Assembly (NCBI RefSeq): GCF_004010195.1 | Contig: NC_057714.1 | Location: forward strand, 24,361,097 to 24,425,096 | From: Chiloscyllium plagiosum | Taxonomy: Eukaryota | Reading direction: 5' to 3' | DNA: 64,000 nt | In this document: in pieces, positions 1 through 64,000 of the stretch | Numbering within the stretch: position 1 is the stretch's first letter | Layout of the letters: every line of letters starts with the position of its first letter | Position numbers and translations under genes: made by a program | The notes under the pieces: model-generated | The model's input: only the letters and a program-made list of their open reading frames with translations | Databases searched by the model: none | What the model was told of the DNA's origin: nothing

Positions 1-57
1 AAATGTGTTGCTGGAAAAGCGCAGCAGGTCAGGCAGCATCCAGGGAACAGGAGAATC

Positions 58-85
58 GACGTTTCGGGCATAAGCCCTTCTTCAG
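58..85 (-). ncRNA. Minimal hammerhead ribozyme motif (PLE type)
   Basis: Reverse complement reads CUGAAGA-A-GGGC-UUAU-GCCC-GAAAC-GUC: conserved core, 4-bp stem II, palindromic ACGU mini stem III and GUC triplet. Confidence 0.75.
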
Positions 86-161
86 GAATGAGGAACGTTT
101 GTCCAGCAGGCTACTCCTCCCTACCTATTATCTTAGCCTGCTGGACAAACTTTCCTCATTC

Positions 162-189
162 CTGAAGAAGGGCTTATGCCCGAAACGTC
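162..189 (+). ncRNA. Minimal hammerhead ribozyme motif (PLE type)
   Basis: ctgaaga a gggc ttat gccc gaaac gtc. Predicted cleavage is 3' of C189. Confidence 0.75.
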
Positions 190-289
190 GATTCTCCTGT
201 TCCCTGGATGCTGCCTGACCTGCTGCGCTTTTCCAGCAACACATTTCCAGCTCTGATCTCCAGCATCTGCAGACCTCACTTTCTCTTCT

Positions 290-2290
290 AAAATTAACAA
301 TTCCCTTGTTTAGAATATTTATTCCTGGCCCATCCTTAACCTTTTCCACAACTATACTAAATCTATCTGAATTATGGTCACTATCTCCAAAATTATGCCT
401 CTGCTCTTACACTTTCCACTCGCCTGGGCTTGGTTCCAAATATGATACCTAGAAATGTCCCCTTTCTTGTTGGGTTTTCTGCATACTGGCGAAAAAATGT
501 TCTCCTGGATGGAATTTCAGAATTTTGCTTCCTTCTACCTTGCACATGGAAACTATCCCAGTTTATGTTTGGTTAGTTAAAATCCTTATTATTCTTACCT
601 TTCTCTGAAATTTGATTCCATATTTGACTCTCCGTTTCTCCCTGATTATTTGGGGGCCTATAGTACACATCCAACATTGTGTTTGCCCTTTGATTTTTAA
701 AATTTCGATCCTTATGGCCTCATTTGATGATCTTTTCAACATATTTCCTCACTGCTATTATTGACTCCTCTCAATTAATATTCCCATCTTCTTATCCCTT
801 TTCTATCTTGTCTGATTATCCGATAACTGGAATATTGAGCTGCCCATCTTTCAGCATGTCTCAGTCCAAGCAATAATATCACACTCCTCATGCCTATCTA
901 TGTCCTCAGCTCATCTATCTTATTAGAATTATAGAATCCCTACAGTGTGGAAACATGCCATTCAGCCAACTCTCCAAAGAGTAACCCACTCAGACCCATT
1001 CCCCCTCCCTATTATTCACCTAACCTACACATTTTTGGATCATGGGAGGAAACCGTGGGAGCACCTGGAGGAAACTCACACAGACACAGGGAGAACATAC
1101 AAACACCCGAGGCTGGAATCGAACATAGGTCCTTAGCGCTTTGAGGCAGCAGTGCTAACCACCGAGCCACCATGCCGTCCAAGCTTCTTGAATTAAAATA
1201 TATTCCATTTACCCTTGTAAACACATTTCTTTCTTACCTAATCCATGTTTCCTCTGCTTTCCAGAATCACTTGTGTTTTAATTTTTCATTCCATCTCAGC
1301 TTCTCTCCCACCTGAACTACTTATCGGGATCCCATTCCCCTGCCAATCTAATTTACATCCACCTCAACAGCATCAACAAATCTCCCTCCAAGGACTTGCT
1401 GTAAATCCCACACCTGTTCAGATGTCACCTGCCCAACATGTTCAGGTCGCACCTCTCCCAGAAACAGTTTTAATTCTTCAGCAACCTAAAGTTCTCCTCC
1501 TTGCATCTCTCCAGCGATGCTCTGTTGTTCTATTCTTATACTCACAACTGTGTGGTAATCTGGAGATTGTGATTTTTGAAGTCCTAACTGTACAATTTCC
1601 TACCTAAGTCTGCTTGTAGACCTTATTTCTCTTTCTTCAAAGTCATTGGTCCCAACATGGACCTGACCTTCACCTTCCTCCTCCTGAATGCCCTGTGGTT
1701 CTGTGACATGCAAGGCCTTAATACCCAGGAGACAATGTACCACCTTGGAGTTATGTCCACAGCGACAGAAGTGCCTGTCTACTCCCCTCACTGATGAATC
1801 CCCCACCACTACTGCTCTTCCACATTTCTTCCTCCATCCTGCCAGTCCCAACCCCAAACAGCTGGAACACTGCCTCGGCCCTAGCTGCCTTTCACAGAGG
1901 GACCATCGTTCTCACTAGAAAATACTGAGAAACATCTTCTTCTTGTTTATGTCAGACAAACAACCAGAACTCCTTAACTCTATCAGGTGAAGAAATTTAG
2001 TTGTAAAATTCTAAAGTATTAATTATCTGTGTAAAGTTTTTAAGTTTACTTGAAGCTCAATCTACATCAATAACTGGTCACAAGAGATAAGAGAGAAACT
2101 ACCTGCCAATTACCTTGCTGCTCTCCTGTCACATCACACTCTGATTTTGTTGAACTAGCTCTACTGCCAGTTTATCTGCTCCTGGGGACCTCCGTGCTGT
2201 TGTAGCTCCTTTTAACCTCGTTACCACCATTGCTGAATCCCGTTCGTCTGTCCACTTCCGGTTTGGGAGACTTTATTTAGCTGTGTTAAA
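290..2290 (-). mobile_element. Decayed CR1 LINE 5' part (probable 5'UTR, ORF1 esterase, ORF2 endonuclease), interrupted by a SINE
   Basis: ORF 1600-1857(-) has VVVGDSSVRG...VHVGTND (SGNH/GDSL esterase of CR1 ORF1). 360-930 resembles the endonuclease region at 41780-42400 (gaattatggtcact...). Confidence 0.75.
924..1179 (-). mobile_element. HE1-like tRNA-derived SINE
   Basis: Reverse complement of the head ggtggctcggtggttagcactgctgcctca, B-box ...gttcgattcc, body tttcctccaggtgctcc, and a CR1-like 3' end. Confidence 0.9.
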
Positions 2291-3829
2291 CTCAGGAGAT
2301 CCTTCATAGGAGCCATGATGAAGGCAGAAATTATTTGTTTAAATCTCACTCCCCCCAAAAAAGATGGGAATCCTCCATTTTTTCTGTCAGTGGCGAGAAT
2401 CCTTCATCTTGGCCATGAAAAGCATACGAATCCACCATTACAACCACAAAATGTAAGAAAACATTCTGCTGTACAGCAGCAAAGGAGCAGTAGAACAGCT
2501 ATTACTGTAAAGTAATAGCCTTTTAAACAGGCCCTGTAGTTTCCTACACTTAAAGGGGATGGTAGCCATAATGTTCATCATGAGCAACAGTTTAGACAGT
2601 ACAATGAACTAGCATCAATGGTGCAGTGAATTGGCATGCCCAGACAATATAGCATGCAGCATGCAGATTTGATTTGACAGATCATTGTAACAAAGACCAA
2701 CATCTGTGAGAAAAATAAATAACCTGTCTTTCTTTTAATCTCATTACCTGCTAAATCATTCTTGTTGAGAACTAGCAAACCGACAATGGACTGAATAGCC
2801 TCCTTCTGTGCCATACTGTTTTAATTGTGACTGAAAGATTTTATCTTTCATGGTATGTAAAAGATGTTGTGCACTGATGTATTTAAAAAAAATCCTGAGG
2901 CATCTAGTCTATTATTGAAAGATGTGTATCCATCTTGTAAACTCACATTGGGCAATATTATGTACATTTCCTTTAAAAGTATGCATTAACAAATGTTTAA
3001 CATTCAAAAGATAGCATGTAATGGACTAAAATTTTGTGTTCTCAGAAAAAAGCCATTGCCTACATTATGTGTCATAAATTGACATATTCCTCCCAATAAA
3101 AATGTAAAAAAGTGCTTTAGCTTTTCATCAACCATGACCTTTCACAAAGTAGAGTTGTTTCAGTTTCATTATCAAAATATCAATTGAAAAGAGGGGAATG
3201 GGGGTTAGGCAATTAAGAACAGCACTGGAAGCTTCTGCAAGTGTGCCCATTATCTACATTAGTAACCTGAGATGCTCTCATTTCACTTTTCAATGTACGG
3301 ATAGTGAATCGCTTACTCGATCTCCATCAACATTGCAGAACTTTTCATCAGTGCATTACTCAGTAAGTTGTGACATGATTGCTTTTTGATCTAAATTCCT
3401 GTCTGACATAATGGAGATCGGTGGGACATCAGGACATCTGGAAGCAGTCTTCATGTTCCCAGCTTCCGGGTTTAACTTGGCAATGTTGGGTTATTTGCAT
3501 ATAATCCCCTCAACGGAGTTAGAATGCGGTTAACATACCACAATTGGAGAAATATTTCACAAATTTAATAGCATCTTCACATGCACTCTGAAACTTACCA
3601 GTAAAACTAACATTACAGCAATTCATTTGGCTTATTAAAACTCAGCCAAATACTCAAATAATGTTTATTCTCAGCTGCTTTAGTACCTCTTTGTGAGAAA
3701 GGGTTTTCTCCCAGTTCGTTGGCTGAGAGTTTACCTTCTGCATTATGGAGGTTTTCAGAATTGGAGCTGGATTGGTGACATCTTGATTGCCTTCATTGGC
3801 CAGCACCAACAATGAGCCATTGTTGTCAG

Positions 3830-4458
3830 CTGCAGAGCATCATTGACTAGACACACTCAATATCTGTGTGTCATCAGGTCAACCAGGAATATTTTTAAAC
3901 CTCAAGGGCTTCCACTTCAATCACACACAACAAAGAGGAACTAGACAGGGTAAGTGCAAGAATGCTGTTCTTGATGACTGGTGAGTCCAGAACCAGGGGT
4001 CATAGTCTAAAGATACCAGATGGGCCATTTGGGTCTGAGTTGAGGAGAAATTCCTTCACTTTCAAATGGTGAGCCTATTGAATTCTTTGCCTCAGAACGT
4101 GGTTGAAGACAAAACATTGAATGTTTTCAAGGAGTTAGATATAGCTCTTGGGACTAAAGTGATTAAAGAGTATAGGGAGAAAGTGGAAGAGGCAAGAAGT
4201 TAGATGATCAGACATAATCATGTTGAATGCCAGAGTAGACTCGAAGGGCCAATGGCCTTTTCCTGCTACCGTGTTCTATGTTTCTATGAAATATTCAGCT
4301 GGGACGAGATGCTGAGTAGACATTAACTTGGAAGAATCTGAACAGGAGGAGGAACAGAAAGAAGAGTAGGAAGATGAACAAGGTGGAAAGACCTGTTGTA
4401 GCTCGCCTTGCTGCCCATGGTGTGAGAAATGCCCCTAATAATGCAAGGTTCAGTTAGG
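3830..4458 (+). pseudogene. PIF/Harbinger transposase relic, split by a CR1 fragment
   Basis: 3833-3920 translates as QSIID*TH...SGQPGIFLNLKGFH, matching the DDE_Tnp_4 pattern G.IDCTH...F.NRKGFHS. 4340-4458 is the typical acidic C-terminus ending ...NARFS*. Confidence 0.6.
3932..4289 (+). mobile_element. CR1 LINE 3' fragment
   Basis: gagtccagaaccaggggtcatagtctaa...gagttagatatagctctt..., ending in gttctatgtttctatg. Confidence 0.85.
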
Positions 4459-4756
4459 CAATGCTGGATTGATGGCAAAGCCACCAGCAATCCTGACTTT
4501 TCTCTATTGCTGCCTCTTCCCGATGACTAATGTCATTGGCACAAAGCACTCCTGAAAACAATCAACTATCCATTGCAGTTTGTGTCATGTTCCTGGTCAA
4601 CTTATTTCTTTCCAATCATTGTCTAACTACTGAAAAGTGAGCTGTTTCCAGCTACAAGGCAGCGCATTATGCAAAATTGTTGAAAGTAATGCATCTTCCA
4701 TGATTCTACTTAAGAACAAAAGCTTGAAAGTAGAAACTTCAAATGTCAAAGTACGT

Positions 4757-4995
4757 AGAACATAGAACATAGAAGAATACAGCGCAGAACAAGCCCTTCG
4801 GCCCTCAATGTTGCGCCGACCTGTGAACTATTCTCAGCTCGTCCCCCTAGACTATCCCATCATCATCTATGTGCTTATCTAAGGATTGTTAAATCTCCCT
4901 AATGTAGCTGAGTTGACTACATTAGCAGGTAGGGTATTCCACGCCCTTACCACTCTCTGCGTAAAGAACCTGCCTCTGATGTATGTTTTAAATCT
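4757..4995 (-). mobile_element. CR1 LINE 3' end (young; same subfamily as 39417-42605)
   Basis: Encodes RFKTYIRGRFFTQRVVRAWNTLP, with a (tagaaca)n tail. Near-identical to 39417-39650. Confidence 0.9.
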
Positions 4996-5775
4996 GTTAC
5001 TAGACTGGGAACAGCCACAGCAGAACAGTGGAGGGCATTCAAAAAGGTATTCAGGAGAGTACAGGCCCAACATGTTCCCTTTAGGATGAAATTTAGGAAG
5101 AACAACTGTGAGGTTCTCAATAGATTGACATAGGGAGTGAAGAGGTATTAAATATTTTGGCAAACTTAAAAGTGAACAAATCAGCAGGTCTGGATGAGTT
5201 ATATCCCAGTCTGCTGTGAGAGATGAGGAAGGAAATTACGGGGGCGCTGACTCAAATCTTTTGTTCCTCTTTGGTCAAGGGAGGTGCTAGAGGACTGGAG
5301 GTCAGCTAATGTGACTCCACATTTCTGGAAGGGTGGTAGACACAAACAAGGGAATTACAGACTAGTGAGCCTCATCTCAGTGGTAGGGAAACTATTGGAG
5401 AAAATTCTGAAGAGGTAAGGGGAGGTAAGGTTTGATCAGGGATAGTCAGCATGGTTTTGTCAGAGTGAAGTCATGCCTAATAAATTTGAGAGAATCTTTT
5501 GAGGAGATGACCATGAGAGAAATGCAGTTGTTGTAGTTTATATGGATTTCAGCAAGGCCTTTCACAAGATCCCATGGGAGGCCAATAAAGAAGGTAAAAG
5601 CTCATGGTATCCAGGGTAACTTGGTAAGTTGAACCCAAAATTAGTTCAGTGATAGGAGACAGACACTGAAAGGTTGTGTCCAGTGGCATGCCACAGGGAT
5701 CAATCCTTGGTCCCTTAATGTTTGTGATATGTATAAATGATATAGAAGAGATTATGAAGGTTTGATAAGTGAGTT
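4996..5775 (+). mobile_element. Decayed CR1 ORF2 (RT) fragment
   Basis: Recognisable motifs WRSANV.P.F.KG, GNYRLVSL.SVVGKLLE, VVYMDFSKAF and PQGSILGPL.FVI, with stops and frameshifts. Confidence 0.85.
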
Positions 5776-5779
5776 TAAG

Positions 5780-6860
5780 GGAAAAACACACAGTGAGGGT
5801 AAATGTTTCCAGATAGCAAGGTGGATGCCTGATGTAAGGCTTCTGACCCCCTTCAAGGGACAGGACGCAGATCTGACAGGAGAACAAGAGAAACGTATGA
5901 GCATTGATGGGAAGATTGGATATCCACAGCCATCTTGTGAGAAAATTTGCTAATTCTTGTTGCACATCAAGCATCAATGTCTTCATAAAACCTTGGGTGT
6001 GAGCACTTGTGACACTAACAAACTGTCATGTTTTTCAATGAACCTCCAGATCCCAATCCCAAGCCAGACCAAAAAGAAAGAACAGCTCTGGCTTCCAGGC
6101 CCATCTCTAACAGCTCCTCAAAATACATCTATGAGGGTAATAGGCACGAGGCTCAGAAATGCACAGTTAAGGCCCTTCTCCACACCCTGCATCCGCACAG
6201 AGACATTCACACCAGTGGATGATCTATCTGGTGTAGGGTCAGAGCAAGGTGAGCATTGCACTGGCACAGATCCACAGGTAGAGGTGTAAGAAATGACTGA
6301 GGTCTCTGACTGTCTGAAGACTGCTGGAGAATAGACCCTTGCTGAATCCAAAGCTGCCAGAGACCATGCACAGACTGAGCGACCAACTGATTCTGTGTTT
6401 GACCTCCTCGTGGAAAGTATGGTGTGTGGGGTGGTAGCGAGTGCTGCAGAGGGGGTGCTGCTGCTCTGGAGAGCCATATCCATGAGAACAATTAATATCT
6501 GCTGGATATCTTCACTTCACTCGATCAGCCATGAATGCCTTCAGTTACTGAGAGGGGGTTGAGAGCTTTTGACCTCCCTCCAACTCATCATGGGCTGAGG
6601 AAGATGCTATTGCCTACAGACAGAAAGGTTGAACGACAGACTGATGTCCAGGAGTTTTCACCTCAATTTACTTTAGAGCTGGCTTGCACACAGTCTGTTC
6701 TCCACCAAGGACTCAACACATTCACTAGGTCAGGCCAAAGAGGTCACACTTTCACGAGTGCAGGAGATTCTCAGCAGGTCAGTGCCCATTCTACCCTGAT
6801 CTACCAGAGCGTCATCTGAGGCAAACTGGAAAAGTAGTCGGCAAGCTTTCTCAGGCTCAG
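5780..6860 (-). mobile_element. Probable Harbinger second-ORF (Myb/SANT protein C-terminal part) relic
   Basis: Ser/Thr-rich degenerate reading frames on the minus strand, converging on the transposase relic. No diagnostic motif is seen. Confidence 0.3.
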
Positions 6861-7056
6861 TTGTGGCTGCCAAAATGGCAGAAACCTGGGTTCGATTCCA
6901 ACCTCAGGTGACTGTCTGTCTGTGCGGAGTTTTCACATTCTCCCCGTGTCTGTATGGGTTTCCTCCGGGTGCTCTGATTTCCTCCCACAGACCAAAGATG
7001 TGCAGGTTACGTGGATTGGCAGGTTATGTGGATTGGCCATGCAAAATTACTCAGTA

Positions 7057-7261
7057 GGAGAAAGTGAGGTCTGCAGATGCTGGAGATCAGAGATGGAAAT
7101 GTGTTGCTGGAAAAGCGCAGCAGGTCAGGCAGTATCTAGGGAACAGGAGAATCGACGTTTCGGGCATTAGCCTGAAGAAGGGCTAATGCCCGAAACGTCG
7201 ATTCTCCTGTTCCCTAGATGCTGCCTGACCTGCTGCGCTTTTCCAGCAACACATTTCCATC
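7057..7261. mobile_element. PLE pseudo-LTR fold-back with hammerhead and 15-bp TSD
   Basis: Exact TSD caaaattactcagta at 7042-7056 and 7262-7276. Inverted arms are centred near 7175, and the tail is on the left arm only. Confidence 0.92.
7172..7199 (+). ncRNA. Minimal hammerhead ribozyme motif
   Basis: ctgaaga a gggc taat gccc gaaac gtc. Confidence 0.75.
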
Positions 7262-7709
7262 CAAAATTACTCAGTATCCAGGCATGGGTGGGCAGGTATG
7301 TTGGATGTTCTGTGGGAGATGGGGGGAATCGGTGTGGACTCGATGGGCTGAATGGCCTGCTTCCACACTGTAGGGATTCTATAAAGATGTAATGGTAGGA
7401 AAAGAAAGATTGAAGTCACTTTTTGTTGCACCTTCTGTACAACCTGGCACCTACTGAGCAATTTCTACAACAGTCTCTTTCAATCTGTTTAAGTTTTGGA
7501 TTGTTTATGTTATTTAGACTACCTTGAGGGGCACTGATTACTGTACTGTGGAGGTGTGCCCAGAATGCCAAGGATGTCATTCACTGCTGCCAACTAGAAG
7601 GAGCATAACTCTCAAGTGGGATTTCAGATGTCAATAACCAAGGCTTAGCACCTCTATATCTCTGAGATCGCTGGATGCCCCAAGCAAAATGGGGTTTAAG
7701 GAGAAGATA

Positions 7710-7850
7710 CACAAATTTTTAATCAGTAACACATTGAAGGGTTATGGAGAGCGAGAAGGAAAGTGGAGTCAAGGCCAAGAGGAGATCAGCCATGACTATA
7801 CAAAATGGTGGAGCTGAATTGACTATGCCTGCTTCTAATACTTATATTCT
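7710..7850 (+). mobile_element. CR1 3' end fragment
   Basis: gaagggttatggagag...gatcagccatga...ctatgcctgcttctaatacttat is a typical CR1 3'UTR. Confidence 0.7.
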
Positions 7851-9524
7851 TTTGTTGAGTTATGTTGTGCATCTCGCATGTAATTCTGCATGACTTCATA
7901 ATGATGCTGTGGCTAGGAAACTGAACAGGAGATTATTGAGTCAAAGGAAACAAAAGATCTTCCAGTTAATGGCACACAAAGACCCAGATATTCCAGTCAG
8001 GGTCAGATTTCTCATTTCATTCCATGATTGATTAAAGCTCGTCACTGGGCAGCTTTTGCAATGTAGATTTCTGGATAGAAGAATTCCTGTTGTGAACCTG
8101 TTCTAAAATCCAGGAATCCAGCAGCAAAGAAAAAATTTGCTGCAAACACATCCCATTCTGCAGTCGTCAGTGTACCCTGGGATATGGGTTAATTAGCTAG
8201 CAGCCCAGCCAGGTACTTTGACAGCAGCTGTGGAAGAATAAGTATGTAACTGTGAGGTTTGAGTGGTGATTGGTTAGGAGGTTAGGGTACAAGTTGGGCA
8301 GGGTGCCAGGTAAATGGGGTGCAAAGCAAGTGATGGTGTGCTGAGGGTAGCTTGAGGCTGGGGAGATGGTGCTGAGTTTTGCAGCATGGTGAGGCATGCC
8401 ATCTGTGTTGGGTATCAAACCGGTGCCAGGGGTGTCACTTTGTGGGGTGCCAGGTGGAGGGAGGAGGATGTTGGGTCCAGTGGTCAGACCAACAGCAGAT
8501 CTGGGAATGGGTGGTGTGTCTGGAAAGGGGATGGAATTGTGTTTGGTGGGTACGGGACAGTTGATCTGCTCTGGGTATTGGTTGTCAAGGAGTTGGGCAT
8601 AGTTGGGGGATGGGAGGTGAATAGTGAGGTGGACATTTATTTTAGCTAGTTGTTTAGTTGAGTTGGTTTTTAATACTCTTTTTTTTCCTGGGTCACTATT
8701 AGCTTAACTGAGTAGGAACCCTTGAATTAATAGACTGTTTTGGACGGTTCCATATAAAGCAGGTTGTCCATCAGGATTTTCAATTTCCCAGGCAATTCCC
8801 ACACAGTCTGCATCCATGTGATCCTACCATGCAATTCTAACCATTCTCAGAATATCTGGGCCATTGTTTCCTTTTTAACATCTTAAAAGTAATGAAGCTA
8901 ACATTCCCTTGAGGGAAGGAGCACCACATTTTCTCAGAGTTCTGATTGTCCACTTCTGTTAATGATAGTCAATCCCCTCACATCAAATGATGTTATATTA
9001 CAGTTCACTTGGGAAGTCTGGCTGTCTTTGGCACTTTTTACCATGGTGTCACAGATAGCGATAATAGAGGCTCTGATGTTCTTTTCATTACATGTCTGCC
9101 AAGGAATCTCTCCACTCTTATTGCTTGACACTGGTGTTTGTTGGAAGGATTTGTGCATGGATACAGTTGGCTGTGTTAAGAATGCACCTCCCTGGGGCAG
9201 GATTTTATTCTGGAATTTCTTGCTCAGAGGCAGGAATGTTACCCGCTGCACCACAAAACCTCCTTGTAAAATAAAGGGCCTGTGTTGAAATCCTTTGCAA
9301 TTCATAATGTTTTGATGAAGACATGGATAGCAATGGTGCTGATTATTTTATTTCTCCAGATAACAGTGATTATTGACTATTATATGGTATAGCTAATACC
9401 AAGTACCAAGAATAAACTGAAAATTTGGGAGAACCAGAGTGACATATAAGAGTGTATAATATTTTGTTCCCTCCCTCCAATTTAGTCAGCCATACAAGGA
9501 ACAATTTTCCTAGCAATTCTGTCA

Positions 9525-9805
9525 GGATGGTATGGTGGCTCAGTGGTTAGCACCGCTACCTTACAGTACTAGAGATCTAGGTTCAATCTCAGGCAACTGT
9601 CTGCGTGGAACTTGCACATTCTCTCTGTGTCCTCCCACAGTCCAAAAATGTGCAGGTTAGGTGGATTGGCCATGTTAAACTGCTCATAGTGTTCAGAGGT
9701 GTACAAGTTAGGTGGATTAGCCGTTGGTCTTGGTGGGATGCTCTTTGGAGAGTTGGTGTAGACTTATTGGGTTGAATGGCCTGTTTCCACACTGTATGGA
9801 TTCTA
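9525..9805 (+). mobile_element. HE1-like SINE
   Basis: ggtggctcagtggttagcacc head, ggttcaatc B-box and tggcctgtttccacactgta end. Confidence 0.9.
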
Positions 9806-11009
9806 TTAATTGTACTCTAGGGTCTTTGATTATTTTTGTGTTTGAATGATTAGAAATTCATACGATTGTGGCATATTTTGCATACCCCTAAAATTGTGGT
9901 TTCATGTTAGATTCTGTTCCAATTATGTATGACGGATTAGAAGTACAAGTGCTGTTAACCTAGTCACCTTACAATTTATTTTTAATTGACAATACAATAT
10001 CTGGGTCTAATTTATCAAAGAATGCTCATGGGCATCAGCTTCTAGACACAGCAGATAATTTGATTGAATATTGCAAAAGAATAACTATGTATTTATGTCT
10101 AATGCAACCCATCTTCATTTTTATGAATGCTTCTGACTGAACTGATTGTATATAAATCAACTCTTGTAGACAAAAACACATGAAAAATACTCAAATTCCA
10201 CCATCTAAAAATATTTCTTCCTTCTGATCAAAAGTAAAATTAATACAGGGTAGAATTAGATGAAGCTTCTGGAATAAGTGGTCAAAATTTAATTCAGATT
10301 GTATGCCATTACTTGTTACACTATGGCCAAAGATTAAAAGCAACCAAAATGAAAATATTGGTCACAGTTGCAAATTATCATTAACTCCTTCAGCCTGTGT
10401 CATTAAAAGAATCTTTCAGTATTGTATGATTAAGTCATAGCTTAACCAATCAGTGAAAGTGGCTTAAACTACAATCTGCTCGAACCATAGTTGAGAATCA
10501 CTGTCCCTTTGGTTTGACTTTAAACAGGGTTGACCTTTAATGTTAAGATCTTTCCAGTTCACATTATCACAATGCTAAATGGTAATGAATTCTCCATAAG
10601 TAGTCTTCTTATGAAAGACAATCCCGCATCCATGGGAATAGCAGACAAATTCCTCTCAGCAAAACAAGAACCAGCAAAGCACTTTGCATCATTGGCCTCC
10701 ATGGACAGCTAATAGATCACTTGTTACCTAAAACGACAATGTTGAATGTGTGCGCTTGGAGACTTCACCAATTTGTGCTTGACGTTTCCAATCTGAATGG
10801 GACTTAATAAGTGGATTCAAGCAGCATAGTACTGTTCGGCCAGGTGACCTGCTGACCCAATTTCAGGTCTCCTAAATATCATCGAGGGTAGCTGGTGAGC
10901 CTTCTCAAATATAAGGTGGATAATTGTGATTTGAATTTCCCTTGCACTAATTTGTTAAATTTACCTCATTATACAATACTAAGTAGGTTTCGATTTTATA
11001 TATATATAT

Positions 11010-12200
11010 TTTACAAAGTGAATGAGACAAGAACACAGTAAAATAGAGATACATGATTTGGATTTAATCGTCACTACATAGAAATGGTTATAAGATAACT
11101 AGATTTGAGACAGAAATGTTCCAGGGTACACAACATTGAAAAAGAGGATGACTTTCTAACAATAAAGTATATCACATAGAGAGTAGTGAGAAACATTATT
11201 AGTTCAGAAAATCAGGAATTAAAATCAACTTGGGGGAAGCTGAGGAATACCTATTAGCATAGTTTTATAGGAGATTTAACAATAGTTCTGCCATTGGACA
11301 AAATATTAGCATAAAGTAAGGAATAATTCAAGCTTGTAACAAATGCAATGTAGTAATTGTGGAAATATTTACTCTTCACATAAACTGGTTAAGTTAATGG
11401 GTAACAAGATGTCAAATGGAGTATAAAGTGAGTAAGTGTGAGATTATTTACTTTGGTAGTAAGAACAGAAAAACAGTACTTTTTAAAAGAATGAAACCTC
11501 TAAATGTTCATAGTTCATAAAAAAACATAAAATCGATATGCAAGTAGAGAAAGAAATCAGGAAGACAAATGGCATGGCGTCCTTTAATGCAAGAGGGTTG
11601 GAGTACATTAATAAGGAGGTCTTGCAACAATTGTACAAGGATCCATCCAGACTAAACCTGGAGCATGGTGTGCAATTCTGTTCTCCATACTTAAGGAAAA
11701 ATATATTTGCATTTGAGATGGTGCCCTGAAAATTCATCAACTTGGTATCTGAGATGAGAGTGCTTTCCTATTCAGGAGGCAGGGTAAATTAAGCCTATAG
11801 TGTCTGGAATTTAGAAGAATGAGATAATCTAATGGAAACATACCAGATTCTGAAGGAGACCAGCAGAGTAAGCAGTGATGGGGTTGCTTCCCCACATTGG
11901 GAAACCAGATCACAGAGGCATAACCTTAATATAAGAATCTGGTCTCAGGACTGAGATCAGAAGAAGCTGCTTCATTCAGAAGGTTCTTTGTCTTGGGAAT
12001 TTGTTACCCCAGAGAGTTCGAATGTTCTGTTGTTAGGTATTTTGAAGGCTGACACAGACAGATTTTGGTCTCCCTGAAAATCAAGGGCAAAATAGTGGAA
12101 AAGTGGAACTTAGGCAGAAGATTAGCGATGATCATATAAAATGTTAGAGCAGATTCAAGGGGTTGAACAGTCTACCCATGCTACTATCTCTTATGTTGTT
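11010..12200 (+). mobile_element. Old CR1 ORF2 relic with internal deletion
   Basis: ORF 11538-11729 reads GLEYINKEVLQQLYK...LEHGVQFCSPYLRK, followed by a CR1 3'UTR. Confidence 0.8.
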
Positions 12201-12719
12201 TGGTAAAAAAGTCAGCAGATTAACCAATTGGATGCTCAGGATTGTCAGGTTTGGGCACTGGGGCTGGTAACAAGGTCCTGTTCTGGTGTCACTTCACTCA
12301 AAGGCAGGTGCTGCACCATCTCTGGATGTGCTGCCGCCTTGTTCAAAATGATTGCCTCAGCAACATTACAGATCAGAAGACACTTGTATCTCTCCGGTAT
12401 ATAAAGGAGCCAACCAATATGGTAGCAAGCATGGTAGACGGAATTCACCAGGTAACCCACTGGATGAGCGATGCCCCCCTGCAGGTTGTACTGCGGGCTG
12501 CACAAATAAGAAAGGAGGACCATTTCCCAAGGGACAGGATAATACCTGATCAAACATGAATGGAGATAGCACAGGAAGTCAGTAGCGACAAAGCTAAACC
12601 CACTACCAACAATAAAAATGGATACTATGCTGCAAATATATCACCAGTCTCCTTATCTCTGCATATTCCAGACGACCCTCCTCTTTTTGGCTTGCACTGG
12701 CAATGAGAGACAGTGCAGT

Positions 12720-13948
12720 TAATGGTGAATGTAACTCTCCTGTTTAAGAAGGAAGGGAGAATATTGGAAATTGTAGGTCGGTTAGACGGACCTTTCTTGT
12801 TTGTAAGATTTTAGAGTCCACTATTAAGGAAGAGATTGCAGAATACTTAGCAGTGCATGGTAAAATGGGGTTGAGCCAGCACGGCTTTGTCAAGGGGCGG
12901 TCATGTCTGGCAAGTCTGTTAAAATTCTTTGAGGAGGTAATAAGCAAGATAGACATAGGAGAGCCAGTGGACTTGATCTATTTGGATTTCCAGAAGGCTT
13001 TTGATAAGGTCTGTCAGGAGGCTGCTAACTAAGAGTCCATGGTGTTAGGGGCGATGTGTTGGCATGGGTAGAGATTGGTTGACTGGCAGAAGACAGAGAG
13101 AGGAGATAAAGAGGTCTTTTACAGGATGGTAGCCACTGACTAATGGAGTTCCAGAGGGTTAGTTTTGGGACCACAACCATTCACATTATACTTAACAATC
13201 TGGACAAAGTAACTGAGGGTATTGTTACTAAGTTTGCAGATGACACAAAGATAGGTGGAGGGGCAGACAGTGTTGAGGAAGTGGAGAGGCTGCAGAAGGA
13301 CTTACAGGCTAGGAGAGTAGGTAAGCAGTGGTAGATGGAATACAATGTGGGCAAATGTGAGATTGTATACTTTACAGGCATAGACTATTAACTAAATGGG
13401 GAAAGGATTTAAAAATCTGAAGCGCAGAGGAACTTGGGAGTCCTTGTTTAGGATTCTCTTAAAATTAACATGCAGGTTCAGTGGGCAGTTAGAAAAGCAA
13501 ATGCAATATTAGTATTCATTTTGAAAGGACTAGATTACAAAGAGCCAGGATGTCTGTTTGAGTCAGATCCATCTGCAATATTGTGAGCAGTTTTTGGTCC
13601 TGTATCTAAGGAAGGATGTGTTGGTCTTGGAGGGGATACAGAAGAAGTTAACAAGAATGATGCTGGGAATGAAGGACTTGTCATATGAGGAAAGGTTGAG
13701 GACTCAAGGGCTTAGAAGGGTAAGAGAGAATCCCATGGAAATTTGCAGAGGACTGGATAGAGCTGACTTGTAGAAGACGTTTCTGTTAGTAGGAGAGACT
13801 TGGATCCAAGGCTCAGTGAAGGAACAACCCTTTAGAACTGAGATGAGGAGTATTTTGTTCAGTTAGATGGTGGTGAATCTATGAAACTCATTGCAGCAGA
13901 AAGTTGTGGAGGCCAAGTCATTGAGTGTGTTTAAGATAAAGACAGATT
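12720..13948 (+). mobile_element. CR1 RT fragment (3' end resumes at about 15236-15350)
   Basis: LIYLDFQKAFDKV, TKFADDTKIGG, LQYCEQF..YLRKDV. Confidence 0.9.
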
Positions 13949-15225
13949 GTTTTGAAAAGTGTAGTTTGATTAGAAATACTCAGCATGGCCTTGAGAGGGG
14001 CAGGTCATGCCTCACAAGCCTTATTGAATTCTTTGAGGATGGGTCAAAACACATTGATTAAGATAGAGCAGTGGATGTAATGTATATAGATTTTAGCAAG
14101 GCATTTGATAAGGTTCCCCACGGTAGGCTCATTCAGAAAGGAGGCATGGGATACAGGGAAATTTGGCTGCCTGGGTACAGAATTAGCTAGCCCATAGAAG
14201 ATACAGGGTGGTAGTAGATGGAATGTATTCAGCCTGGAGTTCGAAGACTGGTGCCACAGGGATCTGTTCTGGGACCTCTGCTCTTTGTGATTTTTATAAA
14301 TAACTTAGATGAGGAAGTGGAAGGGTGGGTTAGCAAGTTTGCCGATAACACGAAGGTTGGTTGAATTGTGGATAGTGTGGAGGGCTGTTGTAGGTTGTAA
14401 CAGAACATTGCCAGGAAGCAGAGCTGGGCTTAGAAGTGACAGATGGAGTTCAACCTGGAAAAATGGGAAGTGATTCATTTTGGAAGGTCAGATTTGAATG
14501 CAGATTACAAGGTTAGAAGCAGAATTCTTGGCAGTGTGGAGGAACATACGGACCTTGGGGTCCACGACCATACATCCCTCAAAGTTGCCACACGAGTTGA
14601 TAGAGTTGTTAAGAGGGCAAATGTGGGAGTTGGCTTTCATTAGCAGGGGGATTGAGTTTAAGAACTGAGAGGGTATGCTGCAGCTCTATAAAGCTCTGAT
14701 TATGGCACTTGGAATATTGTGTGCAGTTCTGGTTGCCTCATTATAGAAACAATTTGGAAGCTTTAGAGAGGGTGCAGAGGAGATTTACCATGATGCTGCC
14801 TGGATTGGAGGGCATATCTTATGAAGAAAGGTAGAGGGAGCTAGGGCTTTACTCATTGGAGCGAAGAAGGATGAGAAGTGATTTGATCGAGGTATACAAG
14901 ATGATGAGGCATAGATAGAGTGGATAGTCAGAGACTTTTTCCCAGGGTAGAAATGGCTATCATGAGGGGGCATAATTTTACAGTGATTGGAGGAAGTTTT
15001 AGGGGAGATGACAGAGGTAGGATCTTTACAGAGAGAGTGGTTGGTGTGTGGAATGCACTGCCAGCAGTGGTAGTAGAGTCAGATACATTAAGCTCATTTA
15101 AGCGATACTTGGAAAGGCACATGGATGATAGTAAAATGAAGGGTATGTAGGTTAGTTTGATCTTGGAGTAGGATAAAAGGTTGACACAACATTGAGGGCC
15201 AAAGGGCCTGTACTGTGCCATACTG
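13949..15225 (+). mobile_element. Younger 5'-truncated CR1 nested in the previous copy
   Basis: [44 protein letters not shown] and FTERVVGVWNALP, with 3' end gggcctgtactgtgcc. Confidence 0.9.
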
Positions 15226-15859
15226 ACCAAAACAAAGGTTATTGATTAGTAACGGAAGAAGGCAGGACAATGGGGTTGAGAAACATATTAGCCACAGTTG
15301 AATAGTGGGGCAGACTTGACAGGCCAAATAGCCTAATTCTAATCCCAAATCCTACAGTAAATTGGGAAGGAGTGACCACTATGTTGGTGGCAAGGAAGTC
15401 AGTCAAAAGCAGATTCTGCCAGATGCAAGAGGAGTAGATGCTCATCCTTATCAAGTCCTTAGGGAGTGAACGTATGAGGGAGATATTCAGAAGTCCCCCA
15501 TTGTGGACCACTGGACCAGCATTAGCATAAGTGTTGTGCCAGTCTTCACGTGGATGCTGAAGGCCTCACCTATTGTGGTGCTTTGCTGTGTCCAGAACAA
15601 TAAAGCAGTGCAGAGGAGGGAGGCTTTGAATAATAAGGATATGTTTGATTGCTGCACCTCAGCTAACATGGAAGATGTTGAAGCTGGGTTGAGCAAGCCT
15701 AAAATGAAAACCATTGCTGAATTCCAGCTGGTGCAGAATGTCATAATGAACTAACAGATTTTTTCCAACAAACCAGCAGCTTTCAAGGCCACATCTTTCA
15801 CTGATGACTTCTATGAAATTCAATTTCATAATGTCCCTAGAATTTGCCAGTCCTGTACA

Positions 15860-16046
15860 CAGGTCGTTCTGCTATAACACACGTTTTGTTAACGCTAATT
15901 AGCTGTAACGTAATTGACGAATTGGGACACTTGTGTGTTGGCCGTAACGCAATTACATCAGCAACACGTTAAGCGCTGTTTCTAAAGTGTGATTTTTCTA
16001 CAATGTGGTGCTGCACAAGAACACCATGTTATGGAAGAATTACCTG
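15860..16046. mobile_element. Tc1/mariner (Tigger/pogo-like) MITE
   Basis: Terminal inverted repeats caggtcgttctgctataac and gttatggaagaattacctg. TA follows the right end, and CA precedes the left end. Confidence 0.7.
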
Positions 16047-16939
16047 TATAAACACTGCATTACCATACCTCTGTAGTGGAGCAAACTGAATTTCATCTCA
16101 AAATAAATGGAAGTGAATTTCAATGACCATTGATTATTTTTCATCCTTCACTATGTTAAATTGCATTGATCGCTGCAGCCAGTTTTTTGCTTATATATAT
16201 ATATATTGGCGACCTGCACAGCCTCTGACCATTCTTTCTGAACGTATGATCATGCGATTCTAAATGACTCATCCTCATATATAAGTAAATTGACAGTTTT
16301 TAAAAAAATAATTCACATAGGGCATGCTTAAATGGAGTTTCCACTTGTCAGACCTGAAATAAAAGCTACGTGAAGCTAATGAATTGGCTGTCAGCATGGG
16401 AGCTGGCCAGATTATCTGACAATGGAATTTGACTTGTAATGGAATATTTAAAGTGAGGTGGTATAAATCAAATGGCTGACAATCTGATTACTGAATAATT
16501 CTCTCCCTTTAGGGTAACTGTCTAAAATTTGTTCCTCTTGCAAATTTTACTGTTTCATTTTAAACAACATTTGTTAAAGTCCCTGGATAATATGAATATG
16601 ACCTGCAGTATGAACTAATAAAATGTTGTTAAAATGCAATACTTTTTCTTCCATAAGTGCAGATTTCTAATCTTAAAGAATCATCTTGTTTAAAATATTA
16701 TTTTTAAAAAATTTACACTGAAAAGAGTTAATTATGCTGTTTGTTCTTCAAATCATATTAAATTTGCTAGCTTAATCTTAAACAAAGTGCAAAGATTGTT
16801 GTTAATTAGTAGATTAAATAAAATATATTTCATAATCATACTGGAAGATGGCTGTATTTAACATTGCAAAACCAGGAGGAAAGAATTTGTATGTGGTATA
16901 ATTTATATTCAGATAAAAACTATGTAATATCATCTTAAA

Positions 16940-17580
16940 TATGCTTAAGGCAGGAGAGAAAGTTGTTGAAAATCAATATGGGATCCTTAACTTTTACAAT
17001 ACAGGAATTGAGCACGGAAGTAAGAGGTTTTGTTCAACTATTATAAAGCACCAGTTAAGCTACAGCTGGACTATTGTGTCTAATTCTGGACACTACAATT
17101 TCCAAAGATGTCAAGACCTTTTAGAAGGTGCAGAAGGGATTTACTAGAATGATTCCTGGGTTGAGTGGTTCAGTTCTATGGAGAGAGTGGAGAATTAATT
17201 TTGTTCTCCTCAGAGCAGAAAAGCAAATTTTCTTGAAGTGCTCAAAGTCAAAAATGGTTTTGATTGAGTAAAGTCGTGAAACAGTTTCCAGCAGCAGAAG
17301 GGTTGGTGATGAAAGGACCCAGATTGAAGGTTGTTGGTAAAGACCCAGAAATGACATGAGGAAACATTTTTATGTAGCGAGTTGTAGTGAACTGGAAAGC
17401 ACTGTCTGACAGGTGTTGGATGAGATTGAATAATAACATTGAAAAACAAAATGCTTGAACAGGAAAACATCATAGAAATTTGGGAAAGCACAAGAAAGTA
17501 GGAGTAATTAGATAGTCCCATCAACGAAGCATATTGGGCCAAATGGCCACTTTTTAGTATTGTATCCTATAATTCTATAA
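16940..17580 (+). mobile_element. Old CR1 3' fragment
   Basis: Degenerate L.YCV.FW, QKGFTRMIPGL and FF...VV..WKAL motifs. Confidence 0.75.
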
Positions 17581-17877
17581 GATAAAGATACTTCAATGCA
17601 ATAATGGCTCATCTTGGTGGCCTGTACCACAAACAATATCTTACCTTTGTGTTCTAACTGTAGCATAAGCCTGAGGCATTGCCCGTTTGTGGATGCCTGC
17701 TCAAAGCAAATAGTGCAGAAAAATCCCAGAGCTAATTTATGGGCCAAAAGGACTTGTAAAACATTGCACATTCAAAGATGCAGAACATCATTATGGAAAC
17801 ATGCTACTATATTATTACCTGTCACTGAAAGATAATTGCTGATGTGTTTTCCCAATACAAAGAGGAAAGTAGAGTAC

Positions 17878-17883
17878 AATATA

Positions 17884-17915
<32 letters not shown>

Positions 17916-17937
17916 AAAGTAAAATATATAAAATATA
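17878..17937. repeat. (TA)n microsatellite
   Basis: Directly visible AT dinucleotide run. Confidence 0.9.
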
Positions 17938-18509
17938 ATTAAAGCATTTTAGTGCTCTTTGACGTTATAATCATGAATCTCTGAGGCAAAAGCCAAGCTA
18001 CCTTATGCATTGTTCTCTGAAATACTGATTAAACTATAAGAAATTTTAAACTTTAAGCAGAAATAAAATATTATCGTGAATGGTAGCGTGTATTCAGTGG
18101 TAGTGATGGGCAGGCTGGGAATAAAGCCTCTTCAAATAGCCTCATGGTGATTGAGGCATGTCCATGAAATCTCACAATGGTTCTGCTTCCATTAAATAAG
18201 GTCAGAAAGTGACAGCAGCTTAGCTGATGCTGTGTTGCAAGTAAAAAAAATGATTTTTTTGGGGATAAATGCAAGATTTAGAAAGATTGGGTGTAGGGGG
18301 TGGAATTTGAAATGTAACCCAGAAGAACTGAACAATTATCCATGAAATAAAACAAAACAATCCGGGGAAGCCTGGATTCTTGCAATCAGCAGTGAAGCCT
18401 TGAAAATACCTGCAAGGCTTGGGAAGCTGCTTAGCTATCTTTAGTGAATGTATGAATGTAAAGAGTTGAAATGAAACATGAAATAAATTGGGAAAATGCA
18501 TCAGGTTGT

Positions 18510-18850
18510 GCAATGGTTATGTATCTGGACTAATAATCCTGAGATCTGGGTTTGTAACTGAAACGTGTGAATTTGCATATTACCATGATAGTCAGAGAAT
18601 TTGAATTTAGTTTTTTAAAAATCTGGATAAGAAAAGCTAGTATTAGCAAAGGTAGCCAGTACATCATTGGATTACCATAAAAATCCATTTGGCTTGTTAA
18701 GTGTCCTTTATAGAAGAAAACTGCAGCTCTATCTGGCCTGGTCTACATTTCACATCATCTTGACATCCACGCTAACATGATTGATCTCAACCGCCTTCCT
18801 AAGTGGACAAGCAAACCACTCAGTTATATCAATCTGCTCTAGTGGTTCTC
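18510..18850 (+). mobile_element. Ancient shark SINE-like repeat, second family
   Basis: Shares ctggactaataatcc...tgtcctttatagaag...ctggtctacat with 27270-27545(-), 27650-28080(+), 50975-51120(+) and 55690-55790(+). Confidence 0.6.
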
Positions 18851-18866
18851 AGAGCAACTCAGCATC

Positions 18867-19205
18867 ATAGAATCCCTACAATATGGAAGCAGGCTATTTG
18901 GCCCATTGAGTCCACAGTGACCCTCCAAAGAGCCTCCAACCCAGACCCATCCCTTTACCCTATCCCTGTAACCCTGCACTTCCCATGGCTAACCCAACTA
19001 GCCAGCATATCCCAGAACACTATGGGCAATTTAGAATGACAATTCACCTAATCTGCACATCTTTGGGCTGTGGGATCAAACCAGAGCACCGGAGGAAACC
19101 CACGCAGACATGGGGAGAATGTGCAAACTCCACACAGACAGTCACCTGGGATTGGAATTGAGCTGGTTTCCTGGAGCAAAACTAACCACTGATCCGCTGT
19201 GGCAC
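18867..19205 (-). mobile_element. HE1-like SINE
   Basis: atagaatccctaca...gagcaccggaggaaacccacgcagaca...ctaaccactga. Confidence 0.9.
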
Positions 19206-19416
19206 TAGCTGGGTGTCTGCCTGACTGGCAGAAGGCAGACAGTGTGGTAAAGGCATCTTCTCCAGGATAGCAGTGAGTGAAGTTCCGTGGGAATCGGTCA
19301 GAGTTGGGACCACAGTTATTCACATTATACATTAACAATCCTGATGAAGGAACTGAAGGAGTCATAAAGATAGGTGGAGGGACAAATAGTGTTGAGGAGG
19401 CTGGGATGGTGCAGGA
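19206..19416 (+). mobile_element. CR1 RT fragment
   Basis: WL..RRQ.V, SVLGPQLFTLYIN and KIGG motifs. Confidence 0.75.
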
Positions 19417-19544
19417 CTGATGGAGGTTCCTGCCCGAAATGTTGACTCTCCTGCTGCTCTGATGCTGCTTGACTTGCTGTGCTTTTTCCAGCTCCACATT
19501 TTATTGACTCTGACTTTCCAGCATCTGCAGTCTTCACTATCTCC
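19417..19544 (+). mobile_element. PLE pseudo-LTR monomer with degenerate hammerhead and tail
   Basis: Starts ctgatggaggttcctgcccgaaatgtt and ends ccagcatctgcagtcttcactatctcc. Confidence 0.8.
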
Positions 19545-19619
19545 AACAGTTTCGTTAAGAATAACTGACAGTGAGCATAAGCAATGAGGAGTTTTCATTA
19601 GTACGAAGTGTGCAAGGTT

Positions 19620-19923
19620 TTTTTAGATTAGATTCCCTACAGTGTGGAAACAGGCCCTTCGGCCGAACAAGTCTACACAGATCCTCCGAAGAGCAATCCA
19701 CCCCCCCTCTGACTAATGCACCTAACACTATGGACAATTTAACATGTCCAATTCACCTGGCTTGCATATCTTTGGACAGTGGGAGGAAACCGGAGCACCC
19801 GGAGGAAACCCACGCAGACATGGGGAGAATGTACAAACTCCACACAGACAGTCACCTGAGGATGGAATAGAACCTGAGACCTTGTGAGGCAGCAGTGCTA
19901 ACCACTGAGCCACCATGCCGCCC
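19620..19923 (-). mobile_element. HE1-like SINE with (TCTAA)n tail
   Basis: ttagattagattccctacagtgtgg...gcagcagtgctaaccactgagccaccatgccg. Confidence 0.92.
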
Positions 19924-20106
19924 ATTATAAACTTAGAGTTTAAGTCTTGGTTGTTAGAGATTGTTGGTAGTTGATTAAAGGGGTCTCTGGTGAATTGAGG
20001 AGAATGTGGTGCAATTGGTGGGATATGAACTTTGAAGATGCCTTTACTGACATTGACCATTTATGTTCAGTCCTTGGTCTTTCCGCACCATTCAGGTCAT
20101 CAAGGC

Positions 20107-20374
20107 TGGTAGGTGAGGACCAATGGGGTTCTGTCCTGGTTGCGATTGGAGGGGCGGGGCTCAAGGGCGGAGGAGTGGAAGTGAAGGAGATGCGGTGGAG
20201 AGCATCGTCGACCACGTCTGGGAGGAAATTGCAGTCTTTGAAGAAGGAGGCCATCTGGGTTGTTCAGTATTGAAACTGGTCCTCCAGGGAGCAGATGCGG
20301 CGGAGACGAAGGAATTGGGAATATGGGATGGCGTTTTTACAGGGGGGAGGGTGGGAGGAGGTGTAGTCTAGATA
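20107..20374 (-). mobile_element. Inverted PLE segment (RT thumb)
   Basis: Reverse complement translates YLDYTSSHPPPCKNAIPYSQFLRLRRICS...MASFFKDCNF, the conserved PLE RT C-terminal motif. Confidence 0.9.
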
Positions 20375-20395
20375 TGCGATGGAGATGAAGGAGTT

Positions 20396-21422
20396 ACCGC
20401 AATTTCCCCCCAGATGTGGTCGACGATGCTATCCACCGCATCTCCTCCACTTCCTGCTCCTCCGCCCTTGAGCCCCGCCCCTCCAATTGCCACCAGGACA
20501 GAACCCCACTGGTCCTCACCTACCACCCCACCAACCTCCAGATACATCGTATCATCCGTCGTAATTTCCGCCACCTCCAAACAGACCACACCACCAGGGA
20601 TATATTTTCCTCCCCTCCCCTATCAGGATTCCAAAAAGACCACTCCCTCTGTGACTCCCTCGTCAGATCCACACCTCCCACCAACCCAACCTCCACTCCC
20701 GGCACCTTTCCCTGCAACCACAAGAAATGCAAAACTTGCGCCCACACCTCCCCCCTTACTTCTCTCCAAGGCCCCAAGGGATCCTTCCATATTTGTCACA
20801 AATTCACCTGCACCTCCACACACATCATTTACTGCATCCGCTGCACTCAATGTGGCCTCTTCTATATTGGGGAGACAGACTGCCGACTTGCGGAACCTTT
20901 CAGAGAACACCTCTGGGACACCGGGACCAACCAACCCAACCACCCTGTGGCTCAACACTTCAACTCCCCCTTCCACTCCACCAAGGACATGCAGGTCCTT
21001 GGACTCCTCCATCACCAGACCATAGCAACACGACGGCTGGAGGAAGAGCGTCTCATCTTCCGCCTAGGAACCCTCCAACCACAAGGGATGAACTCAGATT
21101 TCTCCAGTTTCCTCATTTCCCCTCCTCCCACCTTGTCTCAGTCCCAACCCTCGAACTCAGCACCACCTTCCTAAGCTGCAATCTTCTTCCTGACCTCTCC
21201 GCCCCCACCCCCACTCCAGCCTATCACCCTGACCTTAACCTTCTTCCACCTATCACATTTCCAACGCCCCTCCCCCAAGTCCCTCCTCCCTACCTTTTAT
21301 CTTAGCCTGCTTGGCACACTTTCCTCATTCCTGAAGAAGGGCTCATACCTGAAATGTCAATTCTCCTGCTCCTTGGATGCTGCCTGACCTGCTGTGCTTT
21401 TCCAGCAACACATTTTCAGCTC
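20396..21422 (+). mobile_element. 5'-truncated Penelope-like (Neptune-type) retroelement
   Basis: GIY-YIG ORF, C-rich 3' region and pseudo-LTR with a CpG-decayed hammerhead at 21331-21358. Confidence 0.92.
20416..21174 (+). pseudogene. PLE ORF remnant: Cys-rich linker plus GIY-YIG endonuclease (open for 252 aa, N-terminally truncated)
   Basis: PLVLTYHP, CNHKKCKTC, FTCTSTHIIYCIRCTQCGLFYIGET, FREH, VAQHFN, RLEEERLI.RLGTLQPQGMN. Confidence 0.9.
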
Positions 21423-21449
21423 CTTCTGTTCTATCCCAATTAAGTAGTC

Positions 21450-22368
21450 TGTAAAAGTATTTTAAAAATTTTGTTTTGATTATGGACTAAATTGGGAAAA
21501 TGACTATTTTACAACAAAAGGCAGAGGAAGAAATGGCCATACTCTTAAATAAAACAGTGAAATTTATTTGGGTACTGCTGCTTTCTGAGATCTTGTAAGA
21601 GGAGATAGCATGGCACATGTGCATACAATGGCATGACAAAGAAAGTGAGAGTGGGCTGTAAACAGTTTGCTGATTGGTTTGTGGAGTTTTGACCAGTTAT
21701 GGATGCCAAAGGTCATCAACCTAGCAACAATTATTTGATTGGTTCATGGACAGCTGAACAACTTTGGGTGTGAATGATCCAGGGAAAATCCTTTGTACCT
21801 CTGGATGTGGAGCTGATGTGTGTGTCTCTCTCTTCAGTAAAATTCCTGCATTTAAGGAAAGCTGTTTGTTGCCTCCCACCAGCTGTTGCGAGTAACAAAT
21901 AAGTCAGATTTCAGAATTTGTGATTGGGTTGCTCTGTGCTTCCTTTGAAGAATTGAACAAACCTGGAGGAAAAGCTTGGAGAGCTAAAGGACTAGGGAAA
22001 GTAAATTAAAGGAATCCTTAGAACTGGTGCCATTGAATTGCTTCTCCAGTTTTTTATTTCCCTCCATCTATAACACTAATGTTTTCTTTTTGTTTATCTG
22101 TATTTGCCTGTAAGTGTATAAGGATGTTTTTAAAAGGGGTTTTGAGTTTGATAAGTGGTTATACATTAACAGTTCATGGTGTTTAGCTATAGTTAGTTTG
22201 TAATGCTCTTTTTAAGACCAGAAAGCTGGTTGATATTTTCTGTTAACTTGAGTATACCAGAAAGGTAAATCAGGGACTTTGCACACTTTGATAAAATGTT
22301 TAAGTTCTGTGACCACTCCTGGAATAGAGGGGTTTCATTTCCCCCTCACTCCTTAGTGAGGTATGACA
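21450..22368 (+). mobile_element. Possible solo LTR
   Basis: About 0.9 kb noncoding block ending ...gaggtatgaca, with a T-rich 3' half. The 5' TG end and TSD were not found. Confidence 0.3.
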
Positions 22369-22551
22369 TTAGTTATGTTCCTTTCCTATTACTTTTGGTG
22401 CAGCTATCCCACTTTCTTCTCCTTGCTTTCTCAGACATCCCTATATTGTATCCTACAATATTCACCACTTCTTTCCTTGTGTTTGTATCACTTTTGGTTG
22501 CATCTACTACCTTCAGTTTCCCAGTATGGATTGTTACTGTCACTTTCACCT

Positions 22552-22755
22552 GCTGGTTAGCTCAGCTGGTTGGACAGCTGGTTTGCAACATAGAATAATG
22601 CAAACAAGATGAGTTTAATTCCTGTACTAGTTGAGTTCATTGTGAAAGCCATGCTTCCTTAACTTTGCTGAAAGTACGGTGAGCCTCGGGTTAACCTCAT
22701 CGCCAATTGTTTCTCACTAATGAGAGAGTAGCCTCTGGAACTATGGTAACTGTCA
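22552..22755 (+). mobile_element. tRNA-derived SINE (non-HE1 family)
   Basis: A-box tagctcagctgg and degenerate B-box agtttaattcc, followed by a non-tRNA body. Confidence 0.6.
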
Positions 22756-22932
22756 CATTTCGGATGCCTTGCAGGCAGTTAATAGTCTCTAATCATGATT
22801 CCTTTTGCTTATTTTTAACTTATTTTTATTATTGTATTTGTTACCTTTGGTTTATATTACTGCTAATTTCAGTAACTTTTTCTTACACCTTCAGACTGAT
22901 GTTATTTTCATCAGACGCCCATGCACAGGTCT

Positions 22933-23003
22933 GGGTGGGGCAGTGTGGACTTGTTGGGCTGAAGGGCCTGTTTCTATACTGTAGAGAATCTAATCTAATC
23001 TCT
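22933..23003 (+). mobile_element. HE1 3' fragment with (TCTAA)n tail
   Basis: gtgtggacttgttgggctgaagggcctgtttc...tctaatctaatc. Confidence 0.8.
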
Positions 23004-24744
23004 ATTTTATAAATTTCTAGTCCTGGTGACAGCCTGAACGAACCTTTCTGCTAAAGCCTGTCCCGCTGAAATGGAGACACTCCTTCCCACTGTTTCAGCT
23101 ACGCATTGATCTTTCTAGTCGCTTTCAATTCGCAAGTGGCTCAGGTCCCATCTGCTTTGTTCAGTTCGTTCTGAACATCTGCTATTTCTTAGTCAGAAAT
23201 AATATTTCTCCTAAATCATTGGTTGCAAATGGAATTGGGCCTCGCCTTCCCTAGTCCCCCACTACCCACCATTTGCTGGAAGCTTTCTTTTAAGGTATCT
23301 TTAGAACTGGGCTAACAGCTGTGACTGCAGACAACGCTGCCTGTCCCTGTAATACTTGAGTCCCCAGTGAACATAATTTTCTGTTGTCTTTCACCGTCTT
23401 TCTCTCTCCCCTCCTCAGCTACTGTCACCTGCTGAGTATTCTGGCTGTTCCTGTTATATTTAAAAAAACAATAGAACTGGTGAAGACAAGATTGAACAGG
23501 CTGTAATTCTGAAAGAAACCGGGAAATGCTGGAAATGAATAGCAGGTCTCTCGGCGTCATTAAAACTAGACAGGTTCATTGGCCTTGGTCTGTAATCTTC
23601 CCAATAACTACCAGAAGTGTTTAAACGTCAATGAACTGCCTTTCCCTTTCGAGGTGTAGATGGATCTGCTGTCCATTTCGATTAGATTTTCCGGTTAATC
23701 TAAAACATTTGTCTACGACCGGAAAAAAAAGCTGTTACTGGCAAAAAGAAAAACTGATGTTAAAAACGCATACGTGCTTCTGTCAATTAGTTCTGGATAA
23801 GAGCAAAAATAAATGAATTTTTTTTTTGTCTCATACCTCAATTAGTGTTTTAGTGCAGAAACGTTTGTGTGTGAAAAGCCACTTTCTTTTCATCACGAAT
23901 TCATCTTTTGTTGCTTTTCGTGTACCACGAGTTCACGTGAGCATTGGCAGATAATAATTAGTCTCGGCAGGGAGTTTCTTTTAAGATATAATGGCTATTT
24001 TGCAATCTTTTCTTTGAAACCATTTACAAAGCAATTGGAGGATTTGATTCCCACATAGGGGTGGTAGTTGGCCTTCAATAATCATTCTGCGCTGCAGGAG
24101 ATTGCAATAGCTGTAGGTGATTACCATCAGCACAACGTTTAGCAAAGCCATGCAGCAATTTGGTAATATTGAAGTTCATAACGCATTCTTATCAACTTTT
24201 AATTTTCCTAATCCATTCTGCGGTGTCATTCCGAGGTATAAGTCAGTAATACGATCACTTTGGTTTTGCAGAATAATTTAACTACATGAGTAGTCTCGTT
24301 TGATTAAATTCGTAATAAAACTGTTTTTTTTACTTTTTACAGATTTCTTTGCCATTGTTTCCACGTGGCATTGGAGTGTCAGCAATTTCGGGTCCGTTCT
24401 GAGATAATTCAGAATCTGTCAGGAAACGAATTTGCAGTGGCACCCTGGGACGTGAGGAGTGGACCGAGAAACAGGAGTTGCATGTTTAGCCCTCCACCCC
24501 CAGTTCCATTAAACTGCCGCTGAATTGTAAGGAAATGCGCAGGCTGCACTTGCAATTCGACCCTGAAGGGAGCGTAAGACAGGGCGAGGTGTTGGTCCCC
24601 TCATTCTGGGAGCAATCCTGGAGGATGCAAAACTGGATCTCTGCCTGATGTACAGAAGTTACCAGATTCCTGAAGGTGGCTTCCTGGGCATTTCTGGCAT
24701 TCACTACAGAGTTGTACTGAGCTAATTTAGGGTTATACTGACCT

Positions 24745-24862
24745 CCTTTCCTGAGGAACGGTCCCTCGACTCTAAAGGTTAACTCTGATTTCTCTCCACA
24801 GATGCTGCTAGATCTGTTGAGCTTTTCATGCGCTTTCTCCTTTTGTTTCTGCAGTTCTTACG
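24745..24862 (+). mobile_element. Older PLE-terminus family copy (decayed hammerhead-like head)
   Basis: ctgaggaacggtc...aaaggttaactctgatttctctccacagatgctgc. Related copies at 24982-25095(-), 33845-33955(+) and 36610-36722(+). Confidence 0.6.
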
Positions 24863-24981
24863 GTTGCTATCGAAGAGGAGGGTAGATGAAGGGTGAAAAA
24901 CAGGGGCAGTGGTCACAGGATTTGCAGTTTGTACGTCACGTCAGATAGCCACGAGTGAAATGGGACTTGGAAAGGTACATC

Positions 24982-25095
24982 CAAATGAAACCAAACGACT
25001 GTGGGTGCTGGAGCTCTGAAATAAAAAGAGAAAGTGGTGGAGAAATTCATCAGGTCTGGCAGCGTCTGTGAAGAGAGAAACAGAATTAACATTCG
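24982..25095 (-). mobile_element. Older PLE-terminus family copy
   Basis: tgctggagctctgaaataaaaagagaaag...caggtctggcagcgtctgtg...cagaattaacatt. Confidence 0.65.
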
Positions 25096-25408
25096 CAATC
25101 AAGAGACATATTGATGTCCAGGACTTCCTGTTTTAATTTGAGGAGGCGTCAATCTATTGTTGATGGAATCGGTACAATGCCCTCAGGGACTGCCGTCACT
25201 TATAATGCATGGCACCATTGTCTCCAAAGAGCTCAGTGCCCCCCACCCCAGATATCTGCTGTTCTCCACACCTCTGACCTTTGAGAGAGAGAGAGGAAGA
25301 GAGCATGTTGCATTGTTTGGGTGATGTGTCTGCCATAGTAAGATAGCTGAAGGTATGTGGAAGTTGTGAGAGCTGGAAGCATTGGTGAATTTGTGAGGGT
25401 TGAGGCAG

Positions 25409-25463
25409 TTGAAACTTTATTGCTGGAACAGCACAGCAGGTCAGGCAGCATCCAGGGAACAGG
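25409..25463 (-). mobile_element. 55-bp PLE pseudo-LTR fragment between 41-bp direct repeats
   Basis: tgctggaacagcacagcaggtcaggcagcatccagggaacagg. The flanks 25368-25408 and 25464-25504 are identical. Confidence 0.85.
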
Positions 25464-26489
25464 GAGAGCTGGAAGCATTGGTGAATTTGTGAGGGTTGAG
25501 GCAGAGCACCTGAATGTTAGGCCTGAGTTCTGATCATTTACTGGTGATAGATAGCATTGTGGTACACTGAACAATGTGAGAAGCTGATAGGCATGAGAAG
25601 GAGCCTACAACTTGGAATGATGTGAACTGGTCCAAAATCTTGTATACCTGAAAAGAGAACTTTAGTTTGGACGAGAATAGTCAGTTTCATGGTATTTCCC
25701 TCTTGTTCTTTCAAGATGCATTCACCTATCAGCGGTGTGAAGTCATTCAGTAATTATTGACCTGGGAGAAGGCTGATAAATGTGCACACAGCAATGCCTG
25801 GGCAGCCCTGCCACAGAGCTGCTGTCTCTACCAAGGAAGACAGAGGAGCCAGTCTCAAACCTGGCACGAGCCCTCAGGCAGAACTGAGACCCCATCCTTT
25901 CCAGCATGGAAATGGTGATTAACTTTACCTCAGCACTTGCAGGTTCAAGGATTCCATTGCAACATAGGTAGAAACTGAAGTGGAAGCTCATCTGATATCA
26001 TGAGCTTGAATCTTGCTGGTGTGCAGGGTCAGATTGCTGCCATTGTTTCAGTGCTTGAAGTGAAATCTAGTGGTCTTGTTATTGCTTTCCCATTGGCCAA
26101 CCCAAACTACTTTCACCCACGTTGCAGTCCAAACCCAGACCCTTAAAACCAATAATTGCTTGAGATCTTTCTGCGAGACTGTCTGCAGTCTCCACTGAAA
26201 CCATGCAGTGGTCATTCATGTGGCACTGCAGAGGAGATGTACAGACGGGCAAAGGCATTACAAGATAATCACTAAGGGATTGCATATTGTAAGTGGTGTT
26301 GGATAAAATTATGGAGTTTTTTGGTGATTTCTTTCATTTTAGAGTTTGGTCAAGAAGACATTGTGATGGTCAGAACAGAGATTGAAGGGTGAAGAAATGT
26401 GTTGCAATGTTGATGTGGAGACAAGATTACAGCAGGATTGGAGTTTGAGTAACTGGTCATAGGCAGCCCAGTTGGAGGTCTTTTTTCTC

Positions 26490-27110
26490 TCTCATTCTCC
26501 TCATCTGCTTCAACCCTGTACTCCTATTCTTCCTCCAACCAAGGTGCCCTTTAAAGTCCTAGTGGCATGAGCTGGGCCCTCATAAGACACATATTATAGA
26601 GGATGACGTGCAGGACCACAAACCTGGAGACTGGTTTATGGTCCTGCACCTCCAACTGGGCTGCCTATGATCAGCTACTCAAACTCCAATCCTGCTGTAA
26701 TCTAGTCTCCATGTCAACATTGCTACACATTTCTCCACCCTTCAATCTCTGTTCTGTCCCTCACATGTGGCAAGTACTGTAAAGCTCCCTTCACTGAGCA
26801 GTCTAGGCAATGGAGCCACTGCTGGAGGATGACAATCACAGCATGCCTCCATTGTCGGCCTACTATCCATGTGTGGTTGGAATGGAAAGCAGCCATGAGT
26901 TAGGTGTACAGGAGGGGACCCTTGTTACCCAAACAATCAGTCTTTTGTTCATCATGTGACTCAAAGCTGGTGGGTGTTGCTGACTGGCAAGATAAATGTG
27001 GTGTGGTTATTTTCAAAATAGTGTCCATTCACTAACATGATCTTCTATGAAGGTACTTGAGAACACAACTCTTGTGATCACAATATGAGGTGTCTTTGAT
27101 CCTTTGTGGA
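26490..27110 (-). pseudogene. PIF/Harbinger transposase relic
   Basis: Collinear minus-strand motifs KIMLVNGHYFENNHTTFIL (cf. V.A.YPGS.HD.FIL), LGNKGPLLYT*LM (LGDKGYPL..WLM), CLDCSVKGALQYLP (CLDRSGGALQY.P) and SRFVVLHVILYNMCLMR (..C.LHN). Confidence 0.75.
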
Positions 27111-27199
27111 TATGGCCTTCTATTGGAAGCCTTCTTCTTCCTCCTCCTCTGGCAATGTATGACTTCCCCCTCCCTGGTGCCCATATTGACGCTGCCCAG

Positions 27200-27545
27200 T
27201 TTTGTTGCTTTATTTAGACTTTGGAGTAGTTTGATACAACTGAGTGGCTTGCTCAGCTATTTCAGAGGGCATTTAAAGTCAACATTTTTGTGTGTCTAAA
27301 GTCACATGTAGACTAGACCAGGTAAGAATGGCAGATTTCCTTCCCAATAGGACATGAATATATCAGATGGATGTTTATGAAAATTAACAATGGTTATATG
27401 GTCATCTATAGGCTAGCTTTTTAAAATTCCAGGTATTCATTTAATTCAAATTTTACCATCCAATTCAAACGTTTGTCCCCAGGACATTAGCCTGTGTTCT
27501 GAATTAATAGTGTGGTGCCTTTACCATTATGCCACTGCCTCTTGC
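27200..27545 (-). mobile_element. Ancient shark SINE-like repeat
   Basis: gtcacatgtagactagaccaggtaagaatggcagatttccttccc...taccattatgccactgcctc. Confidence 0.65.
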
Positions 27546-27669
27546 CAGTTAATAGCTAGATGCATGATATCGGACTTACTTGATAGCCTCTTGTGAGACC
27601 TCAGGTTAGGTCTAAGAGTAAAGGGAAGCGATGGCCCACGATAATTGTAACTGGGCTAGTATTCCATGG

Positions 27670-27820
27670 AAAAAAAGAGGACTTCAGATGCTGGAGATCA
27701 GAATCAAAAACTGTGGTGCTGGAATATTCCTGATGAAGGGTTATACCCAAAACATTAATTCTCCTGCTCCTCAGATGCTGCCAGGCCTGCTGTGCTGTTC
27801 CAGAGCCACACTTTTCGACT
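27670..27820. mobile_element. Older PLE fold-back inserted in a SINE-like repeat (27630-28080)
   Basis: The left arm is the inverted tail. The right arm starts attcctgatgaagggttataccc. Degenerate TSD ctagtattccatgg / ctagcaatccaggg. Confidence 0.8.
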
Positions 27821-28588
27821 AGCAATCCAGGGTCCCAGCTGATTTTCAACGAAAATGTGGAATTAAAAATCTGGCTGAATGGTGAAAGTTAACCACTGTT
27901 GATTGTTGTAAAAAACCCATCTGATTCACCTGTGTCCTACAAGGAAGGAAATCTGCTGCCTTACCAGATCTGGTCTACATGAGACTCCAGACCCACGGCA
28001 ATCTTAACTGCCGTCCATGTAACTGGGGATGGGCAAATATGCTGGCCTAGCCAAAAATGCCAATGTGCCATGAATCAAAAACTGTTTTGCTGCACGAAAG
28101 TTAACACTTCGAAACCTGATACACGACTGGTTAGCTTTAGGCAGGAGGTTATTTACATCTTGATGGGTAATACAGACTATCTTGTGATATCAGTTAACCC
28201 TTTCAGGTACTAACTGTCTTATGTATCGATACCTTTAGCACCAGTAGAGATAGTTCCCAGTGTTACTGAATGCATGTTCAGCTGGATTGTGTAAGACAGA
28301 GCAAGAACAAGACACATCCAAATTGGTGTTAAAACATTGTTTGATGCCTCAATTTTCCCAGTCTGCCACGTTAGTGGCCCACATTTGACACATCTGCCCA
28401 ACACCATGACAATCATGGCAGCCATACCAGAAATGGCTGGCAGCAGCCAGGCCAATATCCCAGGATTTCCCGGCTGATGGAGTTGAATGTTGTGGCCTCA
28501 GAGGTCAGGTCATGACATTTACAGAAAATGTGATGGTGCAGAGCAGACTGGGGTTTCAGTCAAGTCTGATCAGCATTGCATGGTATAG

Positions 28589-28680
28589 AATTCTGGATTA
28601 GTGGTGCTGGAAGAGCACAGCAGTTCAGGCAGCATCAGAGGAGCAGTAAAATCGACGTTTCGGGCAAAAGTCCTTCATCA
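28589..28680 (-). mobile_element. PLE pseudo-LTR monomer with 10-bp TSD
   Basis: TSD catggtatag at 28579-28588 and 28679-28688. The reverse complement begins tgatgaaggacttttgcccgaaacgtc. Confidence 0.85.
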
Positions 28681-30304
28681 TGGTATAGGCAATGTAATTA
28701 GCGCTTCCAAAGAGGGTTGTTGGAGGTCACTATTAGAAATGAAGTTTTTTTATTATCAACTTTAATCAGAAGATTGGAAGAACATGAATGAGCTGCTGTC
28801 AGCCTTTGTCAAATCGCCCACACATTCTCCTTACCCATCGCTGCCAGTGATGCTGCCAATCCAAATCAGATCCAGCCTGGAGACACTGGCAACTCATCAC
28901 TATTACTACGACGAGGTTTGAAACTAAATTTCTGAGCCTCAAGTCTACGATAGGGAAATGCCTTTGGGCGAGATATTAAGCTGAGGCCCTGTCTTCCAAC
29001 CCAGGTGACATAAATGATCCCAGGGCACTAGTTGAAGAAGAGTAGGAAAATTCTACTCCTATCCTGGCCAATATTTTTCCTCAAGCAGCATCACTAACAC
29101 ACATTATCTGGTGAAATGAGTCATCGGTGTACTCAATCACTGAACAAATTTGTCTTATCTTTCAGCCTGCAAATACTTGAGTGAAAACCAAAGTATTGTA
29201 CTTTCCAATAACTTGGCCATCCAAGTTATCTCTATGAAACAAATAAAACTTCAGTATGTGAATTTTAAATGAACCATATTGAGAATATAAGGAAAACCTT
29301 TGAAAGAATTTCCAAACTTTTCTTTTGATAACCAGAAAATAATTGCTTGCCATTTTTACTATCAGTCTGTATGAGTGACCACATTGTCATGAAATTTATG
29401 GATTATTTCTTGGTTAATAATTGAACTTTGTATTTATTATTTCCTAGACAAATGAGAGAATCAAAATAAAATAGATGAATGGCCAGTCTATTCCCCATAA
29501 TCAGCAAAATTATTTCTGACAGATAACCAATACCAAGAAATACAGATCTGAAAATCAAGGTCTGTGAAATTCCACTGATTAATTACATACTAGATTTTTT
29601 TTGTCATGGTTGAATGGAACAGGACTTGTTGATTTTGTGCTGTTACAATGATTAGTGGTCTTATGTAAGACATTCTATTTAAACATGTAAATGTGTTTAT
29701 ACTAATATCTTGAAAAGTGCTCAACCATGAAAGTAGTTTCAGAAGGTAAGTGTTCGCAATGCTGCAGTCAAATAAGCTAATTTAAGATGTATTAGGTGAA
29801 CCCTAAGTGTAAATAAATGACATCCTCTGCATTTCTTTCTACTTGTGGTTTTAATTCAACTTAGCTTCCTTAGTTTGATGTGAGACAGAATCAGCAAAGT
29901 GTGTTATTTGGTTAATGCTGCCTTGGCCCTTATTGGTGATAATTTACATTTATTATCTTTACTACAGCAGTATTTGTCAAATTTGGCCCTGATGTTTTGC
30001 AGAATGCTTGTTTTAGGGTAAACATAAATTATTGTCTACTTTGAAGCATTAAACTTTCATTCAATACAGTATAAAAAGGGAGAAGAGAATGAACAAGGAT
30101 AAAATGCTGATCATATTTTTCTTAATTTATTTTTACTGTTGTCAAAAAGAAGTATTGGCAGAGCCTTTCATCAGAACAATTTGCAAGAAGTACCAACATA
30201 GAGGGAAGAGAACACTTATACTGTATGAGACGGGAGTGCTGATTGGTTTGCAAGCAGACTGTGATTGGTAGAATATTGCCATGGAGAATGTACTAGTTAC
30301 ATTC

Positions 30305-30540
30305 ACCTTTGGAATGAGAAAAGGAATTTCTTCAACCAGGGAGTGGTGAGTCTGTGGAACTCATTTCCACACGGCTGTAGTAGCTAAATCATTGAGTATA
30401 TTTAAGATAGGTTCTTGATTAGTAGGGGATCAAAGGTTATGGGAGAAAGCAAGAGAATGGGTTTGAGAAACATAACAGCTGTGATCAATTGGAGGAGCAG
30501 ACTAGGCTGATAAGCCTAATTGTGTTCTATAACGTATGGC
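30305..30540 (+). mobile_element. CR1 3' fragment
   Basis: aatttcttcaaccagggagtggtgagtctgtggaactc...ggggatcaaaggttatggg. Confidence 0.8.
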
Positions 30541-30933
30541 TAAATGAACAGTCACATGAGCTCCTCTTCCTTGACAGTCTGGTGGAAAAATTGGCAAGGA
30601 GCTTCTCTGTGCCAAATCTACCTTTTCTGTTCGATATGCACTTTGGGATTCCTAGTCTTAAGACTTACATTGTTTAAAGCCCGCCTGTAGTTCTAGAAGA
30701 AGAGCTTATGGAAGTTAATCGAAAACAGCATCCTCCAGACATTGGCACATGGAGGCCCCTGACGAGGACATCAGTGGGATATCTCTACATAGTTGTCCGG
30801 ATTCAGATGTCTTGCTCAAACTCCTTGGAACACATACTATAGCAGTGTGGCAGCAACAGAGAGAGAATCCCCCTCCGCCGCCTCCCAGTCCCAACAACAG
30901 CATTGCATGATGGTTGATGATGCAGACATCTTA

Positions 30934-31202
30934 CAGAATCCCTACAGTGTGGAAGCTGACCATTCGGTATGTTGAGTTCACATTGACCACCTGAAGAGCA
31001 TCCAACCCAGACTTATCCTGCATCCCCCGTAACCCTACATTTCCCATGGCTAATTCACCCACCCTGCACATCTTTGGACTGTGGAAGGAAACCCATGCAG
31101 ACACAGGGAGAATGTAAAACCTCCACGTAGATAGTTGCCTGAGGCGAGAATCGAACCCGGGTCCCTGGCACTGAGGCAGCAGTGCTAACCACTGTGCCAT
31201 CC
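30934..31202 (-). mobile_element. HE1-like SINE
   Basis: gaatcgaacccgggtccctggcactgaggcagcagtgctaaccactgtgcc. Confidence 0.9.
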
Positions 31203-32203
31203 AACTTATTGTCCAAGGTGTGAAGTAAGCTGCTCCTTGTTCAGGCTATGGGACTTTGAAACATGATTGGAGCTTTGGCAACTAGGGCTAATCTTTCCAC
31301 TCTCCACAACATTGCTTCTGCCTTGCAGCCTTTAGTAGGATTGATATATAATGTTGAATGATATTATAAAGATTGCCTGAGGTCAGGATGTTAAGTCGAC
31401 AGGTAGGTCAAGATGTGAGGTCCACATACAGTATATTTTAATACAAATGTCCTTCACCTGTACTGTGAGAGTATCTGTTTAATGCTGTTACCCTTCAAAG
31501 GGCCTAACAGTGCACAAAAGTGAAGCCTTATCCTCAGAGAATAAAACACTTACTCAGCCACAGATCACATTTTGTGGAGTGAGTCACAGGCTTAGCTTCT
31601 CAGTCCAGCTGACACCATAAACCTGCATGTTCCTTTCTGGCTTGCCATCTCTGTCAACCTCCACCTGCTTTGATCTTCCACACAATCCCACCCAACCTGC
31701 ACATTGCCCATGGCTGACCATGTCCAAGCCCTGGACTGATATTAGAGACTGATGGAGGAAGGCAGGTCACCACCACTTTCTCAACGGCAAGTAGGATGGG
31801 CAATAAATGCTGGTCAGCCAAAGATGTCTACTTCCCACAAGTGAATATAAAAAATGGCTCCCTACTCTGTTAGAAGCTACTCTCCTTAGACCTTGCATCA
31901 GTACCATTTGATTGAAGCACATGTGGTGTGTCAGTCACATCAGCTGCTGACAAATGGTGTAGCTGTAACACTGACGTAGTATAGTGCCATACAACATCAT
32001 GTTCACCCACTTGATTGATCATTGCTGACAACCATGACAAGCTATTTAGCTTTGCATCTGTGCTAAAAGGCAAGGCAAAACCAAGGTATTGTGACCCTGT
32101 AAATTCTGAATAAGATGCTATTGTCTTCGTCATTCATGGGCTGGGAAAAGTCACCGAGTAGCAGAATGGTGATTATCCTGAACTCTTCTGAGAAATAAGT
32201 CTA

Positions 32204-33031
32204 TGTCATCCAAAACTGAAATCAGTAGAAAAACAAGTAAAGGTTTTCAGACCTGGGCACAAAAGGGAGGCATCTGGTTGTTTTTGGACAAAGGGACACA
32301 AACACAGACATACACAGAGACAGAAATAGCTGCTGTTATGAAGAGCAGAGAAAAGGATGGCTTTTTTGTGTTACTCACCAAACTGCATGCTGGTGAGGAC
32401 TAGCTCTCTCTTCAAAGATGCAGGTTTTGTGATAACTTAAGGAATAAAGAACTACCAGTGTGGTCCTTGATGCTGGAAGTTAGTTTGGGGATACTCAGAA
32501 GCGGTGTGGAACAACTATTAAAGGACAGTGGGAGATGCAACCTGGTGACCGGGAGAAAGGTGCCTTAAGAAAATCTGGGAGGAGTTTAAACCTTAATCTT
32601 TAGGGATTACTTATCTCCTGTAAGTGTGATGTAAAGAAGTTATCATAAATATACTGGATGTGCTGGCTGATGTTTTTAAGTCAGTGCCTGTTAAGTCATG
32701 TCCTGAAGAAGGGCTTATGCCCGAAACGTCGATTCTCCTGTTCCTTGGATGCTGCCTGACCTGCTGCGCTTTTCCAGCAACACATTTTCAAGTCCTGTCT
32801 GATGTCAATTTTAGATTCCTTGTTCTTGTAAAAATGTCTTAAAACATGAAATCTTGCCCTTTGGTCTTTTATGTTGGTTGCTAGGAATATCACTTTTTTA
32901 AAACAAGCTATTGGTCTCTAAGGGTATTATGAGAGCTTCAGATCTCCTTCTTTTACCATTGGCTTCAAGTTTGGTTCCTGCAGGATGTCTGTAAGTTTGG
33001 GATTGGATCTGCCCAGCAACAAGTGATGACA
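32204..33031. mobile_element. Probable solo LTR (carries a PLE insertion)
   Basis: Termini TGTCATC...GATGACA form a 7-bp inverted TG..CA pair, and the block is noncoding. No matching TSD. Confidence 0.4.
32701..32790 (+). mobile_element. PLE pseudo-LTR monomer with intact hammerhead (32703-32730)
   Basis: ctgaagaagggcttatgcccgaaacgtc. TSD aagtcatgtc / aagtcctgtc (9 of 10 match). Confidence 0.88.
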
Positions 33032-33844
33032 TATTTCTAAGCTACAGTTAATTTGTCAAACATTGGTGAATGATTTTAGTCAGTTTCAGAATTCAGGAGA
33101 TTGTGGTTCAATGGCAATGGGAGTATCGACATATTTCTGAGATATAACTTTGGATAATTTAGATAGCGGAAAGACTGCACTCCTCAACACCTTAGATTTA
33201 AATGTCAATGTTAAGATGGTGCTCTCTTTTTTTTCCATCTGATAACAGGTCCTGTAGATGGTGTGCACAGCATCCTTATCCCCTACTATTGTCAGTAGCT
33301 TTCTCCTCTAGACACAATGCTGTGAAAATTGAAAGCTTCTGTCCTGAATACTTCAAGCAACCATATGTTTATTTTGCCATTCCTGCAAGCACTGCAGTAT
33401 CACTCATTCTTCAACTCACAGAATTATAATTTGGCCTCCATATTCGTAAGTGTTTCACTTCATTTCATTTATGCTTAATGTTTCCATCCTTTCTGTACAG
33501 CAACGTATGAAATTAATTTAGAAGCTGGTTTAAACCAAAATAAATATTCTTCTAAATAGTTCCTCTGCACATGCCTATCTGTGCATATTCCTTCATTATT
33601 ACTTGATAGAAATTCTAACTACTCTGTTGCAATGGCTCTCTGTCTTCGATGAATAATTTACCTGAGCTGGGATATGAATTTTAGAGCAGTCAGTGCACTT
33701 CTGTCCAGGACTGTTTTCATCATCAATGCATCACATTGATATGACGATGTGATTTTAGATTCACTGGGGAAATTTGAACACCAAGGTTAGGAACCAGTGG
33801 ATAGTTTAAACAGAGTTAACAATTTGGGAGACAAGTCATATTTG

Positions 33845-33955
33845 ATTTGAAACATTAACTCTGTTTCTGTCTCACACATGTTGCCAGACCTGCTGAATTT
33901 TTCCAGTGCTTTCTGTCTTTATTTCAGATCTCCAACATCAGTAGCACTTTGCTTC
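33845..33955 (+). mobile_element. Older PLE-terminus family copy
   Basis: gaaacattaactctgtttc...gccagacctgctgaatttttccag...ttcagatctccaacatc. Confidence 0.65.
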
Positions 33956-36079
33956 TATATCTATTTATTGAAGACATGTTTGGATGTAGTGAAAAACCTG
34001 AATTGGGAATTTCCTAGCTGCATGTAAGTAATACTAAATGACGCAATTAACATTCTTGGAAGATGCTAATAAGTCGATGAATTGTTTTTAACCTGGTTAC
34101 AAATTCTGCTTGAGCAGGATGGATTTCCCAGATATTGGTAAGGTACCAGCATTCGAGGTGATTTTGAGCAGCTGTTTGAATGGGTAAATAAATGCCATTG
34201 TCCCATTTAAATAAAATCTCACTTATTACAGCTACTGTTTCAGATCCCTCTGTCAAATCTTTTGCAGGCAATGCTTTTATAGATCAGTAACAGACAGAGA
34301 AGGAGGCAGAAGAGATTAAGAACACTGCACTCAGATGAGTGCATGACTGTCAGCGATGCAAGATAATATTCCGCACTAATATTTTGATGATTCACTAAAT
34401 ATGAAATGTAGCAAAGGAGATCTATAGGCCACCAGTCTTCCAGATGCTCATCCATATTTTGCACATCAACCCATTGAATTCCAGCTGATGTCGACATTCC
34501 TGATGAAACAGGTGACAGGGCAAGTTGGTGTTCAGTATGTAATAATGAGCGATGTAAAAAGTGGTACAAATCATTCAATTTGATGTGGCATTATTTTAAA
34601 AAAATTAACAAATGTAATATTATGTTAAATACTGCTTTGCATACTCTTGATGAATTACAATTTCATTCATGTATTCCTACTTCTTATACATTATGCAACC
34701 TGTGTGTTATCAGTAGATGTAGATACAAGTTGCTCAGTTCCCTGCCCTGATGATGCCTGATATATTTTGGGCCTTTGACCTTTAGGTTTTGGATCTGTTG
34801 AGGACCTTACAAAAGAGTGTTCTACCTACAGCAGTGTAAGGACAAGCTCAGCCACTGGGCAAGATGAGACAGCACAGAGGCAGTGACTGGGCTCAGGTAG
34901 CAGGTGAGAATGGATACTCTTTGAATGGAGTTCATACATTCACATCCGGTTTTACCAATATCCTATTCTGAAGCAGTGCTGTGTCATGCCTATCACTTTG
35001 TACCAGACCAAACAAGTGAAGTTCCGTGGTGTGTTGTAGGGCTATGCAATCTGTGATTCTGTTCACAGTAGCAGTCAAGTTGGCATCCAACATCTGCAGA
35101 GGGAGCACGGACCCATTTGGGAGCTAGTTTTGAAGTTCCTCAAGGATAACCACTCCTACCACAGCAGACATTCTCTCAATCCCCTGCACCACCACTGCTT
35201 CCTTCATCTCCTGTTCTATAACGCAGAATGGTACATGACACATCCATCAACACCGACATTTACACCTCCAACATACTCCTCCTGATGTTTAGTATCTGTG
35301 TCCAGCTTGGTAAGACAACGTCTCTGTGTCTGTGTAAACCTTTACTCCCTTGTAAGGTGTAAATCACTGAATGAAGACAAAATCCACTTGTTAGGTATGA
35401 GTATCTGTGCTAGTGCCTGGTTGTCTGTGCTGCGATGGTGCACCCTTAGAAGGAATCGGCTTTACTGAAGAATCATCCTCATGGTCATCCTGAGACACTA
35501 GTTATATCTGTGAAGATCCTGGGAGATGAAACAAACAGACCTGAATCAGTTCTGGCAAAGTCACAATCTTGAAGAGTATCAAATGCAGTCTTACAGAGTT
35601 CAGTCATTGATGAAATAAAGTCAGCACAGGTATGACTGAGATACTTGTAACTCTGTCATCAACGACCTGGTAATTTCTCCTCTTTCTGTTCTGGAGTGAG
35701 GGATGCAGCTATACTGTTTACTTCCAAAACATCCTCTGCTTTCAGCTATGCTGCTGGTTCCAATCCACTTCCGATCCTGACCCTCTCTTTTGCATTTTGT
35801 ACTTCCTCCTTCAACAAGGATCAGAATACAAGTTTGTAAAGGAGTGAAGATGAGTTAATGATGGATGTAGTGCCTTCTGTGAGGGTGTGTTTGAGAAATA
35901 TATTTCACATTGTTTAAAAAATATTAACTTTGGATGGATCAATGGGGAGATGTTTATATAAAATGAATGTGAATGCAGTTGAAATTTGATTGAGACTGAG
36001 GGATATAAATGTGTACAAGTACTAATTCAGGGGGAAAAAATGTAGTCTAAAAGCACAAGCTGCAGTTCAGTCAGCAAAC

Positions 36080-36390
36080 GTACTCACGTTTTCTGTCCAG
36101 ATTGGGTAATTGAATGGCCAATCCACGTAACCTGCATATCTTTGGATTGTGGGAGGAAAGCTTGGTGCAACATCAAGGGCTGAGGGGCCAGTACTACACT
36201 TATGTTCTATGTAAATGTCTACTACATTGATCTGGGCACAACAATACTGCTGCTTACATCTTCAGTCCATCTAGCCATGTTCTCGTGACAGCAGCAGGGT
36301 TCCTCCTCCCATTGTTAGGGAGAAGCATCTTCCTTCTCTTCCTGGATGCACCTACTGTAATTCCAGGGATTTTGGGTGCTGTTCTTGCTC
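36080..36390 (-). pseudogene. Harbinger Myb/SANT-like DNA-binding protein first-exon relic
   Basis: Reverse complement reads APK...RKRRKMLLPNNGRRNPAAVTRTW...EDVSSSIVVPRS, then a GTGAGT donor near 36087. Small SINE/CR1 pieces interrupt it at about 36118-36212. Confidence 0.6.
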
Positions 36391-36609
36391 TATATTCACC
36401 ACTCATCCTGAACGCTAACAATTTACACTTATGGATCCTCTCTTTGCCACATTATGTTGGCTATGCATTATGCCACGCAAATTGGAGTCTGAAACCGGGA
36501 AGCCAAAATTAATTAGCAGAATTGAATTAAATTGCAGTTTTTGTTGTGCAGTGGTGCAATCCAATTAGAATTTTGTAAAAGATTAGATGGACCTGTAGAA
36601 ATATATCTT

Positions 36610-36722
36610 GAACAAAGACATTAGCTCTGCTTTCTCTCCACAAATGCTGTCAGAACTGCTGAGTTTCTCCACCAATTCTGATTTTGTTTCAGATTTCCAG
36701 CATCTGCAGTTCTTTGTTTCTT
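36610..36722 (+). mobile_element. Older PLE-terminus family copy
   Basis: ctctgctttctctccacaaatgctgtcagaactgctgagtttctcc...ttcagatttccagcatctgcag. Confidence 0.7.
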
Positions 36723-38016
36723 TAAAAAGTACATTTTTAACTTAGAACAGGCACTCTGATAAAGAAAAGACACTGGCTACAATAGCAACACAGGTGCTGG
36801 GCGCTCGGATGGAGTCATTCAGTCCAGGAGACTTTCAGAGAGAGGTCACATGATGCACGTTGTGGTTGGGATAACGTTCTGCATTTTTGAAGTCAGTGAG
36901 AGAGAACTTGTGCCCTGCTTCAGGAGCAAGAGCATATCACTGCATCTTTCTTTGTAACTCATCCAGCAAAGTGTGTGAGCTGAAAAACACACAGCGTTGC
37001 CACTTATGGAGAGGATTTATTGGAATTTACTCTTCAAACTCCAGGAAAGGAAATTCAACTGAATGCAACTGTTCCAGAAAGACACCCCCAGTGCCAGCAG
37101 CTTCGGAATCAGAACTCTATCAGGGCCAGTCCATGACATATCCTTTTCTCATGAGCTTAACTATCATTTGGCCAAAATTAAGTTAACACTCTGTAGGGTT
37201 TTCAATTTTTTGTATCTTCCCACATTTGAATGTAAGTTAAAAGGTATACATTTATATATGATTTGCATAATCAAAATTGTCAATAAGCTTTGCATTTTTG
37301 TTTGACTAAGCTTGCTGTTGTTATATGTCGCTGACTAAAGAAATTTGGTTGACTTATTCTTAATATTGAACCTGACACAGTGTGAGAGCTATATAATTGG
37401 CCATATCACCAACCCAGTTATATATTAAAGTTGTTGTAACCAGCGGAGGTATGAGACGAGAAAAATGATACATCTCTCCGACCTCAGCCGTAACAAGTCT
37501 GATCAGCTTAGTTGATTTCCAGGTCTCCTCCACAAATTCCATTTCACCCTCACCATGGCAAAGTAACCACACTCTGATTAATGGTGGGGCAACTGTGTCA
37601 AGTTGTCAACGCGTAATTTTGAAAGGAGCTCAAGTCTATCAACAAAGTAGGGAGACTTACTAAAACAAGAGTTGTCAGGAGAAACCAGGGTAATTTGCCA
37701 CTTTCCAAGAGAGATTATGGCCCGATAAATCAAACAGGAGCCGGCACTTAGTGAATAAAGGAGTCTAAATCTCTTTGTAAAAATTGAACTTTGTTTGCAT
37801 TGAATGTTTGTGAAATCTACCATTTTAATTTGAAATTTGCCTCAGTTCTACCGGATCTTCACAGGAAGAGTAGCTGAAGGTAAGTATCTGAAATTGTTTT
37901 TTTCTATAATGGGTCAGCTAGCTTCTTTGCTTTGACAGCATATAAAGTTATGCATGTCAGTATAACTTAGCACAGCATGAACATAGTGCTGGGAGTTTGG
38001 TGAGCAAGGTGAGGGG

Positions 38017-38425
38017 AGACAATAGACAATAGGTGCAGGAGTAGGCCATTCTGCCCTTCGAGCCTGCACCACCATTCATTATGATCATGGCTGATCGTCC
38101 TTAATCAGTATCCTGTTCCTGCCTTATCTCCATAACCCTTGATTCCACTATCCTTGAGAGCTCTATCCAACTCTTTCTTAAATGAATCCAGAGACTGGGC
38201 CTCCACTGCCCACTCGGGCAGAGCATTCCACACAGCCACCACTCTCTGGGTGAAGAAATGTCTCCTCATCTCTTGCACTCCCTCAATAGCCAGAATGTCT
38301 TTCCTCAAATTTGGAGACCAGAACTGCACACAATACTGCAGGTGTGGCCTCACCAGGGCCCTGTACAGCTGCAGAAGAACCTCTTTGCTTCTATACTCAA
38401 TCCCTCTTGTTATGAAGGCCAGCAT
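38017..38425 (-). mobile_element. Young CR1 3' fragment with internal deletion
   Basis: ORF 38105-38425 has LYRALVRPHLQYCVQFWSP...IEGVQ fused directly to EMRRHFFTQRVV. Confidence 0.92.
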
Positions 38426-38639
38426 GAAGGAAAGACATTCTCCCTTGCTTGTGCTTTTTCTACCTTTTTCACCTGATAGGAACTGGTTCTTCCTCTTCTA
38501 CAGGAAATTGTTTGGTAGGGGTATGTTGGTCAGATTGATTGATTGTATTCTGATGGTTTAAAATAATATGGGTAAGAGTAGTACCACTAATAAAATGTAT
38601 CACGAAGGACAATACATTACTTAAAATAATTAAGCAGTT

Positions 38640-39416
38640 AATGGAAATGCAGGATTGAATAAAGAGAGAAAGGGAGCCTTAGGGCAGTTACTGGGAGCTC
38701 AAAACTGCAGAAGCTCTAGCGGAGTATAATATGTGCAACAATAAACTTAAAAAAGGAAATTAGAAGAGCAAAAAGGGGGCAGGAATGAATAATGGCACAT
38801 AAAATAAAACAAAGTCCTAAGTTGTTTTAGAAGTACAGTAAGGATAAAAGGATAATGAGGGAAAGAGTAGGAATTATTAAGGACCACAGTGGTAATTTGT
38901 GCATGGAGCCAGAAGACACAAATAAAGATCCAATAGAATAATTTGTGTCAATGTTCACTAGTGAGAGGGACGATGTGGGTATAGAAATCAGAGAGAAGGA
39001 CTGTGATAGACTTAAAGAAATTAGCAGAGACAGCAAGGAGATCCTGAGTAGTCTACCACACTTTAAGATTGATAAATGTCATGACCAATGAAATGTTGAA
39101 TGTGGTAAGAGAGGGAAAAGCAGAGGAGCTTACAAAAATTTTCAATTCCTCTCTGGCCAGAGGAACTTTCCAAAAAAATGTGGTACTGTTATTCAAGAGG
39201 GAACAATGGATACACCAAGAAACTATTTGGACAGTCAGCCTAACCTCAGAGGTGGGAAACTATCAGAAGCTATTCTGAAGGAGAGAATTAAACTGCACTT
39301 GGTGAGATGGATTAATCAAGAAGTCAGCAAGATTTTGTTAAGGGGAAGTTACGTCTGACCAACCTGATTGAATGTTTGAAGGGGTAACCGGGTGTGCAGA
39401 TGAGGGTAATGAATTT
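38640..39416 (+). mobile_element. Old CR1 ORF2, first half (continues at 42606)
   Basis: KKEIRRAKRG, NVV.LFK, VSLTS.VG and CLTNLIE.FEGVT..ADEG motifs. Confidence 0.8.
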
Positions 39417-39966
39417 AGAACATAGAACAATACAGTGCAAACATGCCCTTTGGGCCGATGTTGCGCCGACCTGTGAACTATTCTCAGCTTGTCCCCAACA
39501 CTATCCCAAAATCATCCATGTGCTTATACAAGGATTGTTTAAATCTCCCTAACGTGGCTGAGTTGACTACATTAGCAGGTAATGCATTCCACTCCCTTAT
39601 CACTCTCTGTGTAAAGGACCTACCTCTGACATCTGTCTTAAATCTATCACCCCTCAATTTGTAGTTATGCCCCCTTGTACATGCTGCCGTCATCCTCCTA
39701 GGAAAAAGACTTTCACTGTCTACCCTACTTAATCCTCTGATTATCTTGTATGTCTCTATCAAATCCCCTCTTAGCCGCCTTCTTGCCAATGAGAACAGGT
39801 TCAAGTCTCTCAGCCTTTCCTCATAAGACCTTCCCTCCAGACCAGGCAACATCCTGGTAAATCTCCTCTGCACCTATTCCAATGCTTCCACATCCTTCCC
39901 CAAATATGGGGATCAGAGCTGTACACAATATTCCAAGTGTGGCCGCACCAGCGTTTTGTATAGTTG

Positions 39967-40133
39967 NNNNNNNNNNNNNNNNNNNNNNNNNNNNNNNNNN
40001 NNNNNNNNNNNNNNNNNNNNNNNNNNNNNNNNNNNNNNNNNNNNNNNNNNNNNNNNNNNNNNNNNNNNNNNNNNNNNNNNNNNNNNNNNNNNNNNNNNNN
40101 NNNNNNNNNNNNNNNNNNNNNNNNNNNNNNNNN
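39967..40133. other. Assembly gap (N run)
   Basis: Run of n characters. Confidence 1.
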
Positions 40134-41039
40134 NCTGCCTTCTTTCAGAAAGCCAGTTTCTAATCCAAGCCACTAAATCACCCTCAATTCCATGCCTCTG
40201 CATTTTCTCCAACAGGCTACCATGTGGAACGTTATCAAAGGCTTTACTGAAGTCCAAGTATACCACGTCAACTGCCCTAACCTCATCTACATGCTGAGTC
40301 ACCTTCTCAAAAAAACTCAATGTGGTTTGTGAAACATGACCTGCCCTTGATGAACCCATGTTGACTATCTGAAATCAAATTGTTGCTTGCAAGATGATTA
40401 TAAATCTTATCTCTTATAATCCTTTCCAAAACCTTTCCTACAACAGAAGTAAAGCTCACTGGTCTATAATTACCTGGGTCATCTCTACTGCCCTTCTTAA
40501 ACAAGGGCACAGCATTTGCAATCCTCCAGTCCTCTGGTACCAAGTCTGTAGACAATGACAACTCAAATATCAAAGCCAAAGGCTCTGCTATCTCCCTAGC
40601 TTCCCAGAGAATCCTCAGATAAATCCCATCTGGCCCAGGGGACTTGTCTACTTTCACTCCTTCTAGAATTGATAGCACCTGTTCGTAACTAACCTCAATC
40701 CTTTCTAGTCTAAAATCTCATACCTCATTCTTCTCCTCCACAATGTTCTCCTTTTCCTGAGTGAAAACTGATAAATGTTCATTTAGCACCTCTCTGGTCT
40801 CCACACTCAACTTCCCACTTCTGCCTTTGGCCCTATTCCTACCCTAATCATCCTTTTATTCCTTACATACCTATAGAAAGCTTTTTTTTTAGATTAGATT
40901 AGATTAGATTACTTACAGTGATGTTCATTTAGCACCTCTCTGGTCTCCACAGGGTCCACACTCAACTTCCCACTTCTGCCTTTGGCCCTATTCCTACCCT
41001 AATCATCCTTTTATTCCTCACATACCTATAGAAAGCTTT

Positions 41040-41361
41040 TTTTTTAGATTAGATTAGATTACTTACAGTGTGGAAACAGGCCCTTCGGCCCAACAAGTCC
41101 ACACCACCCCGCCAACGCGCAACCCACCCATACCCCTACATTTACCCCTTACCTAACACTACGGGCAATTTAGTGTGGCCAATTTACCTGGCCTGCACAT
41201 CTTTGGACTGTGGAAGGAAACCGGAGCACCCGGAGGAAACCCACGCAGACACGGGGAGAACGTGCAAACACCACACAGTCAGTCACCTGAGGCAGGAATT
41301 GAACCCGGGTCTCTAGCGCTGTGAGGCAGCAGTGCTAACCACTATGCCACCGTGCCGCCCA
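41040..41361 (-). mobile_element. Young HE1-like SINE with (TCTAA)n-A tail inside a CR1
   Basis: Full head ...gcggcacggtggcatagtggttagcactgctgcctcacagc on the minus strand, with many CpGs retained. Confidence 0.93.
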
Positions 41362-42605
41362 CTTTAGGGTTCTCCTTTTATTCTATTTGCTAAAGACTGC
41401 TCATGTCCTCTCTTTGCTCTTCTTAACTCTCTTTTTAAATCCTTTCTAGCTGATCTGTAACTCTCCATCGCCTCATCTGAACCATCTTGCCTCATCAACA
41501 CATAAGCCGCCTCCTTCTTCGTAAAAGAGATGCAATTTCTGTTGTAAACCATGGTTCCCTTACCTTATCACTTCCTCCCTGCCTGACAGGGACATACCTA
41601 TGAAGGACACGCAATATCTGTTCCTTAAACCAGCTCCATATTTCCATTGTCTGCATCCCCTGCATTTTGCTACCCCATTCTATGCATCCTAATTCTTGCC
41701 TAATCGCATTATAATTGCCCTTGCCCCATCAATAACTCTTGACCTGTGGCTTGTACCTATCCCTTTCCATCACTAAACTAAATATAACTGAATTATGGTC
41801 ACTCTCTCCAAAGTGCTCACCTACAACTAAATCAAACACCTGGCCTGGTTCATTACCAAGCACCAGATCCAGGGTGACCTCCCTTCTTGTCGGCCCTTCA
41901 ACATACCGTGTCAGGAAACCATTCTGTACACATTGAACAAAAACTGATCCATTCGACCTACTAGAGTTATAGCATTTCCAGTCAATGTTGGGGAAGTTAA
42001 AGTCCCCCATAATAACCACCCTCTTCCTTTCACTCCTACCCAGAATAATTTTGCTAATCCTCTCTTCCACCTCCCTGGAACTCTGCAGAGGCCTATAAAA
42101 AAAAACTCCAAGCAGTGTGACCTCTCCTCTCCTATTTCTAACCTCAGCCTACACTACCTTAGTAGACGAGTTCTCATCAAAAGTTTTCTTTTCCACTGTT
42201 ATACTATTGTTGACGAACTAGGCCACACCTCCCCCTCTTTTACTGCCTTGCCTGTTCTAAATGAAAGATCTAAACCCTGGAACCTGCAACATCCATTCCT
42301 CACCCTGTTCTATCTATGTCTCTGAAATGGCCACAACATCGAAGTCCCAGGTACCTATCCATGCTGCAAGCTCACCTACCTTATTTCGGATACTTCTGGC
42401 GTTGAAGTAAACACACTTCAAACCACTTCGCTGTCTGCCAGCACATTCCTGTGACCCTAAAATCCTGTCCCTGTCCTTCCTACTCTCATCCTCTTGTTCA
42501 CTGCAACTACACCTCCAGTTCCCATCCCCCTGCTGAGCTAGTTTAAACCCACCCAAATCGCACCAGCAAATTTTCTACCCAGGATATTAGTACCCCTCTG
42601 GTTCA

Positions 42606-43725
42606 TCTATTTGGTCTTGAAGCAAGGCTTTTATAAGGAAGGCTTAGAATGCAAGTTAGAGCTCGGGGAGGCAAGGAAATTTAACTAATTGGTTCTAGAA
42701 TTGGATGAGTCTGAGAAAGCAGAGGGTGATGTTTGAGGGGTTTCCTTGTGACTGGAAGCCTGCGTCCAATGGGGTCCCACTGGGTTCACTGAGGCCCTTG
42801 TTATTTATGGTATATGAATGGTTTAGACTTGATTGTAGAAGGGTTGATTAAGTATGCAGATGATCTGGAAATTGGTGGGGTGGTAAATAATGAGGAGGAT
42901 AGTCTTAGATTATAGGAGGATAAAGGCAGGCTGGTCAGATGGGGTGATCAGTGACAAATGGAATTCAATCTGGATAAGTGTGAGGTGATGCACTTGGGTA
43001 GGACAAACAATGCAAGGGAAAACATGATGAACGGTAGGATCCTGGGAAGTCTGAGACCTTAGTGTGCACATACACTGGTCCCTGAAGGTATCAGGATAGG
43101 TAGATAAAGTGCTTTAAAAGACACATGCAAGTGTTGCCTTTATGAGCCAAGGCATAGAGCTTTAAGAGTGGGGCAATTTGCTGGAACAGTACAAAACGTT
43201 GGTTAGGCCACAGCTAGAGTACTGTGTGCATTTCTGGAATACAGATAATAGGAGGGATGTGACAGCACTGGAGAGGGTGCAGAGGAGATTTACCAGGTGC
43301 TGGTTGGATAGAGAGTTTTAGTTATAAAGAGAGATTGGGTAGATAGAGGTTATTTTCATTGGAGCAGAGGAAACTGACAGAAGACATAATTGAAAACTAT
43401 TACATTTTGACAGGATAGATAGAAATCTTTGCGCTTGTTGGAAGGATCAATAACCAGGGGGCATAGGTTTAAGGGGCAGGGGATATGAGGTAAACTATTT
43501 TTCACCTGGAGGGTGGTGAGCATTTGGAACTCAGTGCCTGTAAGGGTGGTTGAGGTAGAAACACTCAGAATTTAAGAAGTATTTAGATGTGCACTTGTGA
43601 CGCAAGGCTACGGGCCAAATGTTGGAAGTGGGATTAGAATAGTTAGATGGTTGTTTTTGAATGGCACAGACTTGGTAGCTGAAAGGCCTTTTACATTGCT
43701 GTAGGACTCTATGGCGATGACTCTA
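42606..43725 (+). mobile_element. Old CR1 ORF2, second half and 3' end
   Basis: KYADDLEIGG, MEFNLDKCEVMHLG, KTLVRPQLEYCVHFW, LERVQRRFTR. Confidence 0.85.
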
Positions 43726-44304
43726 TGACATTAAATTGGCAGGACAGGTGATGTCCTGTGGCTGCAGCATCTATGAGTACTTGGTGCTGTCGTGATCCAG
43801 GATATGAAATGGGAAGTTTTTCCCCTTCATTTATTGAACTGAGCTGTAGACATTATGACAAATCGGGATGATGGGGAAGTTACCTGGATGTTTTGTTCCA
43901 GGAAGAAGTCATATCCCTTGGAATAAAGTGTTCTGATTTGACTTTGAACTAAATAGTGGTGACAAGAAGCAAATTTTGGAAGGTGCGATAAGACTAGAGA
44001 CAAGACAAAACAGAAAGGAATGTTAGTGGTTCTAGTAAATTTAACCCTCTGCAAGGTAAACCTAGTTGGTTTACTGATAAACCAGTTAACTTATTGTCAC
44101 CTTAAAACTGAAACTAAGAGAAATTTTAGATCATTAAAGGAACTTCGTCAGCTTCACCAGCTATCGCCTGCATCCTGTAATGAAATATCCTCTTTCCGAG
44201 GAGCCTATGAACCAACATTATCTCAAGATGGAATGTAGTTCAGGTATATTGTAGCAGAAAAAACTTTTCAAGTTTACCAATATCAGTGCTTAGAATCCTA
44301 ACTT

Positions 44305-44449
44305 AAGAATCAAGAACATAAAAATATAGGAGCAGGAGTTGGCCATTCAAATCACAGTTGATCTGGCTAGGCCTTAACCATTCTTTCATGCCAGTTCATC
44401 TCATCCCTCAACTCTGGGATATTTCAAAAATCTACCTTCTTCGTCTAAT
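44305..44449 (-). mobile_element. CR1 3' end (continues at 46420-47330)
   Basis: aagaacataaaaatataggagcaggagttggccattca. Confidence 0.7.
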
Positions 44450-46418
44450 TCTATCCATTTTAAAATAGTGATTGAAAAGGATAGACCAGATCTAAAAGTT
44501 GAAGTTCTAAATTGGAGAAAGGCCAATCTTGACCGTATTAGGCAAGAACTTTTGAAAGCTGACTGGAGGCAGATGTTTGCAGGTAAAGGGGACGGCTGGA
44601 AAATGGGAAGCCTTCAGAAATGAGATAACAAGAATCCAGAGAAAGTATACTCCTGTCAGGGTGAAAGGAAAGGCTGGTAGGTATAGGGAATGCTGGATGA
44701 CTAAAGAAATTGAGGGTTTGGTTAAGAAAAAGAAGGAAGCATATGTCAGGTATAGACAGGATAGATCGAGTGAATCCTTAGAAGAGTATAAAGGAAGTAG
44801 GAGTATACTTAAGAGGGAAATCAGGAGGGCAAAACAGGGACATGAGATAGCTTTGGCAAATAGAATTAAGGAGAATCCAAAGGGTTTTTACATTATATTA
44901 AGGACAAAAGGGTAACTAGGGAGAGAATAGGCCCCTCAAAGATCAGCAGGGCTGCCTTTGTGTGTAGTCACAGAAAATGGGGGAGATACTAAATATTTTG
45001 CATCAGTATTTACTGTGGAAAAGGATATGGAAGATATAGACTGTAGGGAAATAGATGGTTACATCTTGCAAAATGTCCAGATTACGGAGGAGGAAGTGCT
45101 GGATGTCTTGAAATGGGTAAAAGTGGATAAATCCCCAAGACCTGATCAGGTGTACCCGAGAACTCTGTGAGAAGCCAGCGAATTGATTGCTGGGCCTCTT
45201 GCTGAGATATTTGTATTATCGATAGTCACAGGTGAGGTGCTGGAAGACTGGAGGTTGGCAAACGTGGTGCCACTGTTTAAAAAGGGTGGTAAAGACAAGC
45301 CAGGGAACTATAGACCAGTGAGCCTGATCTCGGTGGTGGGCAAGTTATTGGAGGGAATCCTGAGGGACAGGATGTACATGTATTTGGAAAGGCAAGGGCG
45401 GATTAGGGATTTTCAACATGGCTTTGTGCGTGGGAAATCATGTCTCTCAAATTTGATTGAGTTTTTGAAGAAGTAACAAAGAGGATTGATGAGGGCAGAG
45501 CAGTAGATGTGATCTATATGGACTTCAGTAAGGCGTTCAACAAGGTTCCCCATAGGCGACTGATTAGCAAGGTTAGACCTCATGGAATACGGGGAGAACT
45601 AGCCAATTGGATACAGAACTGGCTCAAAGGTAGAAGACAGAGGGTGGTTGTGGAGGGTTGTTTTTCGGTCTGGAGTCCTGTGACCAGTGGAGTGCCACAA
45701 GGATCCTCTACTTTTTGTCATTTACATAAATGATTTGGATGCGAGCGTAAGAGGTACAGTTAGTAAGTTTGCAGGTGACACCAAAATTGGAGGTGTAGTG
45801 GACAGTGAAGAGGGTTACCTCAGATTACAACAGGATCTGGACCAGATGGGCCAAGGGGCTGAGAAGTGGCAGATGGAGTTTAATTCAGATAAATGCGAGG
45901 TGCTGCATTTTGGGAAAGCAAATCTTGGCNNNNNNNNNNNNNNNNNNNNNNNNNNNNNNNNNNNNNNNNNNNNNNNNNNNNNNNNNNNNNNNNNNNNNNN
46001 NNNNNNNNNNNNNNNNNNNNNNNNNNNNNNNNNNNNNNNNNNNNNNNNNNNNNNNNNNNNNNNNNNNNNNNNNNNNNNNNNNNNNNNNNNNNNNNNNNNN
46101 NNNNNNNNNNNNNNNNNNNNNNNNNNNNNNNNNNNNNNNNNNNNNNNNNNNNNNNNNNNNNNNNNNNNNNNNNNNNNNNNNNNNNNNNNNNNNNNNNNNN
46201 NNNNNNNNNNNNNNNNNNNNNTGCCAGAGGAAGTGGTGGAGGCTGGTACAATTGCAACATTTAAGAGGCATTTGGAAGGGTATATGAATAGGAAGGGTTT
46301 GGAGGGATATAGGCCGGGTGCTGGCAGGTGGGACTAGATTGGGTTGGGATATCTGGTTGGCATGGACAGGTTGGACCGAAGGGTCTGTTTCCATGCTGTA
46401 CATCTCTATGACTCTGAC
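44450..46418 (+). mobile_element. Young 5'-truncated CR1 ORF2
   Basis: DWRLANVVPLFKKG, GNYRPVSL, YMDFSKAF, SGVPQG, KFAGDTKIGG, ending ctctatgactctgactcta. Confidence 0.95.
45930..46221. other. Assembly gap (N run)
   Basis: Run of n characters. Confidence 1.
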
Positions 46419-46419
46419 T

Positions 46420-47330
46420 CTATCCTGCACAACTCTCTGCGGTGGAGGATTCTGAATATCTACTCTCCTCTGGGAGTAGAAATTCCTTTGCATCTCAGTT
46501 AGAAATGAATGTCCCCTTATTCTGTGACCAAGTCTGCTCATTTCCACCACTAGTGAGACATCTACCCTCTGAAGGCCACTCATAGTCTTGCTGCTTCTTC
46601 ATTAAGGTCACCCCTCATTTTTCTAAAGTCTAAGGAATAAAAAAGCCCACCCTGTTTAGCTGTTCTGGATAAGCTAATTCCTTCATCCCAGGAGTCAGCC
46701 TAATGAATCTCTTTTGAACCTCCAGCATACCCTTTCCTGAATACAGGAACCAAAACTGTACACTACTCCAGGTGTGGCCTCACCATCTGTAATAAGACTT
46801 CCAATTTTTAAACACCACCTCCCAAGCAAAAAAGGAAAAAATAACCTTCATGCTAAATGTTTTGTGTTTCATGCACAAGAACAGCTGCATTTGGCTGCAT
46901 TTTCTTGGAATCTCTCCATTTAAATAGTTTGCCTTTTGATTCTTCCTACCAAAGTGCATCACTTCACACTTTGCTACATTAAACACCATCTGCCACATTT
47001 TTGCCTACTCTTTCAATCTATCTATATCCTATGCAGATTCCTTATATCCTCATCACAACATGATCTTCTATTTTTTTTATTTTATTCTAGCATATGTGGA
47101 AATGTTACTCTCTGTCTCCTCTCCAAGTCATTAATATAGATCATATATAATTGACATCCTAGGACAGACCCTTATTGCATTTCACTAGTTGCATATTTCC
47201 AATCTGAAAATGACATTAGTTCCTACTTTTTGATTTTTCTGTGTTAATCAAACGTAATCCATGCTAATGCACCACCCCAAAATCATGAACTCTTATCGTA
47301 AGCAATTACATTTTATGTGGCATCTTCTGT
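46420..47330 (-). mobile_element. Old CR1 RT fragment
   Basis: WQMVFNVAKCEVMHFGRKN and RPHLE.C.QFW motifs on the minus strand. Confidence 0.8.
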
Positions 47331-47968
47331 ATGTGACACATTCTAATGAATGACTCCTGTGAAGTGGCCATTCTCACCTGTACCATCGTCGACAGATATT
47401 CCTGTAATTGATAGATCAGTGAAGATGAGTTGAAGCAGGATCTTTCCCCTTGTTGGTTTTATAACCAGCTGCTACAGGACCCCTCCAAGACAAACATATT
47501 ATAACAATAATAGAACGACATCCTGAATATCAACTGAATATGTTGCTAGGGCAACATATAAACCGTATAAAATTATGCGTAATCAGGACTGATGATATCA
47601 ACCCAAAATGCAAGTAAACTTTCCATTCCCAGAACAAAAATTAGTACTTAGCATGTTAGACAAAAATGTTTCATCAAAGGGCACTACAGTTGGAAACAAA
47701 GATACAAAACAAACTCTTCTCTGAAAGCTAAAAGCAAATTCAGGAAAAATAATTGTATATTTAGACTCGGAGTGCCAGCTTCCAATGCAGCTGCCTATCA
47801 AGATGATGGCTTTGAACCATTTGCATATGCATCATTTCTTGTGACTGTGTGATGAATTTTCATGCTGAAGAATACCAACTATTTGTCGCAAATTGTCTGT
47901 AATTGAGAACATAGATTATCTCCAGGACAGCAACACCACACTGGTGAAGAAAGTTACATAGTTATAAT

Positions 47969-48270
47969 AGGGCTGCATGGTGGCTCAGTGGTTATCAATG
48001 TTGTTTTACAGTGTCAGGGACGCGGGTTTGATTCCTGCCTGAGGCAACTATATGTGTGGAGTTTGCAACTTCTCCCCATGTCTGCACAGGTTTCCTCTGG
48101 GTGCTCTGGTTTCCTCCCACAATCCAAAGATGTGCAGGTCAAGTGAATTGGCCATGCTAAATTGCCTATAGTGTTAGGCACATTAGTCAGAGGGAAGTGG
48201 GTCGGGGTGGGTTACTCTTCGGAGGGTCGGTGTGGATTTGTTGGGTTGAACGGCCTATTTCCACAGGGAA
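47969..48270 (+). mobile_element. HE1-like SINE
   Basis: catggtggctcagtggtta head and ttactcttcggagggtcggtgtgga 3' region. Confidence 0.9.
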
Positions 48271-49389
48271 TATAAGCTAATAACGAACCGAGGACTAAAG
48301 AGGAAAGAAGGATGAATAAATTAAACAGAAAAAAAACAATGCAACACATTCCAAAATGATCAGAACTGCAGAAGTATACAGTACAGGCAAAGAAGAAAAT
48401 ATGACATCTTTGTAACAAACATCCCATGGAAATTTGTGAAAACGTTCATCTTGCAAAGCACAATTTTAGAAGACTTGCAATCACAGATGTTCATTCAGAA
48501 AGCGTTAGGATCTGTCATTTGATTGCTCCATGTAATTGCATGATTCATATTGGCTAATTCATTCTCTCTTTATACATTATCTACGGTGAAATACTACATT
48601 TGGTGAGAAAACCACATTGCAATTCAATTTAAAGGTTTTCTGGTTTTAAATGTGTAAAAGTAAAATCAATTCGGGTGATAAATAGATGCGCATAACACGG
48701 TTCTTCACCTAGTGCTGGCATTGGCCGCAAACACAGCCATTTACTTCTCAAGTTTATGTTACAAAATTGCTTTAAGCCATAACACTGGATGAAAACTAAC
48801 AGTTCTTGAACTTTCAAGTTCTTTGTAATCATCTTGTTCAGCTTGATCCAGTCTAGCATCAACATTATTGATTACGTCCAGTGAAGTTAATGATGCACTA
48901 GATGTTGTTACATAGATGCAGAGCTTGATGTTTCGTGCTCTAGAATGGTTGACCTGTACCTTTCTGTACACGTGGAGAGGTTTGCTGCTTTTTAAGAACT
49001 TAAAAAAATTTTTCTTTGGCAGTTGAATAGGCTTCCATTATTCTTTGTATTCACACTTGTTTAAAGCTTTTTTTTATGGATAAGAGTGATTTAATATTCT
49101 CTTTGTCTGGTTTTTATCTTAAAGGTGTTTGGCTATTTTTCTAACAGGCATTCCACCATACTGTACGGTATTTTCTTTTTAGTTTCTTAGTATTTATTCA
49201 ACTACCATGTAGTTTTTATTTCCCTTTAACCACCTTAATTTCATCATGAAATGGTCATTTCCTTTGCAGATATTATTATTCAAAATAATAAATGGACTGT
49301 AACAGGGAAGGAGAGAGAGTACTGAAGAGCAAATCTTGCATTCAGAACAAAATAGATCAACTGATAGTGTAAATAACAGTAAATCAGAA

Positions 49390-52300
49390 CGATCTGATAG
49401 CCATTACAAAGACAGGGCTGCAGGATGTCATCGATTGGCACCTAAATATTGAAGGGTTCAGGATATTTGGGAAGAACAGGAAACCAGGAAAATGATGATG
49501 GGTGGCTCTGTTCATTAACAATGGTATTAGCGTGATAGAGAGGGATGATCTAGAGTTAGAAAACCAAGAAATAGAAGTGCTTTAGATTGATGAGAAATTA
49601 TAAAGGCAAAAAATTACTTGTGCGACTAGTGTGCAGGCTCCTAACAGTAGCCTCATAATTTAAAGGAAGAGATAATGCAAGCTTGTTAGAATCGCATGGT
49701 GTTAGTTATGAAGGATTTTAATCTACATTTAAACTGGAAAAACCAGAGAGGCAAAAGTAGCCGAGATGAAAAGTTGATAGAATGTTTTAGGATTGTTTCA
49801 TAGGCCTGCATGTTCTGGAGCTGACCAAAAAGCAGGCTATATTAGACCAGGCATTGTGCAATGAGATAGAATTAATTAATGATTTTGTAGTGAAAGCACC
49901 CCTAGGTGACAGCAACCATAATATGATTGATTTTGCATTCAGGTTAAGGGAGAGATAGTATTTTAGATTTAAATGAGAGAAATTACAAGAGCAAGAAAGC
50001 CAAGCTAGCAAAAGTGAATTGGCAAATTAGGTTAAGAAAGAGGTCAGTAGAGAAGTGGTGACAGACATTTGAGGGGGTACTTAAGAATATATTGAATAGG
50101 TGCACTTCAATGGGAAAGAAAAATTGCAGTGGTGGAATCCACCATCCATGGTTAACTAAAAAACTTAAAGATACTACTAATCTTACAGAAAAGACATATA
50201 TTTGCAAAAAGAATGATAGGTCAGAAGTTTGAACAGAATATAAAAAACACATATTGACTGACTAAAAGATTAAGAGGGAGGGAATACAGGATGAGATAAA
50301 ACAGATAGCCAGACTTTCTATAGGTTTTCAAACCTGAATAGCACTTATAATGTGAACATCAATCCTATAAAAATCATGACTGAGGAACTAATAATGGAAA
50401 ATAAGAAGACGACAGATGAATTGAACAGGCATTTTGCATCCGTCTGCAATCTAAATGAAACGATTAACATGATAGAAACAGTTGTAAATCAGAAAATGGG
50501 AGAGATGGGAAAGCACAGAAAATTATAATCACCAAGGAAATGATATTGAGTAAGTTACTGGAGCTGCAGGATATCAAGTCCCTGGTTACTGACGGATTTC
50601 ATTCTCGGGTCTGCAAAAAGTGACTGGTGAGAAGTGCTGGTTCTAATTTTCTAAAATGACCTAAATTTGGGAAGGTAGTATTAGATTAGGAGATGGTGAA
50701 TGTTAATATTTTTATTTTACAAGGGAAGGAGACATAAACGTCCAGTTAGCTTAACTTGTGTTATAGGGAAGATGTTAGAAGCTTTATTAATGACATGGTA
50801 ACAGGACACACAGGAAAAAAAGAGTAAGAGTAATCAGACAGTCAACATGATTTTTAGAGGGAGGTTTAACCAATTTATTGATTTTTTTTGAAAAAAGCAA
50901 TGTGCTGCAGATCAAACTGAACCAGTGAATGTACTGTACTTGGATTTCCAGAAAGCTTTTGAAGGAAAAAATCCAAATAATGTCCTTTAGAGAAGGAAAC
51001 TTACCTTGTCTGGCCTACATGTGACTCCAGATCCATAGCAATATGGTTGATTCTTAATTAGCCTCAGGGCAATAAATGTTGAGCTAGCCAGTGATGCCCT
51101 CATTCTGTGAATGAATAAAAGTAAATGCACATCAGACTTTATTGAGGAAAATAAATTCTCCTGAGGATAGAAGATTGATGAGCCGACAGGGAAAGGAAAA
51201 TAGGCGTAAATAGTTCTCTTTCTGGTTGGCAAGATATAATAATTGTATGCCACAGAAATCGATGCTAGGTCCTCAAGTTTTTTGTAAATGACTTGAATGA
51301 AGAGACCAACAATATTTTTGCTAAATTTGCTGATGATGCAAAGATAGTAGAGTAAGTTGTGAAGAAGTCATATCAAAAGGTGATAGAAAGTTTGAACGAG
51401 AGAACATAGATCTGGCAAATGGAATATAATGTGCAAAGATGTGGAATTGTTGAATTTGTAGATTTCAGAGCTCTGAGATATTCTGAAATAGTTTCATGCA
51501 CAGGTACAGCAATAGGTAGCAAAACTACTAGAATATTATAATTTATTGCATAAGAAGTTGAACAAAAATGTGGGAAGGTTACATTTCAGTTGCATGTGGC
51601 ATTGGTGTAACCACATCTGGAGTATTGTATACAGTATTGATCACTTTTAAGGAAGGATATAAATTATCAGAAGTAATTCGCTGAAGGTGTATTAGACTAA
51701 TATCTGGAATCGATGGATTGTATTGAGGAAAAGTTGGACGTGCTAAGCTTGAATTTGCTAGAATTTAGATGAGCAAGAGATGACTTGATTGAAGTATAGA
51801 ACAACCTGAGGGGTACTGACAGGGTGGGTTTGGAAAAGACATTTCCTTGTGTTGGGGTCACGGTTTAAAGATAAGGGATGGCCCAATTAAGACAGAGGCA
51901 GGGAGAATTTCTTTCTCTTAGAGGGTTAGGAGTCTTTGGATTCTCCCTGAGAGCAGGGTCTTTGAGTATTTTTAAATGAATGAGTGAATGATTTATTTTA
52001 TTGTCATGTGTACTTTACAGTGAGAAAAGCAGTAAAATACAGTGGAAAGCTTTTCCACTGTCACCATGATCTGGCATCAGTTTAAGAATAAGAAAAACAA
52101 ATAAAGGTGTAGCTTAAAAAGAGTCCATCAGTCCTGAGCCATCTCATCATCAACGACGCCTACGCCACCATCTGTCCTCCATTGCCTTGCTGCGATCTGT
52201 GCCAGACTGAACCAATGTTGAAGTCACAACTCTTCAGGCACCATCTTTCACCACTGGGCCGATTCTCCTTCTCCTTGAATGGCATGACAGATTCAACGTG

Positions 52301-52480
52301 CTAAATAGCCTACTCCTTTTTCTATTTCCCTGCATTCCTGTGGTAAGCAGGTACTGAAAGATCATCAAGAGTAGGCAGAAATGTGGAGTTGTGGTTACAA
52401 TTTGATCAGCCATGATGTTATTAAACAGTGGAAAAGACTAGAGGGGCCATATAGCCTACTCCTGCTCTTAAATTGTATAA
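49390..52480 (+). mobile_element. Heavily decayed CR1 ORF2 (EN to 3' end) with internal insertions
   Basis: DFNL, LD..LCNE, LGDSNHN.I.F, YLDFQKAF, KFADDAKI and HLEYC motifs. Insertions at about 50975-51120 and 51975-52310. Confidence 0.8.
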
Positions 52481-54026
52481 GTAATCGTGTTGTGTTAGAT
52501 TTTGTGGCCAATATAGCTTAAGAAGATATACTCATGACATAATCACCGTTTCATTGAATGTGACCTATAAGATTTTACCTTAACTTGGATCACTTGAAGT
52601 TTGACATGCTCTTCTGTTGTAAACAAATAGCCTCAAACTGGCTCAGACGCTGATGTGTCTGTGAATGCAGTATTTGAATGTAAGTTGGATCCTTCAATAC
52701 TACATTATCTGCATCTAGTTTATTCTGTTGCAGGGGAGAACATAAGTATTGCTGTGTCAGTAAGTATATCCTGCTAGAAGCAAAATCCACATCCTTACAC
52801 ATTTATGGCTGTTTCCAAGTTTCCTAGCTCTGAGAGTGGGAAGATTGTTCAGTTGCCCACCAGAATTTGGACAGGGATGAACGGAAAATGCTGACAGGAG
52901 AGCCTTTCCCTGCATTGGCCCAAAGGTTTGTCTGGATTAAGGAGTCTCAAAAGAACTTCTAAAATAACAATATTTTAAATATTTACTGCTCTGTATTGTG
53001 AGTTCAGACACCTGCTGCTACTGGTTTTTATATCCATTAATAATTTATCCATTTAATAACAACTATTGATGTAGGTTTTTTGAAACATTGAAATTAATTG
53101 TGTCTAACTGAATTGGATAAATTGGTGTGATTAGTTCTCTAGAAACTAGTCATAATTTTTGGTTGTGTAAATCAATATGTTAAAATTATTAAAGCATCAT
53201 TTGAATTTTTTTCTTTAATTTGTAAAATGTCTGTAATGCTATAGTGTCCATGTTCTGCATTATTGATGATGATAGTGCCTAGACAGTAAACATAATTAAA
53301 ATTCCAACCCATGGAATGGGGATCTTTTCAAATTGATGCCTGTATCCATTGGAATGGATCAATTATGTATTCATTTTGTCAAAACAAAACAATCAAATAA
53401 GCTTCATCCTATATAACAACAGCAGGAAAGGCAAGAGAAACTGATATGCACAGGAAAGAAAAAACTGAAACAATTGAATTCAGTTCATTTTCACTGGCGT
53501 TTCAAGAGCCTGACCAAGTATAAGCAAAGAGGGCAATGAAAGAAATGCCTATAATAAATACCTACAATATGGTCCTTTTAGGTTGTAATTTGTCAAGTTC
53601 TTTCTGTATCTGTCCTTTGGTCCTACAGGCAGTGGACATTGCATTTAGCCTAAAGCCCTTCATACTACACTGTCATCTCATAGGGATGGTCTTGGAATGC
53701 CCAGTCAGCCAGCCATCCTTGCACCACATGTACATTTCAAAATGTCCATTTCATTACTTGTGATGAGTTGGTACTGAACTCTGATGTCTGTGACCATGTT
53801 TGCTTTCTTCCTAGTCTAACTTCCACCTCAAATAAGAAAAAGAAAGACTTGCCTTTATATTATCACCTTTCACAACCACTGGACTTTGCAAGGAGCTTTT
53901 CATAAATTGGTAAATTGAATTTTAATAATGTTGCTGCAGCCAAAATATGCATAGCAAGCTTCTATAAACAGCAATGGGATAAAGATCAGATCAACTGTGC
54001 TTCAGTACTGATATAGGATAAATATG

Positions 54027-54349
54027 GGGGTGGCATGGTGGCTCAGTGGTTAGCACTGCTGCCTCACAGCACCAGGGACCCAGGTTCAATTCCAGCCTCC
54101 AGAATGTATGGAGTTTGCACATTCTGTGTGGTTTCTTCTGGGTGCTCCGGTTTCCTCCCATAATCCAAAGATGTGCAGATTGGCTAAATTGGCTAAATTG
54201 CCCATAGTGTTCAGGGATGTGTAGGTTAGGTGCATTAGTCAGCGGTAAATGTAGAGTAATAGGATGGGAAATGGGTCTGGGTGGTTTACTCTTCAGAAGG
54301 TCAGTGTTAAGCCTAATGGCCTGTTTCCACACTCTAGGGATTCTATGAT
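54027..54349 (+). mobile_element. HE1-like SINE
   Basis: ggcatggtggctcagtggttagcactgctgcctcacagc...ggttcaattcc. Confidence 0.92.
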
Positions 54350-54712
54350 TGACCATGATATGAATGTAAATCCTCTGCTCCTCTTCAAAGTATTGTCATG
54401 GTGTGTTTATGACTAGTTGAGAGAGTAGACAGTGTAACACCTCTAATAGTGTAGTACTTCCTCAGCACTATACTGGAAAGTTAGCCATGGTTTTTGTGGT
54501 TTAATCCTTGTTAGACTCGAACACCCTATCTTCCAACTCAGAGCAAGAGTGAGCCATAGCTGACATTTGTCTGACATTTTTGTTTAGTGGCTGGCAAAGT
54601 CTGGTCGCATTGGTGAAGCCAGAAGTTTCAGCAGCACGTATGATTGTGGCTTTTTAACAAAAAGATTTCAATAGCATCAGATCTCCAGGCTTCTGAAGCA
54701 AATAACATGAAT

Positions 54713-54843
54713 GGTGAAAGTGAGGATTGCAGATGCTGGAGATTAGAGTCGAGAGTGTAGTGCTGGAAAAGCACAGCAGATCAGGCAGCCTCCAAGGAGC
54801 AGGAGAGTTGACGTTTCGGGCAAAAGTCCTTCATCAGGAATGA
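54713..54843 (-). mobile_element. PLE pseudo-LTR monomer with hammerhead and tail
   Basis: Reverse complement begins tcattcctgatgaaggacttttgcccgaaacgtc and ends gcatctgcaatcctcactttc. Confidence 0.85.
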
Positions 54844-55949
54844 TGACGAGTGGGCATGATGATGACCTGCAAGAGCTTATTATTTCTACAGTGTTTAAAT
54901 GGACCAGGCAAAGATGAAAGTTGATTTTCCAGGTATTTGAAGAGAGGGAGAAAGAGCAATGGCTTTGCAATATTCCAAAGCAGCCTTTTGTTGTAATGCT
55001 GCCTCACTAAAACTGGAGCACTGCAGTTTGTGATGGGTGGACAAAGCCTGCCTGAGGGACCAATAAGATATGACAATGGACTGCAGAGGAAGTTAACAAT
55101 GGGAGTATACAGCCATATTCCTGCACACATGGCCAAAATAGATTTAATGACCTAATTGGTTCAGGAAACATGTCAATGTCTGTGTTCATGTTGTATATTT
55201 AAACCCCAGTATTGTTATGATTCTCATGTAAACTAAAATAGTAAAATTTACCAAAGTATTTCATTTCTTAAAACCTTTACTTCATCCCTAATCAAACCAA
55301 TAAAATTAATCATAAATTAATAAACAATAATATTCGAAATAAAGAAGTAAATTTCACTTCATGTAGTTGATATAAGAAAGATTTGTCTTATAAAATACCA
55401 TGTATTCATCACTCCTTGCAGACATGTGGCACAATTTAACCTTTGCTACACAGGGTTGCCAACTTTCCCCCTCAATTGATTCAGCCCTTGAATTGCACTT
55501 TCTAGCAGCTATATCCTTCCAAGGTCCTTGGCAACCTCAGCACTATGCATAAAAGTCTCTTTTATGACTTTTCCAGAGACTCCTTTATCTGCACTCTTTA
55601 ATAAACCCTGTTGAATGGTCCACTCGGGTCTGGTAAACTGATGCAGCTGCAGTAAAATTACCAGCTCACAATCACTACTTGAATGCTGGAGGCAGTAGGG
55701 GTAGCTGTAATGTTACGAGACTAGCAATCTAGAACCACTGATTAACATCATGGGGACATGGATTACCAAGGAAGATGGTAATCAAAATTTTGCAAATGTC
55801 TTTCAATGATCCCTCAAAGGAACCAGGGCAACAAATATTAGGATGCTAGTGATTTTTAATGTACAATATATGTCTACCAGACCCTTTGGCAGGAGACCTT
55901 CCAAGACCATATGCCGACAATTAGCTGGCATGATTCCCTGATTTCTTCT

Positions 55950-57545
55950 ATGTTCGCACGTGGGATGTTGGTGTTGCTGGCTGGCTAGCATTTATTGCTT
56001 GTCCCTAATTGCCCTTGAGAAGGTGGTGATGAGCTGCTTTCTTAAACTGCTGCAGTCAATGTGTGGTCTATAGACTCACAATTCCGAACCGTCATTGGAT
56101 AAATATTTAAGAGAGGCTACTACATTCTGGGAAGAATATTTAAGGCAGTCTGACCCAAAATCTATCTGCTGGCAAAAGGGATGATTATATAACCAGATAC
56201 TTAGGATATATTGGTACATTGCTACGTTATATTGTATTGTCAAGCAGATTAAGGATGTCATTGTACTGCTGGAAATACTGTTTGAAATGTATTACATTAT
56301 ATGTCTGTGTGAGTGTGTGTACTGATGTATTAGACCCTTCCATCATTGAGGATGGGGATAATGGTGGAGCCTCCTCCTTCGATGAGTTGTTTAATTGTCC
56401 ACCATTATCCATAACTAGATGTGGCAGGACTGCAGAGTTTATATCTGATCTGTCAGTTGTAGGATCACTTAGCTCTGTCTATCACTATTTGACACACACG
56501 GTCCTGTTTGGTAATTTCACCAGGTTGACACTCATTTTTAAGTTGTTCTATGTCCTCCTGCACTCTCCACTAAACTGGGCTTGATCCCTGGTTTTATGGT
56601 AATGTTGATTGGGAGATATGCCGGACCATGAGGTTGCAAATTCGTACTGGAGTACAGTTCTGCTGCTGTTGATAGTTCACATTGATGTTCAGTATTCAGT
56701 TGCCAGATCCATTCAAAATCTGTCCCATTTAACATGGTAATAGTAGGAGAAAGTGAGGATGCTGGAGATCAGAGTCGAGAGTGTGGTGCTGGAAAAGCAC
56801 AGTAGGTCAGGCAGCATCCAAGGAGCAGGAGCATCGACGTTTCAGGCACAAGCTCTTCATCAGGAATGACTTATGCCCCAAACTTCGATTCTCCTGTTCC
56901 TTGGATGCTGCCTGACCTGCTGTGCTTTTCCAGCGCACACTCTCAAACATGGTAATAGTGCCATACAACACGATAGAGGGTATTCTCAAAGTGAAAGCTG
57001 GACATCATCTCCACAAGGATTGCCACTCTTACCAAAACTGTCGTGGACAAATGTTTCTACAGCCAGCAGATTTGTAAGGATGAGGTCAAGTATATTTTTT
57101 CCTCTTGGTTCCCTCACCACCTGCTGCAGACCCAGTCTAACAGCTGTGTCCTCTTGAACCTGACCAGCTCAGTGAGTAATGCTGCTGCCAAGCCAGTCTT
57201 GCTAGTGGAAATTACAATACCCTATCCAGAGTACATTTGGCACCTTTGCCACCCTTAGTGCTTCCTCCAAGTGTTGTTTAACGTGGAGGAGCCGAGGAAG
57301 TCAGTGTGTGGTAATTAGCACATTTCCTTGCCCGTGTTTAATCTGAAGACATCAGACTCCCACGACAAATCTCTCCTCATTGTATATCACTGGGTCTAAC
57401 CTGCCAGTGGGACAGGATATGTCCAGGGATGGTGATGGTGGTACCTGGGACATTGTCTGTAAGGTATGATTCCATGAGTATGTCTATGTCAGACAGTTGT
57501 TTGGCTAGTCTTTGAGACAGATCCGGTTTTGGCACTAGCCCCTAC
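55950..57545 (-). mobile_element. Old LINE relic (different clade or subfamily; 3' end shared with the second SINE family)
   Basis: The 3' end gcatttattgc...cccttgagaaggtggtg matches the reverse complement of the ends at 28030, 31800 and 51070. The interior looks like degenerate endonuclease sequence. Confidence 0.5.
56745..56945. mobile_element. PLE pseudo-LTR fold-back with 14-bp TSD
   Basis: Exact TSD aacatggtaatagt at 56731-56744 and 56946-56959. Tail on the left arm, junction at caggaatga. Confidence 0.9.
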
Positions 57546-57551
57546 ATGTTG

Positions 57552-57598
57552 GTGTGTGTGTGTATGTTTGTGTGTGTCCATCTGAGAGAGAGACAAAG
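57552..57598. repeat. (TG)n/(AG)n microsatellite
   Basis: Directly visible. Confidence 0.8.
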
Positions 57599-57609
57599 AG
57601 ATTATTGGT

Positions 57610-58415
57610 ATAGAGTCACAGAGATGTCCAACATGAAAAGAAACCCTTTGGTCCAACTCATCCATGCCAACCAGATATCCTAACCTAATCTAATCCCATT
57701 TCCCACTTGGCCCATATCCCTCCAGACCCTTCCTATTCATATACCCATCCAGATGCCTCTTAAATGTTGTAATTGTACTAGCCTCCACCACATCCTCTGG
57801 CAGCTCATTCCGTACACGCACCACCCTCTGTATGAAAACGTTGTCCCTTAGGTCCCTTTTAAATCTTTCCCCTCACCCAAAACTGCTGGACCACCCCCCC
57901 TTCCCCCCCACCCCAGGGAAAAGACCTTGTCTATTTACCCTATCCATGCTCCTCATGATTTTATAAACCTGTATAAGGTCACCCCTCAGCCTCCGACTCC
58001 CCAGGGAAAACAGCCCCAGCCGATTCAGCCTCTCACTATAGCTCAAATCCTCCAAGCCTGGCAACATCCTTTCTGAACCCTATCAAGTTTCACAACATCC
58101 TTCCAATAGAAGGGAGACCAGAATTGCATACAATGTTCCAACAGTGTCCTAACCAATGTCCTGTCCAGCCAAATCCTATACTCAATGCTGTGTCCAATAA
58201 AGGAAAGTCTACCAAACACCTTCTTCACTATTCTGTCCACCTGCACTCCAAGATCCCTTTGTTCAGCAACACTTCCCAGGTCCTTACCATTAAGTGTGTA
58301 AGTCCTACTCTGATTAGCCTTTCCAAATTGCAGCATCTCACATTTATCTAAATTAAACTCCATCTGCCACTCCTCAGCCCATTGGCCCATCTGATCAAGA
58401 TTCCATTGTAATTTG
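57610..58415 (-). mobile_element. CR1 3' fragment
   Basis: WQMEFNLDKCE, LVRTLLEHCMQFWSP, RRLRGDLIQVYKIM. Confidence 0.92.
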
Positions 58416-61400
58416 AATTCTATTATTTTCTTTCCCTTTGCTTGTAACATTTATTACAGGTGGTATATAACCCTAGTAGAATAGAATGTTGCACTGTATG
58501 TCTAAACTAATGAAGTTTGGTTTTTTATTTCCGGTGTTATCCTCTTTTGTGTAATTCTGCTCCCAAATCATAGACTAATCTATTGAAGGTAAAAGGTTAC
58601 ATCTTGCAAAATATGTAAATTATTTTATTGTGTGCTAATGTTTTAAATTTTCACCTAGTTTACAATAAAATGTTATTTTTTAAATACCACTTGGATGGTA
58701 TGGTTTTTGTAAAAAAAAATACTTCCGTTATGACTCATTTCTGTCTGATTTCCTTCATTGTAATAATCATTTCTTATTTCAATAGAATAAGGGATCAGCC
58801 GAAACTAGGTGACATACTCTGACATGCGGCTTCTAAAGAATTATTCATCTTATAAAATGTTCAATTCCCTCCAAGGTTCCTGCCTTCACCGATAAAATGA
58901 AATGGAAAAATTAGCTGATGAGATAGGTTAGAAATGTGAACCACCTTCAGTTTCCCCTGACTCTGGGAGCCTTATTAGAAACGAAATGGAGCAGTCTCAC
59001 TGTGGGGGACAGACTATACACAAAACTATTTGACAGTTTTACTCAAAATGGTCACAGGTAGTGAGGGAAATGGAACAGAATCATCACACTGGTGCTTTTT
59101 CTGACATTGGAGCAGGGTCAAGAGAATTTTAGTCTCCATCTGGTTTTGCAATGCTGTACCCACACTGGCTACATGGAGTGAAAGTATTCCATTTCTGATC
59201 ACTGATATGTCTAATATTTATGAGCATCATTAAGTTGTGTGTGATGTTAATATTTGCATAATTTGTAATTCCTAAAAATGTTCACCTGTTCATTTTCTGC
59301 ATGTGCTCATTTCTAGAAATAAAACCGTAATGGGACCTTGTGACAAGATTTATATTGTGAAAATTAGCACTCAATAGTGTATGTAAGATCACTGGTTTAT
59401 TGCTTTAATTATTTTACAATAGAATAACTTGTGCCAGCTATATTACATGAAAAATCCAATAACTGTAAAAGAAAGTATTGTTTTCTCTATCTTGTATTAC
59501 CAAGATTGGAGTTTCAACTAAATGTCTGTAAAACTGATTTTCACATCTTCTTTACTATAATACTACCTTCAGGTTACAAATCCCCAGTCTAAAACAATTA
59601 AACAACATTAAAGGTTTGATATAAATGCAAGTTGTTGTTCATTGGACAGAACTGGCTACACTGGCATTTATAGGATCAATTAAGTAGTTCCAGATGTTGT
59701 AGCCTCAATTATTTGGCTGCCATCTCAAAGTCATTTACTTTGCAGGAAGTCAAATGCCCACTATTTTCCTGGGACTGTTTAGTGCCAGTATTACTATAGT
59801 TCTGACTGTGGAACAAGCTACCTTAGTTATCAGGATGCAAAATCATGCTTTATTGAAAATTTAAAGAGATGTGGTCACTTAAAAGCAGAAATACGTCTAG
59901 CCTTTAGACAGATTGAAAATGTATTTGAAAACAATGACTGACTTTGTCAAGGCTGAAAAATGGAGTATGGGAATGAAGAGATCCTTTTTACCTAAAATGT
60001 GCTTGGATTTGGGAGCAAGTGGCTGGGTCAAAAAGACTGAAATTGACATCAGGTTGTTTTCAGCTGTCTAACACAGCAATCTCAGTGGTTAATGGTGCTG
60101 CTTTTCTGTATGAGAGAAACCTCTTCAGGTGAGGCAAGTTGCAAATTTTAAAAATGTTAAAAAGCTGTTAAAAACTGATTCTACTTAACTTTAGACTTTA
60201 AACTTTTTGAAAAAAAATCTGTTTGGAAATGTTATGACATACCCAAAGACAGGCCTTGAATCCAGATCTTCTGGTTCAGAGTAGGGAGGCACTACCACTG
60301 TTACCGCAAGATTCCCCTACTTGAATGTAAACTGAGTTCACAGCTTTCTGGACATGACCAATGAAAGCAAAGTGAGAGCCCCTGTCAATTGAAGAGACTG
60401 AACTAATGGCAGCCAACAACTCTGTAAGAGTTAGGATTTAACAATTGATTCACTGTTGGAGTGAAAGTTTTTTTTATCAGTGTCTGTTCAGAGATATTTA
60501 TATCCTCTATCTTATAGTTACAGATATTTATATCCTTTAGATCTGAAGGTTGGCATTCAGTTAGCCTTTTGAATATTTTCTGTACCTGTTTGTTATTTTT
60601 TAAACATGTATGTCCCTGGGTTGCCAAGTCTCTTCAAAACCTTATTGTTTCAAGCTTTGCATCATTTAAAAAAATATTCTTTTGCAATCCTTTTTAGGTC
60701 CAAAATGGAAGTCACCACATTTTCCAGCATAGAAACAACTTACCACTGTCTTGTCCAGTCATTTTATCCATTAATATTGTGTTGTAAGTTATGCTTCCAT
60801 CTATGCCACTTACAATGCCATATATTCTGTAAATTTGTAGATGTAACTTTCTACCCCATCACCAAAGTCTTTCAGGAATATCTTCTTGCAGCCCAGTCTG
60901 CCAAGTGAACACCCTTTGCAGGACTCGCAGTCAATAGAGCAAAATGAAAATTTGAAGTGGTCACAATTCCTCTCAAGGCCAAGCATTGCAAAGATTGTAC
61001 CCTTGAATTATGAATCTGTTCATCGACATTTGTAGGGCACTCATTGGCCAAATATTATTATTTGGAAACGATGTGGAGAACAAATAACACTGATGTACCA
61101 TTGTAGCAAGAAATGCATGTTGCAGTAATGAACAAGCTGACCAGTACAAGATCAAATGCTACAAGCCAACCATAATGTAATGGCATACGAAATATGGCTG
61201 ACAATTTATGTAAAAGGTGAAGTTACCAACCATGGGCTGAACCTTACATACTTTTGGCAAAGTGTCAATTTTGTCGAGTTTCACAGAGGGTTTCTCTCAA
61301 CAGGGGCCTGCTGGGTTTTTTTGCGCTATCATCCCAAAATCATCTCATTAACTACCAACGCTGCCCCTTAGCTTGACTCTTGTACAATGCCAGCCCGATT

Positions 61401-61673
61401 TTCCCACTCACCAGAGGAACCTGTCCCTGCTCGGATACCCCAGAATAAATTGGCATTTCAGTGCCATCTCGGAAAATTAACTGAACACCAGGCTAAGTAG
61501 TAGCAGTTCAGATTTGTCTCTCCAAAATTGGAAGTCAATGTGTCAGAAAGCTACTCACTACAAGCAGTGTGAGCTTACCATTGGACGAACTTCAGTGTGA
61601 TTGCATTGCCATTCAATTGCACAGCTTAGAGGGAGCATTGCTGGGAGATCTAGGCTGACAGGTGTGTCCTGTC

Positions 61674-61806
61674 AAGATTAGAGTGACGCTGGAAAAGCAC
61701 AGCAAGTCAGGCAGCATCCAAGGAGCAGGAAAATTGACATTTCGGGCAAAAGCCCTTCATCAGGAATGACTCTAATCTCTGGCATCTGCAGTACCCACTT
61801 CTGCCT
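61674..61806. mobile_element. PLE pseudo-LTR with inverted tail and 14-bp TSD
   Basis: Exact TSD aggtgtgtcctgtc at 61660-61673 and 61807-61820. The minus arm has tcattcctgatgaagggcttttgcccgaaatgtc, and the plus arm is the tail only. Confidence 0.9.
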
Positions 61807-62624
61807 AGGTGTGTCCTGTCCTAGATTCTAAGATGGTCTGCTTTTCCCCGATCAATCCTTGTGACATCCATCAAATTGAGTGAAGCTTAATGCAGTCTTC
61901 AGTCTTCTATAGCCATACCTACCACATCATGGTGAAAAATGCCAAAAATTATGACTTGACATTTCGGGAAAAGTTTTTTCAGGATATGGATGGGAAGCTA
62001 AATTCTAATTTGTCAAACATAGTTGATAGTCTACAAGTGAAGTCTGAAATCACAAGCTGAGACCATTGTCTCTGCATTCCTATTTGAAAAATCACAGGGC
62101 ACTACCACACAAAATGTCACTTGCTATTGAGAAAAGGTGCAGTGTAACACTATTCACAGTTGTCTTGGAGTGACCCTTAACTGACTGTCCAAAGAATTGT
62201 CAAAACCACTAACACATGAGTGAATATATCCAAAAGCTGTCCTTTGACATAGCTCTGTTCTTCGCAGCTGAACACTATAAATCAGTGTGTCACTTCGCGT
62301 AATCATACCAAACCCCATTGGTGTACAACCTTCTTTCAGTGGTGAGGATAATCCCTGTAACCCTGAGATCAACTCCAGTTCAGTGTTTATCAGGCCATCC
62401 AATATCACCCCTCCTCCATTCCATGTCATGCAGCAACTTGTAGAGAAGTAACTCATACCAGCAGCAATTGGAATTCCTATCTAAAGGGACCTTCAAGAAC
62501 ACCGAACTCAATTACATGGATCTATGACATCTTCTCTGGTTATGAATCAAACATCTCCAACTCCATAACACCACTGAAGTTTGGAGGGAAACTTGGCCAG
62601 AAAACACCCTACCAAATAAACATA

Positions 62625-63052
62625 TTGACTGAACAGGCTGGAACTGTTTTCCCTGGAGCGTCAGAGGCTGAGGGGTGACCTTATAGAGGTTTACAAAATT
62701 ATGAGTGACATGGATAGGGTAAATAGGCAAAGTCTTTTCCCTGGAGTCGGGGAGTCCAGAACCAGAGGGCATAGGTTAAGGGTGAGAGGGAAAAGATACA
62801 AAAGAGACCTAAGGAGCAACTTTTTCACACAGAGGGTGGTACATGTATGGAATGAGCTGCTAGAGGAAGTGGTGGAGGCTGGTACAATTGCAACATTTAA
62901 GAGGCACTTGGATAGGTATATGAATAGGAAAGGTTTGGAGGGATATGGGCCGGGTGCTGGGAGGTGGGACTAGATTGGGTTGGGATATTTGGTTGGCATG
63001 GACGGGTTGGACCAAAGGTCTGTTTCCATGTTGTACATCTCTATGATTCTAG
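62625..63052 (+). mobile_element. CR1 3' fragment
   Basis: TRGHRLRVRG...FFTQRVVHVWNEL. Same subfamily as 46222-46418. Confidence 0.92.
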
Positions 63053-63534
63053 AGCCTGAAGTCTACGAAATAAATTAGAAACACGGAGAGTGAAGCATAT
63101 AAAGGAGACTGACTAGCATTAGGTGATAGAGTTCAGGGGATGGTCTTTCAATAATGTAATAGGAGGAATAGAGCCTAGAATATTTCTGAATGCAATATAT
63201 TAGAGTATTTAATTTTATTATATAATAAAGGTACGATAAAGAAGTTCAAGCCTAAAGTTAGTTGTTGACTGTACCTTCTTCTTGAACAGTCAGGCTTGAG
63301 CCCAAACTCTTTGATCTAAGAATAAAACCACACGACAAAAGAAACCCACAGATACAGGTTTTATAAATTTTTTTGTTGAAATATAATAATAATAATATCA
63401 GCGCATTTATAAATGTTTCAATTCATATATTTATTTTGAATGAATAATGTTAGTGATCATCAATCATTTAAGGACTGTTTATGATTCTGTACTAAAAGCT
63501 CCAACAAAACATCTCTATTATTCATAGAAACACT

Positions 63535-64000
63535 GACTGATAGAATGGTTACAGCACAAGAGAAGCTCACCTTGTCAATGTGAGAGCAACTCAGTGAGTC
63601 TCACTTCGAGCCTTTTCTACCTAGCATTGAAAATATTTTCTCTGCAGATACCATCCAATTCTGTTGTAAAAACTATAATTGCCTCTACTATTAATCTCAG
63701 GCTGTACATTTAATATTTTATTTACTCATTGTGTTAAGATGCATTTTCTCATGTCACCTTGATCCTTTTGTCAACCATGGTGCCCAGAATTGGTCACAAC
63801 AGGCCAGATGAAGAAGAACCAATCTCCTCTGCTGGTTCATCGTAAGTACCTTCTTTTTATAAACCATCCCTCTACTTATTAGGCCTCAGGATCTTTTCTG
63901 CTACATTATTCTTTTCTCTCAACCTACAGTGCCACCTTCAATGATGTGTACTGTACACATAAAGCTCCAGGTGCCCCCAGGATCCTTCACCAGATTTAGA
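63535..64000 (-). mobile_element. Old CR1 3' fragment
   Basis: atagaatggttacagcaca end and ggtgcccagaattg (QFWAP) on the minus strand. Confidence 0.6.

Follow-up and report, generated by a model that had tools for sequence, protein, structure and literature searches.

The window analysed here, a 64-kb stretch of the Chiloscyllium plagiosum genome taken as a whole, harbors a series of short repeats that contain hammerhead ribozyme cores, which raises the question of what these repeats are, how they were inserted, and whether they act as ribozymes in their present positions. The first-pass annotation of this DNA regarded them as a dispersed family of tiny Penelope-derived elements and, collectively, as a very large reservoir of latent self-cleaving motifs. 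The analysis described below indicates that they are probably short inserted copies (stubs) of the 3′-end of a hammerhead-bearing Penelope-like element (PLE), the scattered copies being likely inert as ribozymes.

Copies of the Family in the Window

The family is represented in the window by 11 loci comprising 16 arms; the inserted end-stubs span 60–290 bases, and the ten small loci occupy approximately 2.3% of the window. In the following list and throughout the text, “ref” denotes positions in the copy located at 113–296 of the 64-kb window (+ strand), pLTR denotes the pseudo-LTR, and “free sites” are the positions that a hammerhead leaves free, including N7 and loop II.

1–113, − strand: inverted arm equivalent to ref 134–246, clipped by the window edge (113-bp inverted repeat 1–113/134–246, 99% complementary)
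58–85, − strand: intact core inside the inverted arm
114–287, + strand: sense arm, consisting of the last ~45 nt of the 3′ UTR (114–157), the 5′ strand of stem I (158–161), the core, the downstream pLTR, and the long 3′-end
162–189, + strand: intact minimal type I core with C3–A9, base 9.1, 4-bp stem II, TTAT loop, GAAA, and ACGT stem III; predicted cut after C189
247–287, + strand: optional ~40-nt tail between the short (242–250) and long (285–287) 3′-ends
7058–7259, both strands: head-to-head insertion; long arm (−) from ref 171 without a complete core, short arm (+) from ref 161 with the intact core 7172–7199; target duplication 7037–7056/7257–7276 (19/20)
19417–19543, + strand: old solo stub from ref 162 with the long end and 5 changes outside the free sites; a target duplication was sought here and not found
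20103–20383, − strand: inverted piece of the PLE reverse transcriptase (RT) region, corresponding to residues 162–255 of the shark relative P0002 (tblastn; inverted repeats)
20389–21174, + strand: 3′ part of the PLE frame, with the end of the RT region, the Cys linker CNHKKCKTC, and the GIY-YIG endonuclease (FYIGET)
21175–21422, + strand: PLE 3′ UTR with the short end; decayed hammerhead at 21331–21358 with two CpG changes and one stem II change
25407–25463, − strand: stub without a core, from ref 196, short end; perfect 41-bp target duplication 25368–25408/25464–25504
27669–27816, both strands: head-to-head insertion; tail-only long arm (−), decayed-core arm (+) from ref 158 with the short end; borderline target duplication (11/14)
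28592–28681, − strand: solo stub from ref ~163 (C3 lost), short end, 10-bp target duplication
32703–32788, + strand: solo stub from ref ~160–162, short end, with the sole intact core lacking an antisense arm (32703–32730); borderline target duplication (9/10)
54716–54843, − strand: solo stub from ref 153–156, long end, one stem II change
56745–56945, both strands: head-to-head insertion; long arm (−) from ref 156 with the decayed core 56836–56863, short arm (+) from ref ~174; 14-bp target duplication
61674–61806, both strands: head-to-head insertion; short arm (−) from ref 156, with the core 61736–61763 bearing one CpG change in stem III, and tail-only long arm (+); 14-bp target duplication

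Three much older relatives with a different tail were also found (24737–24827, 33855–33957, and 36621–36721), the first of which retains a decayed hammerhead with a longer stem II; therefore, at least two PLE waves left such stubs. An inverted repeat at 26362–26765 (118-nt arms, 92% complementary, 168-nt spacer) was considered as a family member and rejected, its sequence being unrelated. Another short dispersed repeat family is present in several copies (941–1186, 19040–19929, 30928–31216, and 41049–41366), many fragments that we take to be CR1/L2-like LINEs lie within 38105–46600, and the window contains two N gaps (39967–40134 and 45930–46221).

Sequence State of the Hammerhead Cores

The four cores reported as intact in the first-pass annotation fit the motif CTGA(A/T)GA-A-GGGC-N4-GCCC-GAAAC-GTC exactly (58–85 on the − strand; 162–189, 7172–7199, and 32703–32730 on the + strand), and the seven decayed versions also lie where it had placed them (19417, 21331, and 27730 on the + strand; 28654–28681, 54810–54837, 56836–56863, and 61736–61763 on the − strand). 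The cores at 58–85 and 162–189, counted separately at that time, are both real, but they form the arms of one inverted repeat and not two insertions. A 25-nt hammerhead pattern allowing up to 3 mismatches gave 9 matches in the window and 0 in 100 shuffles, and a general minimal-hammerhead descriptor gave 6 sites in the window compared with a mean of 0.03 (maximum 1) in 200 shuffles; the number of hammerhead motifs is far above chance. An Rfam scan of the window gave no hammerhead match, and its 4 weak hits were miRNA models below threshold (MIR6136, mir-680, mir-3127), which arise because the inserted copies form hairpins. A viral contig set scanned with the hammerhead pattern gave 0 matches.

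Stem II is composed of GGGC/GCCC, including the G10.1–C11.1 pair, and A169 is an extra base between positions 9 and 10.1. The palindromic, loopless stem III noted previously is present as ACGT at 185–188, and stem I is weak, as had been stated, with 3 of 4 pairs and a U–U mismatch in the window copies. The variant 192 T>A, which completes all four stem I pairs, accounts for 10, 25, and 37% of the depth in runs X19, X15, and X1, respectively, these values being read depth and not copy number; the organism of the three runs is coded and may not be the individual or species of the window.

Eleven arms span the core; leaving the free sites aside, 4 of them are intact, the same proportion (4/11) retaining the core boxes CUGANGA, GAAA, and UH, and the other 7 carry 1–5 changes in the core or stems. 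Among the 9 non-reference window copies, changes were found at 14 of 54 free sites, 9 of 45 core/stem CpG sites, and 10 of 153 other fixed sites. The core carries three CpG pairs, and in the raw reads of run X19, 11–16% were changed at each of the CpG places 181, 182, 187, and 189 among the changes listed. The variation at N7 and loop II that had been attributed to well-preserved copies is only partly present in them: all five loop variants exist in the window, but N7 is A in all four intact copies, the loop differs among these only at 7172, and the N7 A/T difference and the loops TCAT, TTGT, and TTTT come from copies with 1–5 changes outside the free sites.

Conservation and Covariation of the Motif

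At the level of subfamilies, the concentration of variation on N7 and loop II is borne out by run X15, in which 21 variant changes at a frequency of at least 4% were identified; within 162–189, they affect only N7 (166) and loop II (174–176), so that the 4 variable places are all free sites. This corresponds to 4 of the 6 free sites and 0 of the 22 fixed sites (Fisher p = 0.0007), although the subfamily changes are not independent events. The excess conservation of the core among subfamilies that the first-pass annotation anticipated holds for fixed relative to free sites (0/22 vs. 4/6), but is not significant relative to the tail (0/22 vs. 10/96, p = 0.20).

Further comparison was made with metagenome contigs (2 of 64 parts), which yielded 124 pattern matches in 122 loci; by estimate, the contigs contain approximately 4100 stretches with minimal hammerheads. 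None of the 122 loci belongs to the window family beyond the 28-nt motif (3 loci), and 9 of the 122 were matched by a PLE protein query. For covariation, the 111 of 124 outside matches with 40-nt flanks were grouped into 47 sequence clusters. In stem II, pairs 3 and 4 were Watson–Crick in 38 and 33 of the 47 clusters (14 and 12 when shuffled), and stem I pairs 1–3 were Watson–Crick in 33, 34, and 27 clusters (shuffled 16, 14, and 12); 0 of 5000 shuffles reached these counts. For stem I pair 4, the count was 17 of 47 (shuffled 15), and the outside clusters thereby show a 3-bp stem I to be apparently normal. Because the clusters are related and the core is fixed by the pattern, the pairing demonstrates covariation and not independent events. 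Given the covariation in both stems and the restriction of subfamily variation to N7 and loop II, selection on the hammerhead motif is likely to have acted in source elements or their lineages.

The Parent Element

The derivation from Penelope proposed previously can be read directly from the insertion at 20103–21422, in which an RT/GIY-YIG frame ends in the hammerhead at 21331. This core follows the GIY-YIG frame and the 3′ UTR, i.e., it lies in the pLTR, as expected from the earlier assignment of the motif to the minimal type I hammerheads of PLEs. Because the last 140 nt of this RT/EN-coding copy (21283–21422) match 114–253 with 90.7% identity, the small elements correspond to the 3′ pLTR end of an RT/GIY-YIG PLE.

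The best matches of the frame at 20389–21174 are proteins of Rhincodon (62% identity) and Chiloscyllium (67% identity), with 9 hits among 800 candidates, and tblastn aligned the frame to residues 212–458 of P0002 with 67% identity. Scores with the Pfam GIY-YIG model are at or near the cut-off, and this piece by itself reached only E = 0.25. Among the long relatives of the Chiloscyllium protein (93 hits), the 3 proteins scanned contain RVT_1 and GIY-YIG, and a Cys linker occurs near the end in 86 of the 93; in the window frame, this is CNHKKCKTC at residue 109. A Cys linker between RT and EN is described as a feature of the Neptune and Nematis clades (PMC8557442), and, judged from its C-terminal GIY-YIG and Cys linker, the parent element looks Neptune-type.

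The long copy carries a 5′ inversion (20103–20528) that duplicates ~130 bp of RT-coding sequence (arms 20104–20235 and 20396–20528). Its outer end is without pLTR or tail, unlike the other inverted arms, and looks like the product of internal priming. An open frame from the ATG at 208 to 288 (+) covers the whole tail (27 codons) and is a likely source of spurious gene calls. The possibility that the tail encodes a PLE N-terminus was rejected, the frame at 208–288 being open but without alignment to P0010, the sole full-length relative compared.

Anatomy of the Insertions

The first-pass description of the element has to be extended by inverted arms, two 3′-ends, target duplications, and clustered 5′-ends, none of which it included. 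The copies end at either ref ~242–250 or ref ~285, approximately 40 nt apart, and loose-end peaks are present at ref 242–246 and 285 in runs X19, X15, and X1. Five loci are head to head; at the 4 of these whose outer ends are both visible, a long end is always combined with a short one, for which the chance is ~1 in 16. Arm lengths and junctions differ at every locus, arm starts ranging from ref 114 to 251, and the stubs retain bases on both sides of the predicted cut site.

Target duplications are clear of background at 5 of the 10 testable loci (10, 14, 14, 20, and 41 bp), borderline at 2, and absent at 3; among 60 random controls, 59 scored ≤8 and one scored 23. The 41-bp duplication around a 57-nt stub (25368–25504) is perfect and far beyond the 8–10 bp quoted for rotifer Penelope insertions, and it points to a widely staggered double cut. 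An inverted 5′-truncated copy with a 30–40-bp tail at one end is described for PLE insertions in published work (PMC8557442, PMC3846280), and the head-to-head arms, optional ~40-nt tail, and 10–41-bp duplications of the window match these insertions. A metagenome contig (L015/L016) shows an inverted 130-nt arm together with an RT/EN frame and a sense hammerhead whose core is near-identical to that of the window (L015 positions 1005–1133 and 3432–3587). Three outside metagenome families also have two 3′-ends, ~30–35 nt apart.

Miniature inverted-repeat transposable elements (MITEs) were rejected as a classification, the arms being unequal and the duplications variable (10, 14, 14, 20, and 41 bp) in place of fixed terminal inverted repeats and a duplication of fixed length. 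Hallmarks of SINEs were likewise sought: the copies have no A-rich 3′-end, and no Rfam tRNA, 5S, or 7SL match was found in the window.

The Shared 5′ Edge

Among the 15 short arms, 8 start at ref 156–163 and none at 186–193 (p ~8e-5, scan-corrected), and 8 of the 11 core-spanning arms start 0–6 bases before the core, with none at the cut site. These 5′-ends were read by eye with 2–3 nt of microhomology doubt, and the arm at 54837 may start at 153, which would reduce the first count to 7 of 15. In run X19, the depth rises 4.3-fold from ref 148–154 to 162–168; across the cut site, the factor is 1.05. Ref 158 is the starting point of 184 reads with mixed flanks. Part of the step in depth may reflect subfamilies with a diverged upstream UTR (loose ends at 167, agreement 0.6).

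The sequence at ref 156–161, TCATTC, fits the initiator consensus; its +1 would be A158, which is also the first base of stem I. In Drosophila Penelope, the pLTR promoter is internal (PMC2377424). Run-off cDNA synthesis is favored as the cause of the edge because of these three observations, and an uncleaved RNA is favored as its template because a cleaved template would give starts at 190. We give close to an even chance to the proposal that the edge represents run-off cDNA from uncleaved RNA beginning at the front edge of the ribozyme. Three outside families inspected by eye show no 5′ edge, their copies mostly extending further upstream, and a universal initiator before the core was rejected, TCAKT occurring at that place in only 5 of 47 outside clusters; because of these two observations, the 5′ edge is not general. 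A candidate downstream promoter element lies ~2 nt off the usual spacing. It was rejected, with 5 of 8 bases matching the RGACGTGY of Drosophila Penelope (PMC2377424).

The main competitor to run-off synthesis replaces only this last step: the edge would arise by processing or stalling at the DNA level, through an endonuclease cut at the ATT at ref 158–160 or through RT halted at a protein-bound border past the ribozyme. This is a possibility that we entertain tentatively. An ATT is located exactly at ref 158–160, and the Poseidon enzyme is reported to prefer 5′-ATT-3′ in its own pLTR (PMC11167929), although this preference was measured for another clade; the spread of arm ends over ref 156–163 and the match of only 5 of 8 bases to the downstream promoter element (PMC2377424) are also in its favor. 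The fit of TCATTC to the initiator consensus, with its +1 coinciding with the first base of stem I, argues against it. As for RT, stalling at stem II would give ends near 181–190, where 0 of 15 arms start, and it was rejected as the cause of the edge, no arm starting at 186–193 either. An intron of Drosophila Penelope ends at stem I (PMC4209133), and a 3′ splice site was considered here and rejected, there being no AG before 158 and the arm starting at 134 including the AG at 135–136.

Proposed Origin of the Stubs

Under the explanation that we consider probable, namely insertion of short copies of the PLE 3′-end, the element’s own RT would initiate internally, either ~55 or ~95 bases downstream of the predicted cut, and would run through the uncleaved ribozyme. 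By analogy with another PLE clade studied in vitro (PMC11167929), the endonuclease would cut both target strands, each cut end would prime cDNA synthesis from one or the other of these sites, and the resulting pair of cDNAs would be joined through their far ends, head to head. The ribozyme would be kept functional only in source elements, where folding may depend on two pLTR copies per transcript or on bound PLE protein, and the inserted copies would decay neutrally, CpG sites first.

A more specific reading, which is conceivable but to which we would not commit, is that the stubs constitute a genome-wide record of PLE “strong-stop” cDNAs, combining an initiator-like RNA start, dual priming, and head-to-head joining. 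In that case, the RNA would start at the initiator-like TCATTC, four bases ahead of the core; a complex of two enzymes, using the two tail sites of a single uncleaved RNA, would prime both strands of the broken target, and head-to-head joining of the run-off products would follow. If this is true, the start of the RNA, the two RT starts, and the uncut state of the ribozyme would be recorded at the single-base level in hundreds of thousands of copies, and the hammerhead would be held off during copying. Abundant copies that retain the ribozyme uncut and terminate at its front edge provide a direct handle on how the hammerhead contributes to the life cycle of PLEs.

It is improbable that the stubs form an independent non-autonomous family (SINE-, MITE-, or retrozyme-like), with fixed short masters and an RNA unit of their own and a borrowed PLE enzyme. 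The shared 5′ edge and the high density would fit such a family, as would a few contigs of run X1 with head-to-tail joints (ref 245 to 159 and 287 to 160), from which it follows that short stub tandems exist somewhere and are possible dimer partners; pLTR-derived tandem retrozymes are, moreover, reported in vertebrates, including one chondrichthyan (bioRxiv 10.64898/2026.07.22.740005). Against this, the window contains no tandem units, each locus has its own arm lengths and junctions (starts from 114 to 251), the RT/EN-coding copy has the same end, and the 5′ edge is common to both N7 subfamilies; duplications of 10 to 41 bp are unlike those of a MITE, and the cut site would be expected to form the boundary of any retrozyme unit.

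Predicted Activity of the Dispersed Copies

The claim of a very large reservoir of latent self-cleaving motifs is not upheld in that form, with 4 of 11 cores intact and 3 of these 4 predicted to be occluded. A read-through transcript of any of these three would already contain the antisense arm, upstream of the core, and in the predicted read-through folds (−187 to −244 kcal/mol for the three arm-paired cores), the stem II probability is 0.00 for 58–85, 162–189, and 7172, compared with 0.90–1.0 without the antisense arm. For the core at 32703, the predicted stem II probability is 0.96–0.99, but target DNA makes up part of its stem I strand; the predicted stem I probability is ≤0.07 in all seven folds. 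Minimal hammerheads are reported to show no cleavage as monomers and low cleavage as dimers (PMC4209133; review PMC6765202), and the Anolis Poseidon ribozyme is described as cleaving only with the element’s protein (PMC11167929). A dimer partner is missing for the window copies because they are dispersed and not tandem; same-strand intact copies are 7 and 25 kb apart.

RNA reads of run X19 contain family sequence in either orientation (3188 of 12,955,460 records), and 95% of these reads continue into dissimilar flanking sequence, the pattern expected if many loci are read through. Read ends do not pile up at 189/190 in X19, nor are molecule ends concentrated at any other place, which is a weak negative because a poly(A) single-cell library of this type seldom keeps RNA ends. 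On ref 113–296, the commonest changes listed for X19 include A>G, at 12 places, and T>C, at 11; editing of hairpins is possible, and it is indistinguishable from differences between copies without matched DNA.

Taken together, the sequence state and the predicted folds make it likely that most window copies are inert as ribozymes, because they either carry mutations or are predicted to be trapped in long hairpins. The opposite reading, that dispersed intact cores cut read-through host transcripts as monomers or by pairing between copies, is very unlikely: the 4 intact cores in 64 kb, the RNA reads in both orientations (X19), the free 32703 core with its predicted stem II probability of 0.96–0.99, and one subfamily with a full 4-bp stem I speak for it, but 7 of 11 cores are damaged, 3 of the 4 intact ones are predicted to be occluded with a stem I probability of ≤0.07 in every fold, intact copies on one strand are separated by 7 and 25 kb, minimal hammerheads in the literature were uncleaved as monomers and poorly cleaved as dimers (PMC4209133) or required the PLE protein (PMC11167929), and, more weakly given that the library seldom keeps RNA ends, X19 has no read-end pile at 189/190. 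The likelier effect on the host would not be cutting but the production of many 65–113-bp near-perfect RNA hairpins, which may be substrates for editing or Dicer.

Comparison with Known Systems

Earlier publications already describe the ribozyme type, its occurrence as dispersed single motifs and as pairs on opposite strands, the inverted arm, and the tail. A search of openly accessible articles yielded, among the papers listed, no account of the shark family and none of its 5′ edge. Minimal hammerheads have been reported in Xena, Poseidon, and Neptune elements of fishes (PMC4209133; Cervera and De la Peña, 2014), and the window copies resemble the minimal hammerheads of PLEs (PMC4209133) in having a type I core, an extra base between 9 and 10.1, the G10.1–C11.1 pair, and a palindromic loopless stem III, and less clearly in the short stem I, as well as in occurring mostly as single dispersed motifs with some opposite-strand pairs. 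In the sections of that paper considered here, sharks are not named and a shared 5′ edge is not described. The density differs: 11 cores (4 intact) in 64 kb, in this one window, extrapolate far above the 4,000 and 9,000 such motifs given there for coelacanth and Xenopus, respectively. Extrapolated from the same window, the 4 intact cores correspond to ~2 × 10^5 in a genome of 3–4 Gb, the whale shark genome being estimated at 3.73 Gb (PMC8455134); if the density holds genome-wide, this would exceed every load of these motifs so far reported in vertebrates.

Animal non-LTR retrozymes (bioRxiv 10.64898/2026.07.22.740005; PMC7229834) are similar in being non-coding, hammerhead-bearing, and related to pLTRs. 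They are, however, head-to-tail tandems with at least 2 consecutive hammerheads, whereas the window copies are single or head to head, and no array of at least 2 head-to-tail units with complete hammerheads is present in the window.

Neptune-type units, as described by Craig et al. (2021; PMC8557442) and Arkhipova et al. (2013; PMC3846280), share with the present family the GIY-YIG domain, the Cys linker, and strong 5′ truncation, and also the adjacent inverted truncated copy, the 30–40-bp tail at one end, and the variable target duplication. Unlike these units, most of those in the window consist of only the last 60–130 bases, with 5′-ends that are not spread out but concentrated at the edge of the ribozyme.

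For the Anolis Poseidon element PAc in vitro (Frangieh et al., 2024; PMC11167929), the tail is reported to equal the distance between two internal RT start sites, both target strands to be cut and extended, ribozyme mutants to insert normally, and unprocessed RNA to be the main template. PAc belongs to another clade, and its ORF starts in stem II, whereas the window frame starts at 208 and does not align with the one relative compared. The window copies resemble PAc in that two 3′-ends delimit a tail downstream of the hammerhead, the uncut ribozyme is kept, and both target strands would be able to prime.

Follow-up and report, generated by a model that had tools for sequence, protein, structure and literature searches.

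Two-armed Penelope-like stubs with one-sided tails in Chiloscyllium plagiosum and their probable origin by priming from both target strands

Introduction

A short insert at position 7057 of a 64,000-nucleotide stretch of the Chiloscyllium plagiosum genome (contig NC_057714.1; this whole stretch is called the window) consists of two arms joined head to head, one of which carries a tail. The original prediction grouped it with insertions at 27670, 56745 and 61674 and saw in them a non-autonomous, ribozyme-bearing mobile system. The locus raises the question of what the arms are derived from and how one insertion comes to have two different ends.

Inverted pseudo-LTRs and short extensions are curation features of Penelope-like elements (PLEs; PMC8969392), and the prediction was right that pseudo-LTRs and tail extensions of this kind are known (PMC3846280, PMC8557442). 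An inverted truncated copy, often with the tail at one end only, and a target-site duplication (TSD) were described in PMC8557442, and a tail on one inverted pseudo-LTR only, with a TSD, in PMC3846280. New PLE inserts have a median length of 128 bp (PMC9977147). In an in vitro study of 2024, both target strands were cut and extended and two reverse transcriptase (RT) start sites bounded the tail (PMC11167929); the protein is a predicted dimer, the start site was alike on both strands, and the excerpts of that paper are silent on inverted products. Genomic end-pairing may already be illustrated in its Fig. S2. The excerpted literature calls the way in which PLEs form inverted repeats and one-sided tails undefined. 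A literature search, with subscription papers, Repbase and Dfam outside its scope, returned no statement of a strand-paired use of two start sites and no description of the shark PLE family.

Results

The insert at 7057-7261

The insert measures 205 bp and is bounded by exact 15-bp direct repeats, with which it spans 7042-7276. Positions within an arm are given in reference coordinates, which are those of window 114-290.

7042-7056, + strand: left TSD, 15 bp, exact repeat of 7262-7276
7057-7091, - strand: tail of the tailed arm, 35 nt, matching reference 251-285
7092-7172, - strand: body of the tailed arm, 5' end at reference 171
7171-7261, + strand: untailed arm, 5' end at reference 161
7262-7276, + strand: right TSD, 15 bp, exact repeat of 7042-7056

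At the head-to-head junction 2 nt (7171-7172) are common to both arms, and 7092-7172 is 99% complementary to 7181-7261 (80 of 81 positions). The tail at 7057-7091 probably marks the outer RT start point, in line with a loose-end peak at 285 in three sequencing runs. The insert sits inside a SINE, which we take to be of the HE1 type. When five SINE paralogues and a sixth, poorly matching stretch of the window were aligned, none of the six contained the insert and four carried the TSD-like stretch once. Flank searches in the window gave useful paralogues for the 7057 site only and none for six other sites.

Three variants (T175A, G206A and G250T) are present in both 7057 arms and absent from the other arms in the window. 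They had been taken as private and hence as evidence that both arms were copied from one template. In run X1, however, they account for 7.4%, 12.1% and 18.3% of the summed contig depth, a rough measure of variant share; the corresponding shares were 0.6-1.9% in X9 and 0.7-7.0% in X18. With a depth share of 7-18% in X1, the variants are not private and do not prove copying from a single RNA molecule. They are markers of a young subfamily, so a single template does not follow; the two arms share a source lineage but not provably an RNA molecule.

The arms are the 3' end of a PLE

The same terminus was found in a long copy.

20396-21422, + strand: long 5'-truncated copy with ORF remnant, 3' UTR, hammerhead motif and untailed end
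20104-20378, - strand: inverted ORF piece (RT C-terminus), head to head with the long copy

The terminus of the long copy lies behind a 261-codon ORF remnant (P0001, 20389-21174), in which the alignment identified an RT thumb, a CX4CxxC linker and a GIY-YIG domain with CCHH. Since this copy joins the terminus to an RT-thumb/Zn-linker/GIY-YIG remnant, the arms are the 3' end of a PLE, and the PLE origin given in the original prediction was correct. P0001 is 62% and 67% identical to proteins of Rhincodon and Chiloscyllium (two of nine matches); these homologues carry RVT_1 and GIY-YIG matches, and P0001 aligns to their C-terminal half. A Pfam search with P0001 alone gave no match.

Several further features agree with an EN+ PLE. 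The remnant attached to the terminus corresponds to a single ORF with RT followed by a C-terminal GIY-YIG, the CCHH has two cysteines between GIY and YIG in the alignment, an inverted 5'-truncated copy with a 30-40-nt tail at one end is present, the TSDs are of variable length, and the pseudo-LTR contains a minimal hammerhead motif by pattern. The C-x4-C-x2-C of P0001 fits the CX2-5CxxC linker between RT and EN that characterises the Neptune clade. This linker is common to Neptune, Nematis and Naiad, and linker and CCHH together are features of Neptune and Nematis, not of Penelope/Poseidon (PMC8557442). At the level of motifs, linker and CCHH would make the shark element Neptune-type.

The inverted piece at 20104-20378 overlaps the long copy by 133 nt at 92%. 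This inverted arm ends inside the ORF without a tail and is an exception to the fixed ends described below. About 20 nt at the junction of the two parts (20379-20395) are unassigned. The window contains no full-length copy.

Two-armed and single-armed copies in the window

The following copies were found in addition.

1-288: two-armed copy cut by the window edge; arm 1-113 (- strand), tailed arm 114-288 (+ strand)
27656-27829: old two-armed copy; tailed arm 27667-27724 (- strand), untailed arm 27726-27818 (+ strand)
56731-56959: two-armed copy; tailed arm 56745-56869 (- strand), untailed arm 56868-56945 (+ strand), 14-bp TSD
56731-56744 and 56946-56959: TSD of the 56745 copy, 14 bp, exact
61660-61820: inversion-type copy; untailed arm 61674-61769 (- strand), tail-only arm 61768-61806 (+ strand), 14-bp TSD
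61660-61673 and 61807-61820: TSD of the 61674 copy, 14 bp, exact
19417-19545, + strand: single-armed tailed copy
25368-25504 including the TSD, - strand: single-armed untailed copy of 55 nt (25409-25463), exact 41-bp TSD
28579-28688, - strand: single-armed untailed copy (28589), 10-bp TSD
32693-32799, + strand: single-armed untailed young copy (32700), 10-nt TSD with one mismatch
54716-54846, - strand: single-armed tailed copy

As had been claimed, a tailed arm is paired with an untailed one in all four complete two-armed copies; the sample is small, and this outcome has a chance of 1/16 if each end is tailed half the time. That a unit has exactly one tail rests on these four copies, as the contig survey leaves the ends of single loci unpaired. 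The unit at the window edge, proposed as a compatible but cut copy at 1-285, does have two arms, of which the tailed one is 114-288. The claim that two copies of the terminus are joined at each of the four loci holds for 7057 and 56745, where the tail of the tailed arm is short by 8-9 nt in the latter. At 27670 the tailed arm is short and the arms overlap by only about 20 nt, and the claim fails at 61674, whose tailed arm (61768-61806) is a tail only and whose arms do not overlap. The unit at 61674-61806 is an inversion, not a fold-back. In the 7057 copy the overlap amounts to 81 nt and in the 1-285 copy to 113 nt.

The window contains 15 complete 3' ends, 8 untailed ones at reference 248-253 and 7 tailed ones at about 285-288. 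The two predicted fixed points are thus recognised as two zones, but their spacing is about 33-40 nt and not a sharp 33. The untailed arm reaches furthest 5' in three of the four complete copies (7057, 27670 and 61674); the tailed arm is the longer one in the remaining copy and in 1-285. The five two-armed units have five different head-to-head junctions with matches of 0-3 nt between the arms, and a short palindrome is present at the 27670 junction. Across the window the arms belong to subfamilies that differ at up to 20 of 76 positions. Arms were expected to resemble each other more than other copies, and this applies to 7057 but not to 56745, whose arms differ at 11 of 76 positions and are no closer to each other than to other copies (8-20).

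The original inventory had named the two-armed loci but left out five single-armed copies and the long copy. Single-armed copies are as common as two-armed ones.

The exact TSDs of 15, 14 and 14 bp at 7057, 56745 and 61674 were confirmed, and 27670 lacks an exact TSD, as had been implied; it has a degenerate one of 11 nt with 2 mismatches. Across the copies in the window the exact TSDs measure 10, 14, 14, 15 and 41 bp, and two more are degenerate. In a random control within the window, abutting exact repeats of at least 14 were found in 3 of 2,943 intervals of 130-210 bp. No TSD was found for 19417, 54716 and the long copy. The other TSDs are much shorter than the 41-bp duplication at 25368-25504. 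The seven TSD-defined sites in the window gave no target consensus, and none of them is a microsatellite, so that the insertion bias of the Neptune clade was not seen at them.

Ends and joints in contigs of three organisms

Four of 24 sequencing runs were matched to window 114-340 at 85% likeness, and those of three organisms (X1, X9 and X18) gave 82,932, 61,900 and 40,188 matching contigs, respectively. In one RNA run, of which about 6% was read, 0 reads fell on window 114-340; this is no measure of expression.

The loose-end figures are those of the best 18 of 767 rows, in which the ends of a single locus are unpaired. The 3' loose ends peaked at 285 (1093, 1180 and 945 contigs in X1, X9 and X18) and at 242-246 (911, 1148 and 948), and the two 3' end classes were near 1:1. 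Past the 242-246 peak, the sequence of older subfamilies goes on for about 10 nt, and random flank follows. A further peak at 251 with 13-15 loose letters is read by us as subfamily variation. On the 5' side a peak was observed at 157/158 (465, 314 and 235 contigs). Among these rows the 3' ends are not random and lie at two fixed points about 35 nt apart in three organisms, which bears out the expectation of non-random arm ends.

The joints were analysed in the best 15 of 55 rows, and the strand changed in 10 of them. Eight rows we read as head-to-head joints, each with one arm starting at 153-177. Tail-only arms recurred in three of the 15 (158/251, 167/251 and 167/252), with a shorter side of up to 33-35 nt, which is the tail length, as in 61674. 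The best-supported strand-changing joints in X1 were 246/285 and 253/285, found in 17+10, 5+6 and 4+3 contigs (27, 11 and 7) in the three runs. They can only be tail-to-tail, with an untailed end against a tailed end, and could stem from insertion into an existing copy at the inner start site or from tandem two-armed units.

At reference 270-289 the tail is a stretch of pyrimidines; in two of the three sequencing runs CTAG follows, as at a 3' splice site. No splice donor matching the pyrimidine-CTAG tail end was seen.

The 5' hot spot and the hammerhead motif

Two features lie at the 5' side of the arms.

Reference 156-165 (of 114-290), + strand: 5'-end hot spot of arms, just upstream of CUGANGA
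7172-7199, + strand: minimal hammerhead core found by pattern scan, with CUGAAGA, a 4-bp helix II, GAAA and the palindromic ACGU

Eight of the window's 16 terminus arms begin within 156-165, with one such arm in each of the four complete units; these starts possibly represent the 5' end of the RNA. In a pattern scan with an initiator consensus, an initiator-like sequence with its A at 158 was matched, one of 2 matches in 114-290 and against 12 per kb in the window. The inserted letters before 158 end in G in 6 of the 7 listed rows (among the best 12 of 95), and G is also the last letter of the loose-end consensus before 158 in all three runs. This G would fit a reverse-transcribed cap. The extra G is absent from all four arms of the window that begin at 156-158. 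The peak at 157/158 and the G would both be mimicked if a subfamily had another upstream UTR. A cap-derived G is mentioned for L1 and SVA (PMC2912911), and the Penelope promoter is located in the pseudo-LTR (PMC2377424). By eye, there was no TATA box around 158 and no good match to the downstream promoter element given in the excerpts of PMC2377424.

The predicted cut of the 7172-7199 core is after 7199. In the 7057 copy the core is present in the right arm only and has lost the 5' strand of helix I by truncation; the tailed arm, with its 5' end at reference 171, lacks the CUGANGA box. The minimal pattern had 6 matches on both window strands, all in copies of the PLE terminus. Rfam at the gathering score gave no match in the window, and minimum free energy folding of six terminus stretches gave z-scores of -1.08 to +1.05, none of them significant, which leaves a ribozyme unsupported by folding. 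Single minimal hammerhead motifs did not cleave in vitro (PMC4209133), and in the Anolis system uncleaved RNA is the insertion substrate (PMC11167929).

None of the 16 window arms starts at the predicted cut after reference 189, and the ribozyme cut was rejected as the boundary of the window arms. Ribozyme cleavage probably does not set the arm ends. Several joints connect 189-192 to 158/159, within 3 nt of the predicted cut; they might come from cDNA run-off from cleaved RNA or from pairing between the helix I strands.

Discussion

Comparison with known systems

The anatomy of the two-armed stubs is ordinary for PLEs and largely published. Pen2a_Av and canonical EN+ PLEs share with them the head-to-head terminus, the 30-40-nt tail at one end and the TSD round the unit (PMC3846280, PMC8557442), as well as heavy 5' truncation and a hammerhead motif in the terminus. 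In contrast to these, the shark units are mostly without an ORF, either arm can be the longer one and one arm is tail-only; their TSDs measure 10-15 bp (once 41) against 8-10 in canonical PLEs. Poseidon of Anolis carolinensis has in vitro the same two fixed start points bounding the tail, on both strands, and likewise does not need ribozyme cleavage (PMC11167929), but it belongs to a different clade than the shark element with its Neptune-type linker, and the few window sites have no AT-rich target consensus. The Neptune clade resembles the shark element in the C-terminal GIY-YIG with CCHH, the upstream CX2-5CxxC linker and the vertebrate host; it differs in the microsatellite targets, a bias that is hypothesised and not universal (PMC8557442).

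In L1 twin priming (PMC2912911) two target ends prime as well, the products are joined by short complementarity and the inversion lies inside the TSD, and 61674 has exactly this layout. Unlike L1, the shark units have no poly(A) primer site, their second site is fixed and not a chance microhomology, and their arms often overlap by 20-110 nt. The PLE stubs work like L1 twin priming but are not L1-type products. Non-LTR retrozymes (PMC4209133, bioRxiv 10.64898/2026.07.22.740005) share a PLE-derived minimal type I hammerhead and many dispersed copies, and are described as tandem PLE derivatives in the preprint. The shark units are not tandem, have at most one motif per strand per unit and, among the window arms, none that starts at the predicted cut. 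A non-LTR retrozyme was rejected, as a tandem with at least two consecutive hammerheads is absent among the motif matches in the window. A MITE-like hairpin family was also rejected, given five different junctions in five units, asymmetric ends and TSDs of 11-15 bp; a hairpin family that moves as such is improbable also because the subfamilies behind the arms can be as much as 20 of 76 positions apart.

Origin of the two-armed units

We consider it probable that the stubs are 5'-truncated PLE 3' ends made by nicking of both target strands, with each nick priming at a different fixed point. The nicks set by the element protein in the two strands would be offset by about 10-15 bp, and from either nick RT would be primed at an RNA position of its own, with a spacing of about 35 nt between the two positions. 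The two cDNAs would stop early, one often at reference 156-165, and would be joined head to head via 0-3 nt of microhomology, while the staggered nicks would become the TSD. Capture of only one cDNA would give a single-armed copy. Every hairpin would thus be made anew at insertion, as a dead by-product of an autonomous element that is not itself copied. Twin priming from both nicked strands is the best-fitting mechanism. It predicts ends of both classes in one unit, a greater length of either arm, arms made of tail alone, short matches at the junction and a single TSD, all of which are seen. Priming by both nicked strands at two fixed points had been proposed for this locus; it remains the best fit but is largely anticipated in print, as two start sites bounding the tail and the cutting and extension of both target strands were already demonstrated in vitro (PMC11167929). 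Against twin priming stand the in vitro start site, which in the excerpts is alike on both strands and not tied to inverted copies (PMC11167929), and the inverted arm of the long copy, which ends in the ORF without a tail and with no TSD found. The overlapping arms (7057 and 1-285) need one RNA stretch copied twice, or two RNAs. Several ends match between target and RNA over 1-3 nt, possibly by chance, against 'no homology' in vitro.

With the same PLE origin, an antisense RNA or the first cDNA might instead prime itself by fold-back and be resolved by the endonuclease at two fixed sites. Self-priming on an antisense template has been published as a proposal (PMC3846280), the tail has been proposed as a product of EN-mediated resolution (PMC8557442), and the near-perfect arms of 7057 and 1-285 and the short palindrome at the 27670 junction are in its favour. 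However, the tail is on the shorter arm in three of four copies and cannot be copied there from the longer untailed arm, therefore twin priming is favoured over fold-back. The arms of 61674 do not overlap, tail-only joints recur (among the best 15 of 55 rows), junction matches are just 0-3 nt, and the ends of the tail equal the RT start sites in vitro (PMC11167929). Because antisense self-priming with EN resolution, or a central deletion of the palindrome after insertion, which could change which arm looks longer, could give such units, we retain self-priming as an unlikely explanation. In our estimate it is quite improbable that the copies stem from a distinct retrozyme- or SINE-like element, non-autonomous and ribozyme-bearing, whose own short RNA is mobilised in trans. 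Such an element would account for the very high abundance (82,932 contigs in X1), the hot spot at 157/158 with a depth step upstream of it and some head-to-tail joints of short units (242/243 to 158/160, among the best 15 of 55 rows), and retrozymes are reported in one chondrichthyan genome (bioRxiv 10.64898/2026.07.22.740005). In the window, however, this terminus runs on into a PLE 3' UTR and ORF, no two of the five two-armed junctions are alike and a tandem of same-strand ribozymes is absent among the six motif matches, and single minimal ribozymes lack in vitro cleavage (PMC4209133). The non-autonomous, ribozyme-bearing system of the original prediction is not supported, in view of these junctions, the divergence of the subfamilies, the terminus joined to an ORF remnant, the lack of window arms starting at the predicted cut and the lost helix I strand of 7057. 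It is hardly credible that the two arms of a pair arose separately, through another insertion at the 5' junction of the first or later mirroring of one arm by recombination or repair, or that the pairs are assembly artefacts: the arms lie within a single TSD, the three subfamily variants, each with 7-18% of depth, are found in both arms of 7057, and strand-changing joints occur in contigs of three separate runs, even if a PLE endonuclease can target its own pseudo-LTR (PMC11167929) and tail-to-tail joints suggest copies landing on copies.

As a speculative extension of twin priming, which we regard as possible and rather doubtful, a dimeric protein would load at the start signal close to the capped 5' end of its mRNA, the two strands would use different start sites and the cDNAs would run off at the transcription start, the initiator-like A at 158 with the extra G of the cap, and only then be joined. 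If true, this rule of loading, strand pairing and run-off would account for tails on one side, for inverted pseudo-LTRs and for the great numbers of solo minimal hammerheads in animal genomes, without the need for a non-autonomous family.

The stubs are valuable as an extensive natural data set: short copies bounded by TSDs number in the tens of thousands in the genome, and counting them allows a test of twin priming against self-priming. Such hairpins should not be annotated as MITEs, new SINEs or active ribozyme elements.

Other repeats in the window

Runs of N (assembly gaps, 460 bases) are present at 39967-40134 and 45930-46221, both in LINE-like repeats, and touch none of the studied copies. 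A 118-bp inverted repeat (92%) at 26362-26479 and 26648-26765, with a 168-bp spacer, is unrelated to the PLE terminus and has neither a second copy in the window nor a flanking direct repeat. An older and more diverged family, which resembles the young one in terminus and tail and is about 73% identical to it, is represented at 24760-24860, 24989-25093, 33852-33955 and 36621-36720. Its copies at 24760-24860 and 24989-25093 are arranged tail to tail, about 130 bp apart.
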